A DNA stretch of 64,000 nt from Candidatus Aminicenantes bacterium (GCA_963702005.1 OY969696.1:4192001-4256000); one strand, 5' to 3'. Counted from the first letter of the stretch, positions 1 through 64,000 are shown. The notes: generated by a model not told the origin, from the sequence alone. Numbers and translations are program-made.

Positions 1-803
1 CCTAGGCCGTCGTCGTCCGTCCAGAGCTGAAGCTCGCGCATCCCGGGCGTGTCGATGAGCAAAGCCCCGTTGGGAAGAGCGACGAGCTCGCGGGCCGTCG
101 TCGTGTGCCTGCCCCGGCCGTCGCCATCGATGACGGGAGCGGTCCGAAGACGCTCCTCTCCGAGGAGGCGGTTGATCAGCGTCGACTTTCCCACGCCCGA
201 AGATCCCAGGAGGGCCACCGTCTTCCGGGGGATAAGGTAAGGTTGAAGGGACTCCAAACGGCCACCGGCAACGGCGCTCGTCGCGACGACCGGCGTCCCG
301 GGCGCGATCTTTTCCACTTCGAGGACGACGTCCTCCAGGTCGCCCCGCAGGTCGGCTTTGTTGAGCACGACGACCGGCGAGGCTCCGCTGTCCCAAGCGG
401 TCGTCAGATAGCGCTCGATGCGGCGCGGGCTGAAGTCGCCGTCGAGCCCGCTGACGAGAAACACGGTGTCGATGTTGGCCGCCACAACCTGGGCCTCGAC
501 GACATCCCCGGCGACCTTGCGTCGGAAGGCGCTGCGTCGCGGGAGGACGCCATGGATAAGCGCCGGACCGGCGACTCCCGGTTCCGCGACGACCCAATCG
601 CCGACAACGGGGTAATCGGCACGGCCGGCCGCGAGATGACGGAACCGTCCCGAGACATCGCCCGCCCATTCTCCCCCTGGGACGGCTAATATGGATCGGT
701 TCCGATGCTGCTTCACGACGCGGGCCGGGACAAGGCCCAGCTCGGCGTGGGGCGCGAATTGCGCCGCAAAATAGTCATCCCATCCGAAATCTATTAAATC
801 CAT
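1..803 (-). CDS. rsgA: Ribosome small subunit-dependent GTPase A (3' end runs off the window)
   Basis: Manual minus-strand translation from ATG 803: MDLIDFGWDDYF...YPVVGDWV...VAANIDTVFLVSGLDGDFSPRRIERYL...VVLNKADL...LLIDTPGMRELQLW. These are RsgA motifs. The ORF is absent from the track because it has no stop inside the window. Confidence 0.9.
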   Translation of the reverse strand, partial: MDLIDFGWDDYFAAQFAPHAELGLVPARVVKQHRNRSILAVPGGEWAGDVSGRFRHLAAGRADYPVVGDWVVAEPGVAGPALIHGVLPRRSAFRRKVAGDVVEAQVVAANIDTVFLVSGLDGDFSPRRIERYLTTAWDSGASPVVVLNKADLRGDLEDVVLEVEKIAPGTPVVATSAVAGGRLESLQPYLIPRKTVALLGSSGVGKSTLINRLLGEERLRTAPVIDGDGRGRHTTTARELVALPNGALLIDTPGMRELQLWTDDDGL

Positions 804-823
804 CGCCTCATAATCTCCGTCAT

Positions 824-969
824 GTCACCCGTTCGCCGACGCGAAGCCCCCCCTTTCAAAGCGGGGATGAGAAGCGAGGCTCAGGGTTAACCCTGACCAA
901 GCCCCGCCTTTGCAGTACCCATGGCTTCCATGGGTGCCGGCCTTCAGGCCGGGGAGTCGAGGGTTTGAC
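824..969 (+). repeat. Palindromic REP/PATE-like element, copy 1, with a nested ~32-bp hairpin unit at ~905-936
   Basis: CCCGTTCGCCGACG...AAGCGAGGCTCAGGGTTAACCCTGA...CCGGCCTTCAGGCCGGGGAGTCGAGGGTTTGAC matches the reverse complements at 9211-9361, 22368-22578 and 32540-32652. Confidence 0.9.
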
Positions 970-1139
970 TCGATTCTCCCGGGCCGTTGGGATAGGCAAG
1001 CGCCGAATTCCGCGCGACCGGGATAAAGATCGGAAGAGTGGATTCGATCCCGAGGAGGGACGTCGCTGCCGATGGATTAAAGCCTAGCCGCCGTGGACTT
1101 CAGATTCGAGGGCCGATGCGCCGGCATCGACCGGTATTG

Positions 1140-1168
1140 AGTATACCGGCTCCGGCCTACGTTGGCAA
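1140..1168 (-). promoter_or_regulatory. Sigma70-type promoter for rsgA
   Basis: Minus strand TTGCCA-17 bp-TATACT. Confidence 0.6.
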
Positions 1169-1192
1169 GGATTTTTCAGGATGTCGACCGGG

Positions 1193-1471
1193 TCAACCGC
1201 CGATGAGGAAGGGGAGGATGGCAACAGAGTCGCCCGCGGCAAGAGGCGTAGCGAGCCCCTGCAGCGATAGGACATTCATGCCGCCCTTCATCACTATAAC
1301 CTGGGGGTTGAGGGTCCCGTCCGGCTTAAAAATTTCCTTGCGGCGTTCGGGAGTATCGCAGAGCGCCTCGAGCAGGTCCGCGATCCGCGCAGGCTCGGCG
1401 AGTTCGACGTCTTTTTCTTTCGCGCCAAAAAGCGGTTTCAGCTGGGCCAGAAACCGGACGCGAACCGTCAT
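1193..1471 (-). CDS. MoaD/ThiS-family sulfur carrier protein
   Basis: MTVRVRFLAQLK...GDSVAILPFLIGG, ending in GG. Start overlaps the moeB stop (ATGA). Confidence 0.85.
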   Translation of the reverse strand: MTVRVRFLAQLKPLFGAKEKDVELAEPARIADLLEALCDTPERRKEIFKPDGTLNPQVIVMKGGMNVLSLQGLATPLAAGDSVAILPFLIGG

Positions 1472-2235
1472 TTCGACCTCCCCGCCCCCTCCGCTCCCCT
1501 GCCGCCGCAGACCGGACAATTCGGGTTCCGCTTGACCTCGACTTCGTCCCAGGAGGCCAGACGGCCGTCCCAAAACAGGAGCCGTCCCGCCGCCAGGGTC
1601 TCGATCCCAGCCAGCAACTTGACGACTTCCCCGGCCTGGATGGAACCGACAACGCCGCAGGTAACCCCGAGGATCGGGAAACCGGACCGGGCCGGGACCG
1701 GGGGGAAAACGCATTTGAGGCAGGCCGTCTTTCCCGGAAGGACGGTCATGACCTGGCCGCTCATGTCGATGACGGCGCCGTGGACGAGCGGAATCCCGCG
1801 CCCGACCGCCGCCTCGTTGAGGACGAAGCGCGTCTCGAAATTGTCCAGGGCGTCCACGGCCGCGTCGCACCCTTCCAGAAGACCCGAGGCGTTCGCGGGC
1901 TCGATCCGCCCCCGAACGGCCTCGATCCGGACGTAAGGATTCATGTTCCGGACCCGGAGCCCGGCGCGGACCGCCTTGGGCTTCCCCTCGTCGAGCTCCG
2001 TGTACAGAACCTGGCGGTTGAGGTTGTCCAGCTTGACGATATCCTGGTCGTAGACGCGAATGGTCCCGACGCCGGCGGCCGCCAAGTAAGTCAGGATCGA
2101 AGAACCCAACCCGCCCGCGCCCGCCACGAATACGGTCGCGGCCTTGAGCCGTTCCTGGCCGCCGGGCCCGAGGACTTCGTCCTGGCGCCGGTAGCGCTCC
2201 CGTTCTTTCGCCCGAAACTCGACCTTGTCTTTCAT
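1468..2235 (-). CDS. MoeB/ThiF-family adenylyltransferase
   Basis: ERYRRQ, GAGGLGS, NLNRQ, DNFETRF, CLKC and CPVC zinc motifs. Confidence 0.9.
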   Translation of the reverse strand: MKDKVEFRAKERERYRRQDEVLGPGGQERLKAATVFVAGAGGLGSSILTYLAAAGVGTIRVYDQDIVKLDNLNRQVLYTELDEGKPKAVRAGLRVRNMNPYVRIEAVRGRIEPANASGLLEGCDAAVDALDNFETRFVLNEAAVGRGIPLVHGAVIDMSGQVMTVLPGKTACLKCVFPPVPARSGFPILGVTCGVVGSIQAGEVVKLLAGIETLAAGRLLFWDGRLASWDEVEVKRNPNCPVCGGRGAEGAGRSK

Positions 2236-2753
2236 CGGGATATCTCCGCGAGGATACGCTTTTCGAAATCCGCTGCATCGAAACGGACGACTAGGGGCCG
2301 CTTTTGCAGCCGTCCCAGGAGATCCTCAAGAATGGACTCTCGCACCACGAGGAGTACACGCCGGCCCGGCTCCTCCAGCGAGGGTTCGAGCTCCGGCCAG
2401 ACGCCCTTTCCTTCGAGCTCGGCCGGCCCGACTTCGTCCACGACGAGAAAATCCCCGGGCCCGCTCTTCTTTACGATTTCGCGAGCCCGCTCCAATCCCG
2501 CCGGGACGAACCTGAAGGAGCCGACGTCCAAGCCTCGTCGCTTCTTTTCGCCGTCCGATTTCCTTCTTAACAAAGGCGCGGCCTCGCCCGTCCCGATGAC
2601 CTCGAGATCATAGCCGGTGATCCCTTCTCCGTTCCTGACACTCGGGCTCAAGTATCCGGATAAAGGCACGTGCATCGCGGCCAGTGTTTCAACAAGCGCC
2701 CGGACCCGAGTCGTCTTCCCGGCGTGCAGCGGCCCCTCAATTATTATTACCAA
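2232..2753 (-). CDS. NTPase_1/THEP1-like P-loop NTPase
   Basis: GPLHAGKTT Walker A and LVVDEVGPAE Walker B, as in the NTPase_1/DUF2478 family. Confidence 0.75.
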   Translation of the reverse strand: MVIIIEGPLHAGKTTRVRALVETLAAMHVPLSGYLSPSVRNGEGITGYDLEVIGTGEAAPLLRRKSDGEKKRRGLDVGSFRFVPAGLERAREIVKKSGPGDFLVVDEVGPAELEGKGVWPELEPSLEEPGRRVLLVVRESILEDLLGRLQKRPLVVRFDAADFEKRILAEISR

Positions 2754-2815
2754 TCTACTATCGCTTTGTATCCTTCAAATGCAGGCAACTTAGATTCAAG
2801 GTCGGCGAGGAACCA

Positions 2816-2848
2816 GGCCACGAAGAGGGTCGTCTGAGGGCCGGAGCG
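2816..2848 (+). repeat. 33-bp intergenic repeat, copy A
   Basis: GGCCAcGAAGAGGGTCGTCTGAGgGCcGGAGCG has 3 mismatches to 24391-24423. Confidence 0.65.
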
Positions 2849-2881
2849 GGCACGGTCCGCCGAGCCTCATGGCCCGAGTCC

Positions 2882-5026
2882 CTAGCGGACGACGATCTGG
2901 GCGTCCTGGGTCTCGAAGTTGATCGGCTTCCCGGTGGGCGAACTGGCCGTGACCCCCGTTACCGAGACGACCGCCTCTCCCGGCCCGAGCGCCTCGAAGA
3001 CGAGAACGGCCAAGTTGCCGGCCCCGCGGACGCCCCGCGCCGGATCGGGGCTCGAGAAGCCCAGCGTGCAGGTGCCCGATCCGTTGTCGAAGTTCGAAAG
3101 GAAAGGCGTCTTCTCTCCGAGCTGTGTTGTCAGCCCGCCCTGCTCGATGCTTTTAATCGTCACGACGCTCGAGTCGTAGCCGATGTTTACGGCCAAGGTT
3201 CCGATATCCTTCTCGGCCATGACGTTGACGCTGATCCGAAACTCCCGTTTTTGGGGAACCTCGAAGTTCGGGGGGTTGAGGAAGATCTGGTTCTGGCCCG
3301 CTTGGGCCTCCTCGGCCGCCGGGGGGGCCCCCGGCTCGCGCGGCCGCTCCGGCATCTGCCCCTGCGCATACTCCTCGGGCGCGACCTCGCCCTCGCCGCC
3401 GCCCAACCCTTCGAGCTCGACCCAGAGGGGCTTTTTATCCTCGTCGCCGATCGGGATGGCCCGGATGATATGGGGTGTGATGGTCAGGATGACGTCCGTC
3501 TGTTCGATGTTCTTTTGCGCGCTCCCGAACAAGCGGCCTAAAACCGGTATCCTGACCAGGTAGGGAATCCCCTTGAGGGATGTCCTCTCCTCGTCCCGGA
3601 GCAGCCCGGCCAGCAGGTTCGACTCGCCGTCCTTGAGGCGGAGGGTGTTCTTGACCTCGCGCGTGTTGATGATCGGGATGTCGGCGTAGCCCGTCCCGGC
3701 CAGCGAGGTGATCTTGAGGTCGATCTCGAGGGTGACCTCTTTCTCCCGGTGGACATGGGGCTTGACCTTGATGTCGATCCCGACGTCCTGGTAATCGTAA
3801 TTCGTCAGGGGCTGGGAGCTGACGCCGCCGGCCGCGATCGGCTGGAAGGTCGTCTTGATGATCGGGACCTTCTGGCCGACAACACACTTCATCTCCTCCT
3901 CGGCGATGCCGCGCATCCGAGGCTGGGCGATGACCTTCGTGTCGGCGTCCGTCTCCAGGAAATGGAGGAGGGCCGAGGGCATGCTGATGTCGAGGTTCGC
4001 CCCGGCCAGCGGCTTAAAATTCTGGAGCTTCGAGTAGTTGACGCTTTCGGCGGAGGCGTCTCCCTCATTATAGCGGACGCTGCCGTACCCCTGGGAGAGC
4101 TCGATCCCCAGCTTGGTGAGGTAAACCCGGGAGACCTCGAGGACCTCGAGGTCGACCAGGACCTCGGGCCTGGCCTTGTCCCAGAGGCGGATGAGCTTTT
4201 CGGCGAGCTGGATGACGGCCGGCGTATCCCTGATGGTCAAAGAGTTGAGGGTTTTATCGGCGATGATGTTGGGCGTCTTGTAGCTTGAGCGGAGCATGGC
4301 CAGCAGGTTGTTCTGGACGTCCTGGGCCAGGACGTTGGAGAGGTAGAAGATCTTGATAGCGTTCTCTTCGTACTGAAGCCTCTTCATCGGGTTGTCGGGA
4401 ACCACGATCAAGGTCCGGGCGTCGATGACGCGGTAAAAGTTGCGCGACGCCGTGCAGAGGAAATTCACGGCCTCCTCGAAGGTCCGGCCGCTCAAATCGA
4501 CCGTTAAGGGCGTGTCCTTGTACTGTTCGTCATAGACGACGCTGATGCCGGCCTGCTTGCCCAGGGCTTGGAAAATGTCCTTGAGCTGGGCCTCGCTGAA
4601 CTTGAGGATGAGTTTTTCGGGGCCGGCCGCGAGCTTGACGGGAGGCTCCCAGATTTCCGCCTCCGATGGCGGAGCCTTGGTCGGCTCGGCCGTCAGGTCC
4701 CGGAGCTCGCCGGCGATGATGCTGCTGGAAGGATCGAAGGCGAGGGCTTTTTTGTAGGCTTCCACCGCCTCGGCCTTCTTGCCCTGGGCGGCCAGCGCCC
4801 TCCCCGCCTGGAGATGAAACATGGAAGCCTGGATCTTGGCCCTGGCCAGGGCAACACGATAGACCGGTTCCTTGGGATTCTCGAGGGTAGCCCGTTCATA
4901 ATGGGCGATGGCCTCGTCCCAGTCCTTGATAAGCTCGGCCTGGACTCCCAGCCGATAGCTCGACGTCAGAGTCGCGCACCCCCAGAGTCCGAGGAGGACG
5001 ATCGTCACAAGCACCGCTTTTCTCAT
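2882..5026 (-). CDS. Secretin (PilQ/GspD family) with lipoprotein signal, TPR region and C-terminal cohesin-like domain
   Basis: LWGC lipobox, TPR-like helices, secretin motifs (VGQKVPI, YQDVGI, IPVLGRLF, ILTITPHII) and a C-terminal beta-sandwich. Confidence 0.85.
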   Translation of the reverse strand: MRKAVLVTIVLLGLWGCATLTSSYRLGVQAELIKDWDEAIAHYERATLENPKEPVYRVALARAKIQASMFHLQAGRALAAQGKKAEAVEAYKKALAFDPSSSIIAGELRDLTAEPTKAPPSEAEIWEPPVKLAAGPEKLILKFSEAQLKDIFQALGKQAGISVVYDEQYKDTPLTVDLSGRTFEEAVNFLCTASRNFYRVIDARTLIVVPDNPMKRLQYEENAIKIFYLSNVLAQDVQNNLLAMLRSSYKTPNIIADKTLNSLTIRDTPAVIQLAEKLIRLWDKARPEVLVDLEVLEVSRVYLTKLGIELSQGYGSVRYNEGDASAESVNYSKLQNFKPLAGANLDISMPSALLHFLETDADTKVIAQPRMRGIAEEEMKCVVGQKVPIIKTTFQPIAAGGVSSQPLTNYDYQDVGIDIKVKPHVHREKEVTLEIDLKITSLAGTGYADIPIINTREVKNTLRLKDGESNLLAGLLRDEERTSLKGIPYLVRIPVLGRLFGSAQKNIEQTDVILTITPHIIRAIPIGDEDKKPLWVELEGLGGGEGEVAPEEYAQGQMPERPREPGAPPAAEEAQAGQNQIFLNPPNFEVPQKREFRISVNVMAEKDIGTLAVNIGYDSSVVTIKSIEQGGLTTQLGEKTPFLSNFDNGSGTCTLGFSSPDPARGVRGAGNLAVLVFEALGPGEAVVSVTGVTASSPTGKPINFETQDAQIVVR

Positions 5027-5556
5027 TCCTCATCTCCTTCCAGGGGAAACGTCATCTTCACTCCATCGGGCCCGGTGAGCTCGATACTCTTCGGGGTGAT
5101 CGAGCCGACCTTGTACCAATCGGCAACGATGTCCCCGGTTTGGACGGCCAGGGCTTGCCCCTGGACGAGAGCCAAACCGATGATGGACTTCGGGGACTGT
5201 ACGAACCCGATGTATCTCAGGCTCAGCGAAGGGAGGGCCTCGTTCGCGTTCGCCGGCGTTTTTCCGCTCCGCGTCCCCGGATTCGCCCGGCCGGGCGCAC
5301 CGGAGGCCGGGATCTTCCCCGGTCCGGCCGGGATGGAGGCGACGTCCTCGCCTTCGTCTTCGGCGCTGGGGGAGAAGATGCTGCGTTTGGGCGGCACGAG
5401 CTCTTTGGCCGCCCTGAACAGGAGGTCCATGCAGACGAAGCTTTTAGGCCGGACTTCCGCGCTTTGGGTGACCGGCGGCTTATCCTGGCCGACAACGATC
5501 GCCAGGGCCGCGGCCGCCGACGCCAACAGGATCACTCCGAGCTTAGCTGCGCGCAT
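5023..5556 (-). CDS. PilP/GspC-like assembly protein
   Basis: N-terminal hydrophobic segment, LRYIG...GDIV...YKVGSI domain, and position in the operon. Confidence 0.55.
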   Translation of the reverse strand: MRAAKLGVILLASAAAALAIVVGQDKPPVTQSAEVRPKSFVCMDLLFRAAKELVPPKRSIFSPSAEDEGEDVASIPAGPGKIPASGAPGRANPGTRSGKTPANANEALPSLSLRYIGFVQSPKSIIGLALVQGQALAVQTGDIVADWYKVGSITPKSIELTGPDGVKMTFPLEGDEE

Positions 5557-6109
5557 AATACCCCGTCAACGTAATGGAGAGCGCCAAAGTCTGCCCCTTG
5601 TCGGGGGTCTTCAAGAAATCGAGCCGCTCCAGGAAAATCAACTTGGGGAACCGCTCCAGGTCGTCGAGGAACCGCTTGAGCATGAAATAGGAACAAGAAC
5701 AAGTAAAAACGACGCTGACCCGCTGAGCCTTCTCGCCGCGGACCTCTTCGTAGTTATAGGTGAACTCGGAAGGCTCGATGGCCGCCCCGCCCAGGATCTG
5801 GCGGAGGTCGGTATAGAAAGGCACTATCCCGTCCGCCTCCTGGTAGAACCAGTCGGCCCGGACCTCCTTCAAGTCGCGGAGGCCCTGCTGCCACATGAGC
5901 CAGTCCGTCTTTTTCTTTTCCCGCTCGGCGTCGACCTTCCGGTAGGCTTCCTGCCGCTTGGCGAGCTCCCGCTCGGTCCGGGCCAGGCCCGGCTTTTCGA
6001 CGACGCCGAGATAGAAAAGATAGACGAGGGCGGCCGCGAGGAGGACGCCCAGGACGGAAAGAATCCTCTTCTCCCGCCCGCTAACGAACACGCTATTTCC
6101 GCCGTTCAT
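5543..6109 (-). CDS. PilO/GspM-like protein
   Basis: SGREKRIL + TM + coiled coil + SYFMLKRFLDDLE ferredoxin-like motif. Confidence 0.7.
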   Translation of the reverse strand: MNGGNSVFVSGREKRILSVLGVLLAAALVYLFYLGVVEKPGLARTERELAKRQEAYRKVDAEREKKKTDWLMWQQGLRDLKEVRADWFYQEADGIVPFYTDLRQILGGAAIEPSEFTYNYEEVRGEKAQRVSVVFTCSCSYFMLKRFLDDLERFPKLIFLERLDFLKTPDKGQTLALSITLTGYYARS

Positions 6110-6662
6110 AGCCCACCACGATGTCGGAGACGAGAGCTCCGCCGTCGCCCCGCGCCTGACTCATGACGCGGATCTGGCCGAAGCTCAGCTTCTCCAGCTC
6201 CTTGATGAAGCGGACGAGCTCGTTGACGTCCGTCGAAGCGACTTTGAGCCTGATCTCTATGAAGGCCTTCTCGGTCGAAAGCGGGGAGAAGGACAGGATG
6301 TAGCTCGGCCCGGGCAAGGCATCCTCGAGGAGCGTCAGCAAGTTCACCCAAGAGAAGGCTTTCCGCTCGATCACCGCGTTGATGCGGTCGATGTCGGGCT
6401 TGGCAGTCTGGACGTATTTGGCGTTATCCTGGTCGTATTTGTGGATATCGGCCTTGGCCTCGGTATCGAGCCGCCCGAGCCGGGCGAGCTCGGCCCGCGC
6501 CTCGCCGATCCGCCCATGGACTCGGGCGAAGAGCCCCCCGCCGGCCGCAACCGCGAGCAGGATCCCGGCCGCGAGAAGCGCGAAGGCCAGTGTGAACAGG
6601 CGCTTGTTCCGAACGGGCTCGCTGGCCAGGTTCATACGCACGCCCCGCCTGCTCATCATCAT
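6093..6662 (-). CDS. PilN-like protein
   Basis: MNLASEP + TM + coiled coil + SWVNLLTLLEDALP. Start is coupled to the upstream stop (ATGA at 6659-6662). Confidence 0.7.
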   Translation of the reverse strand: MMMSRRGVRMNLASEPVRNKRLFTLAFALLAAGILLAVAAGGGLFARVHGRIGEARAELARLGRLDTEAKADIHKYDQDNAKYVQTAKPDIDRINAVIERKAFSWVNLLTLLEDALPGPSYILSFSPLSTEKAFIEIRLKVASTDVNELVRFIKELEKLSFGQIRVMSQARGDGGALVSDIVVGYERRK

Positions 6663-7582
6663 GGAATTTGTCCCAGCAAAGGGAGCACCATCGGGATGTC
6701 GGCCGGGGCGAGGCCGGCCAGCGCCGGGTGCGTGATCTCGAGGACGGGGATCGATAAGGCCGTCCTCAAGCCCTCCCGGATCGCTCCGGCCGGATCGGGG
6801 ACGCCCAGCCGGAGGCCCAGGGCGCGGACCTGCCTTTTCTCCCGGTCCTCGATGAAGCGGATCGTGTTCTCGATCTCCTTGGCCGCCTCCGGGATGCGGC
6901 GCGGGGATCGCCCCCCCCCGGAGACGAGCGGCTTGAGCCGGTAGAGGCTCATCTCCCCCTCGACCAGGCCGATCAAGCACAGGGACTCTTCCTCGATGTT
7001 CACGATGAGGCTGTCCCGGAACTCATCCTGGCCAGCCAGGTTGAGAAGGCTCAGGGAGGGAATCCCGACATGCCCGACCCGGAAATGGAGGCGCTCGAAG
7101 GCCACCTCATACTCGCGGACGACGGACTCTTTAATGACAACGGCTAAAACCTTGGGCGCCGGGGAGTTCAAGACTTCATAGACAAGCCTGGTATCCTCGG
7201 CCAAGAGGGGCATCTGCTTCTGGATGCGCCAGCGGATGACCTTCTCCCGCTCTTTGTCGGCGGCCGGAAGCGAGTCGAACGGCAGAAGGGCGGCCCGGAC
7301 GCACACGTCGGGAATGAGGCAGGAGACGGATTTCTCGGACAACCGGAGCCGGGCGACGGCTTCCTTGATTATGCCCCCGAGGAGGGTGGGGTCCGGAAGG
7401 TTGGGTTTGTCGAAGGAGGGGACGACGGTCCCGGGGGGGAGTGGGAAGACCGCGGCGCCGGCGATCTTGTTCTCTTTCCGCTGGTAATGAACGCCGGCCA
7501 GAGCCTTCGAGGACACCAGGATGTGCCCCTGGAGCCGGGGCGTATCCCGGAAATAGTCCAGCCAGCGTTCGGGAATCCTCAT
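6659..7582 (-). CDS. PilM-like actin-fold assembly protein
   Basis: Position between pilB and pilN; VVREYE...VG and LIVNI motifs typical of PilM-like proteins. Confidence 0.65.
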   Translation of the reverse strand: MRIPERWLDYFRDTPRLQGHILVSSKALAGVHYQRKENKIAGAAVFPLPPGTVVPSFDKPNLPDPTLLGGIIKEAVARLRLSEKSVSCLIPDVCVRAALLPFDSLPAADKEREKVIRWRIQKQMPLLAEDTRLVYEVLNSPAPKVLAVVIKESVVREYEVAFERLHFRVGHVGIPSLSLLNLAGQDEFRDSLIVNIEEESLCLIGLVEGEMSLYRLKPLVSGGGRSPRRIPEAAKEIENTIRFIEDREKRQVRALGLRLGVPDPAGAIREGLRTALSIPVLEITHPALAGLAPADIPMVLPLLGQIP

Positions 7583-7589
7583 CGCCCCC

Positions 7590-9215
7590 TCACTCGACGA
7601 AGGTCACCTTGTTGAGCTCCCGCAGGCTGGTCGTTCCCCGCAGGACCTTCTGAATCCCGACTTCGCGCAGGAAGACCATGCCCTCGGACTTGGCCTGCTT
7701 GCGGATCTCGGACAGTGGCTTCCGGACCAGGATCATTTCCCGGATCGTATCGGACAGCTCGAGGAGCTCGGCGATGGCCGTCCGGCCCTGGTAGCCGGTG
7801 TCGTGGCAGTTCGGGCAGCCCTTGGCTTCGTAGAAAACCTGGTCCCGGTAGAGGCTCGGGTCCAGGCCGGATTCGAGAAGCTGGGCTTTGCCGAGCTTGT
7901 GGGGCGTCTTGCACTTCGGGCAGAGGACCCGGACCAGGCGCTGGGCCAGGGTGCAGTTGAGGGCCGAGACGAAACTATAGGGATCGACCTGCATATGGAG
8001 GAAGCGGCCGATGACGTCGAAGACGTTGTTGGCGTGGACGGTCGTGAAGACCAGATGGCCGGTCAGGGCCGCCTGGATGGCGATCTGGGCCGTCTCCGGG
8101 TCCCGGATCTCGCCGACCATGATCTTGTCCGGATCATGGCGGAGGATCGAGCGCAGTCCCCGGACGAAGGTCAGTCCCTTTTTCTCGTTGACCGGGATCT
8201 GGGTGATCCCCTCGACCTGGTATTCGACCGGGTCCTCGATGGTGATGATCTTGTCCTCGGGGGACTTGATCTCGGTCAGGGCGGCGTAGAGGGTCGTCGT
8301 CTTGCCGCTCCCGGTCGGTCCGGTCACGAGAACCATCCCGTAGGGCTGGGTGATGTAGCGGCGGAAATGGCGGAGGACCTCGTCCGAAAACCCGAGCAGG
8401 TCGAGCCGGAGCTCGGAGATGGCCTCCGTGATCATTTCCTTATCCAGGATGCGGATGACGGCATCCTCGCCGTAGATGGAAGGCATGATCGAGACCCGGA
8501 AGTCGATCGTCTTGTCCTTGATCCGGAGCCGGAAGCGGCCGTCCTGGGGAACGCGGCGCTCGGCGATGTCCAGGTCCGACATGACCTTGACCCGGGAGAT
8601 GATCGGGGCCATGAATTTCTTGTCGATCGGCTCGAGGGCCTCGCTCAGGACCCCGTCGATCCGGTATTTGATGATCATCCGCTCGTCCTTGCTCTCAATG
8701 TGGACGTCGCTGGCCCGCTTCTGGACGGCCGTGAAGATGATCGTATTGACGAGCTTGATGATCGATCCGTCCTGGTCGGCCAGCTTCTCGATCGAGAGGA
8801 CCTCCTCCTCCTCGCCCGATTCCTTCTCGACGACCTGCATGATGAAGCCCTCGGTGGCGTCCTTGAGGACCTGGAGGGCCGTCTCGCTCCGGCGCAGGGC
8901 CTCCTGGATGGCCCGCTGGGAAGCGGCCAGGACCTGGACCTTGCGGCCCAGGAACGATTCGATGGCGTCGATCGTGGCCAGGTCCGAGGGGTCGGAGATG
9001 GCGATCTGGATGAGGTTGTCCCGCTCGCCGAGCGGGATGAAGTTCAGCCGGTAGAGGAAATCGACCGGGATGGACTGGACGAGGTCGCGGTCGACCGGAT
9101 AGCCGGCCAGGTCGATGTAGGGGACGTTGTAGCGCTCGGCGAGCTTGCGGATCTCCCGCTCCTCGGCGAATATTTCTTTGCGGGCGTCGTCCCGGCCGTC
9201 GGTTCGTTTCGTCAT
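7590..9215 (-). CDS. Type II/IV secretion assembly ATPase (PilB/GspE)
   Basis: ASDVHIE, PQDGRF, GPTGSGKTTT, LRHDPDKIMVGEIRD, CxxC zinc motifs. Start taken as MTKRTD at 9215. Confidence 0.95.
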   Translation of the reverse strand: MTKRTDGRDDARKEIFAEEREIRKLAERYNVPYIDLAGYPVDRDLVQSIPVDFLYRLNFIPLGERDNLIQIAISDPSDLATIDAIESFLGRKVQVLAASQRAIQEALRRSETALQVLKDATEGFIMQVVEKESGEEEEVLSIEKLADQDGSIIKLVNTIIFTAVQKRASDVHIESKDERMIIKYRIDGVLSEALEPIDKKFMAPIISRVKVMSDLDIAERRVPQDGRFRLRIKDKTIDFRVSIMPSIYGEDAVIRILDKEMITEAISELRLDLLGFSDEVLRHFRRYITQPYGMVLVTGPTGSGKTTTLYAALTEIKSPEDKIITIEDPVEYQVEGITQIPVNEKKGLTFVRGLRSILRHDPDKIMVGEIRDPETAQIAIQAALTGHLVFTTVHANNVFDVIGRFLHMQVDPYSFVSALNCTLAQRLVRVLCPKCKTPHKLGKAQLLESGLDPSLYRDQVFYEAKGCPNCHDTGYQGRTAIAELLELSDTIREMILVRKPLSEIRKQAKSEGMVFLREVGIQKVLRGTTSLRELNKVTFVE

Positions 9216-9361
9216 GCAAAATCCTCGACACCCAGGCCTGAAGGCCGGCACCCATGGAAGCCATGGGTACTGCAAAGGCGGGGCTCGTTCGGGATTAGCC
9301 CTGAGCCTCGCAAATCATCCCCTCCTTTAAAAGCGGAGCTTGGCGTCGGCGAATGGGTCAC
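9211..9361 (-). repeat. Palindromic REP/PATE-like element, copy 2, filling the pilC-pilB junction
   Basis: Reverse complement of the 824-969 element, including the same nested CCCATGGCTTCCATGGG hairpin. Confidence 0.85.
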
Positions 9362-10566
9362 TGGGTCACCTGGATGATATTAAAGATGGGGAGGTAGACG
9401 GCCAGGAGCATGCCCGCCGCTACAAGCCCCATGAAGATGATGATGACGGGTTCGATCAGGGAAACCAGCGTGTCGATTCGGGCCCGGATCCGTCCGTCGT
9501 AGAAGTCGGCGACCTCGGCCAGCATCCCTTCCAGGTTGGCCGAGGTCTCCCCGATCCGGATCATGTCCAGGGACAGGGGCGGGAAGAATCCCGTTTGGGC
9601 GAGCGCCTCGGACAGGCTCTCGCCGTTCTTGATCTTGTCCTGGCAGCCGCTCGTCAGCCTGACCAGATATCTGTTGGGGACGGCGCAGCGGGCGATCCCG
9701 ATGGCCTGGAGGAGGCTGATCCCGGCTTCGAGAAGGAGTCCCAAGGTCCGACTGAACAGGGAAACCCCGGACTCGATGAAAATGGAATGGCCGTAGGGAA
9801 TTCGAAGCTTGATACGATCGACGAGGATGCGCCCCTCCTCCTTGCGCCGGAGGACGAAATAGCCAACGGTCAGGCCGATGAGCAGGATGAGAAAGAAGGG
9901 GATCTGTCTCCGGGCGGCCGTGGCGAAGGCCATCAGGTTTCTGGTCACGGCCGGGAGATTGGCCTCAAAGTCCGCGTAGAAGCTGGCGAAGCGGGGAAGG
10001 ATGAAATTGATGAGGATGGTCAGCAGGATGAGGGCGAAGGTGATGAGAAGGGTCGGATAGATGAGGGCCGACCGGATGCGGGACTTGGTCTGGGAGACGG
10101 TCCGGGCGTAGGTCAGGTAGCGGCTGATGGCGCCGGCCAGGTTCCCGCTCCGCTCGCCAGCCATCAGCGACGCCGTGTAAACCCTGCCGAATTGAGACTC
10201 GTGGGCGGCGAAACTGTCCGAGAGGGCCTTCCCTCCCCGGATGTCCTTCTCGACCGCCATCAGGAGCTCCTTGAAGGGAAGGTTCTTGATCCGGCCGACG
10301 ATGATCTCCATGCCGCGCAGGATGGGGTAGCCGGCCTTGATCAGGGCCATCAGCTCCTGGTTGAACATCAGGAAATCGCGGGCCTTGACTTTTTTCGTGA
10401 AGGGAAGGAGCCGGACCTGGATCTTCTTCCAATCCCGATGGACGGAGAGGACGCACAACCCTTCGCCCTCAAAACGGCGCCGGCATTCATCCAAGGAAGA
10501 GGCCAGGATCGTTTGGGAAAAGGCCTTCCCTTCATCCGTGGCTAACCGGCATGTAAAATAAGGCAT
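9358..10566 (-). CDS. Type II secretion system F / PilC inner-membrane platform protein
   Basis: AGERSGNL, SALIYP, IGETSANL, LIEPVII, YLPIF motifs. Confidence 0.95.
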   Translation of the reverse strand: MPYFTCRLATDEGKAFSQTILASSLDECRRRFEGEGLCVLSVHRDWKKIQVRLLPFTKKVKARDFLMFNQELMALIKAGYPILRGMEIIVGRIKNLPFKELLMAVEKDIRGGKALSDSFAAHESQFGRVYTASLMAGERSGNLAGAISRYLTYARTVSQTKSRIRSALIYPTLLITFALILLTILINFILPRFASFYADFEANLPAVTRNLMAFATAARRQIPFFLILLIGLTVGYFVLRRKEEGRILVDRIKLRIPYGHSIFIESGVSLFSRTLGLLLEAGISLLQAIGIARCAVPNRYLVRLTSGCQDKIKNGESLSEALAQTGFFPPLSLDMIRIGETSANLEGMLAEVADFYDGRIRARIDTLVSLIEPVIIIFMGLVAAGMLLAVYLPIFNIIQVTQ

Positions 10567-10617
10567 CTCAGACTCTTAATGATGCAGACCCGCACTCTCA
10601 CCCGTCGGGTAACTTCA

Positions 10618-10646
10618 ATATTAGGGAAATAGGGGTTTTTTGTCAA
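10618..10646 (-). promoter_or_regulatory. Sigma70 promoter of the pil/T2SS operon
   Basis: Minus strand TTGACA-17 bp-TAATAT. Confidence 0.6.
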
Positions 10647-10701
10647 ACTAGCGGCCCCCTTCTGACGGAGTCCGCCGCGGCCTCGGCCTTGGGGGCTCAG
10701 C

Positions 10702-11877
10702 TCACTCCCCGGCCAGATCGTACTTCTGGATGAGGGGGTTGAGCCTGGTCAGGAGCTCGTAGAACGACTGGCCGGCCCGCCCGGCGAGCTCGTAGGCCGT
10801 GACCTCCTCCCCCCCGTCGCGCCCGATGACCGTCACCGGGTCTTCGACCCGGGCGTCCGGGATATCGCTTAGATCGATCACAATCATGTCCATAGCGACG
10901 TTCCCCAGGACGCGGGCCCGGCGTCCCCGGACCAGGACCTCGGCCACCCGCGAGAGGGCGCGCGGAAAGCCGTGCCAGTAGCCGATCGGGCAGACCCCTA
11001 CGACCGAATCTCTGGTCAGCGTCTCGCTCAGGTCATACCCGATCCGGGCGCCCGCGCTAAGGCGTTTGACCTCCGAGACGATCGTCCGCCAGGAGAGGAC
11101 CGGCTTCAGTTCGAATTTGTTCTCGAAGAACGGCTTCATCTTCAAGGACGGCCAGAGCCCGACCAGCCCGATCCCGATCCGGACCATTTCGAAATGGGCC
11201 TCGGGAAAAAGAAAGACCCCGGCTGTGCCGCAGGCGTGGAGGAGCGGCCGGTACCCGGCTCCCCGAAAGACCGCGGCGGCGCGCCGAAAGGCTTCGATCT
11301 GGTCCCGGGTGTAGGCCGTGTCGTCCGGGTCCTTGGCGGCGGCGAAGTGGGTGTAGAGGCCCTCCACCTCGAGCCGGGGATGGTCCCGGCGCAGGATGCC
11401 CGCGAGTTTTGGGATTTGGGCCGGCAGGAAGCCCTGGCGGTGGAGGCCCGTGTCGATTTTGATATGGACCCGGACTCCATCGCCCACTCCCGAGCAGCCG
11501 AGGGCGGCCAGGCTCTCGAAGCTCGAGACGGTCAGGCTGATCCCGCGGCTCACCGCTTCCTCGAGGCGAGCCGGGAGCGTATAGCCCAGAACGAGGATGG
11601 GTTTCGCGATCCCGGTCTCCCGGAGCGTCACCGCCTCGACGATCGAATCCACGCCCAGCCAGTCCGCGCCCAGCCGGTCCACGGCGGGGACAAAGTCGTA
11701 CAGCCCATGCCCGTAGGCGTTGGACTTGGCGACGGCCATCAGCCGGCAGCCGGCGGGAAGGAGCCCTCGGAAAAGTCCGATGTTATGGGTCAGGGCGCTA
11801 CGGTCGAGCTCGATCCAGGTCCGGACGAGATGCTTTTCGATGACGGCGTCTGGATTAGATTTCGCTTCTATAGACAT
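10702..11877 (-). CDS. alr: Alanine racemase
   Basis: AVAKSNAYGHG PLP motif, KIDTGLHRQG, THFA, MVRIGIGL, IGYDL, MDMI. Confidence 0.95.
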   Translation of the reverse strand: MSIEAKSNPDAVIEKHLVRTWIELDRSALTHNIGLFRGLLPAGCRLMAVAKSNAYGHGLYDFVPAVDRLGADWLGVDSIVEAVTLRETGIAKPILVLGYTLPARLEEAVSRGISLTVSSFESLAALGCSGVGDGVRVHIKIDTGLHRQGFLPAQIPKLAGILRRDHPRLEVEGLYTHFAAAKDPDDTAYTRDQIEAFRRAAAVFRGAGYRPLLHACGTAGVFLFPEAHFEMVRIGIGLVGLWPSLKMKPFFENKFELKPVLSWRTIVSEVKRLSAGARIGYDLSETLTRDSVVGVCPIGYWHGFPRALSRVAEVLVRGRRARVLGNVAMDMIVIDLSDIPDARVEDPVTVIGRDGGEEVTAYELAGRAGQSFYELLTRLNPLIQKYDLAGE

Positions 11878-12115
11878 TCTTTCGATGTCCGATTCTAAGA
11901 ATAAGAACGTCCGGGCCTAATAATGCATAAATAATTCTATATTCCCCAACTCGGAATTTGCGAAGCCCGGCAAAAGAACCCTTCAAGACCGGATTAAGCT
12001 CGGGTTTCTTTGAAAGCTCCTGTTCAATTCGGTCGAGGATTCGGCCCGCTTCGGATTTAGACAGCTTTTTAAGGTCGCGCTGGACAGACTTTTTGTAGAC
12101 GATATTAAAGGCCAA
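11855..12115 (-). CDS. RelE/ParE-family toxin
   Basis: RKFRVGEYRIIY and IGHRKNVY RelE motifs. Confidence 0.9.
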   Translation of the reverse strand: MAFNIVYKKSVQRDLKKLSKSEAGRILDRIEQELSKKPELNPVLKGSFAGLRKFRVGEYRIIYALLGPDVLILRIGHRKNVYRSEI

Positions 12116-12323
12116 GGGACTTTCTCAGCTCTTTGCCAGAAATGATGGGATCGCTCTTATCATGGAGACGGTCCAGCGCCACCTGAAGATCTGCGAATTC
12201 CTCGATATAAGACTCTAAAGCCTTCTGGATGATGAAAGAACGCGGCCGCTCCGTCTCCTTGGCGATGGAGTCGAGTTGTTCCACGAGTTCTTTAGAAAGC
12301 CTCACCGATATCGCTGTATTCAT
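12105..12323 (-). CDS. Ribbon-helix-helix (CopG/RelB-like) antitoxin
   Basis: ISVRL...LDSIAKETERPRSFIIQKALESY RHH motif; overlaps the toxin start. Confidence 0.85.
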   Translation of the reverse strand: MNTAISVRLSKELVEQLDSIAKETERPRSFIIQKALESYIEEFADLQVALDRLHDKSDPIISGKELRKSLGL

Positions 12324-12343
12324 TTAGCATCTCCAATAATTGG

Positions 12344-12380
12344 TGTATTACAATGTAAACAACAAGGGTTGATTTGTCAA
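12344..12380 (-). promoter_or_regulatory. Toxin-antitoxin promoter with overlapping palindromic operator
   Basis: Minus strand TTGACA-17 bp-TACATT. The imperfect palindrome TGTATTACAATGTAAACA covers the -10 box. Confidence 0.65.
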
Positions 12381-12458
12381 CCGATATTTCCGGACTTATT
12401 AGAAAGGGCAGGCCGAGAACGGTCGGGGAGAATTCCAGAAAATGAATCGCTTCAGATC

Positions 12459-14132
12459 TTAATGCGTCGTGAACGTCCAGTCGTTGCCCGAGACCGCCCA
12501 CTCGGAGTCCTCGATGTCCTTCCCGTTGCCGACGGCCTTGACGTTCCAGGAGTAGGCCGTGGCCGAGGCAAGGCCGGAGAGTTTGAGATAGGCCCGGCCT
12601 TTTTTGACATTGTAATAGGTGTAGTTGCCGCTCCCGAGCTTGATCCGGACCTGATATTGGGTCTCTTCGGGGTAGGGCTTCTTATTTTGGTCGGTCCAGC
12701 GCAGGACGACGCTCGCCCCCACTCCCGTCGCCCCTTTCGCCGGCGCCTGTAAGAGCGCCGGGAACAGAACCTTCACCTTGAACACATAGGGCTTCAAGTT
12801 TCGAAGGACATATCCGATACCTTGATAATATTGACCGTCCCAATAGCCAGAATTCCTAACCCCGAAAATATCAATATCGCCATCATCATCCAAATCGCAC
12901 GGATAGCCCCGAATAATAAACAATCCCCGCTGAAAGGGAGGAAGCAACAGCTTGCTCATTTCGACGAACTGAGCGTTCCCCTTGTTCAGGAATACCTTCG
13001 GGCCGGAATCGTCACAGACATCAAAAAAATCCATCCAGCCGTCTCCGTTGAAATCCACGGGAATTATCGCGCTGCCGCTTCGAAATCTCAGATCGGAAAG
13101 AGAATCCGTGGCATCGCAAAACGTCCCGTCGCAATTATTCAACATGAGTTGATAGCCAAGGCCGCCCGGCTGATAAGTGCTGACGTGCATAATGAGATCC
13201 GGCCAGCCGTCTCGGTTAAAATCCGCAGAAGCAATACCAAAGGAACCATATCCTGGCCCTCGCCGTATGGGCGGCAAATAATTATCTGGCGCAAACTGGA
13301 AATGACTAGCCCCGTCATTTAAGAGAATTCGAGTCTTATTTTCTGCCATACCGGGATCGGGATAAGGACCCAATACGAGGTCTAGATCTCCGTCTTTGTC
13401 TGTATCTAATAAAAGGCAGCAGCTCATTAGGCCGTAATCACCGACTTCTCGTGCCGGGAAATTGTCATCGTCTTGCAGAAATGTCCCCTTACCATTATTG
13501 ATTAAGAAATATCTATCGGAGCAATAAATGTCTATATCTCCATCATTGTCGATATCTCCGCTGGTAGCTTCGATAGTTGAACCGAGAATAGACGGTAGGC
13601 ACGCGTCCGTTTTGTTGACTAAAGATCCCCGCGAGGTTTGAAAAAACAGCTGATTCTGAGCCCCAAATACAGGTTGCCAATCCATTCCCCCGGCCTCGGG
13701 CATGAACAAGTCTTGCCATCCATCAAGATTAAGATCTGCCACGACGGGTTGATTAGAGCTATAAGACCTGCCAGATTTAAAAACGAAAACGGTCGCATCA
13801 GTGAAATGTCCTTGCCCGTCATTCCTGAGCGCCGTCAAATAGCCCGGTCCAAACCCAATCGGTGAGCTCTGCGGTGGCCCGATTGACTCTCCAAAGACGA
13901 TATCCAAGTCCCCGTCATGATCAAAATCGACGGGAGCCACGGCCTCGATCCCTCCTGTCAAACGCTTTGGCAGATAAAAGGATTCGAGAGAAAAATAGTC
14001 GGTCGCGGTCTTTTTGGTTTGGCCGGCATAGAAAGCGCCGGACGCGAGCCGGTCCGTGGCTCCAGGATTCCCTTTGATCGAGATAAGGACAACCAGTCCG
14101 ATGATAATTATTATGAACTTTTCTTGTTTCAT
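12459..14132 (-). CDS. Secreted FG-GAP/VCBS-repeat protein with C-terminal Fn3-like domain (copy A)
   Basis: Signal peptide, repeated DxDxDGDxD motifs, C-terminal ...YSWNVKAVGNG...WTFTT. Confidence 0.85.
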   Translation of the reverse strand: MKQEKFIIIIIGLVVLISIKGNPGATDRLASGAFYAGQTKKTATDYFSLESFYLPKRLTGGIEAVAPVDFDHDGDLDIVFGESIGPPQSSPIGFGPGYLTALRNDGQGHFTDATVFVFKSGRSYSSNQPVVADLNLDGWQDLFMPEAGGMDWQPVFGAQNQLFFQTSRGSLVNKTDACLPSILGSTIEATSGDIDNDGDIDIYCSDRYFLINNGKGTFLQDDDNFPAREVGDYGLMSCCLLLDTDKDGDLDLVLGPYPDPGMAENKTRILLNDGASHFQFAPDNYLPPIRRGPGYGSFGIASADFNRDGWPDLIMHVSTYQPGGLGYQLMLNNCDGTFCDATDSLSDLRFRSGSAIIPVDFNGDGWMDFFDVCDDSGPKVFLNKGNAQFVEMSKLLLPPFQRGLFIIRGYPCDLDDDGDIDIFGVRNSGYWDGQYYQGIGYVLRNLKPYVFKVKVLFPALLQAPAKGATGVGASVVLRWTDQNKKPYPEETQYQVRIKLGSGNYTYYNVKKGRAYLKLSGLASATAYSWNVKAVGNGKDIEDSEWAVSGNDWTFTTH

Positions 14133-14155
14133 TTTGTTCTCCATATGCACGGAAC

Positions 14156-16705
14156 CTAATGGCTGATGGTGAAGGCGGCATTGCTGGTATCTGAAGGGGT
14201 TTTGTATCTTGCGCTGGTGATTCTTATTCTATAGTCGCTTCCTGCGGCCTGGCCGGACGGCACCTTCCACCCGTAGGAACCTTTGCCGTTTTTGCCAATC
14301 GCTGCATTGGCTTCAATTATGGCATTGGCCTTCGTGCCCTTTAGCAGCTCTATTTTTACGGATGCGCCCGTCTTGCCCGTAAAGTCCCACTTGACAGTCT
14401 GAGTTGAGCCGGCTTTCCATGTCTCTCCTCCATCGGGAGAGGTCAACGTAATGGCCGGGGAGGAAAAATCGAGCTTGGCCAGAAATGAATCCCAGCTTCC
14501 CTTCGGGAGTTTCTGATAGGGACCCCGGAGAGGAAAATCAGAAGAATGGGTCCAGCCGGCTACATACACGGCTCCGCGACTATCCACCGCGACTCCCGTT
14601 CCTTTGTCTCTTTCATATCCGCCAAGACACATAGAATAGGCAAGAACGTTCCCGGCGGGCATGAACTTCGTCACAAAAGCGTCGCCATTCATCGTTATTT
14701 TCTGGTAAGGGTTCTGAAAGGGAAAATTAATCGACCCGGTCTCTCCCGTGACATAGACATTCCCGTTATTGTCCACGGCGATATCGCCGGCTTCTTCCCA
14801 ATAGCTTCCGCCGAAATAGGTCGAGAAGACCGGAGTTAATCCCGAGGGCGCCAGTTTCGTTATAAACAAATCCAGGTTCCCGGCCCGGGCTTTCTGGAAG
14901 GCGTTCTTCACGGGGAAGTCATCCGAGTACGTTTCGCCGATGATGTAGGCGGCTCCCAGCCCATCCACCGCAATGCTATAGGGCCATTCCATCGAGGAGC
15001 CGCCAAGATAGGTGGAATAGATAAGCGCATTGCCCGTGGGCGAGAACTTGGCCACATAAGCGTCCGCCTCTCCCGCAAGCTTCTTTTGATAAGGATTCTG
15101 GAGAGGAAAATCCGGGGAGTCGGTCCAGCCCGTGACATAGGCGGAACCCGCACTGTCCACGGCAATTCCCCAACAGCCATCATGGAGTGTGCCGCCTAGG
15201 TATGTCGAATAGACAAGGGCATTGCCGGCGGGCGTGAACTTCGTTACGAAACCGTTCCAGACACCGCAGGAAGCCGTGCTTTGAAAAGGATTGACAAGCG
15301 GGAAGTTCGTAGAATTGGTCCAGCCGGTTACGTAAGCGGCGCCGGAGCTATCTACGGCAATGTCCCGGCCTCTATCCCAATAATTTAATCCTTCAGCTCC
15401 CGGAAAAGCATTAAGATAACTGGAATAGGCAAGGGCATTTCCCGCGGGACTTATTTTGGTTACAAAAACGTCGGTGCAACATCCTATGAATATAGACATA
15501 AGGGGATTCTGGAGGGGAAAATCGGAGGACCAGGTCTCACCCGTAACATAAGCCGCCCCGGAAGAATCTACGGCGATACCATAGGCCTCATCGATGCTGC
15601 TCCCTCCCAGGAAGGTCGAATAAACGAGGGCATTACCCGATGGGGCGAACTTGGCCACGAAGACATCGGGATTGCCCTTATTCTTATTCTGAAAAGAGCC
15701 CTTTAATGGGAAATCTGCGGAAGTCGTGTATCCAACCACATAGGCGGCAGCGGTTTTATCCACTGCGATGTCCGTGGCGAAATCGTCGCCGCTACCGCCG
15801 AGGTAGGTGGAGTAGATGAGGATGGGGTCGATCGTCAGGGCATGGGCGTGGTCGTAGCCGCCGACTTTGAATCCATAAATATTTTTACCGACTTCTTTGA
15901 ATTCCGATAAGACTTCAACCTTTCGCACGCCGATCCACTGGTAGCTGATCGGCTTGTGGTGTGAGAGCTGGCCAAAGATCGTTTCGACGACGAGATCGCC
16001 GCGCTCATCAATCCGGGAATCGCTGACATCTTGATATTCGAAGCGGATATCCTCTACCCGCGCGCCGGGCTTGATGATCCAGTCGTACTCCACCCGGCTC
16101 TCCACCCCATAAACTTTCAGGTCGATCCCCGGATAGAGATCCTCATAAAGAACGGCCCGGGAGGAAGGGATGTTGGTCTTCCATTTCGCCCGGTCATTGC
16201 CGATGAAATAATTAACCCGGTTTTCGGTCGGCTCGAGAGCGGATAGCCGAGGCTGCTTGTTCGCCCCAAGAAAGACGACCCTGGAAACGTCTCGCTTGAT
16301 GTTTACTGCCGTCTCCCGGTCTAGCCTCTCCTGCAGAAGGGCTTCCGGATCCTCCGTCAGCATTCTCTTTTTCCAGTCTAGGTTATCCGAATCCCGTTCG
16401 CGGATCGCCGCGTCAAACACCAGCCCTTTATTCGTCATCCAAAGCGTGTAACGCGAGGTCTTCGCATAGAACAGGGCTTCTGCGTCCACCTGCCCTTGAT
16501 TCGGAATAAAATAGAGCGGGATTTTTCCATAGTCCGGAACGAGGGCTCCCGGATTTTGATCGATCGCGGCCTGGGGAAGTTTTTGCGTGGCGACGATTTT
16601 TTCAGCTTGTCGGACTTGCCCGGCCGACGAGTCCCGCGGACCGGAGTAGCCAACCGCCAGCGCCCCGAATAAGATCAGAGCCGGAATCAGCCTTGACCGT
16701 CCCAT
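14156..16705 (-). CDS. SBBP beta-propeller repeat protein with C-terminal Ig-like (Kre9/Ser-Thr-rich-type) domain (copy A)
   Basis: FIPNQGQ N-domain, repeated YSTYLGG...IAVDxxGxAYVTG...DFP, SPDGGETW domain. AAGGAGG precedes ATG 16705. Confidence 0.85.
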   Translation of the reverse strand: MGRSRLIPALILFGALAVGYSGPRDSSAGQVRQAEKIVATQKLPQAAIDQNPGALVPDYGKIPLYFIPNQGQVDAEALFYAKTSRYTLWMTNKGLVFDAAIRERDSDNLDWKKRMLTEDPEALLQERLDRETAVNIKRDVSRVVFLGANKQPRLSALEPTENRVNYFIGNDRAKWKTNIPSSRAVLYEDLYPGIDLKVYGVESRVEYDWIIKPGARVEDIRFEYQDVSDSRIDERGDLVVETIFGQLSHHKPISYQWIGVRKVEVLSEFKEVGKNIYGFKVGGYDHAHALTIDPILIYSTYLGGSGDDFATDIAVDKTAAAYVVGYTTSADFPLKGSFQNKNKGNPDVFVAKFAPSGNALVYSTFLGGSSIDEAYGIAVDSSGAAYVTGETWSSDFPLQNPLMSIFIGCCTDVFVTKISPAGNALAYSSYLNAFPGAEGLNYWDRGRDIAVDSSGAAYVTGWTNSTNFPLVNPFQSTASCGVWNGFVTKFTPAGNALVYSTYLGGTLHDGCWGIAVDSAGSAYVTGWTDSPDFPLQNPYQKKLAGEADAYVAKFSPTGNALIYSTYLGGSSMEWPYSIAVDGLGAAYIIGETYSDDFPVKNAFQKARAGNLDLFITKLAPSGLTPVFSTYFGGSYWEEAGDIAVDNNGNVYVTGETGSINFPFQNPYQKITMNGDAFVTKFMPAGNVLAYSMCLGGYERDKGTGVAVDSRGAVYVAGWTHSSDFPLRGPYQKLPKGSWDSFLAKLDFSSPAITLTSPDGGETWKAGSTQTVKWDFTGKTGASVKIELLKGTKANAIIEANAAIGKNGKGSYGWKVPSGQAAGSDYRIRITSARYKTPSDTSNAAFTISH

Positions 16706-16732
16706 GGCCCCTCCTTGCCTTATCCAGAACAT

Positions 16733-18382
16733 TCACTTGGTCGTGAACGTCCAGTCGTTGCCCGAGACCGCCCACTCGGAGTCTTTAATGTCCTTTCCAT
16801 TCCCGACGGCCTTGACGTTCCAGGAATAGGTCGCGACTGCAGCAAGGCCGTTGAGCTGGAGATAGGCCCGGCCTTTTTTGACATTGTAATATGTGTAGTT
16901 CCCGCCCGCCAGCTTTATCCGGACTTGGTACTGGGTTTCCTCGGGATAAGGCTTCTTGTTCTGGTCGGTCCAGCGCAGGACGACGCTCGCGCCCACTCCT
17001 GTTGCCCCCTTCGCCGGCGCCTGCAAGAGAGCCGCGAACAGAACTTTCGTGCTGAAGACATAAGGATTTAAATTGCGGAAAACATAACCGGTATCGGGGC
17101 CATAGGGACCACCCACAACGAGAATGTCAGCGTCGTCATCTCTATCCATATCGAAAGGGACACAGACATAATAATAATTGTTCGTTGGAAAAGATAAAAG
17201 TCTTTTACTTGTTTCAATAAATTGAGCATTTCCTTTGTTTAGATAAATCTTCGGCCCACGTTCAGTAATCCCGATAAAATCCATCCACCCATCATTATTG
17301 AGGTCAGCCTCAACCGGCCTGATACCAGACACATTATTGGGAATGTTATTGGTGGCATCGCGAAATGTCCCGTTGCAATTGTTCAATAAAAGCTGAACTC
17401 GTGACTCAAGACTCTGTCCGTCGTAAATATTCATAATTAGATCCGGCCAGCCATCTTTGTTGAAGTCTGCGGACATAATTTTGTCGGTCACCGCGTTTTT
17501 ACCGCAGAGTTTTGGGGGCATAGAGTTATCGGGCGCATAATTGAAATATCCATTCCCATCGTTGAGTAGGATCCTATCGTTTTCCCTCCAACCTGTTGCA
17601 CCCAAAACCACATCCATATCGCCGTCCTTGTCCACATCCACAAGAAGAGCAGAATCATATCTGTGATCATACCAATCGGGGACTTTGGTCATATCCGCAG
17701 GCAGGTTGTCATTCTTGAAAGTAAAATAGCCTTTGCCGTCATTAATCAAAAAAAACGGCGTGAGAGGTATAGGCCCTCCCGGAGCGCAATATATGTCTAA
17801 ATCACCGTCATGATCGATATCTCCTGCTGAAGCTTGATACGTAAATGCCATGATGTCTGGAAGACGGGGGCGAGTTTCATTTCTTAAGCGGCCTCTGGGA
17901 GTTTGAATAAAAATTTGATTTTGGGCGCCAAAATGGTAATCCCGGTCGTCTCCGCCATCAGGAAGGAAGAGGTCCTTAAGACCGTCATGGTTAAAATCTT
18001 CCGCGAGGCCACCGGAAGGGAAGGTCGCGGTGTCATGAAAAAAAACCCTAGTGGTCACATCGCTAAAATGCCCCTGGCCATCATTCCGGAGTGCAATCAG
18101 AAGGGCATTTCCATAGGGGGTAGGCGGCGGCGGGCAGGATAATTGAGTTACAATAACATCTAAATCTCCGTCATTATCAAAATCTATAGGGATCAGATTG
18201 CAAAGGTTTCCCTCATTCCAGGGAAAGGGGAATGTCTCAACAGCAAAATATTTCTTGGGAAAAAGTCTCTCCCTTTTATTTACAGGCAGATCATTAGCAA
18301 AGATATTGAAGCCCATCCAAAGATCCATCATAAACAGGACTAAATATCCCAGCACGGTTTTTAATATGTTGCTTTGCTTCAT
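16733..18382 (-). CDS. Secreted FG-GAP/VCBS-repeat protein with C-terminal Fn3-like domain (copy B)
   Basis: Paralog of 12459-14132; last ~105 aa nearly identical. Confidence 0.85.
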   Translation of the reverse strand: MKQSNILKTVLGYLVLFMMDLWMGFNIFANDLPVNKRERLFPKKYFAVETFPFPWNEGNLCNLIPIDFDNDGDLDVIVTQLSCPPPPTPYGNALLIALRNDGQGHFSDVTTRVFFHDTATFPSGGLAEDFNHDGLKDLFLPDGGDDRDYHFGAQNQIFIQTPRGRLRNETRPRLPDIMAFTYQASAGDIDHDGDLDIYCAPGGPIPLTPFFLINDGKGYFTFKNDNLPADMTKVPDWYDHRYDSALLVDVDKDGDMDVVLGATGWRENDRILLNDGNGYFNYAPDNSMPPKLCGKNAVTDKIMSADFNKDGWPDLIMNIYDGQSLESRVQLLLNNCNGTFRDATNNIPNNVSGIRPVEADLNNDGWMDFIGITERGPKIYLNKGNAQFIETSKRLLSFPTNNYYYVCVPFDMDRDDDADILVVGGPYGPDTGYVFRNLNPYVFSTKVLFAALLQAPAKGATGVGASVVLRWTDQNKKPYPEETQYQVRIKLAGGNYTYYNVKKGRAYLQLNGLAAVATYSWNVKAVGNGKDIKDSEWAVSGNDWTFTTK

Positions 18383-18405
18383 GTTGCCTTCCACCCAAAA
18401 TCTTC

Positions 18406-20952
18406 CTATCCACCGATATAGAAACCCGCGTCACTGGTGTCAGAGAGAGAAGCATGTCTAGTGCTGGTGATTCTTATTGTGTAATCCTCTCCGGAGGCGA
18501 GGTTAGCTGGAATTTTCCATGTGAAGGAACCTTTGCCGTTTTTCCCGATTGACGCGTTGGGAGCAACAACCAAAATAGTTTTTTCCCCTTTGAGCAATGC
18601 GATTCTTACGCTTGTCCCTGCTTTTCCCGTATAATCCCATTGGATTATCTGGGTGGTGCCTAATCTCCATTGCTCGCCTCCATCCGGAGCCCTCACGGTG
18701 ATAGCCGATTGCGGAATATTAAGCTTGGTTACAAATGCATCCAGGCCTCCTCCGAGTATTTTTTGATAGGGAGTTCGCAGAGGAAAAAGTGGAGAATATG
18801 TCTCTCCGGTTAGATAAACGGCCCCATTGGGATCAATCGCGATTCCCCGTCCTCTATCATTCCCATTCCCTCCAAAATAAGTTGAATAAGCGAGTGTGCC
18901 AGTCGGGCTGAATTTAGATAAAAACGCATCGTCCCCACCGCCGCGTGACTTTTGATAAGGATTTTGTAAAGGAAAATCTAAGGAACCTGTTTTCCCAATT
19001 ACGTAAATAGCCCCGCTTCCGTCCAGGGCAATTTGGCCTCCTTGATCAAGCCAAAGCCCGCCGATAAAAGTGGAAAAAGCGATTGAATTACCTGCAGGAT
19101 TAAATTTTGTTACGAAGCCATCCAACGTTCCTTCGTTCGTTTTTTGATAAGCGTTCTTGGTGGGAAAGTTCCAAGAAAATGTCTCTCCCGTAACATAGGC
19201 GGCTCCGGCTTTGTCTAGGGCAATGTCATAAATACAATCCCACCCTGCTCCACCAAGGTAGGTCGAGTAGATGACCGCATTGCCTTCCGGAGAGAACTTC
19301 GATAAAAAGGCATCCCCGTAACCTCGGAAGATATTTTGAAAAGGTGTTTTTAGGGGGAACTCGCGTGAGCATGTATATCCGCCGACATAGGCGCAGCCGC
19401 GGCCGTCCACGGCAATCGCGCGCCCTTCATCAGCAAGGCCGGTGCCCAGGTATGTGGAATAGACAAGATCATTGCCTTCGGGCGTGAACTTAACGACGAA
19501 GGCATCTCTTCCCCCCCCGAATACACTCTGAAAAGGATTCTTCAGAGGGAAATCGTTGCCGGGCGGCCAGTAGAAATAATACAGTCCTGTCCATCCAGTC
19601 ACATACGCGGCACCCGTGTCATCCACAGCAATAGCTTTTCCACGATCCTCGGACGCTCCTCCCAGATATGTGGAATAAGCAAGGGCATTGCCCGCGGGAG
19701 TCAATTTTGTCACAAAAGCGTCGGGACACTCTTTAATCGTCCCCTGGTATGCATTTTGGATTGGAAAATCGTATGAATAAGTCATCCCTGTGATATATGC
19801 GGCGGCAGTTTTGTCCAGAGCTATGCCATAGGCCTCATCAATATCATTTCCTCCCAGGAACGTTGAATAGATCAGCGCGTTCCCTGAAGGGGAGAACTTT
19901 GTCACAAAGACATCGGATTTTCCTTTATTCTTATTCTGAAAGGAGCCTTTGGCGGGGAAATTCGTGGACGTTGTATATCCGACCACATAAGCGGCGCCTG
20001 TGCTATCCACAGCGATGTCCGTGGCGAAGTCGTCACCGCTGCCGCCGAGATAGGTGGAATAGACGAGGATGGGGTCGATGACCAGGTCATGAGCGCGGTC
20101 ATAGCGGCCGACACCAAATCCGTAGGCGTCCTTTCCAATATTAATAAATTCTGAAGAGACTTCGACTTTTCGCCCGTCGATCCACTGATAACTTATCGGT
20201 TTATGGTGCGAGATCTCCCCCAAGGCCGTTTTGACGATAAGATCGCCGCTGGCGTCGATACTGGAATCGCTGACATCTTGATATTCGAAGCGGATATCTT
20301 CGACCCGCGCACCGGGCTTGATGATCCAGTCGTATTCCACCCGGCTCTCCACCCCATAAACTTTCAGGTCGATCCCCGGATAGAGATCCTCATAAAGAAC
20401 GGCCCTTGAGGATGGGATGTCGGTCTGCCATTTCGCCGGGTCATTGCCGATGAAATAATTGACCCGGTTTTCGGTCGGTTCGAGGGCTGTCATTCGAGGG
20501 TGCTTGTTCGCCCCAAGAAAGGCGACCTTGGAAACGTCTCGATTGAAGTTTGCTTCAGTCTCCCGTTCCATCTTTTCGCGGAGAACGGAGTCAGGATCCT
20601 CCGTCAGCATTCTTCTTTTCCATTCCAGGTCATCCGTCTTCCGCTTGTTGATCGTGGCGTCGAACACCAACCCCTCTCTCGTTATCCAAAGCGTATAGCG
20701 CGAGGTTTTCGCATAGAACAGAGACTGACCGTCCACTTGGCCGCGATTGGGAATAAAATAGAGGGGGATTTTTCCATAATCGGGGATTAGCGCTCCCGGA
20801 TTTTGATAGATCGCGGCTTGCGGGAGTTTTTGCGTGACGACGACTTTTTTAGCTTGTTGGATTTGTCCAGCCACCGAGTCCCATGAACCTGAGTGGTCAA
20901 CCGACAGCGCCCCGAATAAGATTAGAGCCGGAATCAGCCTTGACCGTCCCAT
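18406..20952 (-). CDS. SBBP beta-propeller repeat protein (copy B)
   Basis: Paralog of 14156-16705 with the same MGRSRLIPALILFGAL start. Confidence 0.85.
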   Translation of the reverse strand: MGRSRLIPALILFGALSVDHSGSWDSVAGQIQQAKKVVVTQKLPQAAIYQNPGALIPDYGKIPLYFIPNRGQVDGQSLFYAKTSRYTLWITREGLVFDATINKRKTDDLEWKRRMLTEDPDSVLREKMERETEANFNRDVSKVAFLGANKHPRMTALEPTENRVNYFIGNDPAKWQTDIPSSRAVLYEDLYPGIDLKVYGVESRVEYDWIIKPGARVEDIRFEYQDVSDSSIDASGDLIVKTALGEISHHKPISYQWIDGRKVEVSSEFINIGKDAYGFGVGRYDRAHDLVIDPILVYSTYLGGSGDDFATDIAVDSTGAAYVVGYTTSTNFPAKGSFQNKNKGKSDVFVTKFSPSGNALIYSTFLGGNDIDEAYGIALDKTAAAYITGMTYSYDFPIQNAYQGTIKECPDAFVTKLTPAGNALAYSTYLGGASEDRGKAIAVDDTGAAYVTGWTGLYYFYWPPGNDFPLKNPFQSVFGGGRDAFVVKFTPEGNDLVYSTYLGTGLADEGRAIAVDGRGCAYVGGYTCSREFPLKTPFQNIFRGYGDAFLSKFSPEGNAVIYSTYLGGAGWDCIYDIALDKAGAAYVTGETFSWNFPTKNAYQKTNEGTLDGFVTKFNPAGNSIAFSTFIGGLWLDQGGQIALDGSGAIYVIGKTGSLDFPLQNPYQKSRGGGDDAFLSKFSPTGTLAYSTYFGGNGNDRGRGIAIDPNGAVYLTGETYSPLFPLRTPYQKILGGGLDAFVTKLNIPQSAITVRAPDGGEQWRLGTTQIIQWDYTGKAGTSVRIALLKGEKTILVVAPNASIGKNGKGSFTWKIPANLASGEDYTIRITSTRHASLSDTSDAGFYIGG

Positions 20953-21049
20953 CGTCCCTCCTCTCCCCGATCGCAACGACGAACAAAAAGCTGAGCTGAA
21001 GTAATAGGAATCCCCTGTTTGAAACCTATAGCCTCATAGCCTTGGCCAG

Positions 21050-21079
21050 ATGATATATCCCTCTGCGGAACGGTGTCAA
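21050..21079 (-). promoter_or_regulatory. Sigma70 promoter for the SBBP/FG-GAP operon
   Basis: Minus strand TTGACA-18 bp-TATCAT. Confidence 0.5.
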
Positions 21080-21113
21080 CAGGAAGAGGAGGACGGTCTC
21101 GCCGGCGTCGGCC

Positions 21114-22307
21114 TCAAGCCCACAGCGCTTGGGCGGGGTCGGGCTTGAACGTCCGCGTCCGCGCCTCGTCGATCATCTGGGCGACCAGCAGGTTCCAGCT
21201 CACGAAATCGGGCGCGGCGAGCGGGGCGCCCGTTTCGGCGTGATAATTCTCGTGCATCATGCCGTTGGCCGCCAGGTCCGCCAGGCATAGCCGGGTGACC
21301 CGCTCGGCCACGGTCAGGGCTGCCTCCGGATAGCCGTAATGGATGAGGGCGTGCATGGCCATCCAATTGAAGTGGGGCCAGATCGGCCCCTGCCAGTTCG
21401 AGTAGGGTTTGATGACGTTCTCGTTGTTGTAGGAAGGCTCGTCGGCGGCGACCGACCGGATCCCGAAGGGAGACCAGAGCTTTGCCGGATCGAGGACGTA
21501 CCGCTCGATCATGGCCCGGGCCTGCTCGTCGGAGGCGAGCCGGGCCCAGAGGGGGATCAGGTTGCTGTAGGTGACGCAGCGGATCCGCGCACCTTCGACA
21601 GCGTCGTAGCTAAAATAAGTGGCGTCAGCCGGATCCCAGAGATGGCGGTTCACGTCGTCGGTCAACTTGCCGGCGCGCTCCCGAAAGGCCTCGGCCTCGG
21701 CGGACTTGCCCAGACGGTCGGCGATTAAAGCCATGCCCTTATAGTCAAGGACCATGAAGCCGTTGACGTCCCCGGCGGCGATGCTGTTGTGATAGCGGGG
21801 GACCAGGGTCGGGTTGTTGTCGGCCCCGGACTCCAGACCGTCCCACCATTTGACGAGCCCGGTCGCCCGGTCGCTCATCTTCCGCTCCCGGTAGGTCACG
21901 CACGCCGCCATCTTTTCCCAGACGGGCTCGATCCAGCCGAAATCGCCCAGCGAAATCGAAGCGTAGTAAGCGGCTTGTCCCATCAGCGGCTTGATATGGT
22001 AGAGGCGGGCGTCGCGTCCGGCCCAGGGTCGGATCCCGCCCGGCGTCTGTCCGTCGGGCTCGGTGTAGCGGAGGAAGTTCAGGCACCAGTTCTTGAGGTA
22101 AATGCCGTCGGCCCGATCGACCGAGATGAGATGGAGGCCGACGAAGAAGGCGTCCCAATCCCACTGCTCTTCGTAGACGCCGCTGGGGACGATGTAATCG
22201 TAAGGCAGGGCGCCGTTGGCGCGGCGGAGGACGCGGCTTCGCAGGGCGCCAATCCGTTCCCGGGCGTCCGCGGCCAGCCTATCGAGGTCGGGTTTTGCGG
22301 CTGTCAT
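21114..22307 (-). CDS. GH63/GH37-like (alpha/alpha)6 glycoside hydrolase (trehalase-like)
   Basis: EQWDWDAFF, ESGADNNP, NWQGPIW, MHENY motifs. Confidence 0.8.
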   Translation of the reverse strand: MTAAKPDLDRLAADARERIGALRSRVLRRANGALPYDYIVPSGVYEEQWDWDAFFVGLHLISVDRADGIYLKNWCLNFLRYTEPDGQTPGGIRPWAGRDARLYHIKPLMGQAAYYASISLGDFGWIEPVWEKMAACVTYRERKMSDRATGLVKWWDGLESGADNNPTLVPRYHNSIAAGDVNGFMVLDYKGMALIADRLGKSAEAEAFRERAGKLTDDVNRHLWDPADATYFSYDAVEGARIRCVTYSNLIPLWARLASDEQARAMIERYVLDPAKLWSPFGIRSVAADEPSYNNENVIKPYSNWQGPIWPHFNWMAMHALIHYGYPEAALTVAERVTRLCLADLAANGMMHENYHAETGAPLAAPDFVSWNLLVAQMIDEARTRTFKPDPAQALWA

Positions 22308-22343
22308 TGGATCACTGCCCCTCGCAACTCATAATCGGGAAGG

Positions 22344-22372
22344 ACTATAGTATCGGTACCCGAAGAAGTCAA
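22344..22372 (-). promoter_or_regulatory. Sigma70 promoter whose -35 box is the end of repeat copy 3
   Basis: Minus strand TTGACT-17 bp-TATAGT. Confidence 0.6.
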
Positions 22373-22578
22373 ATCATCGACACTCATGGAAGCCATGAGT
22401 GCTGCAAGGCTGCTCCCCGGCCGAAGCTCCACGGACTAATGCTCATTGGAGCGCCAGTACTCATGAACCGTTTCCGGTTCGTGAGTACATGAATGCCGGG
22501 GCTTGTTCATGATTAACCCTGAGCCTCGCTCTCATCCCCGCCTTGAAAGGCGGGGCTTGGCGTCGGCGAACGGGTCAA
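22368..22578 (-). repeat. Palindromic REP/PATE-like element, copy 3, with two nested hairpin inserts
   Basis: GTCAA...GTCAA-bounded with the same core as 32540-32652, plus inserts at 22381-22412 and ~22421-22487. Confidence 0.85.
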
Positions 22579-22669
22579 CCCCTCGAAGAGGATATCGTTG
22601 ACAGGATGCTTTATTTGCGGGTATTAATAATTAGCCCTTACGACGGCAAGCTCGATTCGAGGAGGATCC

Positions 22670-24325
22670 ATGAGATTCCATTCAGGAAGGCACGTTGCGG
22701 GATTCCTGGCGGCGGGCCTGGCTTTGCTGCCGGCGGCCCTTGGGGCAGAGACCCCGACCTTCCGGCAAGTCCGGGTCCCGGTCACGGGACCCATCCACGA
22801 CATGGTCGTCGTGGACCTCAACCGGGACGGCTACCCGGACATCGCCGTCATCGACAATTCCGCCAAGCTCATCCGGATTTTCCTGGGAAGCGCGTCTTAT
22901 ACCTACGCGCAATCTTTCACTACGGCGCACTCCAAAATCGGAAAAAAATTCGTCGGGCCGGGCGACTTCAATGGCGATAAGAATCCCGACCTGGCCGTCG
23001 ATATGCCGTCGACCAAGACCTACTTCGTCGTTTTTCCCGGCAAAGGGGACGGCTCCCTCCTCGCCGCCGTCAACGTCGGCACCGGCACGGTCCAAAAAGG
23101 CTTCAACCAGGCCGCCGTCCTCGACTTCAACAACGACGGCAAGCCGGACGTCATCGGCTTCCAGAATAACGGCGGGCCGCTCCTCTCCTTCCTGAACCTC
23201 GGCAAGGCCAAGTTCAAGAAGACTCAGATCCAAGCCGTCTGCGACTACGGCAGCGTTACGACCGGCGATTTCGACGCCGACAAATACGACGACGCCGTCT
23301 TCGGACATCCCGTGAAAGGCTATGTTCATTACCTCAAAAGCAACAAAGACGGGACGTTCCAGGCGCCAAAGTCAACCATGGTCGGAAGCATCGGCCGCTT
23401 CCTGACCCGCGGCGACCTCAACGGGGATCATAAGGCTGACTTGGTCGGCAGCGGCAGCTCCGGAAATAGCGGCTGGACGATGCTCGGCCGGGGGGACGGA
23501 CGGTTCAACAAGAAAAAAATGCTGGGCGGCGAGACCTCGATGGCGGGCGGAGGCGTCCTGGCCGATCTGGATTCGGACGGCAAGCTCGACTTCGCCTCCG
23601 GCGAAACGGATGGGATCGACCTCTTTCAAGGATTGGGCACGGGGGCCTTCGAAGCCCTGTTTTCCCTCGCTAAGCACCTCCGCTTCGACCGCAAACCGGG
23701 GGCCGTCGCCGCGGCCGACGTCAACAAGGACGGCCGGCTCGACCTCATCGGGGCCCAGTGGACATCGGGCGTCAAATGGAACGACGACAGCGACGACATG
23801 TCCAACTTCATCCTCTTCCTCAACGGGCAGACGCCGAACACCCTGACGATCTCCAACCTGGCGACGACCAAGCTCAACTACGCGGGCGGCCTCGTCTATT
23901 ACGCGGGAAGCGTCCAGTTCCAGTCGACGAGCGGAGACCTCAAGTTCCTCAGCACGACCGAGGTCACGGACAACGCTTACATGGACTTCCGGGTCACCCT
24001 CGATTTCCCCTCGCCCCTGAGCGATTACACCTATCACTACTTCGCCACCGGCAGCTATCTCCACAAGCCCGGACAGACGGCGGGGACTCTCAGCTGGGAC
24101 ATTATCCTCCCCACGACCGTCGTCAGCAGCAGCACGCCGACCGCGACGCTCAAGGATTTCTACATCCTGGACTACAACCTGGTCCAGAGCAACGGGCTGC
24201 TCACGTCCAGCCTGCCCGTCAGCGCTACAATCCGGGCGTTCAAGGACGCCGCCGGCCTGGGGACGGCCCTGCGCTCGGGCCGCAACGGCAAAGCCGTCTT
24301 GGTCGGAGTCGAAACAGATAAATAA
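22670..24325 (+). CDS. Secreted FG-GAP/VCBS-repeat protein
   Basis: Signal peptide and multiple D(L/F)NxDGxxD repeats with GxGDG(T/S)F turns. Confidence 0.85.
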   Translation: MRFHSGRHVAGFLAAGLALLPAALGAETPTFRQVRVPVTGPIHDMVVVDLNRDGYPDIAVIDNSAKLIRIFLGSASYTYAQSFTTAHSKIGKKFVGPGDFNGDKNPDLAVDMPSTKTYFVVFPGKGDGSLLAAVNVGTGTVQKGFNQAAVLDFNNDGKPDVIGFQNNGGPLLSFLNLGKAKFKKTQIQAVCDYGSVTTGDFDADKYDDAVFGHPVKGYVHYLKSNKDGTFQAPKSTMVGSIGRFLTRGDLNGDHKADLVGSGSSGNSGWTMLGRGDGRFNKKKMLGGETSMAGGGVLADLDSDGKLDFASGETDGIDLFQGLGTGAFEALFSLAKHLRFDRKPGAVAAADVNKDGRLDLIGAQWTSGVKWNDDSDDMSNFILFLNGQTPNTLTISNLATTKLNYAGGLVYYAGSVQFQSTSGDLKFLSTTEVTDNAYMDFRVTLDFPSPLSDYTYHYFATGSYLHKPGQTAGTLSWDIILPTTVVSSSTPTATLKDFYILDYNLVQSNGLLTSSLPVSATIRAFKDAAGLGTALRSGRNGKAVLVGVETDK

Positions 24326-24390
24326 GATCCGGCCGAGAGAAATTTTTCATCCGGGGTTCGATTAAAGAAAGGTGGGGTGGCGCGGCAACG

Positions 24391-24423
24391 GGCCAGGAAG
24401 AGGGTCGTCTGAGAGCGGGAGCG
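24391..24423 (+). repeat. 33-bp intergenic repeat, copy B
   Basis: Matches 2816-2848. Confidence 0.65.
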
Positions 24424-24537
24424 CGTGTCGATGTTTGTGGGGGGGACAGGCGAAGCTGATGGGGTAGATGGGCGGACACGTCTATTATATTTTTTTTCTT
24501 TAGCGAGGGCGAAGGATAGTCGATGAAGAAGGCCGTA

Positions 24538-24592
24538 CGAACCCCATACTCAGGGAAACCCTGAGTACTAGAAGCCTCGTCTGCTGAGCCTG
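24538..24592 (-). repeat. 55-bp hairpin repeat, copy 1
   Basis: Reverse complement CAGGCTCAGCAGACGAGGCTTCTAGTACTCAGGGTTTCCCTGAGTATGGGGTTCG has 5 mismatches to 55213-55267. Confidence 0.8.
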
Positions 24593-24648
24593 GCAGGGGA
24601 AAGCAAACGCACCTTCGAGCCATTCTGGCCCGAGCCGTCCCGGCCCGA

Positions 24649-24677
24649 TTGACAAAGCCCGGCGAAAGGGTTATCTT
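24649..24677 (+). promoter_or_regulatory. Sigma70 promoter
   Basis: TTGACA-17 bp-TATCTT. Confidence 0.55.
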
Positions 24678-24687
24678 CATCATCGTT

Positions 24688-24918
24688 ATGAGGCGGAGAA
24701 CCGTGGTGCCGGCCATCCTGGCCGCCTTTTTCCTGCTCGCGGCGGCGACTCCCCAAGAACGGCCGGCCAAAAAGCCCAAGTGGGATTACCTGAGCAATTT
24801 TTTTTCCCGGAACACGGCGCCGCTCGGCCTCAAGGAGAATCCCCTCCTCAAAAAAATGCTCCGGCAGTCCAGGACCAAATGGGCCATCCGGTCCGGGTTC
24901 AGGCACATTCTGGACTGA
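24688..24918 (+). CDS. Small putative secreted protein (76 aa)
   Basis: MRRRTVVPAILAAFFLLAAA signal-peptide-like N-terminus, directly after a promoter and upstream of the kinase. Confidence 0.5.
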   Translation: MRRRTVVPAILAAFFLLAAATPQERPAKKPKWDYLSNFFSRNTAPLGLKENPLLKKMLRQSRTKWAIRSGFRHILD

Positions 24919-24971
24919 GAGTCCCGAATTTTTTTTGCCCACGGGATTCATTTTTTTGAATTGAACGGACG

Positions 24972-27812
24972 ATGAACAAGAGACTTTTCCTCATCCTCGT
25001 CCCCGTCTTCTTCCTCCTCGTCCTGGGCGGCGTCAATCTTTACCGGAAGATCATCTGGCAAGAGCCGACCGACGGCGTTTCTTGGGAGAAGAAGGGCGCC
25101 GCCCTGACCGCGGTTAAGGTCGAGGAGGGAAGCCCCGCTTACCTGGCCGGCATTAAGAAAGGGGACATCCTCTATTCCATCAACCAGACGCCGGCCCAAA
25201 CCCGGATCGATATCAAGAAAAGCCTCTGGCTCGCCTGGACCGGAAGCCAAAAGCTCATTTACCAGATCAACCGGCAGGGCGAGCTCATTTATCCGTCGTT
25301 CTACCCGACCTCGCGGGGCTCCGACCTCATCTATTATTATCTGGCCTTGATCGGTTTAACAACCCTTGTCATCGGGCTCGTCGTCTTTCTGAACTCGCGG
25401 CGTCAATTCACCCTGGCCTTCGTCTATTTTTATCTTCTCTGCATGGCCTTTTATTCCTTTTATATCTTTTCTCCGACCGGCGACCTGGACGTGCTGGACA
25501 GTATTTTCTACTGGCTCGACAAGGTCGCCTTCCTCCTCTTCCCGCCCCTCCTGCTCCACTTTTTCCTCATCTTCCCCCAGCGAAAACGCCTCGTAAAAAA
25601 CAAGCCGTCGATGATTCTCGGGATCTATGCGCCCGGCCTCATCCTGGTCATGGCCCACCTCGCCCTTCACCTCATTCCCCAAGGCGGGAAAACGGACGCA
25701 TGGGCCATCGCTTTTCACGATACGCTTGAGAAGCTGAGCCTCTACCACTTCGCGCTGTTCATGATCGTCGCCCTGGTCACGATCGGCCACAGCGCCCTGA
25801 AACCGCCCAACCTCATCGTCAAAAAACAGCTCAAAGGGGTCGCGTTCGGGCTCGGCTTCGGGATCATCCCGTTCACGGTTTTTTACGTCGTCCCCATCCT
25901 GGTCGGCTTGGCCCCGACCAAGGCCGGGGAGTTGTCCGTGATCCTTCAGGCTCTCATCCCGCTGACGTTCGCCTACTCGATCTCGCGCTACCGGCTGATG
26001 GACTTCGAGGTCCTGATCAAAAAGGCGGCGACCCTCCTCTTCTCCTACGTCGTCATCGCCAGCGTCTACTTCATCGTCAGCGCCCAGACCCGGTTCTTCA
26101 CCGAGTACAAGCTCAACGCCCTCATCCTGGGGATTCTGGCCATTCTGCTCGGGGCGACGCTGTTCTCGCCCCTCAAAAAGCTGTTCCAGTACCTTCTCGA
26201 CCGCGTCATCTACCGCCAGAGTTATGCCTACCGGCGGACGCTCCTGTCCATCTCCAAGGAGCTGAGCCGGGAACGGAACCTGGAGCGGCTGTCCGACTCT
26301 CTTCTCGAGCTCATCGCCAACGCGCTCTCCCTGCGCTCGATCGCCCTCCTCCTTCCCGCCGGCGGCGATCCGACCGTCCTGTCCGTGTTCCGGAGCCGAG
26401 GCGAGATACCGGCCGGCCTGCGCGAGGTCCGACTCGACCCCGCCCTGGAGGTCATGCTCCGCGAGCGGGACTACCTATCCTATTTCCCGCTGGCCGAACG
26501 GCGCGAGTTCCAGAAGAAATTCGAGGCGCTGTCGAGCCGCGGTTTCTTCCATGTCCTCCCCCTCCAGGTCGAGAACAAGCTCATCGGATGCCTGGGCATG
26601 GGGAAGAAGGAGGACGACACCTATCTGACGAGCGAGGATTGGGATCTCCTGACGACGATCTCCTCTTCGGTCGCCCTCGCCCTGGAGAACGCCACCCTCT
26701 ACAACCAGGCCAGCATCCGGACCCTCGAGCTCGAGCGCCTCAAGGACTACAGCGAAGACATCATCGAGAGTCTGACCGTCGGAGTGGCCGTTCTCGACCA
26801 GGCCGGCCGGATCATCGGCTGGAACCGGGTCCTCGAGGACGTCTTCGCCCGGAAGAAGGAGGAAGTCCTGAACCGGACCCTGTTCGATGTCCTGGGCGAG
26901 CGGACCTATTCGGCCCTCTTTCCGTCCGACACCCAGCAGGACTTCCGCCTCCTGAGCGAGATCACCCTCGACACGCCGGACGGCGCGAAGCGGATTTTCG
27001 ACATCGCCCGCACGCCCCTCTTCGACAACCTGATGAATCCTTATGGAACGATCATCGTCTTCGAAGATACGACCGAGAAGATCCGCCTCCAGCAGCAGCT
27101 GCTGACCTCCGAAAAGCTCGCCTCGATCGGCCTCCTCTCGGCCGGCGTCGCCCACGAGATCAACACGCCCCTGACCGGGATTTCGAGCTACGTTCAGATG
27201 CTCCAGAAGAAGCTGACCGACAAACACTACGCCCAGATCCTGGGGAAGATCGAATTCCAGACGGACCGGGTCAGCCGGATCATCAAAAACCTCCTCAGTT
27301 TCGCCCGGAACCCCTCGACGACCGCCTTCCACCGGGTCGACCTCAAAGAGTCCATTGACGAGATCATTTCCCTGATCGATTACAAGCTGAAGACCATGAA
27401 CATCACCCTCGTGCTCGCCCTGGCCCCCGTCCGGCCGCTCTGGGCCCAGGGCGAACGGCTCCAGCAGGTCCTCATCAACATCATCCTCAACGCCCTCGAC
27501 GCCATGCCGGGCGGCGGAACCCTCGGGATCGTCCTCGGCGAGGCCGGGGGCGAAGCCGTCATCAAGATCACGGATACCGGGACCGGCATCCAGCCCCAGC
27601 ATCTCTCCCACATCTTCGACCCCTTTTTCACGACCAAGGGCGTCGGCAAGGGGACGGGCCTCGGCCTCTCGATCAGTTATGCTATAATCAACGAGCATGA
27701 AGGACGGATCAGCGTCGAAAGCGAGGCCGGGAAGGGCACCTGCTTCTCCATCTTCATCCCTCTCGACCTGGATCGGAGGCCGCGTCCTCCGGCCCGGGTC
27801 ACGGACGATTAG
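24972..27812 (+). CDS. Membrane sensor histidine kinase (PDZ, multi-TM, GAF, PAS, HisKA, HATPase)
   Basis: GSPAYLAGIKKGD PDZ motif, several TM helices, GVAHEINTPL H-box, N/G1/F/G2 boxes. Confidence 0.95.
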   Translation: MNKRLFLILVPVFFLLVLGGVNLYRKIIWQEPTDGVSWEKKGAALTAVKVEEGSPAYLAGIKKGDILYSINQTPAQTRIDIKKSLWLAWTGSQKLIYQINRQGELIYPSFYPTSRGSDLIYYYLALIGLTTLVIGLVVFLNSRRQFTLAFVYFYLLCMAFYSFYIFSPTGDLDVLDSIFYWLDKVAFLLFPPLLLHFFLIFPQRKRLVKNKPSMILGIYAPGLILVMAHLALHLIPQGGKTDAWAIAFHDTLEKLSLYHFALFMIVALVTIGHSALKPPNLIVKKQLKGVAFGLGFGIIPFTVFYVVPILVGLAPTKAGELSVILQALIPLTFAYSISRYRLMDFEVLIKKAATLLFSYVVIASVYFIVSAQTRFFTEYKLNALILGILAILLGATLFSPLKKLFQYLLDRVIYRQSYAYRRTLLSISKELSRERNLERLSDSLLELIANALSLRSIALLLPAGGDPTVLSVFRSRGEIPAGLREVRLDPALEVMLRERDYLSYFPLAERREFQKKFEALSSRGFFHVLPLQVENKLIGCLGMGKKEDDTYLTSEDWDLLTTISSSVALALENATLYNQASIRTLELERLKDYSEDIIESLTVGVAVLDQAGRIIGWNRVLEDVFARKKEEVLNRTLFDVLGERTYSALFPSDTQQDFRLLSEITLDTPDGAKRIFDIARTPLFDNLMNPYGTIIVFEDTTEKIRLQQQLLTSEKLASIGLLSAGVAHEINTPLTGISSYVQMLQKKLTDKHYAQILGKIEFQTDRVSRIIKNLLSFARNPSTTAFHRVDLKESIDEIISLIDYKLKTMNITLVLALAPVRPLWAQGERLQQVLINIILNALDAMPGGGTLGIVLGEAGGEAVIKITDTGTGIQPQHLSHIFDPFFTTKGVGKGTGLGLSISYAIINEHEGRISVESEAGKGTCFSIFIPLDLDRRPRPPARVTDD

Positions 27813-27815
27813 ACC

Positions 27816-29203
<1,388 letters not shown>

Positions 29204-29245
29204 GCCCGCCCGCGCCGCCCGCCGCCCCGCGCCCGGGGCGCTCCT

Positions 29246-31885
29246 TCAGTCGGAAAAATTCCCGGGGACGGCCTTGCGGGGATTGACGACAACCTTCCCG
29301 GGCTTCCCGCTGAAGGGGAAGCTGAAGGTCTGGGCGGCCTGGTCGACGACGACCATCTCGGTCCGGGTCCGGCCCCCCTCCTTCCACTCGAGCCAGAGCG
29401 GGAAGACGAAGACCTCGCGGAGTTGTCTGACGACGACCTGGTGCTCGCTCCCGGCCGGACCGGTCATGATCTGTTGGGAGACGCGGACCTCGGGCAGGGC
29501 GTGGGAGGAGAACCATTTGTCGAAGAAACGGGACAGGTCCCGTCCCGACCGCTTTTCCAGGATTTTCTGGAAATCCCGGGTCCGGGCCGTCCGGGCATGG
29601 TAGATCTCCTGGAATTCCCGGAGGGCCCCGCACAAGACATCCTCGCCGCAGAGGTCGAGGAGCATGTTCATGATGAGGGCCGCCTTGTCGTAGATGATGG
29701 CCTGGTAAGCTTCAAAATCGAGGAGGGACAGGCGCGAGCCGAGGAGGATCGGCCCGAACACGGATTTCCGCTCGGTCCATTGAGAGAGCTTTTTAAGGAT
29801 GGCGGTATAGGCGGACTCGCCGTACTTATTACGGAGGTAGAGGATAGCCCCGAACTGGGCCATTCCTTCGCCCAGCCACAGGTCTCGGTAGGTACCCCAG
29901 GTCACGTTCTGGCCCCACCACTGGTGGGCGATTTCGTGGGCCAGGAAGTATTCCTTCCAGCGGGATAGGTCGACCGGACTATCGACGTTGATGTACATCC
30001 CGCGGTTTCCGATCCGGGGGATTTCATTGAGGACGACGAAGGAGGCCGGGCTGTGCCCCCCCGCCGCGGGCCAGATCCGGTGGACGATGCCGAGCTTCTC
30101 GAACGGGAATGGGCCGAACCGGCTTTCGAAGAAGGCGAGGATGTCCTGGGCGGCGGCGAAATCTTCGTTCTGGTAGTCCCGGACTTCGGGAGAGACGAGG
30201 ACCCTGATGGGCAGGGCGGCGCAGGCCTGAGGGCCCTTCTCGAAACGCCCCGTGATGAAGGCGAGGTATTTGACGGGGGACTTGGTCACGAAGCGGTAAA
30301 CCCCGCTGCCGACGTCGTCCAGTTCCTCGACCCGCTCCATCCCCTTGAGCTCGCCCTTCTCCACGAACTCTCCGTTGGCGACGCACTTGTAGCCGGGGGG
30401 GACGATGATCTTGAGGCTCGCCTGGAAAAAGTCCTCCTTGGGAGCCGCCGGGTACCAGAACGCGGATTGGCTGTAAAGGACGCTGTCGAAGCTGACCGGC
30501 CCGAGGATGATCGCGTCCGAGATCTGGCGGCCGCTAACGACGTCCACGGTTTGCTGGGGCGGCACGAGCCGGCCCCGGTAGACGACGGTGACGGCGGCCG
30601 GGACGTCCTTGGGCGGAGGAACGATGAAGTAAATGTAGAGGATCTTCCGGAGCCGGTCCTGGGTGTAGAACAGCTCCCGCCCGGCCTCGTCGCAGATCTT
30701 CAGGATCTGAAGCTCGGGGTTGAGCGTCAGCTTGAGGACGTCGAGATGATCGATCAGGGGGACGATCTCGACCCGGGCCCTGGCCGACAGGAAGAAGGAG
30801 CGCGGCTTGAGCTCGACCTCGATCTGAGTGCGGACGACATCATAGCGCTCGCCAAAGGAGATGAACATCCGCTTCTTGTCCCCCGTCTCGGGCGGCGAGT
30901 AGAGAGAGATGATCCGGTCCTCGTCCGAGGCGTAGACGTTGACCTCGTCCTCGCCGAACGGAGAGTAGATATAGGTCAGGCCGCCGACCCGGCTCCCCTT
31001 CATCTCCAACACGGCCTCGTCGCCCTGGGGCAGGAAAGAAAACAGCTCCCCGGTCATCGAGTTCTCGATCGTGAACGAGCGCGGATAGTAGCGCATGAAC
31101 AAGGCGGCGGCCTTCTCCCGCTCGCCGGCGAGAACGGGCCGGGCGGCCTGCCCTTCGGCGGGCCGGATCCGGACCTGGTTCTGGAAGAACTGGTTCGAAC
31201 AGCGCAGGAACAGGAAGTCGAGCTTGTCTAGGATGGCATCCTTTTTATAGAAAAGCTCGAGCTGGTGTTTCTCGATCGGATCCGACGGCGTGAACTGGAC
31301 CCGGCCCCGGCCGATGACGACGAGGGCCGTATCGAGGTGGGGGATGTTGTCGTAAAAAACGAGGGCGTCCTCGAAGGCCACTTTGATGTCGACGTGGTTG
31401 ATTTCGAGGGAAGCGGCTCGCTCGACCCGGTCGGACGGAATCCGGACCTTATAGAGGTTCTCGAGAGCGCTGGTCGTGGTTTTGCCGGCGACCTGCCAGC
31501 CGCTTTCGGCCCGGACGACATCCAGGAGCCAGATCTCGAACATCCCCGAGTACTCGTTTTGGTAAAGGGCTTGGAAGCCGACTTGAACGGACGGACCCGT
31601 TTCCTGCGGCTGCTGAACTCGGGCCAGCTTGACCGTGTCCATCGAAAATGCGTCGAAAAAGTCATTCTGGATCGCCCGCTCCTTCTCCCGGATTTCGGGG
31701 GCGAAGAAGCTCAGGTAAGAATCGAACTCCTTCGCTTCCAAGGTCCTCTGAAATTCCGAGAGGAATTCTTCGAGGGTTTGATCGGCCGCCGCGGCCGGGA
31801 CGCCGGAAGCAAAGAAGCCGAGACATAGACCCAGTGCCAGGATGATTCTTAACGGGATTCCCTTCGGGATTGTCGGGCTTGGCAC
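29246..31885 (-). CDS. Secreted M1-family aminopeptidase
   Basis: LAHEIAHQWWG...WLGEG zinc motif and YDKAA. A GTG start at 31885 fits the upstream sigma54 promoter and GAGGGA. Confidence 0.85.
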   Translation of the reverse strand: MPSPTIPKGIPLRIILALGLCLGFFASGVPAAAADQTLEEFLSEFQRTLEAKEFDSYLSFFAPEIREKERAIQNDFFDAFSMDTVKLARVQQPQETGPSVQVGFQALYQNEYSGMFEIWLLDVVRAESGWQVAGKTTTSALENLYKVRIPSDRVERAASLEINHVDIKVAFEDALVFYDNIPHLDTALVVIGRGRVQFTPSDPIEKHQLELFYKKDAILDKLDFLFLRCSNQFFQNQVRIRPAEGQAARPVLAGEREKAAALFMRYYPRSFTIENSMTGELFSFLPQGDEAVLEMKGSRVGGLTYIYSPFGEDEVNVYASDEDRIISLYSPPETGDKKRMFISFGERYDVVRTQIEVELKPRSFFLSARARVEIVPLIDHLDVLKLTLNPELQILKICDEAGRELFYTQDRLRKILYIYFIVPPPKDVPAAVTVVYRGRLVPPQQTVDVVSGRQISDAIILGPVSFDSVLYSQSAFWYPAAPKEDFFQASLKIIVPPGYKCVANGEFVEKGELKGMERVEELDDVGSGVYRFVTKSPVKYLAFITGRFEKGPQACAALPIRVLVSPEVRDYQNEDFAAAQDILAFFESRFGPFPFEKLGIVHRIWPAAGGHSPASFVVLNEIPRIGNRGMYINVDSPVDLSRWKEYFLAHEIAHQWWGQNVTWGTYRDLWLGEGMAQFGAILYLRNKYGESAYTAILKKLSQWTERKSVFGPILLGSRLSLLDFEAYQAIIYDKAALIMNMLLDLCGEDVLCGALREFQEIYHARTARTRDFQKILEKRSGRDLSRFFDKWFSSHALPEVRVSQQIMTGPAGSEHQVVVRQLREVFVFPLWLEWKEGGRTRTEMVVVDQAAQTFSFPFSGKPGKVVVNPRKAVPGNFSD

Positions 31886-31914
31886 CTTGTTACATCCCTC
31901 TGACCATTTGGATA

Positions 31915-31930
31915 AGCATGAAATGTGCCA
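31915..31930 (-). promoter_or_regulatory. Sigma54 (-24/-12) promoter
   Basis: Minus strand TGGCACATTTCATGCT (GG-N10-GC). Confidence 0.65.
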
Positions 31931-32031
31931 AGGGAGAACTCGCGCCACCATCGAAGCCAGGCCTAAACATGGACGTCAAAGCCGGGCCGCACGGGCGGGA
32001 TTGTAAAATTAATTTACAGCCCGGCCGGCCG

Positions 32032-32481
32032 CTATTTGGACGGCTCTTTCTTCTTTCCGCCCTTCTTGAGCTTCTCTTCCCAGGTGACGAAGCTGTGATA
32101 GAAGATGTGATCGCCCTCGTCGATCCCCCGGGTGATTTCCGTAATGTGGGAGGTCGTCGCCCCGAACGCTTCGACGGCGTAGATGACGGCTTTTTCGGGA
32201 TCGATATTGTTGCCGCAGGTGTAGATGTCGAGAGCGCCGTAGCGCATCTCCGGCCAGGTGTGGGTCGAGATATGGGACTCGGAGATAACGACGACGCCGC
32301 TCACGCCGTTCGGGGGGAATCGGCTGAAGGAAATGGCCCAGACTTGGGCGCCGGCGATCTCGGCGGCCTTGACCAGGATCTCCTGGACCTTCTCGATGCT
32401 TCCGATGATCTTGGGATCGCAGCCGGACGATTCGACGATGTAATGATGCCCGGTGGGCTCGTAGACTTTCTTGGGGGGCAT
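32032..32481 (-). CDS. speD: S-adenosylmethionine decarboxylase proenzyme (SpeD/SpeH class 1b)
   Basis: GVSGVVVISESHISTHTWPE...DIYTCG autocleavage motif. Confidence 0.85.
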   Translation of the reverse strand: MPPKKVYEPTGHHYIVESSGCDPKIIGSIEKVQEILVKAAEIAGAQVWAISFSRFPPNGVSGVVVISESHISTHTWPEMRYGALDIYTCGNNIDPEKAVIYAVEAFGATTSHITEITRGIDEGDHIFYHSFVTWEEKLKKGGKKKEPSK

Positions 32482-32516
32482 TGTCCCGCTCCTCGCCGGA
32501 AAGGCCGGACAGCGCC

Positions 32517-32544
32517 ATTATGGCACAACGGCCCACCGTGTCAA
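32517..32544 (-). promoter_or_regulatory. Sigma70 promoter for speD whose -35 box is the end of repeat copy 4
   Basis: Minus strand TTGACA-16 bp-CATAAT with an extended -10 TG. Confidence 0.55.
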
Positions 32545-32652
32545 CCCTTCGACTCCCCGGCATGAATGCCGGGGCTTGCTCAGGGTTAACCCTGAGCCTC
32601 GCTTCTCGTCCCCGCCTTGAAAGGCGGGGCTTAGCGTCGGCGAACGGGTCAA
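32540..32652 (-). repeat. Palindromic REP/PATE-like element, copy 4 (minimal 113-bp form)
   Basis: GTCAA-CCCTTCGACT-[CCCCGGCATGAATGCCGGGG]-CTT-[GCTCAGGGTTAACCCTGAGC]-...-[CCCCGCCTTGAAAGGCGGGG]-CTTAGCGTCGGCGAACGG-GTCAA. Confidence 0.9.
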
Positions 32653-32658
32653 GGACGC

Positions 32659-33102
32659 TCAAACCTGGATCCTGCGCTCCTCCTTGACGACGTTGAGGAC
32701 GATATGGGTGACGCTCCGGTCCACATAGCGGAGGACGAGGAGGTCCTTGATGAATTTGTTGAGGTCGTCGCGACCCCGGAAGTAGCCGACGATGAGGGAA
32801 TCCCATTCCCCGGTCACGTCGTAGACGGCCATGACGCGGGGGTCCTCGGAGATTCTCTTCTGGGTTTCGAGGAGCTTGCCCTGGGAGATCCGGATGGCGA
32901 TGACCGCGGCCAGGGACAACCCGAAGTGCTCCGGATTGACGTCGGGGACATAGCCGCGGATCGTCCCCCGGCTTTCCATGTCCTTGACTTTATGGATGAC
33001 GGCCGTCACCGATGACCCCACCTCGCGGGCGATCTCCCGGAAGCTCTTCCGGGCGTTCTCGTTCAGTGCCCTGACGATCTTCTTGTCCAGGTCGTCGATC
33101 AT
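32659..33102 (-). CDS. Lrp/AsnC-family transcriptional regulator
   Basis: DDLDKKIVRALNENARKSFREIA HTH and VYDVTGEWD; divergent from glnA. Confidence 0.92.
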   Translation of the reverse strand: MIDDLDKKIVRALNENARKSFREIAREVGSSVTAVIHKVKDMESRGTIRGYVPDVNPEHFGLSLAAVIAIRISQGKLLETQKRISEDPRVMAVYDVTGEWDSLIVGYFRGRDDLNKFIKDLLVLRYVDRSVTHIVLNVVKEERRIQV

Positions 33103-33286
33103 GGCGGCCTCCCTTCATATGTTATCATATTTAGCCTTTTTTTTATCATTTGTCATTAAAAATAATATTTTAGTTGACATTCTTGGAAATTTATGGCCAT
33201 ATGTATAAGCATAATGTATCGGCTCTCCGAAGATAATCTTTTCCGGAGGGCGCCGCTTCCCATCCCACCCAATCCAGGAGGTTTCC

Positions 33287-34690
33287 ATGCATTCCGATTC
33301 CCGTCCCCTGAAAGCTTTCGGCTTTAAGGACGTCCAGGAGGTTCTGGATACGGTTCTCGACCCCGAACATAAGATCGAGTTCATCCGGATCGTCTTCCCC
33401 GACATCCTGGGCCGGCCCATGGATTTCGCCTTCCCCGCCTCGGAACTCAAGGCTGCCTTCCGGGACGGGAAGGGCTTCGACGGCTCTTCGGTCGAGGGGT
33501 TCGTCCGGATCGAGGAAAGCGACCTCGTCATCAAGCCCGACCCGGCGACCTTCCGCGTCCTGCCCTGGACCTACCGGGGCTTTTCGGAGGAGGCCGTCTG
33601 GCGGGAGGGCGTGATGTTCGGCGACATCCTGACCCCGGAAGGCAAGCCTTACGAGGGCGACAGCCGGTACGTCCTCAAACGGATCCTGGCCATGGCCCGC
33701 CAGGACTTCGGCGTCGAGGACATCAAGTGTGGACCCGAGCTCGAGTTTTTCATCTTCCCCGACGACCGGACGCCCCGGGCGATCGACGAGGGCGGCTATT
33801 TCTTCGCGGGCCGCCACGGCGAGGTCCGCAAGGAAATCCAGCTCCTCCTCCATCGGATGGGGATCGAGACCGAATACGACCACCACGAGGTCGCCCACGG
33901 CCAGCACGAGATCGACCTCTGCTATCTCAGCGCCCTGGAGATGGCCGACACCGCCATGATCTTCCGCTACGTCGTCAAGAAGGTCGCCCGGATGCACGGC
34001 CTCTACGCGACGTTCATGCCCAAGCCCATCAACGGCCAAAACGGGAGCGGCATGCATGTCCATCAGTCCCTGTGGAAGGGGGGGAAAAACCTCTTTTTCG
34101 ACCCGGATCATCCCTACCGTCTATCCGAAATGGCCCGGGGCTACATGGCCGGGCTCCTGGCCCACGCCCGGGACATCTCGGCCGTCCTCAGCCAATGGAT
34201 CAACTCCTATAAACGCCTGATCGAAGGCTACGAGGCGCCCGTTTATATCGCCTGGGGACAGCGGAACCGCTCCGCCTACATCCGAGTCCCCGAGTACCAG
34301 CCCGGCAAGGAGCGGGCGACCCGGATCGAGCTCCGCTCGCCCGACCCGGCTTGTAACATCTACCTCGCCTTCGCCGCGATGTTCGGGGCCGGGCTGGCCG
34401 GCATCCGGGACGGCGAGCGGCTTCCCGACTCGGTAGAAGAAAACATATACCACATGAGCAACTCCCGGCAGAAGAAGTTCGAGATCCGGACCCTGCCCCG
34501 CAACCTCGAAGAAGCTCTCCGGGTCATGGAAAAGAGCCCCCTCGTCCGCGAAACCCTGGGCGTCTATCTTTTCGATCGCTTCCTGGCCAACAAGCGCTGC
34601 GAGCTCGAGGAGTACACGGCGAACGTCCCGGGCGAGTTCGACAAGCAGGTCAGCGAGTACGAGGTCCTCCGCTACCTGCCTTTCCTCTGA
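33287..34690 (+). CDS. glnA: Glutamine synthetase type I
   Basis: FDGSS...ESD, GPELEFF, HHEVAHGQHEI, FMPKP...GSGMHVHQS, GYEAP, RIELRSPD. Confidence 0.95.
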   Translation: MHSDSRPLKAFGFKDVQEVLDTVLDPEHKIEFIRIVFPDILGRPMDFAFPASELKAAFRDGKGFDGSSVEGFVRIEESDLVIKPDPATFRVLPWTYRGFSEEAVWREGVMFGDILTPEGKPYEGDSRYVLKRILAMARQDFGVEDIKCGPELEFFIFPDDRTPRAIDEGGYFFAGRHGEVRKEIQLLLHRMGIETEYDHHEVAHGQHEIDLCYLSALEMADTAMIFRYVVKKVARMHGLYATFMPKPINGQNGSGMHVHQSLWKGGKNLFFDPDHPYRLSEMARGYMAGLLAHARDISAVLSQWINSYKRLIEGYEAPVYIAWGQRNRSAYIRVPEYQPGKERATRIELRSPDPACNIYLAFAAMFGAGLAGIRDGERLPDSVEENIYHMSNSRQKKFEIRTLPRNLEEALRVMEKSPLVRETLGVYLFDRFLANKRCELEEYTANVPGEFDKQVSEYEVLRYLPFL

Positions 34691-34729
34691 TTGAATCATT
34701 AGGCTCGGCCGGCGGCTCGCCGGGCGGCC

Positions 34730-34758
34730 TTGACGATCCTAGATCCATGGCTTAGAAT
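34730..34758 (+). promoter_or_regulatory. Sigma70 promoter of the sensory cassette
   Basis: TTGACG-17 bp-TAGAAT. Confidence 0.6.
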
Positions 34759-34809
34759 AATATCTAAGCGTAGGGGAAGATTATCCATCTTCCCTTCCGT
34801 CGTCAACCA

Positions 34810-35157
34810 ATGATGACCCTTAGAGAGATTCGAGACCTGCTCGGCGGGGAATTGCTTACGCCGGACTTGGATCTCGAGTCGGAATATTCAAAGGTTTTCG
34901 CTTCGGATCTGATGAGCGACGTCTTGGCCTACATGGACCCGGGATCGGTCCTGGTGACGGGACTGGTCAACGCCCATGTCGTCCGCACGGCCCGCCTGGC
35001 CGACGCCTCGGCCATCGTCCTCGTCCAGGGGAAACGTCCCGATGCGAAGGTCGTGGGCGAGGCCAGGCTCCACAATCTGCCGATCATCTCGACGGCCTGT
35101 TCCATGTTCGAAGCCTGCTCGAGAATCTCCCGCTCCTTTCCGGAAGGCGACCGATGA
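34810..35157 (+). CDS. DRTGG-domain protein
   Basis: FASDLMSDVLA...LVTGL...VVRTA motif of hydrogenase-associated DRTGG proteins. Confidence 0.8.
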   Translation: MMTLREIRDLLGGELLTPDLDLESEYSKVFASDLMSDVLAYMDPGSVLVTGLVNAHVVRTARLADASAIVLVQGKRPDAKVVGEARLHNLPIISTACSMFEACSRISRSFPEGDR

Positions 35158-35597
35158 GCGAAGACAACGCCCTTCGGCAGGAATTCCAGGTCAAGGGCGG
35201 AGATTTCAGCCGGGCCGGGGAAGTCTCCTGCGAGATCAAGAATCTTCTCAAGGAGATCGGCCTCAGCTCCCAGGTCGTCCGGCGCGCTGCGATCGCGGCC
35301 TACGAGGCCGAGATGAACATCATCATGTACGCCTGGCAGGGCCGTTTCGACCTGTCGGTCACCCCGGACCGGGTCCGGATCGTCGTCGAGGACAACGGCC
35401 CCGGCATCGAGGACGTCGAGCTGGCCCTGAGCGAGGGCTATTCGACGGCCACCCCGGAAATGCGGGAACTCGGGTTCGGCGCCGGTATGGGTCTCCCCAA
35501 CATCAAGAAGAACACCGACGACTTCCGGATCGTCTCGGAGGTTGGCCGGGGGACGCGGCTGGAATTGACGTTCCTGACCAACGGACATAAGCCATGA
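35154..35597 (+). CDS. Anti-sigma factor / Ser-Thr kinase (RsbW/RsbT-like)
   Basis: YEAEMN, DNGPGI, GYSTA, GAGMGLPN. Confidence 0.85.
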   Translation: MSEDNALRQEFQVKGGDFSRAGEVSCEIKNLLKEIGLSSQVVRRAAIAAYEAEMNIIMYAWQGRFDLSVTPDRVRIVVEDNGPGIEDVELALSEGYSTATPEMRELGFGAGMGLPNIKKNTDDFRIVSEVGRGTRLELTFLTNGHKP

Positions 35598-36868
35598 CGG
35601 AAACCAACCGCAACCCGCTTCATATCAACACGGAAAAGTGCATCGGGTGCGTTCACTGCCTGACGGCCTGTCCGACCAAGGCGATCCGGATTAAGAACGG
35701 AAAGGCCCTCATTTTCAACGAGCTGTGCATCGACTGCGGGGAATGCATCCGGTTCTGTCCCCGGGACGCTATCGATTCCCTGACGACCTCGTTCTCGGAC
35801 CTGAACGCCTTCAAATACAAGGTCGCCATCCCGGCGACCCCTCTCTACGGACAATTCGAGAATGCCACGCTCCCCAACGAGATTCTGTTCGCCCTGCGCC
35901 GGATCGGATTCGACTACGTCTACGAGCTCAGCACGATCTGCGAGCTCAACAACTCGGCCATCGAGAAATACATCGACAGCCACGCCAGGCCCCGGCCGCT
36001 CATCGCCTCAACCTGTCCCGTCGTCGTCCGCCTCATCCAGCGGCGTTTTCCTTCGCTCTGCGAACTGATCGTCCCGATCGAACCCCCGCGCGAGATCGCG
36101 GCCAAGATCCTGAGGGCCAATCTGCCCCGGGTTCTCAAGATCGCGCCCTCCGACATCGGCATCATCCACATCACGCCCTGCCCGGCGAAGATAGTCTCGA
36201 TCAACTACCCCGTCTCGATGGAAAAATCCTACCTGGACGGAGCTATCTCGATCCGGGACATCTACAACCCGATCTTTCAAGCCCTCCGGCAAAGCCAGGA
36301 AGATACGATCATGTGCCATCTCTTCCCGGAAACCCTCTTCAGCGGAATCGGGATGGGCACGGCCCTCTCGGGGGGAGAAACGCGGGGTCTCAAGCACCAT
36401 CGGACGGTCGCCGTTTCCGGAGTCCGGGATACGATCCGAGTTTTGGATCAGGTCGAAATGGGTCTTCTCAAAGACGTGGACCTCCTCGAGTGCACGGTCT
36501 GCCCGGATGGCTGCGTGGGAGGCCCGCTGGCCGTCGAAAACCGGTTCCTGGCGAAAAGCCGGATCTTGCGCTTGGTCGGCATGATGGGAGAACGGACCGT
36601 GGTCGACGACTCGGACATGAGCCAGCTCTATCATAAGGACTTCCTGTCTTTTCGCCATCCGGTGCAGCCCGTCCAGGCTCCTCCCCTCGACGGCGATCCC
36701 GCCCAGGCCATACAGAAGGCCAAGCGCCGAAACAAACTCATCAGACAGCTTCCGGGCAAAGACTGCGGGGCCTGCGGCGCTCCCGACTGCCGGACGTTGG
36801 CCGACGATGTCGTTCGCGGCCTGGCGCCCCTCTCCGATTGTCCGTTCACGAACAAGGAGAAAAAATGA
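35594..36868 (+). CDS. [FeFe]-hydrogenase-like putative sensory protein (HfsB/HydS group D-like)
   Basis: N-terminal 2x[4Fe-4S]; divergent H-cluster motifs ASTCP, TPCPAK, ECTVCPDGCVGG; C-terminal LPGKDCGACGAPDC FeS domain. Confidence 0.8.
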   Translation: MTETNRNPLHINTEKCIGCVHCLTACPTKAIRIKNGKALIFNELCIDCGECIRFCPRDAIDSLTTSFSDLNAFKYKVAIPATPLYGQFENATLPNEILFALRRIGFDYVYELSTICELNNSAIEKYIDSHARPRPLIASTCPVVVRLIQRRFPSLCELIVPIEPPREIAAKILRANLPRVLKIAPSDIGIIHITPCPAKIVSINYPVSMEKSYLDGAISIRDIYNPIFQALRQSQEDTIMCHLFPETLFSGIGMGTALSGGETRGLKHHRTVAVSGVRDTIRVLDQVEMGLLKDVDLLECTVCPDGCVGGPLAVENRFLAKSRILRLVGMMGERTVVDDSDMSQLYHKDFLSFRHPVQPVQAPPLDGDPAQAIQKAKRRNKLIRQLPGKDCGACGAPDCRTLADDVVRGLAPLSDCPFTNKEKK

Positions 36869-37206
36869 ACCTGGCCGACATCGTCGAACGGCTTGAGCTC
36901 AAGGTCTACGCCGGGCGGTCGGAGATGGCGCGGACGGTCAGCGGCGGCTACGCGAGCGACCTCCTGAGCGACGTCATCGCCCACAGCCGGAAGGACCAGC
37001 TCTGGATCACTCTCCAGGTCCATCCCAATATCGTCGCGGTCGCCGCCCTCAAGGAGCTGGCGGCGATCGTTCTCGTCAACGGACGGGAACCCGCCGCCGA
37101 AACGACCGCGCGGGCGGACAAGGAGCGGATCCCCGTCTTGGGGACCCCTCTGAGCGCCTACGAATTCGTGGGGAGGGTCTATGGTCTGGGGCTCAAAGAA
37201 AAATAA
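36865..37206 (+). CDS. DRTGG-domain protein
   Basis: GGYASDLLSDV...WITLQVHPNIVAVA. Confidence 0.8.
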   Translation: MNLADIVERLELKVYAGRSEMARTVSGGYASDLLSDVIAHSRKDQLWITLQVHPNIVAVAALKELAAIVLVNGREPAAETTARADKERIPVLGTPLSAYEFVGRVYGLGLKEK

Positions 37207-37952
37207 TGGCGCTCAGGCGCTTCCGGGCCGACCTCCATATCCATACTTGCCTGTCGCCCTGCGGAGAGCTGTCGATCTATCCGCGCAAGATCGTTGAGCG
37301 GGCCCTCGACCAGAAACTCCGGATCATCGCCGTCTGCGATCACAACACGGCGGAAAACGCGGCGGCGGTCCTCCAGGCCGCCCGCGGAACGGGGCTGACG
37401 GTCATCCCGGGCATGGAGCTGACCTCCGAGGAAGAAGTCCACATCCTGGGTCTGTTCCCGACCATGGACGATATCCTTCCCGTCCAGGAGGAGGTGTTCC
37501 GCGGGCTCCCGGCGCTCCCGGCCGAGGACAAATTCCTCAAGGATCAGGTCATCGTCAACGAGGATGACGAGGTCCTGGGTTTCAGCCCCCACTGTCTGTT
37601 CGGGGCGACCCGGCTGACCGTGTTCGAGGTCGTGGAGCTCATCCATCGGCGGAAGGGACTGGCGATCGCGTCCCATATCGACCGGGGAGCGTTCAGCATC
37701 ATCTCCCAGCTGGGGTTCATCCCTTCCGACCTCGAGCTCGACGCCCTCGAGGTCTCTCCCCTGATGACCATCCCCGAGGCCCGGGCGGCCCTCGCTCCTC
37801 CCCCCGACATCCCCCTGGTTCGTTTCTCCGATGCCCATTGCCCCGAGGAGATCGGCCGGACCACGACCGACCTCCTCCTGGCCGCCCCCGTCTTTGAAGA
37901 GGTCCGGATGGCCTTCAAGAGCGGAAAGGGACGGAGGGTCTGCGAACCATGA
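37206..37952 (+). CDS. PHP-domain phosphoesterase
   Basis: DLHIHTCLSPC, CDHN, SHIDR, SDAH. Confidence 0.85.
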   Translation: MALRRFRADLHIHTCLSPCGELSIYPRKIVERALDQKLRIIAVCDHNTAENAAAVLQAARGTGLTVIPGMELTSEEEVHILGLFPTMDDILPVQEEVFRGLPALPAEDKFLKDQVIVNEDDEVLGFSPHCLFGATRLTVFEVVELIHRRKGLAIASHIDRGAFSIISQLGFIPSDLELDALEVSPLMTIPEARAALAPPPDIPLVRFSDAHCPEEIGRTTTDLLLAAPVFEEVRMAFKSGKGRRVCEP

Positions 37953-38494
37953 TGGAGGACCTGTCCCTTCACATTCTTGACATCGTCGAGAACGCCATCG
38001 CGGCCGGAGCGACCCGGATCTTCGTGACCGTGACCGAGGACGAACGACGGGACTTCCTCGGGATCCGCGTGTCGGACAACGGGCCGGGGATGTCGCAACG
38101 GACTCTCCGGAAGGCCCTCGACCCGTTCTTCACCACGAAGGGGAAGCGGACGGGGCTCGGGCTTCCGCTCCTGGCCCAGGCGGCCGAACATTGCGGCGGA
38201 AGAGTGACGATTCGCGCGGCGCTCAACAAAGGGACGAAAGTCGCGGCCCGTTTCCGGCACGGCCACATCGACCGGCCGCCCCTGACGAACATGAAGGGGA
38301 CTCTGATGGTCATCGTCCTCGGCCACGCCGAGATCGATCTCGTCTACCGCCACAGCCGGAACGGGCGCCTCTTCGAGTTCCGGAGCCGGCGCTATCTCAA
38401 GGCCCTTGGACTTTCCGCCGCCCTGACCCCGGATGCGATCCGGGGAGTCTCGGAAGCGCTGGAAGTCGGCCTGAGACGCATCGGGAGAACTTGA
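37949..38494 (+). CDS. HATPase_c histidine-kinase-like protein
   Basis: DLSLHILDIVEN, DNGPGM, DPFFTT, GLGLP, HIDRPPL. Confidence 0.85.
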   Translation: MMEDLSLHILDIVENAIAAGATRIFVTVTEDERRDFLGIRVSDNGPGMSQRTLRKALDPFFTTKGKRTGLGLPLLAQAAEHCGGRVTIRAALNKGTKVAARFRHGHIDRPPLTNMKGTLMVIVLGHAEIDLVYRHSRNGRLFEFRSRRYLKALGLSAALTPDAIRGVSEALEVGLRRIGRT

Positions 38495-38515
38495 AGGTTG
38501 CGGTCCGTGCTTGAC

Positions 38516-38545
38516 TTGACAAAGTCCGAATCGTTCTGCTATAAA
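38516..38545 (+). promoter_or_regulatory. Sigma70 promoter of the NuoE-F-like operon
   Basis: TTGACA-18 bp-TATAAA with an extended -10 TG. Confidence 0.6.
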
Positions 38546-38637
38546 TCCAATCTCATTTTTATGTACGACGCATTTATTCTGAACCCAAACCAACATCCGC
38601 GGTCTGCTAACGATTTCCTAAAACGGGAGGGCTAGCC

Positions 38638-39156
38638 TTGGCTTTCAAGATCCAAAAAACTCAATCCATCATCAAAAAGCACAAGGGCCTTAAGAAGAAC
38701 CTGATCGCGATCCTGCTTGACGTCCAAACCGAGCACAAGTATCTGCCGCCGGAGGCCCTCCGTTATGTCGCCCAAGCGCTGGACATGCCCCTGATCGAGG
38801 TCATCGGTGTCGCAACATTCTACCGGGCCTTCAGCCTCACCCCGCGCGGCGAGCACACCTGCTTGATCTGCCTGGGGACGGCCTGTCATGTCCGGGGGGG
38901 ACCCAAGATCCTCGAGGAATTCGAACGGAAGCTCGAGGTCGAACCCGGCCAGACGACCAAGGACGGTCAGTTCACGCTGGAGACCGTCGCCTGCCTCGGC
39001 TGCTGCGCGATCGGCCCCGTCGTCGTCGTCGACGGAGAATACCACGGCCACGCCACGATCCGGAAGGTCAGCAAGATCCTGGAGAAATATCGGAAGCCGG
39101 AAGCGCCCCCGGCCAAGCCGCAGAAATCGAGTCCGGCCAAGAGCCTAGCGTCATGA
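38638..39156 (+). CDS. NuoE/HydC/HndA-like [2Fe-2S] subunit
   Basis: VATFY, CLGTACHVRG, CLGCCAIGP. Confidence 0.9.
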   Translation: MAFKIQKTQSIIKKHKGLKKNLIAILLDVQTEHKYLPPEALRYVAQALDMPLIEVIGVATFYRAFSLTPRGEHTCLICLGTACHVRGGPKILEEFERKLEVEPGQTTKDGQFTLETVACLGCCAIGPVVVVDGEYHGHATIRKVSKILEKYRKPEAPPAKPQKSSPAKSLAS

Positions 39157-39656
39157 GGAGGATCACAAGAACCATGCCAGTCAAAAAGTCTATTAAAATG
39201 AAGGACAAACCCAAAGCCGAGAAAAGGACTCCGAAAGCCACGGCCGTCCGGAAGGCGCGGCCGGTGGTCGAGAAGAAGAAACTCCGCATCCAGGATTTGG
39301 AAAGAATCCGGGAGAAAGCGCGGGCCACGGCCACGATCCGGGGCAGCGAGGGCCGGGCCAAGGTCACGGTCCACATGGGCACCTGCGGGATCGCCGCCGG
39401 CGCCCGCGATATCATGGACGCGCTCCTGGATGAAATGAAGGCCAAGGACGTCAAGGACGTCATCGTGACGACCTCGGGCTGCGCCGGGCTCTGCAACCGC
39501 GAGCCGATGGCCACGGTCGAGCTCAAGGACCAGCCGCCCGTGAAGTACGTCGACCTGACGCCCGACAAGATCCGCAAGATCCTGGTCGAGCACGCCCTGG
39601 GCGGCCATCCCGTCGTCGCCTACGCCCTGGCCATCGGAAGCGAAACCGCGTACTGA
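39153..39656 (+). CDS. HndB/HydD-like thioredoxin-fold ferredoxin
   Basis: VHMGTCGIAAGAR, SGCAGLCNREP. Confidence 0.85.
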   Translation: MRRITRTMPVKKSIKMKDKPKAEKRTPKATAVRKARPVVEKKKLRIQDLERIREKARATATIRGSEGRAKVTVHMGTCGIAAGARDIMDALLDEMKAKDVKDVIVTTSGCAGLCNREPMATVELKDQPPVKYVDLTPDKIRKILVEHALGGHPVVAYALAIGSETAY

Positions 39657-39665
39657 GAGGGATCC

Positions 39666-41483
39666 TTGAAACAACATCGAACTCACCTACTCGTATGCGC
39701 CGGGACGGGGTGCGTGTCCTGCGGATCCTTCAAGATCAAGGAGGCCCTCGAAAAGGAAATCCGAAAACGGGACCTCCAGGACGAGGTCCTCGTCATCGCC
39801 ACCGGCTGCAACGGATTCTGCGAGAGGGGCCCCATCCTGCTCGTCCAGCCGGACGGAATCTTCTACCAGCAGCTCAAGCTCGAGGACATTCCCCATCTCG
39901 TCGAAGAGCACTTCCTCAAGGGACGTCCCGTCAAGAAGCTGATGTACGTCCCGCCCGCCAAGAAAGAGCCGATCCCCAAGATGAAGGACATCGAGTTCTT
40001 CAAGCACCAGCGGCTCATCGTCCTCCGCAACCGCGGACGGATCGACCCGGAGAAGATCGACGAATACATCGGCTTCGATGGCTATGAGGCCATGGCCAAG
40101 GCCCTAACCGAGATGACGCCCGAACAAATCATCGCCGAGATCACCGCGTCCGGGTTGCGAGGCCGGGGCGGCGCCGGCTTCCCGACCGGCAAGAAATGGG
40201 AGACCTGCCGCCGCGAGAAGGCGACCCCCAAATACCTCATCTGCAACGGCGACGAGGGTGATCCGGGCGCGTTCATGGACCGCTCCGTCCTCGAGGCGGA
40301 CCCCCACGCCATCCTGGAGGGGATGGTCATCGGGGCCAAGGCGATCGGGGCCGGGAAAGGCTTCATCTACATCCGGAACGAATACCCCCTGGCCCTCCAG
40401 CGGGTCGAGATCGCCATCGGCCAGGCCAGGGACTACGGTCTGCTCGGGAAGGACATCCTGGGAACCGGATTCGCCTTCGATATCGAGATCGTCCAGGGCG
40501 CGGGCGCCTTCGTCTCCGGAGAGGAGACCGCCCTGATGGCCTCGGTCGAGGGGCGGATCGCTACCCCCCGTCAAAGGCCGCCCTTTCCCTCCCGGCAGGG
40601 CCTGTGGAAAAAGCCGACCACGATCAACAACGTCGAAACCTGGGCGACCGTCCCCAACATCATCCGGCGCGGCGCCAAATGGTTCGCCGGCCTCGGCACG
40701 GCGGCGAGCAAGGGAACGAAAATTTTCTCCCTGGTCGGCAAGATCAACAACACGGGCCTGGTCGAGGTCCCGATGGGGATCACCCTCCGGGACATCGTCT
40801 ACGGTATCGGCGGCGGCGTTCCCGGCGGCCGCGAGTTCAAGGCCATCCAGATCGGCGGGCCTTCGGGCGGCTGCATACCCCGCAAGCTCCTGGACCTCCC
40901 CGTCGACTACGAAAGCCTGACCGAGGCCGGGGCTATGATGGGGTCGGGCGGCATGATCGTCATGGACGACAGGACCTGCATGGTCGACATCGCCAAGTAC
41001 TTCATGAATTTCCTGCGCGATGAATCCTGCGGGAAATGCGTCTCCTGCCGGGAAGGGACCCAACGGATGTGGGAGATCGTCAAGGACATCACGGAGGGCA
41101 AGGGCAAGGAGAGCGACCTGGCCCTCCTGGAAGAGCTGGCCCAGACCTGCAAGGACGCCTCCCTGTGCGGCCTCGGCCAGACCGCGGCCAACCCCATCCT
41201 GTCGACGCTCCAGTATTTCCGCCATGAGTACGAAGCCCACATCACGGACAAGCGCTGTCCGGCCGGCGTCTGCCCGGCCCTCATCCGCTATCTGGTCATC
41301 GCCGAGAAGTGCACGGGCTGCCTAGCCTGCAAGAACGCCTGCCCAACCCAAGCCATCAAGGGGACGCGCTCGGACATCCATTCGATCGATCAGACGAAGT
41401 GCATCAAATGCGGCGCCTGCCTGGAAGCCTGCCGCTTCGACGCCATCGAAACGCGTCGCGACGAGGCCATTCAGATCATTTAA
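39666..41483 (+). CDS. NuoF/HydB/HndC-like FMN/NADH subunit, long form
   Basis: N-terminal CAGTGC/GCNGFC [2Fe-2S], GRGGAGFPTG, DEGDPGAFMDR, GGPSGG, ESCGKC..CREG, HI...CPAGVC, two C-terminal [4Fe-4S]. Confidence 0.93.
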   Translation: MKQHRTHLLVCAGTGCVSCGSFKIKEALEKEIRKRDLQDEVLVIATGCNGFCERGPILLVQPDGIFYQQLKLEDIPHLVEEHFLKGRPVKKLMYVPPAKKEPIPKMKDIEFFKHQRLIVLRNRGRIDPEKIDEYIGFDGYEAMAKALTEMTPEQIIAEITASGLRGRGGAGFPTGKKWETCRREKATPKYLICNGDEGDPGAFMDRSVLEADPHAILEGMVIGAKAIGAGKGFIYIRNEYPLALQRVEIAIGQARDYGLLGKDILGTGFAFDIEIVQGAGAFVSGEETALMASVEGRIATPRQRPPFPSRQGLWKKPTTINNVETWATVPNIIRRGAKWFAGLGTAASKGTKIFSLVGKINNTGLVEVPMGITLRDIVYGIGGGVPGGREFKAIQIGGPSGGCIPRKLLDLPVDYESLTEAGAMMGSGGMIVMDDRTCMVDIAKYFMNFLRDESCGKCVSCREGTQRMWEIVKDITEGKGKESDLALLEELAQTCKDASLCGLGQTAANPILSTLQYFRHEYEAHITDKRCPAGVCPALIRYLVIAEKCTGCLACKNACPTQAIKGTRSDIHSIDQTKCIKCGACLEACRFDAIETRRDEAIQII

Positions 41484-41491
41484 GAGGGACC

Positions 41492-42184
41492 ATGATCACC
41501 TTTCGCATGAACAACATGATGGTCCAGGCCGAGGAAGGCTGGACAATCCTCGAGACGTCCAAATTTTACGGCCTGGAGATTCCGACCCTTTGCTACCACG
41601 AGGGGCTGACGCCCTGGGGCGGCTGCCGCCTGTGCGTCGTCGAGATCGGCGAAGGCCCCAAGACCAAGCTCGCCTCCTCCTGCACCTACCCGGCCGAGGA
41701 GGGCATCGTCGTCCGCACGGACACCAAGCGGGTTTGGGCAGCCCGGCGGATGATGGTCGAGCTCATGCTTGCCATGGCGCCGGGCTCGAAGCAGCTCCAG
41801 GACCTCGCCTCCCAGTTCGGGGTCACCCAGGTCCGCTTCAAGCCCAAGAACGAGGAGTGCATCCTGTGCGGGCTGTGCGTCCGGATGTGCGCGGAGCAGA
41901 TGGACGGCCGGGCGATCGGGTTCCAGAACCGGGGCCACCGGCGGAAGATTTCGACGCCGTTCGACATCCGCTCCGAGGAGTGCCGCCTGTGCGGAGCCTG
42001 CATCTACATTTGCCCGGCCTGTCAGCTCCGCTGCCAGGGCCCCCAGGCCGAGACGGTCCTCTGCAACGGCTGTCTGACGATGGACCCGACCTGTCTGGAC
42101 CACTTCGACGACCTCCAATGCTGGATGTATGACGCCGGGCGGTGCGGAACGTGCGTCCGCGAAAAACCGACGGCGGGGAAATGA
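41492..42184 (+). CDS. Short NuoG/HydA N-terminal-like FeS subunit with no catalytic domain
   Basis: IPTLC...CRLCVVE...SC [2Fe-2S], CILCGLCVRMC, CRLCGACIYICP and a Cys-rich tail; no H-cluster or Mo/W domain. Confidence 0.85.
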   Translation: MITFRMNNMMVQAEEGWTILETSKFYGLEIPTLCYHEGLTPWGGCRLCVVEIGEGPKTKLASSCTYPAEEGIVVRTDTKRVWAARRMMVELMLAMAPGSKQLQDLASQFGVTQVRFKPKNEECILCGLCVRMCAEQMDGRAIGFQNRGHRRKISTPFDIRSEECRLCGACIYICPACQLRCQGPQAETVLCNGCLTMDPTCLDHFDDLQCWMYDAGRCGTCVREKPTAGK

Positions 42185-42260
42185 ACCGGAGAACGGCTCA
42201 GCCACTTCCATGAACCGGATGACCGATAGACAAATCAGGAACTAACAAGGAGGAACGGAC

Positions 42261-43841
42261 ATGTCTTACACGAAGCTCAATCGAAGCGCGGCGACCCTGA
42301 CCAAGAACAGAACCAAGGGATCGATCAGCCCCTTCAGCGGGATGTGCGTGACCTGTGTGGACGGCTGCATCGGGATGTGCGAGATCGGGAAATCCGCCTA
42401 CCGCGGGACCGAGGTCCTTTATCCCCAGCCGTTCGGCCTGATCACGGCCGCCAGCGAAAAGGACTACCCGGTCGACCTGTCCCACTTCAGCATCATGGGC
42501 ACGGCCGCCGGCGCCTACGGCGTCGAGGCCGACAGCGACAAGGCGACCTTCGAGAAGGTCACGACCGAAACCCGGATCGGCCGCGACAAGGGGATCAAGC
42601 TCCGGCTCCCGTTCGTCCTCGCCGGGATGGGATCGACGAACATCGCCCGGCAGAACTGGACCGGGCTGGCCGCCGGCACGGCCATCTCGGGCTGCATCCT
42701 GACCATCGGCGAGAACGTCTGCGGCATGGACGAGGGAACCGAGATCCGCAACGGCCGGGTCGTCCGCTCGCCCGACATGGAGTTCCGGATCAAGAGCTTC
42801 ACGGACTGGCGGGACCAGGGCTACGGGGCCGTCGTCGTCCAGGCCAACGTCGAGGATACCCGGCTCGGCGTCCAGGAATACGTCATCGAGAAATTGGGCA
42901 TCGAGATCGTCGAGCTCAAGTGGGGGCAGGGCGCCAAGGACATCGGCGGCGAGGTCAAGATCAAGAACCTCAAGAAGGCCCAGCAGCTCAAGAGCCGCGG
43001 CTACATTGTCCTTCCCGACCCCGATGATCCGAACATCATCGCGGCCTTCGAGAAAGGAAGCTTCAAGGAGTTCGAACGACACTCCCGCCTCGGCATGGTC
43101 GAGGAGGAAGGTTTCTACAAACGGGTCGAGGAGCTCCGCAAGGCCGGCGCCAAGTACGTCTTCCTCAAGACGGGCGCCTATCGGCCGGCCGACCTGGCCC
43201 GGGCCGTCAAGTTCGCCTCCAAGGCCAAGATCGACATGCTGACCGTGGACGGCGCCGGAGGCGGAACGGGCATGAGCCCCTGGCGGATGATGAACGAATG
43301 GGGCGTCCCCGTCGTGGAGATCTGGAGCCTGACCTACAAATACGCCCATCAACTCGCCCAAGCCGGCGAGTACGTTCCGGACATCATCCTGGCCGGCGGC
43401 GTGACCTTCGAGGACCAGATCTTCAAGGGCCTCGCCCTGGGCGCGCCCTACGTCAAGGGCGTCGGCATGGCCCGCAGCCCGATGGCGGCGGCCATGGTCG
43501 GCAAGACGATCGGCAAGCGGATCGACGAGGGCCAGATTCCGGTCTACATCGAACGGTTCGGCAACTCGGTCGACGAGATCTTCATCACCGGGCCTGATCT
43601 CAAGCGGAAGTACAAGGACCGCTTCAAGGACCTCCCGACCGGCGCTATCGGCGTCTACACCTACTTCCACCGCCTCAGCCAGGGCCTGCGCCAGCTCATG
43701 GCCGGCGCCCGCAAGTTCGCGCTCCACTACATCACCCGGGACGACATCGCCTCCCTGACCAAGGACGCCGCGAACATCTCGGGCATTCCCTACATCCTGG
43801 ACGTCGACAAGGACGAGGTGGCCAAGATCCTCAAGGGCTGA
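42261..43841 (+). CDS. Stand-alone FMN-binding glutamate synthase family protein (GltB2-like)
   Basis: ELKWGQGAK..GGE, LTVDGAGGGTG, LAGG, LALGA, and N-terminal CVTCVDGCIGMC. Confidence 0.85.
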   Translation: MSYTKLNRSAATLTKNRTKGSISPFSGMCVTCVDGCIGMCEIGKSAYRGTEVLYPQPFGLITAASEKDYPVDLSHFSIMGTAAGAYGVEADSDKATFEKVTTETRIGRDKGIKLRLPFVLAGMGSTNIARQNWTGLAAGTAISGCILTIGENVCGMDEGTEIRNGRVVRSPDMEFRIKSFTDWRDQGYGAVVVQANVEDTRLGVQEYVIEKLGIEIVELKWGQGAKDIGGEVKIKNLKKAQQLKSRGYIVLPDPDDPNIIAAFEKGSFKEFERHSRLGMVEEEGFYKRVEELRKAGAKYVFLKTGAYRPADLARAVKFASKAKIDMLTVDGAGGGTGMSPWRMMNEWGVPVVEIWSLTYKYAHQLAQAGEYVPDIILAGGVTFEDQIFKGLALGAPYVKGVGMARSPMAAAMVGKTIGKRIDEGQIPVYIERFGNSVDEIFITGPDLKRKYKDRFKDLPTGAIGVYTYFHRLSQGLRQLMAGARKFALHYITRDDIASLTKDAANISGIPYILDVDKDEVAKILKG

Positions 43842-45306
43842 GCGTGAAGGACCGCTCCTGCCAGCACGAAGCATGGCCGTTGGGGTCCATGCTCGAAACG
43901 ACGTAAAAGTAGGGGACGCCGGTCCGCAGGCCGCGGAGCTCGACGGCATGCGGGAGCGTAAAGGTCCGGCTGTAGGACGATAGACTCGAGAGGAAGCCGG
44001 ACTTGGTCCCATAAATGACGACGCCGTCGCAGGGCTTGTCCGTGGTCCACTCGATCGAGGCTAAATCCCCGCGCAGGACGTGACGGATGCCCGATAGGAC
44101 GGGGTTTGCGGGTTTTTCCTGGTAATGATCGTCAATGAGCTTGAACGCTTTCTTCAACTGCTCGAAGCACTTGTTGGGCTGGGTAGCGGTGGCATAGACG
44201 TCTTGGTCCTTGTTCCAGCCCAAGCCGTGAAGTTCGAACTCGACGATCAGCTCGGCGATCGCCTCGGGATTATTGGCCTCGCCGCACCGGCTCTGCAGGC
44301 CGGCGATCTGCCCGTAGAGGGGGATGCCGGCCGCCCGGCAGCGGTCCGCCAACTGTTTCAGGAATTCCCGGCGCACTTTGATCCCAAGGCCCGCGTACTG
44401 GGCGACCAGGCCGAGCTCCCGGCATTTCTCGATCAGCCAAAAATTCCTGGCCATCTGTCTCAAGGCGGGATGGACCTTGCCTTTATGGATGAAGTCCTCC
44501 CGGTGGGCGTCCGCGTCGTCCGAGCCGGCGGGATAGACGACGAGCTTCTGATGGGGCTTGAGGCGAGGGAGGATCGTCTGGATGGTCCACAGGACGAATT
44601 CGTCCTTGACGTCCCGGTACCAATCGATGAAGTCGGCGCGGCTGGACGTCGTCAACGACTTGAAACGGGCGGGCTCGGGGACTTCGACCTCGCCGAACGT
44701 CCCGTAGCCGGTTCCCCAGGCTGCGTTCAGCGCCGAGACATCCCGCCCATATTTCTCTTGCATCCGGGCCCGAAAATCCGCGCGGGCCAGCGGATCGTAG
44801 CACCAGAAATACTTGGGGTCGGGATAGTTGGGCTCATTATGCCGCCCCATCGAGGCCTTGACGAACAGGATCAACGGGGCCCATTTGTCGAGGCACAGAG
44901 AAAAGCATCGGTCGATAAACTTTGCCGTCTGGGGCTTGAGCTGGGGATGCCAAAGGCTGATGGGCGCGGATTGAACCCGATCCGGGAGCGGCTCTCCGAC
45001 GGGCTCGTTCCGTTCGTTCAAGTGCCGGGCGTCGGGATACTTCTCCCAGAACCATTTCGGAGCCATCAGGGAGCAAAGCGTGATGTCCAGCCTCAAGCCC
45101 GTGGCGGCGATGGTCGAGATGATATCATCGAAATAGGAGAAATCGAACCTCCCCTCTTCCTTCTCGACCTCGCTCCAGGGAATCCAGAGCCGGACGAACC
45201 TGGCCCCGATGGCCTTGAGGTCCTCCATCCGTCGCCGCAGGGCCGGAAAATTCCTCTTGATAAAATAATACCAAGCCCCCGCCGAATTCCTGGGTGCGAC
45301 CATCAT
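43831..45306 (-). CDS. GH42/GH14-like TIM-barrel glycoside hydrolase with C-terminal Fn3-like domain
   Basis: VRLWIPWSEVEKEEGRFDFS, PKWF, HNEP, FRARMQEKYG...LNAAWGT. Confidence 0.7.
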   Translation of the reverse strand: MMVAPRNSAGAWYYFIKRNFPALRRRMEDLKAIGARFVRLWIPWSEVEKEEGRFDFSYFDDIISTIAATGLRLDITLCSLMAPKWFWEKYPDARHLNERNEPVGEPLPDRVQSAPISLWHPQLKPQTAKFIDRCFSLCLDKWAPLILFVKASMGRHNEPNYPDPKYFWCYDPLARADFRARMQEKYGRDVSALNAAWGTGYGTFGEVEVPEPARFKSLTTSSRADFIDWYRDVKDEFVLWTIQTILPRLKPHQKLVVYPAGSDDADAHREDFIHKGKVHPALRQMARNFWLIEKCRELGLVAQYAGLGIKVRREFLKQLADRCRAAGIPLYGQIAGLQSRCGEANNPEAIAELIVEFELHGLGWNKDQDVYATATQPNKCFEQLKKAFKLIDDHYQEKPANPVLSGIRHVLRGDLASIEWTTDKPCDGVVIYGTKSGFLSSLSSYSRTFTLPHAVELRGLRTGVPYFYVVSSMDPNGHASCWQERSFTLSP

Positions 45307-45485
45307 GTTCGTTCCCCCCTTTATTCCCTTCGAAACATTCTTATTTTATACCCAAACCGGCGCCAAATGCACGGGCTTCCGAGAAGAAAGAGAGCTTTTC
45401 CGTTCGTATAACAAGAAGGCTTTAAAAGCCCGCGCGCCCTTTCTTCTTGGCTTCCGATATGCTATAAATAGCGAGGATTTAAGCT

Positions 45486-46166
45486 ATGGGTATCGTCAAC
45501 ATCGTCATCAGCCTGTTCGTCCTGCTGTTCGCCATCACCGTCCATGAGGCGTCCCACGCTTGGACCGCCAACAAGTTCGGCGACCCGACGGCGGCGGCCT
45601 TGGGCCGGGCCTCCCTCAATCCCCTCGCCCACATCGATCCGATCGGGACCATCCTCCTCCCCATCCTCCTCGTCCTGATCCGGGCGCCCGCCTTCGGCTG
45701 GGCCAAACCCGTTCCCGTCAACCCTTACAACCTCCGCGACCCGCGCCGCGACAACATCTGGATCTCGGCCGCCGGCCCGATATCAAACATAACCGTCGCC
45801 TTCATCTCCTTCGTGGCGATTCTCCTCCTCAAGGTCATCCGGCCGGGGGTCGTCGACTTCCTGCGGAATTTTCTGCTCGGCCAGGGGAGCCGCCCCCCCG
45901 GCATCTATCCGCTCGAGGGGCTGGCCCTCGTCCTTTTCTACGCCGTCCTGGTCAATACCTATCTGGCCGTCTTCAACCTCATCCCCGTCCCGCCCCTGGA
46001 CGGGAGCGGCGTCCTGATGGGGCTCCTGCCCTACGAGGCCGCCCAGCGCTTTGAACGAATCCGGCCCTTCGGCTTCATCATCGTCCTCCTCCTGATCTCG
46101 ATCGGGGTCCTGGACATCATCATCCGGCCGATCGAACTCCTCATTTTCGCCTTCATCTTCGGTTGA
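45486..46166 (+). CDS. Site-2 protease (M50)
   Basis: HEASH, AAGPISN, FNLIPVPPLDG. Confidence 0.92.
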   Translation: MGIVNIVISLFVLLFAITVHEASHAWTANKFGDPTAAALGRASLNPLAHIDPIGTILLPILLVLIRAPAFGWAKPVPVNPYNLRDPRRDNIWISAAGPISNITVAFISFVAILLLKVIRPGVVDFLRNFLLGQGSRPPGIYPLEGLALVLFYAVLVNTYLAVFNLIPVPPLDGSGVLMGLLPYEAAQRFERIRPFGFIIVLLLISIGVLDIIIRPIELLIFAFIFG

Positions 46167-46176
46167 GGGACAATTT

Positions 46177-47169
46177 ATGAACGGAGCAACCAAGAAGACC
46201 GTCCTGAGCGGCGTCCGGCCGACCGGCCCCGCCCACTTGGGAAACTACGTCGGCGCCTTCCGGAACTGGCTCCGCCTCCAGGACGAATACCGCTGCTTCT
46301 ATTCGATCGTGACCTGGCACGCCCTGACCTCGGAATACGCCAATTCGAAGGTCCTCAAGGGCTATACGTTGGAGGTCGCGACCGACCTCCTCAGCCTGGG
46401 TCTCGACCCCAAGAGGTGCGTCCTGTTCAACCAGTCCGAAGTCAAGGAGCACGCCGAGCTTCATCTCCTCCTGTCCATGATCGTCCCCCTGCCCTGGCTG
46501 GAGCGGGTCCCGACCTTCAAGGAACAGCAGGAGGAGCTGGCCGATAGGGACCTCAACACTTACGGATTCCTGGGCTACCCGCTCCTCCAGACGGCCGATA
46601 TCGTCATCTACAAGGCCGACATCGTCCCGGTCGGCGAGGACCAGGTCTATCACGTGGAGCTGGCCCGCGAGATCGTCCGCCGCTTCAACCGCCTCTATGC
46701 CCCGGTCTTCCCCGAGCCCCAAACCCTGCTGACCGAAATTCCCAAGCTGGCCGGCACCGACGGACGCAAGATGAGCAAATCCTACGGAAACGCCATCTAC
46801 CTCAAGGACACGGCCGAGGAGATCCGGCGCAAGATCGCGCCCATGGTCACCGACACCCGGCGCAAGCGCCGTTCCGACCCGGGCGAACCGGACGACTGCC
46901 CCGTCTTCACGCTCCATCGCGCCTTCGTCGAGGCCGCCAAGCGGGATGCGGTCGCCGCCGAGTGCCGCAAGGCGGGGATCGGCTGCCTTGAGTGCAAGAA
47001 CGTCGTCATCCAAGCCATCGTCGACCTTCTGACCCCCTACTGGGACAAGCGGGCCGACTTCGAAAGGAACCCGCGGGCCGTCTGGGACATTCTCGAGGAC
47101 GGAAACGCCCGGGCCCGCGAAGCCGCCCGGAAGACGATGGCCGAGGTCCGGGACGCCATCGGCATCTGA
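46177..47169 (+). CDS. trpS: Tryptophan--tRNA ligase
   Basis: SGVRPTG.AHLGNY, YPLLQTADI, VPVGEDQ, KMSKS. Confidence 0.96.
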   Translation: MNGATKKTVLSGVRPTGPAHLGNYVGAFRNWLRLQDEYRCFYSIVTWHALTSEYANSKVLKGYTLEVATDLLSLGLDPKRCVLFNQSEVKEHAELHLLLSMIVPLPWLERVPTFKEQQEELADRDLNTYGFLGYPLLQTADIVIYKADIVPVGEDQVYHVELAREIVRRFNRLYAPVFPEPQTLLTEIPKLAGTDGRKMSKSYGNAIYLKDTAEEIRRKIAPMVTDTRRKRRSDPGEPDDCPVFTLHRAFVEAAKRDAVAAECRKAGIGCLECKNVVIQAIVDLLTPYWDKRADFERNPRAVWDILEDGNARAREAARKTMAEVRDAIGI

Positions 47170-47173
47170 GGTC

Positions 47174-47935
47174 ATGGATACGGAATTCGCCGGGACAGCG
47201 GCCGGGGACGACTATCAGGTCCGGCTCGAAATCTTCCAGGGACCGCTCGACCTCCTCCTGTTCCTGATCCGCAAGAAGAAGATCAACATCCACGACATCC
47301 CGATGGCCGTCATCACCAGGGAGTACCTGGACTACCTCAACCGCAAGGAGCGGATCAACCTCGACCGCGAAGCCGAGTTCCTCCTTATCGCCGCCCTCCT
47401 CATCGCCATAAAAAGCCAGATGCTCCTTCCCCGCGAACAGCCCCTCGAGGACGAATCCGACCCGCGCCGCCAGCTCGTCCACCGCCTCCTCGACTATGAG
47501 AAGATCAAGGCCGCCTGCGAACTTCTCAGGGACCGGGAGGAGGAGCAGCTCCAGGTCTGGCGGAGGACGGGCCTCCCGCCCTTCATCGCCGAGGGGGAGG
47601 AGCTCGAAACCCTCGACGTCTCGCTCTTCGACCTGGCCGAGGCCTTTTTCGCCCTCCTCCAGCGCAAGGCCCGCGAGGACTACCGGGTCCTCAAGGCCAA
47701 AGAGGTCTCGCTCGAGGACAAGATGAAGGAAATTCTGACCATCCTGGGCGAGCACGATTATCTTGACTTTCTCGATTACCTGGATCGCCAGGAGTCGGTC
47801 GAGGAGGCTCTGATCGCCTTCTTCTGCCTCCTCGAACTCCTCAAGGCCCGGCTCGTCTTCGCCGTCCAGGAGTCCCTCTTCCACACCATCAAGGTCTGGC
47901 TCCGCAAGGACGCCGCCGTCGCGAGGACGCCGTGA
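47174..47935 (+). CDS. scpA: Segregation and condensation protein A
   Basis: FQGPLDLLLFLI, IKSQMLLP, LLEL. Confidence 0.92.
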   Translation: MDTEFAGTAAGDDYQVRLEIFQGPLDLLLFLIRKKKINIHDIPMAVITREYLDYLNRKERINLDREAEFLLIAALLIAIKSQMLLPREQPLEDESDPRRQLVHRLLDYEKIKAACELLRDREEEQLQVWRRTGLPPFIAEGEELETLDVSLFDLAEAFFALLQRKAREDYRVLKAKEVSLEDKMKEILTILGEHDYLDFLDYLDRQESVEEALIAFFCLLELLKARLVFAVQESLFHTIKVWLRKDAAVARTP

Positions 47936-48672
47936 TCGAACGACTCAAGGATATCATCGAAGCCCTGATCTTCATCTCGATCGAGCCGCTCGGCCTCGAG
48001 CAGCTCAAGCTCATCCTCCAGGAGTTCGCGCCGGCCGATATCGAACGGGCCCTCGAGGATCTCCTCCGGGACCAGGAAAGCGGACGGGGCGGCATCCGGG
48101 TTCAGATGACGGCCGGCGGCTACATCTTCGCGACCCGGCCCGACTTCGACTCCTGGGTGCGGCGGCTCCTCAGCATCGAGCGCAAGACGAAGCTGTCGAT
48201 GGCCTCGCTCGAGACGCTCTCGACGGTCGCCTACCATCAGCCGATCACCCAGGCCGAGATCTCGGCCCTGCGCGGCGTCGACGCGACCTACACCCTCAAG
48301 ACGCTCCTCCACAAGAAGCTCATCAAGATCGCGGGCCGCAAGAAGGCCCCCGGCAGCCCTCTCATCTATCGGACGACGGACAAATTCCTGGAGTACTTCG
48401 GCCTCAACGGCCTCGAAGACCTGCCCAAGGAAGAGGAGATTTCCAAGCTGCTCGAAGCGGACCGCATGGAGCCGCTCGAAGACGAGCCGGCCGACCGGGA
48501 ATTCGATTTGGCCGCGCCGGCCGCGCAGGCGGCGGCGGAAACGAACACGATCGTTCCGGAGGAAGCGCCCGTTCCAAGCGAGGACTCGGCTCCGGAGACG
48601 CCCTTGCCAAGCGGCGAGGGACAGGACGCGGATGACAGGCCGCCCGGCGGAACCCCGGACGGGAAATCCTGA
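47932..48672 (+). CDS. scpB: Segregation and condensation protein B
   Basis: IEALIF, LETLSTVAYHQPIT, YRTTDKFLEYFGL. Confidence 0.93.
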   Translation: MIERLKDIIEALIFISIEPLGLEQLKLILQEFAPADIERALEDLLRDQESGRGGIRVQMTAGGYIFATRPDFDSWVRRLLSIERKTKLSMASLETLSTVAYHQPITQAEISALRGVDATYTLKTLLHKKLIKIAGRKKAPGSPLIYRTTDKFLEYFGLNGLEDLPKEEEISKLLEADRMEPLEDEPADREFDLAAPAAQAAAETNTIVPEEAPVPSEDSAPETPLPSGEGQDADDRPPGGTPDGKS

Positions 48673-48725
48673 CCGGCCGGCCGCGCCGGACCGCCGCTAA
48701 CTCCCGATTCCACCTATATTTAGGA

Positions 48726-48754
48726 TTGACAAAGGGACCCGTCTCGGTTAGTAT
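48726..48754 (+). promoter_or_regulatory. Sigma70 promoter of ispH-rpsA
   Basis: TTGACA-17 bp-TAGTAT. Confidence 0.6.
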
Positions 48755-48780
48755 TAATCACTATTCCCTAAGACTCGAAT

Positions 48781-49659
48781 ATGGAAATCGTCATCGCTAA
48801 AAATAGCGGACTCTGTTACGGCGTCAAGCGGGCTTTGACGATCGCGCGACGGACGCGGCGCGCCCGCCGGGGATCGGTTACAACCCTGGGCGACCTCGTC
48901 CATAACCCGCGGATCGGCGACGATCTTCGCGCCCAAGGCATCGGGTCGGCCGAAGACCCGGCCTCCATCGAGGCCGGAACGGTCATCATCCGCAGCCACG
49001 GGGTCGCGCCCGATGTCGAGCGGGCCCTCCGGGCCCGAAAGCTCCGCGTCGTCGACGCGACCTGTCCCATCGTCAAGAGTATCCAGCGGAAGGTCGCCGC
49101 GCTGGCCCGGACGCGACAGGAAATCGTCATCGTCGGAAATCCGGCCCACCCCGAAATCCGCGGCCTGGTCGGCTACAGTAGAGGCCGGGCTATAATCGTC
49201 GAGAACGCCGCCCGGGCCCGGACCCTGCCGGCCCGGAAGCGGCGAACCATCCTGGCCCAATCGACCCAAGATGAGGGATTGTTCGGAGAAGTCGTGGCGG
49301 CACTCCTGGAGCGGACCGAGGAGCTCCGCGTCCACAACACGATCTGCCGCTCGACCCAGACCCGGCAGCGCTCGACCTCCGAGCTGGCCGCCCGGGTCGA
49401 CGCCCTGTTCATCGTCGGGGGACGGACGAGCTCCAACACGAACAAGCTCTACGAGATCTCGCGCCGGATCCTGCCCTCGACCTATTTCGTCGAAAGCGCC
49501 GGCGAAATCGCCCCGGCCATGCTCCGCCGCGTCCGCCGGGTCGGAATCTCGGGAGGCGCCTCGACCCCGCCCGAAGCGATTCGGGAAGCCGTCGCCAGGA
49601 TCCGGACCAGCACCCCGGAATCATTCCAAAGGGAGACGAAAAGGCCATGTCAGATGTAA
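48781..49659 (+). CDS. ispH: 4-hydroxy-3-methylbut-2-enyl diphosphate reductase
   Basis: GLCYGVKRA, VHNP, SHG, DATCP, HPE, TIC, SSNT, GASTP. Confidence 0.95.
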   Translation: MEIVIAKNSGLCYGVKRALTIARRTRRARRGSVTTLGDLVHNPRIGDDLRAQGIGSAEDPASIEAGTVIIRSHGVAPDVERALRARKLRVVDATCPIVKSIQRKVAALARTRQEIVIVGNPAHPEIRGLVGYSRGRAIIVENAARARTLPARKRRTILAQSTQDEGLFGEVVAALLERTEELRVHNTICRSTQTRQRSTSELAARVDALFIVGGRTSSNTNKLYEISRRILPSTYFVESAGEIAPAMLRRVRRVGISGGASTPPEAIREAVARIRTSTPESFQRETKRPCQM

Positions 49660-51482
49660 CCAACCACCCCGACAAGCCCGATAAGGACGAGAAGATCACC
49701 TCCGAGGATTACGCGGACCTCCTCGACCAGTACCAGTTCAGCACCAAGGAGATCTCCTACGGAAAGATCATCAAGGGCCGAGTCATCAAGATCACGCCGA
49801 CCCATGTCCTGGTCGATATCGGATTCAAGTCCGAGGGCATCATCCCGATCGAGGAATTCGGCGGCACCCCGGCCGGTGTCCCTTTCAAGCCGGGCGACGA
49901 AGTCCAGGCCATGGTTGAGCGGACCGACGCCAAGCAAGGCGCCCTCATCCTGTCCAAGAAGCACGCCGACGCCGTCCGGGCCGTCGACACCCTGGAGAAG
50001 GCCTTCTCCCACCAGACCTGGATCACGGGCCGCGTCAAGGAAAGAACCAAGAACGGCTATACCGTCGATGTCGGAATCGACGCTTTTCTGCCCGCCTCCC
50101 ACGCCGACCTGCGGATCGTCAAGGAGCCGGACAAGCTCATCGGCCAGATCTACAAGTTCAAGGTCATCAAGTTCGACCGGAAGACCGAGAACGCCGTCCT
50201 GTCCCGGAAACTCTACCTCCAGGAGGAACGGGAGAAGAAGCGGCGGCGCATTTTCGCCTCCCTGGCCAGGGGTCAGAAGATCAAGGGCCATGTCCGGTCC
50301 CTGACGAACTTCGGGGCTTTCGTCGACATCGGGGGGGTCGAAGGCCTCCTCCACGTCTCCGATTTATCCTGGGGCAAGGTCGACCATCCCTCCGAGGTCG
50401 TCAAGGTCGGCCAAGAGATCGATGTCGTCGTCCTCGACTTCAACGAGAAGGACGAAAAGATCTCCCTGGGATTCAAGCAGCTGACGCCCGATCCCTGGTC
50501 GAACGTCCAGGACAAGTACCGGTCCGGCCAGCGGCTCCAGGGCAAGGTCGTCAGCCTGACCGATTTCGGCGCCTTTATCGAGCTCGAAAAGGGCGTCGAG
50601 GGCCTCGTCCACATCTCTGACCTGAGCTGGTCCCGCAAGCACATCCATCCCAAGAAGCTCCTCAGCCTGGGCCAGGAGGTCGAAGTCTCGGTCCTCGACG
50701 TCAACTCCGAGTCCAAGAGGATCTCGCTCGGGATCAAGCAGCTCTTCCCGCACCCGATGGAGATCTTCAAGGAGAAGTACGCCGTCGGCTCCCGCGTCAA
50801 GGGCTTGGTGACCAGCCTCACCGACTTCGGCGCCTTCGTCGAGGTCGAGAAGGGGATCGAGGGCCTCGTCCACGTCTCGGACATCTCCTGGGAAAAGGTC
50901 AAGCATCCCTCGGACGTCCTCCAGGTCGGGCAGGAGACGGAGGCCGTCATCCTGGCCATCGACGTCGACAAGCAAAAGGTCTCGCTGGGCATCAAGCAGC
51001 TCCAGGGGGACGTCTGGGAGGATTTCTTCGCCCGCCAGAAGCTCGGCGACCTGGTCAAGGTCAAGGTCGTCCGGATCACGGACTTCGGCCTGTTCGTCGA
51101 GATCCTGCCCGGGATCGAGGGCGTCGTCTTTCTGTCCGAGCTGGACGAGAAAAAAATCGACGTCCCCTCCGAAGCTTTCAAGGTCGGCGACGAACGGACG
51201 GCCAAGATCCTCAAGATGAGCCAGAAAGACAAGAAGATCTCGCTGAGTTTCCGGCAAGCTCAAACCGACCTCCATAAGCAGGAGTATCAACGCTACCTCG
51301 AAAGCCAGGACAACCGTATGACCCTGGGCGATCTGATGAAGGACCAGCTCGCGAAGCTGGTGACCGTCCCCAAGCGGGAGGCCAAGCCCCCCGACAAAGA
51401 CGCCGGGGACCGGAAGGAGGCCCCGGCCTCGGTCGAAACTCCGAAGAAGGATCAGGAGGGAAAGGAGGGGTCCCATGATTAA
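49647..51482 (+). CDS. rpsA: 30S ribosomal protein S1
   Basis: Multiple S1 repeats (FGAFV...EGLVHISDLSW...ISLG). Confidence 0.96.
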   Translation: MSDVTNHPDKPDKDEKITSEDYADLLDQYQFSTKEISYGKIIKGRVIKITPTHVLVDIGFKSEGIIPIEEFGGTPAGVPFKPGDEVQAMVERTDAKQGALILSKKHADAVRAVDTLEKAFSHQTWITGRVKERTKNGYTVDVGIDAFLPASHADLRIVKEPDKLIGQIYKFKVIKFDRKTENAVLSRKLYLQEEREKKRRRIFASLARGQKIKGHVRSLTNFGAFVDIGGVEGLLHVSDLSWGKVDHPSEVVKVGQEIDVVVLDFNEKDEKISLGFKQLTPDPWSNVQDKYRSGQRLQGKVVSLTDFGAFIELEKGVEGLVHISDLSWSRKHIHPKKLLSLGQEVEVSVLDVNSESKRISLGIKQLFPHPMEIFKEKYAVGSRVKGLVTSLTDFGAFVEVEKGIEGLVHVSDISWEKVKHPSDVLQVGQETEAVILAIDVDKQKVSLGIKQLQGDVWEDFFARQKLGDLVKVKVVRITDFGLFVEILPGIEGVVFLSELDEKKIDVPSEAFKVGDERTAKILKMSQKDKKISLSFRQAQTDLHKQEYQRYLESQDNRMTLGDLMKDQLAKLVTVPKREAKPPDKDAGDRKEAPASVETPKKDQEGKEGSHD

Positions 51483-51753
51483 GGCCGACTTGATCACCGC
51501 CATCGCCAAGAAGCTCGACGTCTCCAAGCAGGAGGCCGAATCGGGCGTCAACCTTTTCTTTGACACGATAAAGGACGCTATCCTGAGGGGGGAGGAAATC
51601 GAAATCCGGGGATTCGGCAGCTTCCGCTTCCGGAACCGGACCTCGCGTTCCGGCCGTAACCCGCGAACCGGAAAGCCGGTTAAAGTCCCCCCCAAGAAGG
51701 TCCTGTATTTCAAGCCGTCCAAGCTCCTCAAGGAGTTGATCAACAAATCGTGA
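51475..51753 (+). CDS. HU/IHF-family DNA-binding protein
   Basis: IEIRGFGSF, GRNPRTG, FKPSKLLKE. Confidence 0.93.
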   Translation: MIKADLITAIAKKLDVSKQEAESGVNLFFDTIKDAILRGEEIEIRGFGSFRFRNRTSRSGRNPRTGKPVKVPPKKVLYFKPSKLLKELINKS

Positions 51754-52259
51754 GGCCTTCCTTCATTACGGCGCCCTGGCGGGGACATTACGTCCGGAAT
51801 GCCCTGCAAATGAAAAATTGCATTTTTTGTCTGGCCCTGCGCGAAAAGAACGACCGGAAGGCCCTCATCCTTCACCGGGGACGGCGCAACTTCATCATGC
51901 TCAACCGCTTTCCCTATACGGTCGGCCACCTGATGATCGCGCCCTTCCGCCACACGGCCGATTTCGGACGGGTCCCCAAGGCCGTCAGCGACGAGATGAC
52001 CGACCTTCTCAAGCTCAGCGTCCGGATCTTCGGAAAGCGGGACAAGCCCCACGGCTTCAACATCGGCCTGAACCTCGGCGTCTGCGCCGGAGCCGGGGTC
52101 GCCGACCACTTCCACGTCCACATCGTCCCCCGCTGGCCGGGCGACGCTAATTTCATGCCCGTCATCGGGGAGACCAAGGTCATCATCGAGGACCTGGACG
52201 CGACCTACGACCGCCTCCTCCCCCTCTTCCGGCGGGCGAAATCATCCTCAACGAGGTGA
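51750..52259 (+). CDS. HIT-family hydrolase (Ap4A phosphorylase-like)
   Basis: CIFC, NRFPY..GHLM, HFHVHIVPRW. Confidence 0.9.
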   Translation: MRPSFITAPWRGHYVRNALQMKNCIFCLALREKNDRKALILHRGRRNFIMLNRFPYTVGHLMIAPFRHTADFGRVPKAVSDEMTDLLKLSVRIFGKRDKPHGFNIGLNLGVCAGAGVADHFHVHIVPRWPGDANFMPVIGETKVIIEDLDATYDRLLPLFRRAKSSSTR

Positions 52260-52263
52260 GACT

Positions 52264-54198
52264 ATGCTCAAATCCATGCGTCGCAACGTCAAATCGCTGA
52301 AACCGACCTTGTGGATCGTCATCGGGACATTTATCGTCGCCATCTTCGCGGTCTGGGGCGGCGCCAGCCGGCTGGGCGAGCAGGGGGGGAGCGGCACGCT
52401 GGTTTTCATAGGAAGGCAGCGGATCTCTCAGGAGGCTTACACGGCCGCCTTTCGCCAGCGGATCGAAGCCATGCGCAAGCAGTACCCGGACCTCAAGAAG
52501 ACCCTCATCCAGCAGCTCAATCTCCCCCAACAGACTCTTGAGGAAATGGTGACCCAGACCCTCCTCCTCGAACTGGCCAAGGACATGAACCTGGCCGCGA
52601 CCGACGCCGAGATCCGGGATAGGATCGTCAGCTACCCCGTCTTCCAGCGGGACGGCCAATTCATCGGGTTCGACGAATACAGACGGATCCTGAACTGGAA
52701 CCGGATTTCGATTTCCGACTTCGAGAACAACCTCCGGACCGAGGTCCTGCTGACTAAGGTCGTCCAGGTCCTTACGGCCGGGGTCGCGGTGACCCCGGAC
52801 GAAATCTGGGACAATTACCGGAAAGAGAACGAAACGGCCAAAGTCGAGTATCTGGTCCTCGAGAAAGACAAGGTCGCCCTCGAAACGCAGCCCGGCGAGG
52901 CCGAGCTCCAGGCTTATTTCGAGAAGAACAAGGCTTCCTTCCATGTCCCCGAGAAACGGGAGGCCGACCTAGTCGTCCTGTCCGCGGACGACCTCAAGAA
53001 GGAGGTCAAGGTCAGCGACGCCGATATCGCGTCCTACTATAAGGACAACAACGCCCAGTTCAAGACGCCGGCGACGACCCGGGTCAGCCGGATCTGGTTC
53101 CCCTTTGAGAGCCGGGACAAGGCCCTCGTCCGGGCCGAGGCCCAAAGCGTCCTCGACCGGCTGGCCGGGGGCGAGGATTTCGCCGTCCTCGCCAAGAAGT
53201 TCTCCAAGGACGCTAAGGCCGCCGAAGGGGGCGACTGGGGGGCCACCGAGTGGCGCTCCCTCCCCTCGGCCGAGCAGGACGCGGTCGCCAAGCTCGACAC
53301 CGGGAAGCTCTCGGGACTGGTCGAGTCCGAGGGCGGCCTGGCCGTCCTCAAGGTCACCGAGAAGACGGTCGAGGCCAGCCAGTCTCTGGACGAGGTTAAA
53401 ACCCGGATCCGGACCATCCTCGAGGACGAGAAAGCCCGGACCCTGGCCGACCAGCGGATCGCCGATCTCGCCAAACGGGCGCGCCGGGAAAAGAGCCTCG
53501 ACGTCGCCGCCCAGCGCCTGAGCCTCAAGCCGCGTAAAACGGGCCCTCTCAAGGCCGGCCAAGCCCTCGAGGAGATCGACCCGTCCGGCTCGATCAGCGG
53601 CGCCTTGTTCAACCTCAAGGAGAAGGATATCTCGGAGCCCATCTACACTTACAACGGGGTCGCTCTTGTTCAGCTGCAACGGATCGCGCCCTCCCACGCC
53701 GGCTCCTTCGCCGAGGTCAAGGACGATGTCAGCCAGGCAATGACCCTCGAGCGCAAGAAGGAGCGGATCCGGGAGCGGATCAACGCCCTCCGGGCCCGGC
53801 TCCTGGCCGAGACCAAGAAGAGCTGGGAGGACATCGCCAAGGACGAGGGGCTCGAGTTCAAAACGATCAACGAGCACAAGCGCGAGCAGTACGTCGGGAC
53901 GATCGGCGAGAACGCCCGTTTCGACGCCAGCGCCTTCAGCCTTCCCCTTCGGACGGTCAGCGAACCGATCGAGTACGAGAACGGCTACGCCCTTCTCCGG
54001 GTTCTCGAGCGCAAGGAGATCAGCCGGACCGACTTGGACAAAGTCCAGGCCGCCGAGCGCGGCAAGCTCCTCGAGGCCAAGAAGAACAAGTTCCTCCAGT
54101 CGTTCCTGGCCAAGGCCCGCGAGGAAAAGAAAGTCAGGATCAAATACGACCTCTTCCTCAAGCTCAACTCCGACCTGCTCGCCCGCTTCAGCGACTAG
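52264..54198 (+). CDS. PpiD/SurA-N-domain peptidyl-prolyl isomerase
   Basis: N-terminal TM, SurA_N domain, rotamase GEDFAVLAKKFSKD...GGDWG. Confidence 0.85.
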   Translation: MLKSMRRNVKSLKPTLWIVIGTFIVAIFAVWGGASRLGEQGGSGTLVFIGRQRISQEAYTAAFRQRIEAMRKQYPDLKKTLIQQLNLPQQTLEEMVTQTLLLELAKDMNLAATDAEIRDRIVSYPVFQRDGQFIGFDEYRRILNWNRISISDFENNLRTEVLLTKVVQVLTAGVAVTPDEIWDNYRKENETAKVEYLVLEKDKVALETQPGEAELQAYFEKNKASFHVPEKREADLVVLSADDLKKEVKVSDADIASYYKDNNAQFKTPATTRVSRIWFPFESRDKALVRAEAQSVLDRLAGGEDFAVLAKKFSKDAKAAEGGDWGATEWRSLPSAEQDAVAKLDTGKLSGLVESEGGLAVLKVTEKTVEASQSLDEVKTRIRTILEDEKARTLADQRIADLAKRARREKSLDVAAQRLSLKPRKTGPLKAGQALEEIDPSGSISGALFNLKEKDISEPIYTYNGVALVQLQRIAPSHAGSFAEVKDDVSQAMTLERKKERIRERINALRARLLAETKKSWEDIAKDEGLEFKTINEHKREQYVGTIGENARFDASAFSLPLRTVSEPIEYENGYALLRVLERKEISRTDLDKVQAAERGKLLEAKKNKFLQSFLAKAREEKKVRIKYDLFLKLNSDLLARFSD

Positions 54199-54225
54199 CG
54201 CCGGAGGCGGGGGAGAAAGAACCTC

Positions 54226-55167
54226 ATGAACAAGCTCCGGCGTGCGGCCGAGAAGGCCGTCAGCCAATCCCTCAAGCTCCGGGCCAAGGATCATTTCCTG
54301 CTCGTCACCGACAAACACAAGATGGATATCGCCGAGGCCCTGGCTTTTTGGGCCAAGAAGGCGGGCGCCGAGACGACGACCTACCTGATGACCGAGACGC
54401 TGCGGCCGATCAAGGCGCCAACCCGGCTCTTTCAGGAGATGATCAAGCGGGCGACGGCCGTCGCCTACCTTCTCGACGCCCGGATCGAGGAGAAGCCCTT
54501 CCGCGGCTACATGGTCGGGATGGGCATGAAGCTCGGCCGGATCTGCATGATGCCCGGCCTGACCCGGGACATGATGGAGCGGCTCGTCGACATCGACTTC
54601 GAGGCCATGGACCTCTTCACCCGGCGCGTCATGGCGGCCCTCCGGGACGCCGACGACGTCGTCATCGAGAACCCCGAGGGGACCCGGATCGCCTTCAGCG
54701 TCAAGGGCCGCGACTGGCACAACGACAACGGCGATATCTCCCGCAAAGGCAAGCACGGGAATCTGCCGGCCGGGGAATGCTACACGGCGCCGGTCGAGGA
54801 GACTTTCACGGGCCGGATCGTCATCTCCCTGATTGACGACAAGATCGGCCGCGGCGTCATGGAGTTCAAAAAGGGACGGCTCGTCAAGTGGAGCGGCAAG
54901 GGGGTCGAAGCCATCGTTAGGAACATCGGGAAAGACCCGACCGGGTTCATCATCGGCGAGTTCGGGATCGGGACGAACCGGGGGGCCCGGATCTCGCCCA
55001 ACATGCTCGAGGCCGAGAAGGCGTTCGGCACGGTCCACTTCGCGATCGGCGACTCCTACGGCATCGGCAAGAACAAGTCCAAGCACCACTACGACGCCCT
55101 GGTCGGCAAGGTCACGATCCGGGCCGGGGGGAAGACGATCGCCAAGGACGGCCGGTTTTTAATTTAG
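54226..55167 (+). CDS. M29-like (thermophilic metallo) aminopeptidase
   Basis: NLPAGE, GEFGIGTN, EKAFGTVHFAIG, HYD. Confidence 0.85.
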   Translation: MNKLRRAAEKAVSQSLKLRAKDHFLLVTDKHKMDIAEALAFWAKKAGAETTTYLMTETLRPIKAPTRLFQEMIKRATAVAYLLDARIEEKPFRGYMVGMGMKLGRICMMPGLTRDMMERLVDIDFEAMDLFTRRVMAALRDADDVVIENPEGTRIAFSVKGRDWHNDNGDISRKGKHGNLPAGECYTAPVEETFTGRIVISLIDDKIGRGVMEFKKGRLVKWSGKGVEAIVRNIGKDPTGFIIGEFGIGTNRGARISPNMLEAEKAFGTVHFAIGDSYGIGKNKSKHHYDALVGKVTIRAGGKTIAKDGRFLI

Positions 55168-55212
55168 AAAAGGCTTTGATAGCGGTTGGGCGACTGTCCC
55201 ATCTTCCTCGGA

Positions 55213-55267
55213 CAGGCTCAGCCGACGAGGCATCTAGTACTCAGAGCTTCCCTGAGTATGGGGGTCG
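55213..55267 (+). repeat. 55-bp hairpin repeat, copy 2
   Basis: Matches the reverse complement of 24538-24592 and ends 8 bp before the next ATG. Confidence 0.8.
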
Positions 55268-55274
55268 AAGGTTC

Positions 55275-57242
55275 ATGAAACCTTCTTTTAGGGCCTTATT
55301 CTGCATCGCAATCCTGAGCTTGAATTTTCTCTCGGCTCAACACGAAGTCACGGTGACTCTGAAATTGGCCCAAGTTTATGTCCTGGATAAGTCCGGAAAC
55401 GCGGTCGCCGATTTGACCAAAGCCGACTTTGAGCTTTATGACAACGGCCAAGCCAAGCCCATTACGGATTTCGAAAAACACGAGTTGTCCTTGGGTCAAA
55501 TTCCGCAAGTCCCGCAACCTTCGCTTTCATCCCCGTCTGTTTCGAAAATGAACCGGAAGTTCTTCCTGTTCTTCGATTTTGCCTTCAACAACAGGGCGGG
55601 GATCTCGAAATCGAGGACGGCCGCGTTGAATTTTCTCGATACCCAGGTCCGTCCCGGAGACGAAGTCGGGGTAATATCGTTTTCGGCGAGAAAGGGATTG
55701 ACTCTTCACGAATATCTGACATCCGACCACGCAAGAATCCGCCAGGTCGTCGAGGGTCTGGGGTCCAATAAATTCCTGGGGAGAGCCTGGGGTCTCGAAA
55801 GCGAATGGCTCAAGGACCATATAAAATTGGATGAAGCCCTTGGCATGGGCGGGAATGAGGGAATGACAAATAGAATCGCTGAAGCTGAACAATCGGCTTT
55901 AAAGAAAGAAGCCATCGGCTTTGCCTCTCAGATTTCCGATCTGGCCAAGGCCCTCCGAAATATGCCCGGCATAAAAAACATTATTCTGTTCTCCTCCGGA
56001 ATTCCGAATTACGCACTATACGGGGGGGGAAACTACAGGGACGAAACGGGAAGCCAATGGGGGGATACCACATTGCGCGACCGTTACAACGGAATGTGCA
56101 AGGAATTGGCGGGCTCCAACAGCGCCGTCTATGCCGTCAACGTCTCCAGCGCCGGGTCCGCGCCTTTCGATGAAAGGGACCTGAAGGGTGATGGAGCGCT
56201 CCGCCAACTGGCTAGGGAATCGGGCGGCAAGTATTTCGATAACATCAACAGCTATGAGACGATCAACCGGACCATTCAAAAGGTGACCGGGACATACTAT
56301 GTACTCGGGTGCTATATCGATGAAAAGTGGGATGGCCGTTTCCACAGCGTCCGGGTCGAGGTCAAGCGGAAAGGCTGCTCCGTCTTCGGCCAGCAAGGAT
56401 ATTTCAATCCGAAGCCTTTTTCCGAGTATTCGGAAAACGAAAAGCTCCTTCATATGATCGACCTGGCCTTGGCCGAGAACCCCCTGCTCCAGGCCCCTGC
56501 TGAAGCTCCGCTGACCGCCCTGCCGATTATGGCCGGCGGGAAGTCGGGTCTCGTAGCCTTCCTCGGTATTCCGCGTCAGCTTGGGGCGAATGCTCTGGCG
56601 AACAACGCCGAAGCCCTTTGCCTGATTTTTGACGAGAAAGGAGATGCCGAGTCCATCGTCCCGCTGAAAGTCGCGGCCCACAATCTGGAAAAAGATATGA
56701 CCCTGCTTGTCTTTGTCGCTCCGGCACGGCCGGGCCGCGTCGTCTGTAGAATAGTCCTCTGCAACATGGAGACCGGATATGGGGTCAGGGGATCCCAGAC
56801 GATCACTATCCTGGAAGCTCGCGATGCGACCCTTTGGCTCGATCCGCCTCTCATCCTAGCCAATCGAAGCGTCGAGGAGATTTGCGCTCCGCCCCAGGCG
56901 TCGCTAGCAAACATATATGCTTATGACGCGAAAGAATATTCTCCCTTGCTTGAGGATCTGCCCGCCGGGACGAAGATATTACGAGCGGCCCTTCGGGTTA
57001 CATCACTTAGGTCGAATCCCGAGATCGAGCTGACGGCGCAGCTCAGGGAGGCGGGCGGGACGAGTCCGTGGCCGGTTCCCGTGGCCATCCTCAAAGAATT
57101 CACGGATGGTCTGACGAAGAAGCTCCTAATCGATTTGGCTCCGGGCGATCTCAAGCCCGGCCACTACTCGCTCTCCCTGATCGCCAAGGAAAAGGGCGGC
57201 CCGACAATTGCCCAGACGACCGTCGAGATAGCAGTAAAATAG
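55275..57242 (+). CDS. Secreted VWA-domain protein (VWFA-related acidobacterial type)
   Basis: Signal peptide, V.DKSGNAVADLTKADFELYDNG, KNIILFSSG, LARESGG, YYVLG...DGRFHSVRVEVKR. Confidence 0.8.
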   Translation: MKPSFRALFCIAILSLNFLSAQHEVTVTLKLAQVYVLDKSGNAVADLTKADFELYDNGQAKPITDFEKHELSLGQIPQVPQPSLSSPSVSKMNRKFFLFFDFAFNNRAGISKSRTAALNFLDTQVRPGDEVGVISFSARKGLTLHEYLTSDHARIRQVVEGLGSNKFLGRAWGLESEWLKDHIKLDEALGMGGNEGMTNRIAEAEQSALKKEAIGFASQISDLAKALRNMPGIKNIILFSSGIPNYALYGGGNYRDETGSQWGDTTLRDRYNGMCKELAGSNSAVYAVNVSSAGSAPFDERDLKGDGALRQLARESGGKYFDNINSYETINRTIQKVTGTYYVLGCYIDEKWDGRFHSVRVEVKRKGCSVFGQQGYFNPKPFSEYSENEKLLHMIDLALAENPLLQAPAEAPLTALPIMAGGKSGLVAFLGIPRQLGANALANNAEALCLIFDEKGDAESIVPLKVAAHNLEKDMTLLVFVAPARPGRVVCRIVLCNMETGYGVRGSQTITILEARDATLWLDPPLILANRSVEEICAPPQASLANIYAYDAKEYSPLLEDLPAGTKILRAALRVTSLRSNPEIELTAQLREAGGTSPWPVPVAILKEFTDGLTKKLLIDLAPGDLKPGHYSLSLIAKEKGGPTIAQTTVEIAVK

Positions 57243-57256
57243 ATAGAAGAACGAAG

Positions 57257-57949
57257 ATGAGCTATTACAAAGAAGGGCTCGCCGGCGAACGGCTTAGGCG
57301 GGTCTACGAGATCGCGCCACCTCGAATCCGGCAATATCTGGACGCGGAAGTCGCCTTCGTCCTGGATAATATCCGTCCCGGAGACGCCGTCCTCGAGCTC
57401 GGCTGCGGCTACGGCCGGATTATGGGCCCAGTCGCCGAAAAAGCGCGGCTCGTCATAGGCATCGACCTGTCCTTGGCGAGCCTGCGCTTCGCGAAGCCTC
57501 TCCTGGCGGCAAATCCCAAGTGCGGGCTGGCCGCCATGGACGCCCGCCGCCTGGGTTTCCGGGACGGCGCCTTCGACGCCGTCCTCTGCATCCAGAACGG
57601 GATCTCCGCCTTTAAGATCGATCCCCCGGCGCTGATGGGGGAAAGCCTCCGGGTCGTCCGGTCCGGAGGCACGGCCTTCTTCTCGAGCTATGCGGACCGA
57701 TTTTGGAAGGACCGCCTGGAATGGTTCCGGCTCCAGGCCGCGGCCGGACTCGTCGGCGAAATTGATGAAGAAAAAACGGGAAACGGCGTCATCGTCTGCA
57801 AGGACGGCTTCACGGCCAGGACATTCCGGCCGGCGGATTTCCTGTCTCTCGCCCGGACGCTCGGGGTCGAAGCGCGCATCGAAGAGGTCGACGGCTCGAG
57901 CCTATTCTGCTCCGTCACGCCTCCCGCTCGAGATCCCCGAGCGTATTGA
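57257..57949 (+). CDS. Class I SAM-dependent methyltransferase
   Basis: VLELGCGYGR, GIDLS, FDAVLC. Confidence 0.88.
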   Translation: MSYYKEGLAGERLRRVYEIAPPRIRQYLDAEVAFVLDNIRPGDAVLELGCGYGRIMGPVAEKARLVIGIDLSLASLRFAKPLLAANPKCGLAAMDARRLGFRDGAFDAVLCIQNGISAFKIDPPALMGESLRVVRSGGTAFFSSYADRFWKDRLEWFRLQAAAGLVGEIDEEKTGNGVIVCKDGFTARTFRPADFLSLARTLGVEARIEEVDGSSLFCSVTPPARDPRAY

Positions 57950-58628
57950 TGCCGAGGATGAGCCTCGGGTCTCCGACCCGGAAAGCTTCGACCCGGCGCC
58001 CGCGCCGAGCCAGGACTTCGACGATGTCGGTCAGATAAAACTCCCGCTTGGCGTTGTCGTTGCCGATCGCGGATAAAAGCGGCATGACGACCCCGGCTTT
58101 GAAAACGTAGTGGGAGGTGCACGTCTCGTTAATCGCCTTGACCTCGGGCGTCGCGTCCCACTCCTCGATGATCCGCAGGATGCGTCCCGCTTCGTCGCGC
58201 ACGACTCGTCCGTAGTGGGGGGGCCTGTCCCAGACGACGGTCGCCAGCGTCGCGTCGGCGCCCGAGGCGCGATGCGCGGAGAGGAGCCCGCCCAGAAAAT
58301 CCGGCGTCACGAACGGCGCGTCGCCCGGCAGGACGAGGAGGTCGCCGTCGAAATCCCGGAGGAGCGGTTTCGCCGCCATAAGCGCATGGGCTGTTCCAAG
58401 TTGCTCATTTTGAATGACATACTCGATTTCGGGTCCCAGCGCGGCTTCGACTTCTGCGGCCTTATGGCCGATGACCATTATGATGCGCGGGATCATGGCG
58501 CCCCGGCAGGCCTCGATGACATAACGGACCATGGGCTTTCCACGGAAGGGAACGAGGACCTTGGCCGTGTCCGTCTTCATCCGGGTTCCCCTCCCGGCCG
58601 CCAGGATGACCGCCGCCGTTCCCCTCAT
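57915..58628 (-). CDS. Nucleotidyltransferase (GlmU N-terminal domain only)
   Basis: ILAAGRGTRMK, QNEQLGTAHA, GDAP, YGRVVR, NDNAKREFYLTD; no acetyltransferase beta-helix. Confidence 0.85.
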   Translation of the reverse strand: MRGTAAVILAAGRGTRMKTDTAKVLVPFRGKPMVRYVIEACRGAMIPRIIMVIGHKAAEVEAALGPEIEYVIQNEQLGTAHALMAAKPLLRDFDGDLLVLPGDAPFVTPDFLGGLLSAHRASGADATLATVVWDRPPHYGRVVRDEAGRILRIIEEWDATPEVKAINETCTSHYVFKAGVVMPLLSAIGNDNAKREFYLTDIVEVLARRGRRVEAFRVGDPRLILGINTLGDLEREA

Positions 58629-58969
58629 GGGTTCGGGACCTCGCCGCCGGGCGGAACCGGGGCCTTCAAAAAAACAATCGTCGCGCCCCATCCGCCCCGC
58701 CCCTCGTCGGCGGTCCGGAATCCCGCGACCTCGGGCATCCGCTCCAAGACAGCCTGAACGGTCCGGCGCAAGACGCCCATCCCCTTGCCGTGAATGAGGC
58801 GGACCTCGAGGATGCCTCGCTTCCGGCACTCGGCCAGGTAGTCCGGCACGATGTCCTTGACCTTGGCCGGCTTCACGGTGTGCAGGTCGAGCACGCCTTC
58901 GATCGGGATGGCCACCGGCTCGAGGCTCTCGATGTCGTCCGGGATGCCGTCGTCTCGGCCTTCCGTCAT
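58625..58969 (-). CDS. Smr/MutS2-domain protein
   Basis: LDLH, IHGKGMGVLR, GGWGATIV. Confidence 0.9.
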   Translation of the reverse strand: MTEGRDDGIPDDIESLEPVAIPIEGVLDLHTVKPAKVKDIVPDYLAECRKRGILEVRLIHGKGMGVLRRTVQAVLERMPEVAGFRTADEGRGGWGATIVFLKAPVPPGGEVPNP

Positions 58970-59131
58970 GATCCCATGCTATCCCAACCTGCCCTGCGCT
59001 ATCAATCCCCAGGTTAAGTATCTCCAACTAGTGATATCGAGGTAAAGGCTTTAAAAAAGGAAGACGGGAGCCCCAGGAATATCCGGTATTGCATCTCGCG
59101 TTTTTTTGGTAGAATACCCAGGCGAGACGTC

Positions 59132-60469
59132 ATGGCCATCAAGGCGAAACTGACGACATTCGACCTGACCATGATCGTGGTCAGCCTCGTCATCGGAATC
59201 GGAATCTTCCGGACGCCGGCCATGGTCGCCTCGGCGGCCCGGACGCCCTTTCTCTTCTTCCTGGCCTGGGGGCTGGGCGGTTTCATCAGCCTGCTGGGCG
59301 CGCTGACCTTCGCCGAGATCGGCGCCCGCTTCCCCGAGCCCGGCTCCTTCTACAAGGTCGTCGCCGTCAACGCCAATTCCGTCCTGGCCTTCATGCTCAA
59401 CTGGACGAGCGTCCTCATGGTCAACGGAGCGGGCGGCGCGGCCGTCGCCATCATCGGCGCCGAGTACCTTACGCCCATCCTCCTTCCGGCCAGGCTCCAG
59501 TCGCAGACGGCCGTCCAGCTCACGGCGGCCGGCCTTTTGCTCTTCCTCCTGACCTTGAACTACCTGGGCATCAAGACGGGCGCCTGGGCCCAGAACATCC
59601 TCAGCCTGCTCAAGATCGGCTTGATCGGGTTTCTAGCCCTTGTCGCGCTCGCCTCCAAGACGGGAACCGTCGCGAGCGGCTCGCTCCCCATGGCAAAGAC
59701 CTGGTGGCTGGGGCTGGCGATCGGGTTCATTTCAGTTTTCTACACGTACGGCGGCTATCAGTGCACGATCAATTTCGGGGCCGACATTCAAGGCGCCCGC
59801 CGGAACATGCCGCGGGCCATCCTGGCCGGGATCGCGATCATCATCGCCTGCTACCTTTTTGTCAACGCGGCCTACGTCAAGGTCCTCGGAATCCCAGGCG
59901 TTGCCGGCGCCAAGCTCGTGGCGGCCGAGACGGCCCGAGCCCTGTTCGGACCGAGCGGGGCTTTGTTCGTCTCTCTGGCCATCTTCCTCTCGGCCATGGG
60001 GTTTCTCAACGTAACCCTGATGCAGATCCCGAGAGCCTACTACGCGATGGCCGAGGACCGCACCCTGCCGCCCTTCTTCCGCCGAGTCAACCCGCGCAGC
60101 CAAGCCCAGGAATACGGCCTTCTCTTCCTGGGCGGCGTCATCCTCCTCTCGATATTTTTCCTGGGCACGTTCGAGAACATCGTCGCCTATGTCATGTTCC
60201 TCGACGCCCTCAACATCGCCATCGTCGCCTCCATGATCTTCGTCCTGCGCCGGAAAGCCAAGGCCGAGGCCGTCCCCTACCAAGGCTATAAGGTCCCCCT
60301 CTATCCCGTCCTGCCCGCCGTCTTCGTCGTCTTCTTACTCGGAGTTTCCCTTAACGTCCTGCTGACCCAGACGCGGGAAGCCCTGTTCGGTGCGCTGCTG
60401 TTCGCCTCCGGGTTTCCCGTCTTCCTCGCCATGAGACGCTGGTACGCGAAAAGGAGTCCGACGCCATGA
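59132..60469 (+). CDS. APC-family amino acid permease
   Basis: IGIGIFRTP, FAEIGARFP, YGGY, RAYYAMAED, YKVPLYP; about 12 TM segments. Confidence 0.9.
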   Translation: MAIKAKLTTFDLTMIVVSLVIGIGIFRTPAMVASAARTPFLFFLAWGLGGFISLLGALTFAEIGARFPEPGSFYKVVAVNANSVLAFMLNWTSVLMVNGAGGAAVAIIGAEYLTPILLPARLQSQTAVQLTAAGLLLFLLTLNYLGIKTGAWAQNILSLLKIGLIGFLALVALASKTGTVASGSLPMAKTWWLGLAIGFISVFYTYGGYQCTINFGADIQGARRNMPRAILAGIAIIIACYLFVNAAYVKVLGIPGVAGAKLVAAETARALFGPSGALFVSLAIFLSAMGFLNVTLMQIPRAYYAMAEDRTLPPFFRRVNPRSQAQEYGLLFLGGVILLSIFFLGTFENIVAYVMFLDALNIAIVASMIFVLRRKAKAEAVPYQGYKVPLYPVLPAVFVVFLLGVSLNVLLTQTREALFGALLFASGFPVFLAMRRWYAKRSPTP

Positions 60470-62625
60470 GCTCCAAGCGCCTCCCGCCGGCCCTCATCAT
60501 CCTTCTCGTCCTCGCCGCGTTCGGACCGTCCGGATGCTCGAAGCCGGGCGCCGTCGGCTTCGCGCGGGACGCCAAACCGGCCGCGCCCGCTCCCGAAGAG
60601 CTTGCCGCCTCGGTGGCCGATTTTCGATTCAGCCCGGCCTGGTGGCAGTCGACGATCTGCCTCCCGGACGACTGGCTGAAAACGCTCGTCTCCAAGGAAG
60701 GCGCTCTTCTCTACGATTACCAAGGCGGCGAAACGCCAGGATTCGCGACCCGGATTTCGATCGCCGTCCGGGACTTCGCTCCCGCGCGATCGAGTCAGTC
60801 CATGCCCGAGCCGCGCGTCCCGGTCGTCGCGACCGAGCTCCTCGACGCCTCCGGCAAGGTCCGCTGCTCCTGGAAGGCCCTGGCCGTCGTGCCGGGCGAA
60901 GATCAGGAGCTCCCCAGTTTCTCGCCCAGGGAGCGGCCGGCCGGATCGCCGCCGGCGCGCGGGGACCTCATCGTCATTCGCAAGCCGGACAAGGAGGGCG
61001 CGATCGCCGTCAAGATCGAGGGCCGGGGCCTGTTCACCGTCAAGCGGCGCGACCTGGGGCTCTACCAGGACGGCCGGCGCTTTCTGAGCGCGAGCGCGCC
61101 CTGGGATGCGTTCGATCCCTCCCCGAACGGGCCCACCCTCATCTTCCCTCCGGCGGTCGGCGAGCTCGCCATCTACGTCGCCCACGGCCACGAAGCCGGG
61201 GACGTCGATTTCGGCTGGGCCCTCGCCCAGGAAAAGCGGGCGGCCGCCTACTGGAGCTCTCTCGACCTCCCCTACGACGTCATCCGCGTCCCCGACCCGG
61301 CCGTTCAAGGTCTCCTGGACGCCTCCATCCGGAACATCTACCAGTCCCGCGAGATCAAAGACGGGCTCCCCGTCTTTCAAGTCGGGCCGACTTGCTACCG
61401 GGGCCTGTGGGTCGTGGACGGCTGCTTCATTCTCGAGGCGATGGCCTACCTGGGAAGGGGAAGCGAGGCCCGCTCGGGCATCCGCTACCTCCTGACCCGG
61501 CAGAAGCCGGACGGTTCGTTCGAGATCCTGGACAAGTACTGGAAGGAAAACGGCATCGTCCTTTATCTTATGACGCGGCATGCCCTGCTGACTCGGGACC
61601 TTGGCTGGCTGGGAGAAAACTGGAACGTCGTGCGGCGCGTTGTCGAGGCCATCCGGCGGCTGCGCCGGGAAAGTCGAGCGAACCCGGCCGCTCCCGAGGC
61701 GGGATTGATGCCGCCCGGATTTCCCGACGGCGGGGTGGGCGGCGTCGTCCCCGAATACACGAACGTCTATTGGAACCTGGCCGGACTCAAAGCGGCCGTC
61801 GACGCGGCCCGGCTTATCGGCGCGGCCGAGCTCAAGGATTGGGAGGCGGAGTACAAGGACTTCCTGGAGGCGTTCCGCCGGGCCGCCAAACGCGACGCCA
61901 AGTCGATCGACGGAAAGCTCGTCTATCTTCCCATCCTGATGAAGGAGGACCCGGCGATCGCCCCGGTCCGCGGTCAGTGGGCATTCTGCCACGCCGTTTT
62001 CCCCGGCAAGCTCTTCGACCGGCGCGATCCCCTGGCTCTGGGTACGATGGCCCTCCTCGACCGGAGCCAATCGGAAGGGCTTGTTTACGGCACGGGTTGG
62101 ATGGCCGACGGGATCTGGAATTATTTCGCCTCCTTCTACGGCCACGCTCATCTCTGGCTCGGCCACGGCGACAAAGCCGCCCGCATCCTCTACGCTTTCG
62201 CCAACCACGCGTCCCCGCTTCGGGCCTGGCGCGAGGAGCAGCCGCCCCGGGGAAAGGACGCGGAAGGCCGGTTCGTCGGCGATATGCCCCACAACTGGGC
62301 CAGCGCGGAATTCATCCGGCTCGTCCGGAACCTCCTCATTTTGGAGCGGGGCGACGAGCTTCATCTTCTCGAGGGCATCCCCCGAGCTTGGCTGGCGGCG
62401 GGCGCGGCGACCGAGCTCAAGGACGTGGCCACGGACTTCGGACCGGTCAGTCTCCTCCTCCGGGTCGACGACGACGGCCGCCACGCCACGCTCCGCGTCC
62501 GGGCGCCCCGGGACCCCGGCCTCAAGCGGATCGTCGTCCACCTCGGCGCCTGGGCCGACCGGGGCAAGCCCGAGGTCGTAGCGGATGGGGAGGCGATCGA
62601 GACCGTCATCTCCATCGTACGCTGA
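60466..62625 (+). CDS. Lipoprotein with (alpha/alpha)6 glycoside hydrolase-like domain
   Basis: PSGC lipobox, YRGLWVVDG, GDMPHNWASAE, TDFGPVS; six-hairpin glycosidase-like. Confidence 0.6.
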   Translation: MSSKRLPPALIILLVLAAFGPSGCSKPGAVGFARDAKPAAPAPEELAASVADFRFSPAWWQSTICLPDDWLKTLVSKEGALLYDYQGGETPGFATRISIAVRDFAPARSSQSMPEPRVPVVATELLDASGKVRCSWKALAVVPGEDQELPSFSPRERPAGSPPARGDLIVIRKPDKEGAIAVKIEGRGLFTVKRRDLGLYQDGRRFLSASAPWDAFDPSPNGPTLIFPPAVGELAIYVAHGHEAGDVDFGWALAQEKRAAAYWSSLDLPYDVIRVPDPAVQGLLDASIRNIYQSREIKDGLPVFQVGPTCYRGLWVVDGCFILEAMAYLGRGSEARSGIRYLLTRQKPDGSFEILDKYWKENGIVLYLMTRHALLTRDLGWLGENWNVVRRVVEAIRRLRRESRANPAAPEAGLMPPGFPDGGVGGVVPEYTNVYWNLAGLKAAVDAARLIGAAELKDWEAEYKDFLEAFRRAAKRDAKSIDGKLVYLPILMKEDPAIAPVRGQWAFCHAVFPGKLFDRRDPLALGTMALLDRSQSEGLVYGTGWMADGIWNYFASFYGHAHLWLGHGDKAARILYAFANHASPLRAWREEQPPRGKDAEGRFVGDMPHNWASAEFIRLVRNLLILERGDELHLLEGIPRAWLAAGAATELKDVATDFGPVSLLLRVDDDGRHATLRVRAPRDPGLKRIVVHLGAWADRGKPEVVADGEAIETVISIVR

Positions 62626-62636
62626 AAGGTGAAATC

Positions 62637-63896
62637 ATGACCTGCAAGGAACGGGTCCTGGCGGCCCTCAATCACAAAGAGCCCGACGCGGTCCCGGTCG
62701 ACTTCGGGGCCACGGCCGTGACCGGGATGCACGTCAACTGCGTCATCGCCCTCCGCGAGCGCTACGGCCTGGAGAAGCGCCTCGTCAAAGTCCACGAGCC
62801 CTATCAGATGCTGGGCCTCGTCGAGGACGACCTCCAGCGGGCGCTCGGGCTCGACGTCGAGGGTGTCTTCGCCGCCGAGACCATGTTCGGGTTCCGGAAC
62901 GAGGGCTGGACACCGTGGCGGATGGACGACGCCCGCGAGGTCCTCGTCTCGGAGCATTTCCGGACGACGAGGGACGCGAACGGCGACACGCTCGTTTATC
63001 CCAAGGGAGATTTGAACGCGCCCCCCTCGGGACGGATGCCCAAGGACGGGTTTTTCTTCGACACGATCGTCCGTCAGGACCCGATCGACGAGGGCCGGCT
63101 CGACCCGGCCGACAACCTCGAGGAGTTCGGCCCGATCTCGGAGGCGGACCTCGCTTATTTCGACGCCGAGACCAAGCGGGCGGCCGCGACCGGCCGGGGC
63201 GTCATCGCCACCTTCGGGGGAACGGCCCTGGGTGACATCGCCCTCGTCCCCGCTCCCTTCCTCAAGCGCCCCAGGGGGATCCGGGACATCGAGGAGTGGT
63301 ACGTCTCGACCTTGACCCGCCAGCCCTACGTCCATCGGATCTTCGAGCGGCAGACCGAGATCGCGCTCGGGAACCTGGAGAAGATCCGCACCCGGGTCGG
63401 CGACCGCGTCCAGGCCGCCTTCATCTGCGGGACGGATTTCGGGACCCAGACTTCAACCTTCTGCTCGGTCGCGACGTTCCGGTCTCTCTACCTGCCCTAC
63501 TATAAGAAAATCAACGACTGGATCCACGGCCAGACGGCCTGGAAGACATTCAAGCATTCCTGCGGGGCGGTCGTCTCGCTCCTCCCCTCGTTCATCGACG
63601 CCGGCTTCGACATCTGGAACCCCGTCCAATTGTCGGCGGCCGGGATGGACCCGGTCCGGCTCAAGCGCGAGTATGGGAAAGATCTCGTCTTCTGGGGCGG
63701 CGGCGCCGACACCCAGCGGACGCTCGCCTTCGGGAAGCCGGCCGAGGTGCGGGAGGAAGTCCTGGGCCGCTGCGAGGTTCTGGGCAAGGGCGGCGGGTTC
63801 GTCTTCAACGCCGTCCACAACGTCCAGGCCAACACGCCGCCCGCCAATATCGTCGCCATGATCGAGGCCGTCAAGGAATTCAACGGAAGAAAATGA
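62637..63896 (+). CDS. Uroporphyrinogen decarboxylase-family / MtaA-CmuA-like methyltransferase
   Basis: MTCKERVLAALNHKEPDAVP, DFGTQ, HSCG, FWGGGADTQ, FNAVHNVQ. Confidence 0.82.
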   Translation: MTCKERVLAALNHKEPDAVPVDFGATAVTGMHVNCVIALRERYGLEKRLVKVHEPYQMLGLVEDDLQRALGLDVEGVFAAETMFGFRNEGWTPWRMDDAREVLVSEHFRTTRDANGDTLVYPKGDLNAPPSGRMPKDGFFFDTIVRQDPIDEGRLDPADNLEEFGPISEADLAYFDAETKRAAATGRGVIATFGGTALGDIALVPAPFLKRPRGIRDIEEWYVSTLTRQPYVHRIFERQTEIALGNLEKIRTRVGDRVQAAFICGTDFGTQTSTFCSVATFRSLYLPYYKKINDWIHGQTAWKTFKHSCGAVVSLLPSFIDAGFDIWNPVQLSAAGMDPVRLKREYGKDLVFWGGGADTQRTLAFGKPAEVREEVLGRCEVLGKGGGFVFNAVHNVQANTPPANIVAMIEAVKEFNGRK

Positions 63897-63903
63897 GGCC
63901 CCC

Positions 63904-64000
63904 ATGAAGAAAACCCAAGCGACCGTCATCGTCCTGACCGTGATCGCCGCCCTGGGCGGGCTGCTGTTCGGGTTCGACACGGCCGTCATCGCCGGCGCGA
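63904..64000 (+). CDS. Sugar porter MFS transporter (5' fragment)
   Basis: IAALGGLLFGFDTAVIAGA motif. Confidence 0.85.
   Translation, partial: MKKTQATVIVLTVIAALGGLLFGFDTAVIAGA

Follow-up and report, generated by a model that had tools for sequence, protein, structure and literature searches.

The Bfu family comprises the HydABC-type electron-bifurcating enzymes (Schut et al. 2022, PMC9304861). According to the available text of that paper, its Type 2 and Type 3 members, such as NiFe-, Wor-, Codh- and Por-Bfu, combine a BfuC/BfuB core carrying the full cofactor motif set with a short, purely Fe-S BfuA, and catalysis takes place on a separate subunit encoded directly downstream. The transhydrogenase NfnABC/StnABC (Nfn-Bfu) joins a NuoE/NuoF core and a BfuA-type cluster chain to a GltD/NfnB-like NAD(P)H-FAD module, which the available part of PMC12018979 describes as fused to BfuA and as being itself the third-substrate site. 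An FMN synthase-type barrel is found in the NADPH-dependent GltBD of Azospirillum brasilense (PDB 6s6s), while in dihydropyrimidine dehydrogenase (PDB 1gt8) a GltD-like NADPH/FAD/2x[4Fe-4S] module feeds an FMN TIM barrel via Fe-S clusters. The locus described here shares the Type 2/3 layout. Unlike in those enzymes, its extra subunit is a GltS synthase-domain-type FMN TIM barrel, which is absent from the third reactions in Table 1 and section 5 of PMC9304861, and no published description of a Bfu system with a GltS-like FMN subunit was found in the literature. With roughly even confidence, we propose that the genes at 38638-43841 encode one soluble Bfu-family (HydABC-like) Fe-S flavoprotein complex whose third reaction is most likely the glutamine-independent interconversion of 2-oxoglutarate plus NH4+ and L-glutamate. 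The cluster thus points to a hitherto undescribed enzyme linking redox carriers with glutamate and nitrogen metabolism.

The window (the whole 64,000-nucleotide stretch analysed) belongs to a single-contig genome of 4.31 Mb with a marker completeness of 94%. Five closely packed plus-strand genes encode BfuC, an HndB-like protein, BfuB, BfuA and the FMN protein. Gaps of -4 to 9 bp separate the first four and 76 bp lie between bfuA and the FMN gene; ORF calling found all reading frames of the cluster intact. BfuC/HydC (38638..39156) is a NuoE-like [2Fe-2S] subunit of 172 aa (Pfam 2Fe-2S_thioredx, 1.1e-50) in which Cys 78, 83, 119 and 123 are all present. The HndB-like protein (39153..39656) is a small thioredoxin-fold protein of 167 aa with a weak 2Fe-2S_thioredx match (1.7e-05), a Lys-rich N-terminus and only three cysteines; close homologues (65-75% identity) are confined to loci L003, L005, L018, L023, L028, L031 and L033 of the sample described below. 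BfuB/HydB (39666..41483), the NuoF-like FMN/NADH subunit of 605 aa, matches Pfam Complex1_51K, NADH_4Fe-4S, 2Fe-2S_thioredx and Fer4. Its motifs NGDEGDPGAFM (194-204), GGPSGG (397-402), TCMV (437-440) and H525...C531PAGVC536, Cys 11/16/48/52 and two CxxCxxCxxxC motifs at 549-589 account for an N-terminal [2Fe-2S], the NuoF [4Fe-4S], a Cys3His site and two C-terminal [4Fe-4S] motifs. BfuB shares 74% identity with its counterpart in the Fdh-type cluster of the same genome, and by the cofactor criteria in the available text of PMC9304861 and PMC12018979 BfuBC here has the B1-B5 and C1 sites. The preliminary description had reported these gene positions, the HydC/HndB/HydB order and the HydB-like cofactor motifs, all of which agree with the ORFs, the Pfam and NCBIfam matches, and the motif and cysteine positions.

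The short BfuA (41492..42184, 230 aa) resembles the N-terminal part of HydA, with Pfam Fer2_4 and 4Fe-4S dicluster matches and NCBIfam support. It contains a [2Fe-2S] motif, two [4Fe-4S] motifs and a Cys-rich C-terminal tail. Pfam and NCBIfam searches found no Fe_hyd_lg_C or molybdopterin domain in it, so that the earlier view of a fourth subunit of this length lacking an H-cluster or Mo/W domain stands. It differs from Type 2/3 BfuA proteins in lacking the His-ligated cluster motif and in its tail, which is specific to this family. Across 29 aligned homologues the length is conserved and the cysteines (Cys 34/45/48/64, 123/126/129/133, 164/167/170/174, 181, 191 and 194) are invariant.

The FMN TIM-barrel protein (42261..43841, 526 aa) is the proposed catalytic subunit. 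Glu_synthase is the sole Pfam family above cut-off (61.3 bits, cut-off 20.4) and spans residues 279-408 only; the gene is the genome's sole clear match to this family. In an extended hhalign alignment, K-x-x-QGAK (K220-K226) and DGxGGTGxSP pair with the canonical GltB motifs. An N-terminal motif, C29-x2-C32-x3-C36-x3-C40, has cysteines invariant in 32 homologues, bearing out the earlier report of a stand-alone FMN protein with its own CxxCxxxCxxxC motif. The GltB2-like label given to it holds in part: Glu_synthase, QGAK and GGTGxSP are retained, but the canonical 3Fe-4S cysteines are missing from the motif alignment, and by sequence the protein is only a remote relative of the GltS synthase domain (hhalign probability 44%, E 2.3e-4). 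Neither phmmer nor profile searches matched it to any PDB sequence, the similarity to GltBD being too low for that, and NCBIfam gave no match. Its AF2 model (pLDDT 78.6) aligns over the greatest length, 341 residues, with the Azospirillum GltS FMN domain (Z 19.2). Unlike GltBD, the protein has no glutaminase, central or GXGXG domain by Pfam, and electrons would reach it via NuoE, NuoF and BfuA. Dihydropyrimidine dehydrogenase (Z 16.2) scores below GltS and has no counterpart of NuoEF/BfuA, and the FMN protein has no DHO_dh-type Pfam match.

In the proposed complex, NAD(H) would bind BfuB at FMN, BfuC and BfuB would supply the cluster set that defines a bifurcating core, and the C-terminal 2x[4Fe-4S] domain of BfuB would be the ferredoxin port. 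BfuA may serve solely as an electron wire and, through its Cys-rich tail, pass electrons on to the Fe-S site at the N-terminus of the FMN protein; the invariance of both this tail and that motif is as expected for electron hand-over. The third reaction would take place on the FMN protein instead of an H-cluster domain, with flavin reducing 2-iminoglutarate at a GltS-type synthase site. Gene content, cofactor motifs, conserved gene order, nitrogen-related neighbours and the lack of other partners in this genome are observed; that the proteins assemble, which substrate they use and in which direction, and that ferredoxin and bifurcation take part, we infer. The 2-oxoglutarate plus NH4+/glutamate couple is high-potential, at about -0.12 to -0.14 V, and two working modes are therefore possible. 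In the first, NADH and reduced ferredoxin would both be spent, pulling ammonium into glutamate without ATP. In the second, exergonic NADH-dependent amination would drive ferredoxin reduction, reversibly for glutamate oxidation. A third substrate near -0.13 V sets the proposed complex apart from Type 2/3 Bfu enzymes and misfits the mid-potential scheme of the characterised members in Table 1 of PMC9304861.

A credible but rather unlikely alternative is that the same five-subunit complex acts on another substrate. This might be some other 2-oxo acid or imine, or an alpha-hydroxy acid such as 2-hydroxyglutarate or lactate (by a confurcating dehydrogenase analogous to Ldh-Etf), or the reaction might be of the N-alkyl-glutamate type. 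The weak sequence similarity to GltS fits this, as do the fold comparisons, in which the FMN enzymes acting on lactate, mandelate and glycolate, together with IDI-2 and IMPDH, reach Z 21-24 and so score above GltS. The best overall matches are FMN alpha-hydroxy-acid enzymes such as flavocytochrome b2, glycolate oxidase and lactate oxidase (Foldseek E ~1e-10, VIA Z ~24, ~290-300 residues). Other GltB2-like proteins are known to catalyse non-GOGAT reactions, for example N-methylglutamate synthase, and a GDH adjacent to the cluster would also suit a pathway passing 2-oxoglutarate to further reduction. However, the alpha-hydroxy-acid enzymes lack both the Fe-S motif and a Bfu context, the FMN protein has no Pfam FMN_dh match at E <= 0.001 against 61 bits for Glu_synthase, and its GGTGxSP strand follows the GltS pattern in the alignment to canonical GltB. 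The GltD-like fusions and the NrpR, GlnA/Lrp and NtrC-like neighbours detailed below also favour glutamate and ammonium over hydroxy acids.

Gene order was compared across 80 loci encoding an FMN-protein homologue. They span numerous bacterial lineages and some archaeal ones (labelled Aminicenantes, Zixibacteria, Planctomycetota, Bacteroidetes, Ignavibacteria, Dehalococcoidia, Acetothermia, Latescibacterota, Spirochaetales, Thermoplasmata, Methanophagales and others). In 77 of them bfuA directly precedes the FMN gene; 68 (out of about 70 with enough DNA) have BfuB ahead of BfuA, and 62 have a BfuC homologue upstream. Ten of the 12 loci lacking BfuB are truncated by a contig end, leaving L011 and L063 as the only true exceptions. 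This four-gene core is the sole constant of the neighbourhoods, a strongly positive outcome for the suggested synteny of the FMN gene with HydBC and a short HydA. It is improbable, then, that the FMN protein works independently and is encoded merely downstream, with BfuABC acting alone as an NADH:ferredoxin oxidoreductase or serving a partner elsewhere. The wider 76-bp gap before the FMN gene and the presence of that gene without Bfu genes in L063 fit such independence; against it stand the adjacency to BfuA across bacteria and archaea despite variable flanks, and the invariant cysteines of both proteins. Moreover, each of the genome's two other NuoF-type soluble modules comes with a partner of its own (a formate-dehydrogenase-type BfuA in one, a NiFe hydrogenase in the other), which argues against pairing of HydBC with a hydrogenase or formate dehydrogenase encoded elsewhere. 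A catalytic [FeFe] (H-cluster) hydrogenase was not found in the genome, nor was any match to HydG or HydF. Synteny, the partners of the other modules and this absence together lend good support, at the level of architecture, to the earlier proposal that the FMN protein replaces the hydrogenase domain as partner of the HydBC/Bfu core.

Most relatives appear to have a longer NuoF. The spacing of BfuB and BfuA is about 3.1 kb in 43 of the 68 loci, and in L039, the one checked by Pfam, a 1058-aa protein combines NuoF with Fer4_20 and Pyr_redox_2, a GltD/NfnB-like module; from the spacing we infer the same fusion in the remainder of the 43. Such a module is the natural reductase partner for GltS-type FMN subunits, and its inferred presence in the operon of these relatives is a point of resemblance to GltBD. 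In these relatives it takes the place of the ferredoxin-like B3/B4 domain, and ferredoxin use is therefore not a family-wide constant. The long variant uses the same building blocks as Nfn/Stn in the available text of PMC12018979, but in the relatives the GltD-like part sits on NuoF, the window lacks such a part, and an FMN subunit comes next as an extra component.

These fusions and a set of recurring neighbours independently support a link to glutamate and nitrogen metabolism. Thirteen GDH ORFs lie near the cluster in 11 of the 80 loci, and among 67 ORFs directly downstream of it GDH and Peptidase_M50 are jointly the commonest Pfam families (5 each). A glnA homologue falls within the fetched flanks of eight loci, NrpR is near the cluster in three, and a histidine kinase with a sigma-54 activator (NtrC-like) lies upstream in 18. 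In the window, as the preliminary description had it, glutamine synthetase GlnA (33287..34690, plus strand, 467 aa; Pfam Gln-synt_C 3.5e-113, Gln-synt_N) and a divergent Lrp/AsnC-family regulator (32659..33102, minus strand; Pfam HTH_AsnC-type and AsnC_trans_reg) lie upstream. Lrp/AsnC homologues also lie beside glnA in L003, L009, L016 and L020. This arrangement, recurring in five further Aminicenantes-type loci, and the failure to detect another GOGAT in the genome would suit a true glutamine-dependent glutamate synthase, running a GS-GOGAT cycle with GlnA on ammonia from an unrecognised glutaminase elsewhere. We consider this most improbable: a GATase_2 (PurF-type) or GXGXG domain has no match in the window or the whole genome, as had been noted for GltB1 and GltB3 in the window, no amidotransferase gene is conserved among the 80 neighbourhoods, and glnA is absent from the fetched flanks of 72, with six of the eight that have it being Aminicenantes. 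Lacking a glutaminase domain, the system is not a GOGAT. The name GS-GOGAT is therefore a misnomer, and what survives of the earlier reading is its architecture and its glutamate/nitrogen link, not that label. With four GDH-like genes present in the genome already, the need for an additional glutamate-forming enzyme is not obvious. Across sampled genomes of the phylum, a strong GXGXG match occurs in 1 of 16 carriers and 46 of 135 non-carriers, but about 89 of those 135 (our own count) have neither canonical gltB nor the present system, making complementarity with GOGAT weak and confounded by phylogeny.

That the cluster is a non-functional remnant of an [FeFe]-hydrogenase operon whose hydA lost its H-domain is scarcely credible: HydG and HydF have no match in the genome and the HndB-like gene and upstream block resemble classical hydABC operon surroundings, but the intact frames, the conserved BfuA and an FMN protein ~70% identical across phyla, which indicates strong purifying selection, argue strongly against decay. 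The upstream block, not mentioned in the preliminary description, comprises six plus-strand genes between glnA and nuoE (34810-38494), preceded by a promoter-like site at 34730-34758. It opens with a DRTGG-domain protein (34810..35157; Pfam DRTGG) and a kinase or anti-sigma-like HATPase_c protein (35154..35597; HATPase_c, HATPase_c_2). A second DRTGG-domain protein (36838..37206; 24.9 bits, slightly below the cut-off of 25.2), a PHP-domain phosphoesterase-like protein (37206..37952; Pfam PHP) and a protein consisting only of a histidine-kinase ATPase domain (37949..38494; HATPase_c 4.3e-17) close it. Between these two groups lies a HydS-like putative sensory protein of 424 aa (35594..36868). 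Pfam and motif inspection give it an Fe_hyd_lg_C domain, two 4Fe-4S motifs and, at the C-terminus, an FeS domain; its NCBIfam scores fall far under the hydrogenase cut-offs.

The five genes at 38638-43841 (+) are bfuC (38638-39156), an HndB-like gene (39153-39656), bfuB (39666-41483), bfuA (41492-42184), and a gene encoding a putative FMN protein (42261-43841), with intergenic distances of -4, 9, 8, and 76 bp, respectively. ORF calls and Pfam and NCBIfam searches bear out the gene placement of the preliminary description, which had read this region as an electron-bifurcating GS-GOGAT-like system. Upstream of the cluster lie genes for Lrp (32659-33102, -) and GlnA (33287-34690). Between glnA and bfuC is a six-gene block (34810-38494) absent from that description, encoding DRTGG, HATPase, HydS-like, DRTGG, PHP, and HATPase proteins (Pfam), of which the HydS-like protein has 424 aa and contains Fe_hyd_lg_C plus an FeS domain. 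A sigma-70 promoter scan returned no site passing its rule directly upstream of bfuC; a TTGACA-N18-TATAAA arrangement was spotted by eye in the 143-bp gap preceding this gene. The + strand scan detected no terminator-like site 3' of the FMN gene, the end of which overlaps by 11 nt a convergent ORF for a GH42-like glycosidase (43831-45306, -). Beyond this ORF are a Peptidase_M50 gene and TrpRS, a pair kept downstream in Aminicenantes loci. The sequencing runs listed for 38600-43900 are wetland, sediment, and soil DNA metagenomes, mostly with small shares, and include no RNA run.

BfuC (172 aa) belongs to the NuoE-type [2Fe-2S] proteins (2Fe-2S_thioredx, 1.1e-50, Pfam) and supplies the C1 site. 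The HndB-like protein (167 aa) has a thioredoxin fold, is Lys-rich at its N-terminus, and contains just three cysteines. BfuB (605 aa) contains a NuoF-like FMN/NADH domain (Complex1_51K, 1.7e-46; NADH_4Fe-4S, 3.3e-34; Pfam) with the NuoF cluster, B1 [4Fe-4S], at Cys 455/458/461/501. It also has an N-terminal [2Fe-2S] site, B5 (2Fe-2S_thioredx at residues 5-81; Cys 11/16/48/52), a Cys3His site, B2 (C438/H525/C531/C536), and a C-terminal pair of [4Fe-4S] clusters, B3/B4 (Fer4 at 543-595, with two CxxCxxCxxxC motifs). All of the BfuB motifs noted earlier, including GDEGDPGAFM and GGPSGG, are thus seen in the sequence. The names B1-B5 and C1 follow the descriptions of these sites in PMC9304861 and PMC12018979, where B5, B2, and B3/B4 are treated as BfuB extras lacking a counterpart in non-bifurcating homologues. 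Judged by its ligand residues, the BfuBC pair is predicted to hold the complete cofactor set by which bifurcating Bfu cores are told apart from modules of the non-bifurcating NuoEF type.

The cluster motifs of BfuA (230 aa) are one [2Fe-2S] and two [4Fe-4S] of the ferredoxin type, and its tail is rich in cysteine. Its first 180 residues match the N-termini of group A6 [FeFe]-hydrogenases, HoxU, and NuoG (NCBIfam), and no match was obtained in Pfam or NCBIfam to models of the H-cluster (Fe_hyd_lg_C), of molybdopterin domains, or of the His-ligated NuoG cluster. Across 29 sequences, the tail keeps Cys 181, 191, and 194 without exception and Cys 177 and 218 in at least 90%.

The FMN protein (526 aa) carries an N-terminal C29-x2-C32-x3-C36-x3-C40 motif. 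Glu_synthase (PF01645) is the sole Pfam family to exceed its cut-off (61.3 bits against 20.4), aligning residues 279-408 with profile positions 185-308 of 369; IMPDH reaches 18.8 bits, under its own cut-off. NCBIfam gave no match, and neither phmmer nor a 32-sequence profile found a relative among PDB sequences, the only hits being de novo TIM barrels at E ~1e-3. An AlphaFold2 model (mean pLDDT 78.6, pTM 0.82; below 50 pLDDT in a few loops and in residues 1-28) shows a TIM barrel that carries extensions. Its best Foldseek matches are FMN-dependent alpha-hydroxy-acid enzymes (E ~1e-10). In a comparison independent of Foldseek, lactate dehydrogenase/oxidase, IDI-2, and mandelate enzymes have Z scores of 23.6-24.3, followed by IMPDH/GMPR (20-23), the Azospirillum GltS FMN domain (6s6s_A 776-1189; 19.2), and dihydropyrimidine dehydrogenase (16.2). 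Despite this high similarity of fold to alpha-hydroxy-acid enzymes, the Pfam FMN_dh signature has no match at E <= 0.001, and it is the GltS domain that yields the longest alignment of the fold comparison (341 residues). With the top Z scores and the longest alignment belonging to different families, the modelled fold alone therefore does not decide between them.

A profile of the family was aligned by hhalign in local mode with low mact against the FMN domains of three canonical GltB proteins from other genomes of the phylum, giving a probability of 44% and an E value of 2.3e-4. In the extended alignment, ELKWGQGAK falls opposite canonical QIKxAQGAK (QGAK motif), DGAGGGTGMSP opposite SGxSGGTGASP (GGTGxSP motif), and the segment bearing the canonical 3Fe-4S cysteines opposite Cys-free sequence. 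Our reading is that the protein is probably a remote member of the GltS synthase-domain superfamily whose Fe-S site has been relocated to the N-terminus. The lysine of the QGAK motif is presumed to have a catalytic role, as in the GltS literature. Database names for the protein are 'FMN-binding glutamate synthase family protein' and 'glutamate synthase domain-containing protein 2', and the family comprises at least 8000 clusters at 90% identity with E <= 1e-30.

A scan of one genome per prokaryotic species recovered at least 597 stretches with genes for FMN protein relatives; of these, the best 80 were compared with flanks of up to 8 kb and searched with the window proteins by tblastn. The bacterial loci are labelled Aminicenantes, Zixibacteria, Planctomycetota/Phycisphaerae, Bacteroidetes, Ignavibacteria, Dehalococcoidia, Acetothermia, Latescibacterota, Coatesbacteria, Riflebacteria, Spirochaetales, and Dethiobacter, and the archaeal ones Thermoplasmata/Thermoplasmatales, Methanophagales, and Methanobacteriota. 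Throughout these best 80 loci the FMN protein is 67-85% identical to the window copy, which points to unusually high conservation. A BfuA homologue is encoded directly upstream of the FMN gene in 77 loci; the upstream DNA is absent from the record in two of the others (L034, L044), leaving one true exception (L063), where a GAF-ANTAR regulator precedes the FMN gene. BfuB is found upstream of BfuA in 68 loci. Eight of the BfuA loci lacking it end at contig ends, and in the remaining true exception, L011, BfuA is shortened. BfuC was found upstream in 62 of the 80. Genes beyond this four-gene core differ between loci while the core persists, and the conserved synteny proposed as a check in the preliminary description is therefore clearly present.

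From this gene order we infer that BfuA, BfuB, BfuC, and the FMN protein assemble into one complex. A complex prediction from the BfuA and FMN protein alignments gave a score of 0.01, which speaks neither for nor against such assembly. A search for fused forms of the FMN protein at 922-2630 aa found none, which is weak evidence; at 289-921 aa the best 120 matches are all of 514-528 aa, with no BfuA-FMN fusion among the matches listed.

Several loci have individual features. The regulator in L063 (7056-7853) is of the antiterminator type, and this is the sole locus with ample upstream DNA that lacks Bfu genes. In a MAG labelled Dethiobacter alkaliphilus (L027), the FMN gene occurs twice within 8 kb, with one copy upstream of bfuC. 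In two loci, a small gene for a '23S rRNA-intervening sequence protein' lies between bfuA and the FMN gene (L031:7509-7889, L033:7503-7892).

The 68 loci with both BfuB and BfuA fall into two forms, with a BfuB-BfuA spacing of ~1.8 kb in 25, including the window, and ~3.1 kb in 43; the short BfuB of the window is thus the minority form. The long protein of one locus, L039 (1058 aa), consists of NuoF followed by Fer4_20 and Pyr_redox_2 (Pfam); this predicted GltD/NfnB-like module stands where the ferredoxin-like B3/B4 domain would otherwise be. We infer the same fusion in the other long loci from their spacing and ORF lengths (1025-1128 aa), L039 being the Pfam-verified case. PMC11216029 notes NuoF-type HydB subunits with a glutamate-synthase-small-subunit domain in archaeal hybrid hydrogenases. 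Window BfuB shares 74% identity with its counterpart in the genome's formate-dehydrogenase-type cluster and 81% with a long BfuB (L018). The C-terminal port therefore seems exchangeable between close relatives. In one Aminicenantes locus (L029:1-8000), crude ORF calls place both forms apparently in tandem before a single FMN gene, in the order BfuC, long BfuB, BfuC, short BfuB, BfuA, BfuA, FMN gene.

The source genome is a single 4.31-Mb contig with a marker completeness of 94%. The preliminary description had reported no glutamine amidotransferase or GXGXG gene in the window, and this holds genome-wide: the PurF-type GATase_2 (PF00310) has no match in the operon or the whole genome (control matched in 13/14 genomes), nor has the GXGXG C-terminal beta-helix (PF01493; control matched in 14/14). 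The FMN gene is the genome's only clear Glu_synthase match. No GltD-type NAD(P)H-FAD-2x[4Fe-4S] reductase was matched in the window operon (Pfam), and the two GltD-like genes of the genome sit in Nfn-type contexts. There are four GDH-like genes.

The earlier description also raised the possibility that the HydBC module serves a hydrogenase or formate dehydrogenase encoded elsewhere. Four NuoF genes are present in the genome, one of them in the window. One of the others belongs to a NuoE/NuoF/molybdopterin-BfuA (formate-dehydrogenase-type Bfu) cluster with NfnA- and NfnB-like genes directly after, another is followed by a 231-aa BfuA and the small and large NiFe subunits, and the fourth encodes 453 aa. 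Fe_hyd_lg_C occurs only in the window HydS-like protein and in a histidine-kinase fusion at 1.317 Mb, both sensor-like, and a whole-genome search gave no match to HydG and none over cut-off to HydF. Service to such an enzyme is unlikely, the other clusters having partners of their own. These other soluble Bfu-like clusters lie at G000:C1:1378000-1394000 (L102) and G000:C1:372000-388000 (L103).

Neighbouring genes jointly point to glutamate, 2-oxoglutarate, and ammonium as the metabolic context of the cluster, and are no proof of its substrate. ORF clustering over the 80 loci revealed a family of 13 ORFs in 11 loci, directly before bfuC or after the FMN gene, and all three members scanned are glutamate dehydrogenases (ELFV_dehydrog, Pfam). 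Among the 67 immediate downstream ORFs, GDH and Peptidase_M50 are level as the commonest Pfam families (five each), the latter including the window's own lineage. glnA is within the flanks of eight of the 80 loci (six Aminicenantes-type, one Thermoplasmatales, one Dehalococcoidia), an NrpR-type nitrogen repressor family occurs in three (one Pfam-checked), and a histidine kinase and sigma-54 activator pair lies upstream of the cluster in 18 (the L039 pair Pfam-checked).

Carriage of the FMN protein was also compared with that of GOGAT across 151 sampled genomes of the phylum; the carriers number 16, including the source genome. A strong GXGXG match (E <= 1e-40) is present in 47/151, or 46/150 without one genome flagged as unpublished (G049). 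Only 1/16 carriers (G147) has such a match, versus 46/135 non-carriers. This complementarity is a weak trend confounded by phylogeny, because both features are missing from ~89 of the 135 non-carriers and related genomes are not independent of one another.

In the mechanism proposed here, NAD(H) would react at the FMN of BfuB and ferredoxin at B3/B4. BfuA would wire electrons through its [2Fe-2S] and two [4Fe-4S] clusters to the invariant Cys-rich tail, which would pass them to the N-terminal cluster of the FMN subunit, where 2-oxoglutarate and free ammonia would form 2-iminoglutarate for reduction to glutamate. The earlier GOGAT label does not survive: with no glutaminase, the proposed enzyme is not a GOGAT. 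Chemically, it is proposed to be a ferredoxin/NADH-linked glutamate dehydrogenase whose active site is of the GltS type. The 2-oxoglutarate/glutamate couple, at ~-0.12 to -0.14 V, lies far above NADH. NADH and reduced ferredoxin could be oxidised jointly, driving assimilation at low ammonium, or amination by NADH could be coupled to ferredoxin reduction, a mode that would be reversible for glutamate oxidation; both are thermodynamically sensible. Schut et al. (PMC9304861) put forward the joint-oxidation logic for Rub-Bfu and Nuo-Bfu, which are high-potential types. With its GltD-like module, the long variant would gain an NAD(P)H/FAD site, and this module could replace ferredoxin as second donor. 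It is possible, if on balance doubtful, that such a 'Glt-Bfu' flavin/iron-sulfur complex couples 2-oxoglutarate + NH4+ <-> glutamate to NAD(H) and ferredoxin (NAD(P)H in the GltD-fused form) by bifurcation/confurcation. Such an enzyme would offer anaerobes a third way, independent of ATP, to assimilate ammonium and turn over glutamate; it would occur in more than 12 phyla, in thousands of uncultured bacteria and archaea, and would tie nitrogen status directly to the pool of low-potential electrons.

To our knowledge, no class of electron-bifurcating enzymes is at present less understood than Bfu, and a search for new 'third substrates' is under way. Characterised members act on H2, formate, NADPH, or aldehydes. 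Full-text literature searches turned up no HydBC/Bfu cluster with a GltB2-like FMN subunit, though the supplementary clade tables of the Bfu paper may list the clade as unassigned. Section 5 and Table 1 of PMC9304861 include no such third reaction among Bfu types, and the relevant parts of PMC5736913, PMC7325909, PMC9012536, PMC6037941, PMC8097209, and PMC11216029 treat other systems. We class the catalytic module as new and the Bfu-family core it joins as known. If the reaction is amino-acid- or ammonium-linked, the Bfu family would reach into central nitrogen metabolism, and a high-potential third reaction would be a test of the proposed Bfu mechanism. A strongly conserved family named only as FMN-binding glutamate synthase family would gain a function, and metabolic reconstructions would change for Aminicenantes, Zixibacteria, Planctomycetota, Thermoplasmata, and similar MAG-only lineages apparently without GOGAT. 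Interest is high because this family is very large and widespread, and would join bifurcation-type redox chemistry to nitrogen assimilation.

Two further features of the genome were recorded. The HydS-like proteins with Fe_hyd_lg_C and a C-terminal FeS domain are encoded at 35594-36868 in the window, where the gene stands alone within the DRTGG/HATPase/PHP block, and at G000:C1:1316638-1318725 (L091:4639-6726), where the protein is fused to HisKA and HATPase_c and adjoins response regulators and an NfnAB-like fusion. Both may be redox or Fe-S sensors without the [2Fe]H subcluster. At 12459-20976 (-), a low-GC stretch (0.48-0.53 vs ~0.62 elsewhere) contains a tandem-duplicated pair of genes, one encoding an FG-GAP-repeat protein (563 and 553 aa) and its partner a DUF7948/SBBP beta-propeller/Kre9-Ig protein (858 and 856 aa), and is probably a surface-protein island.
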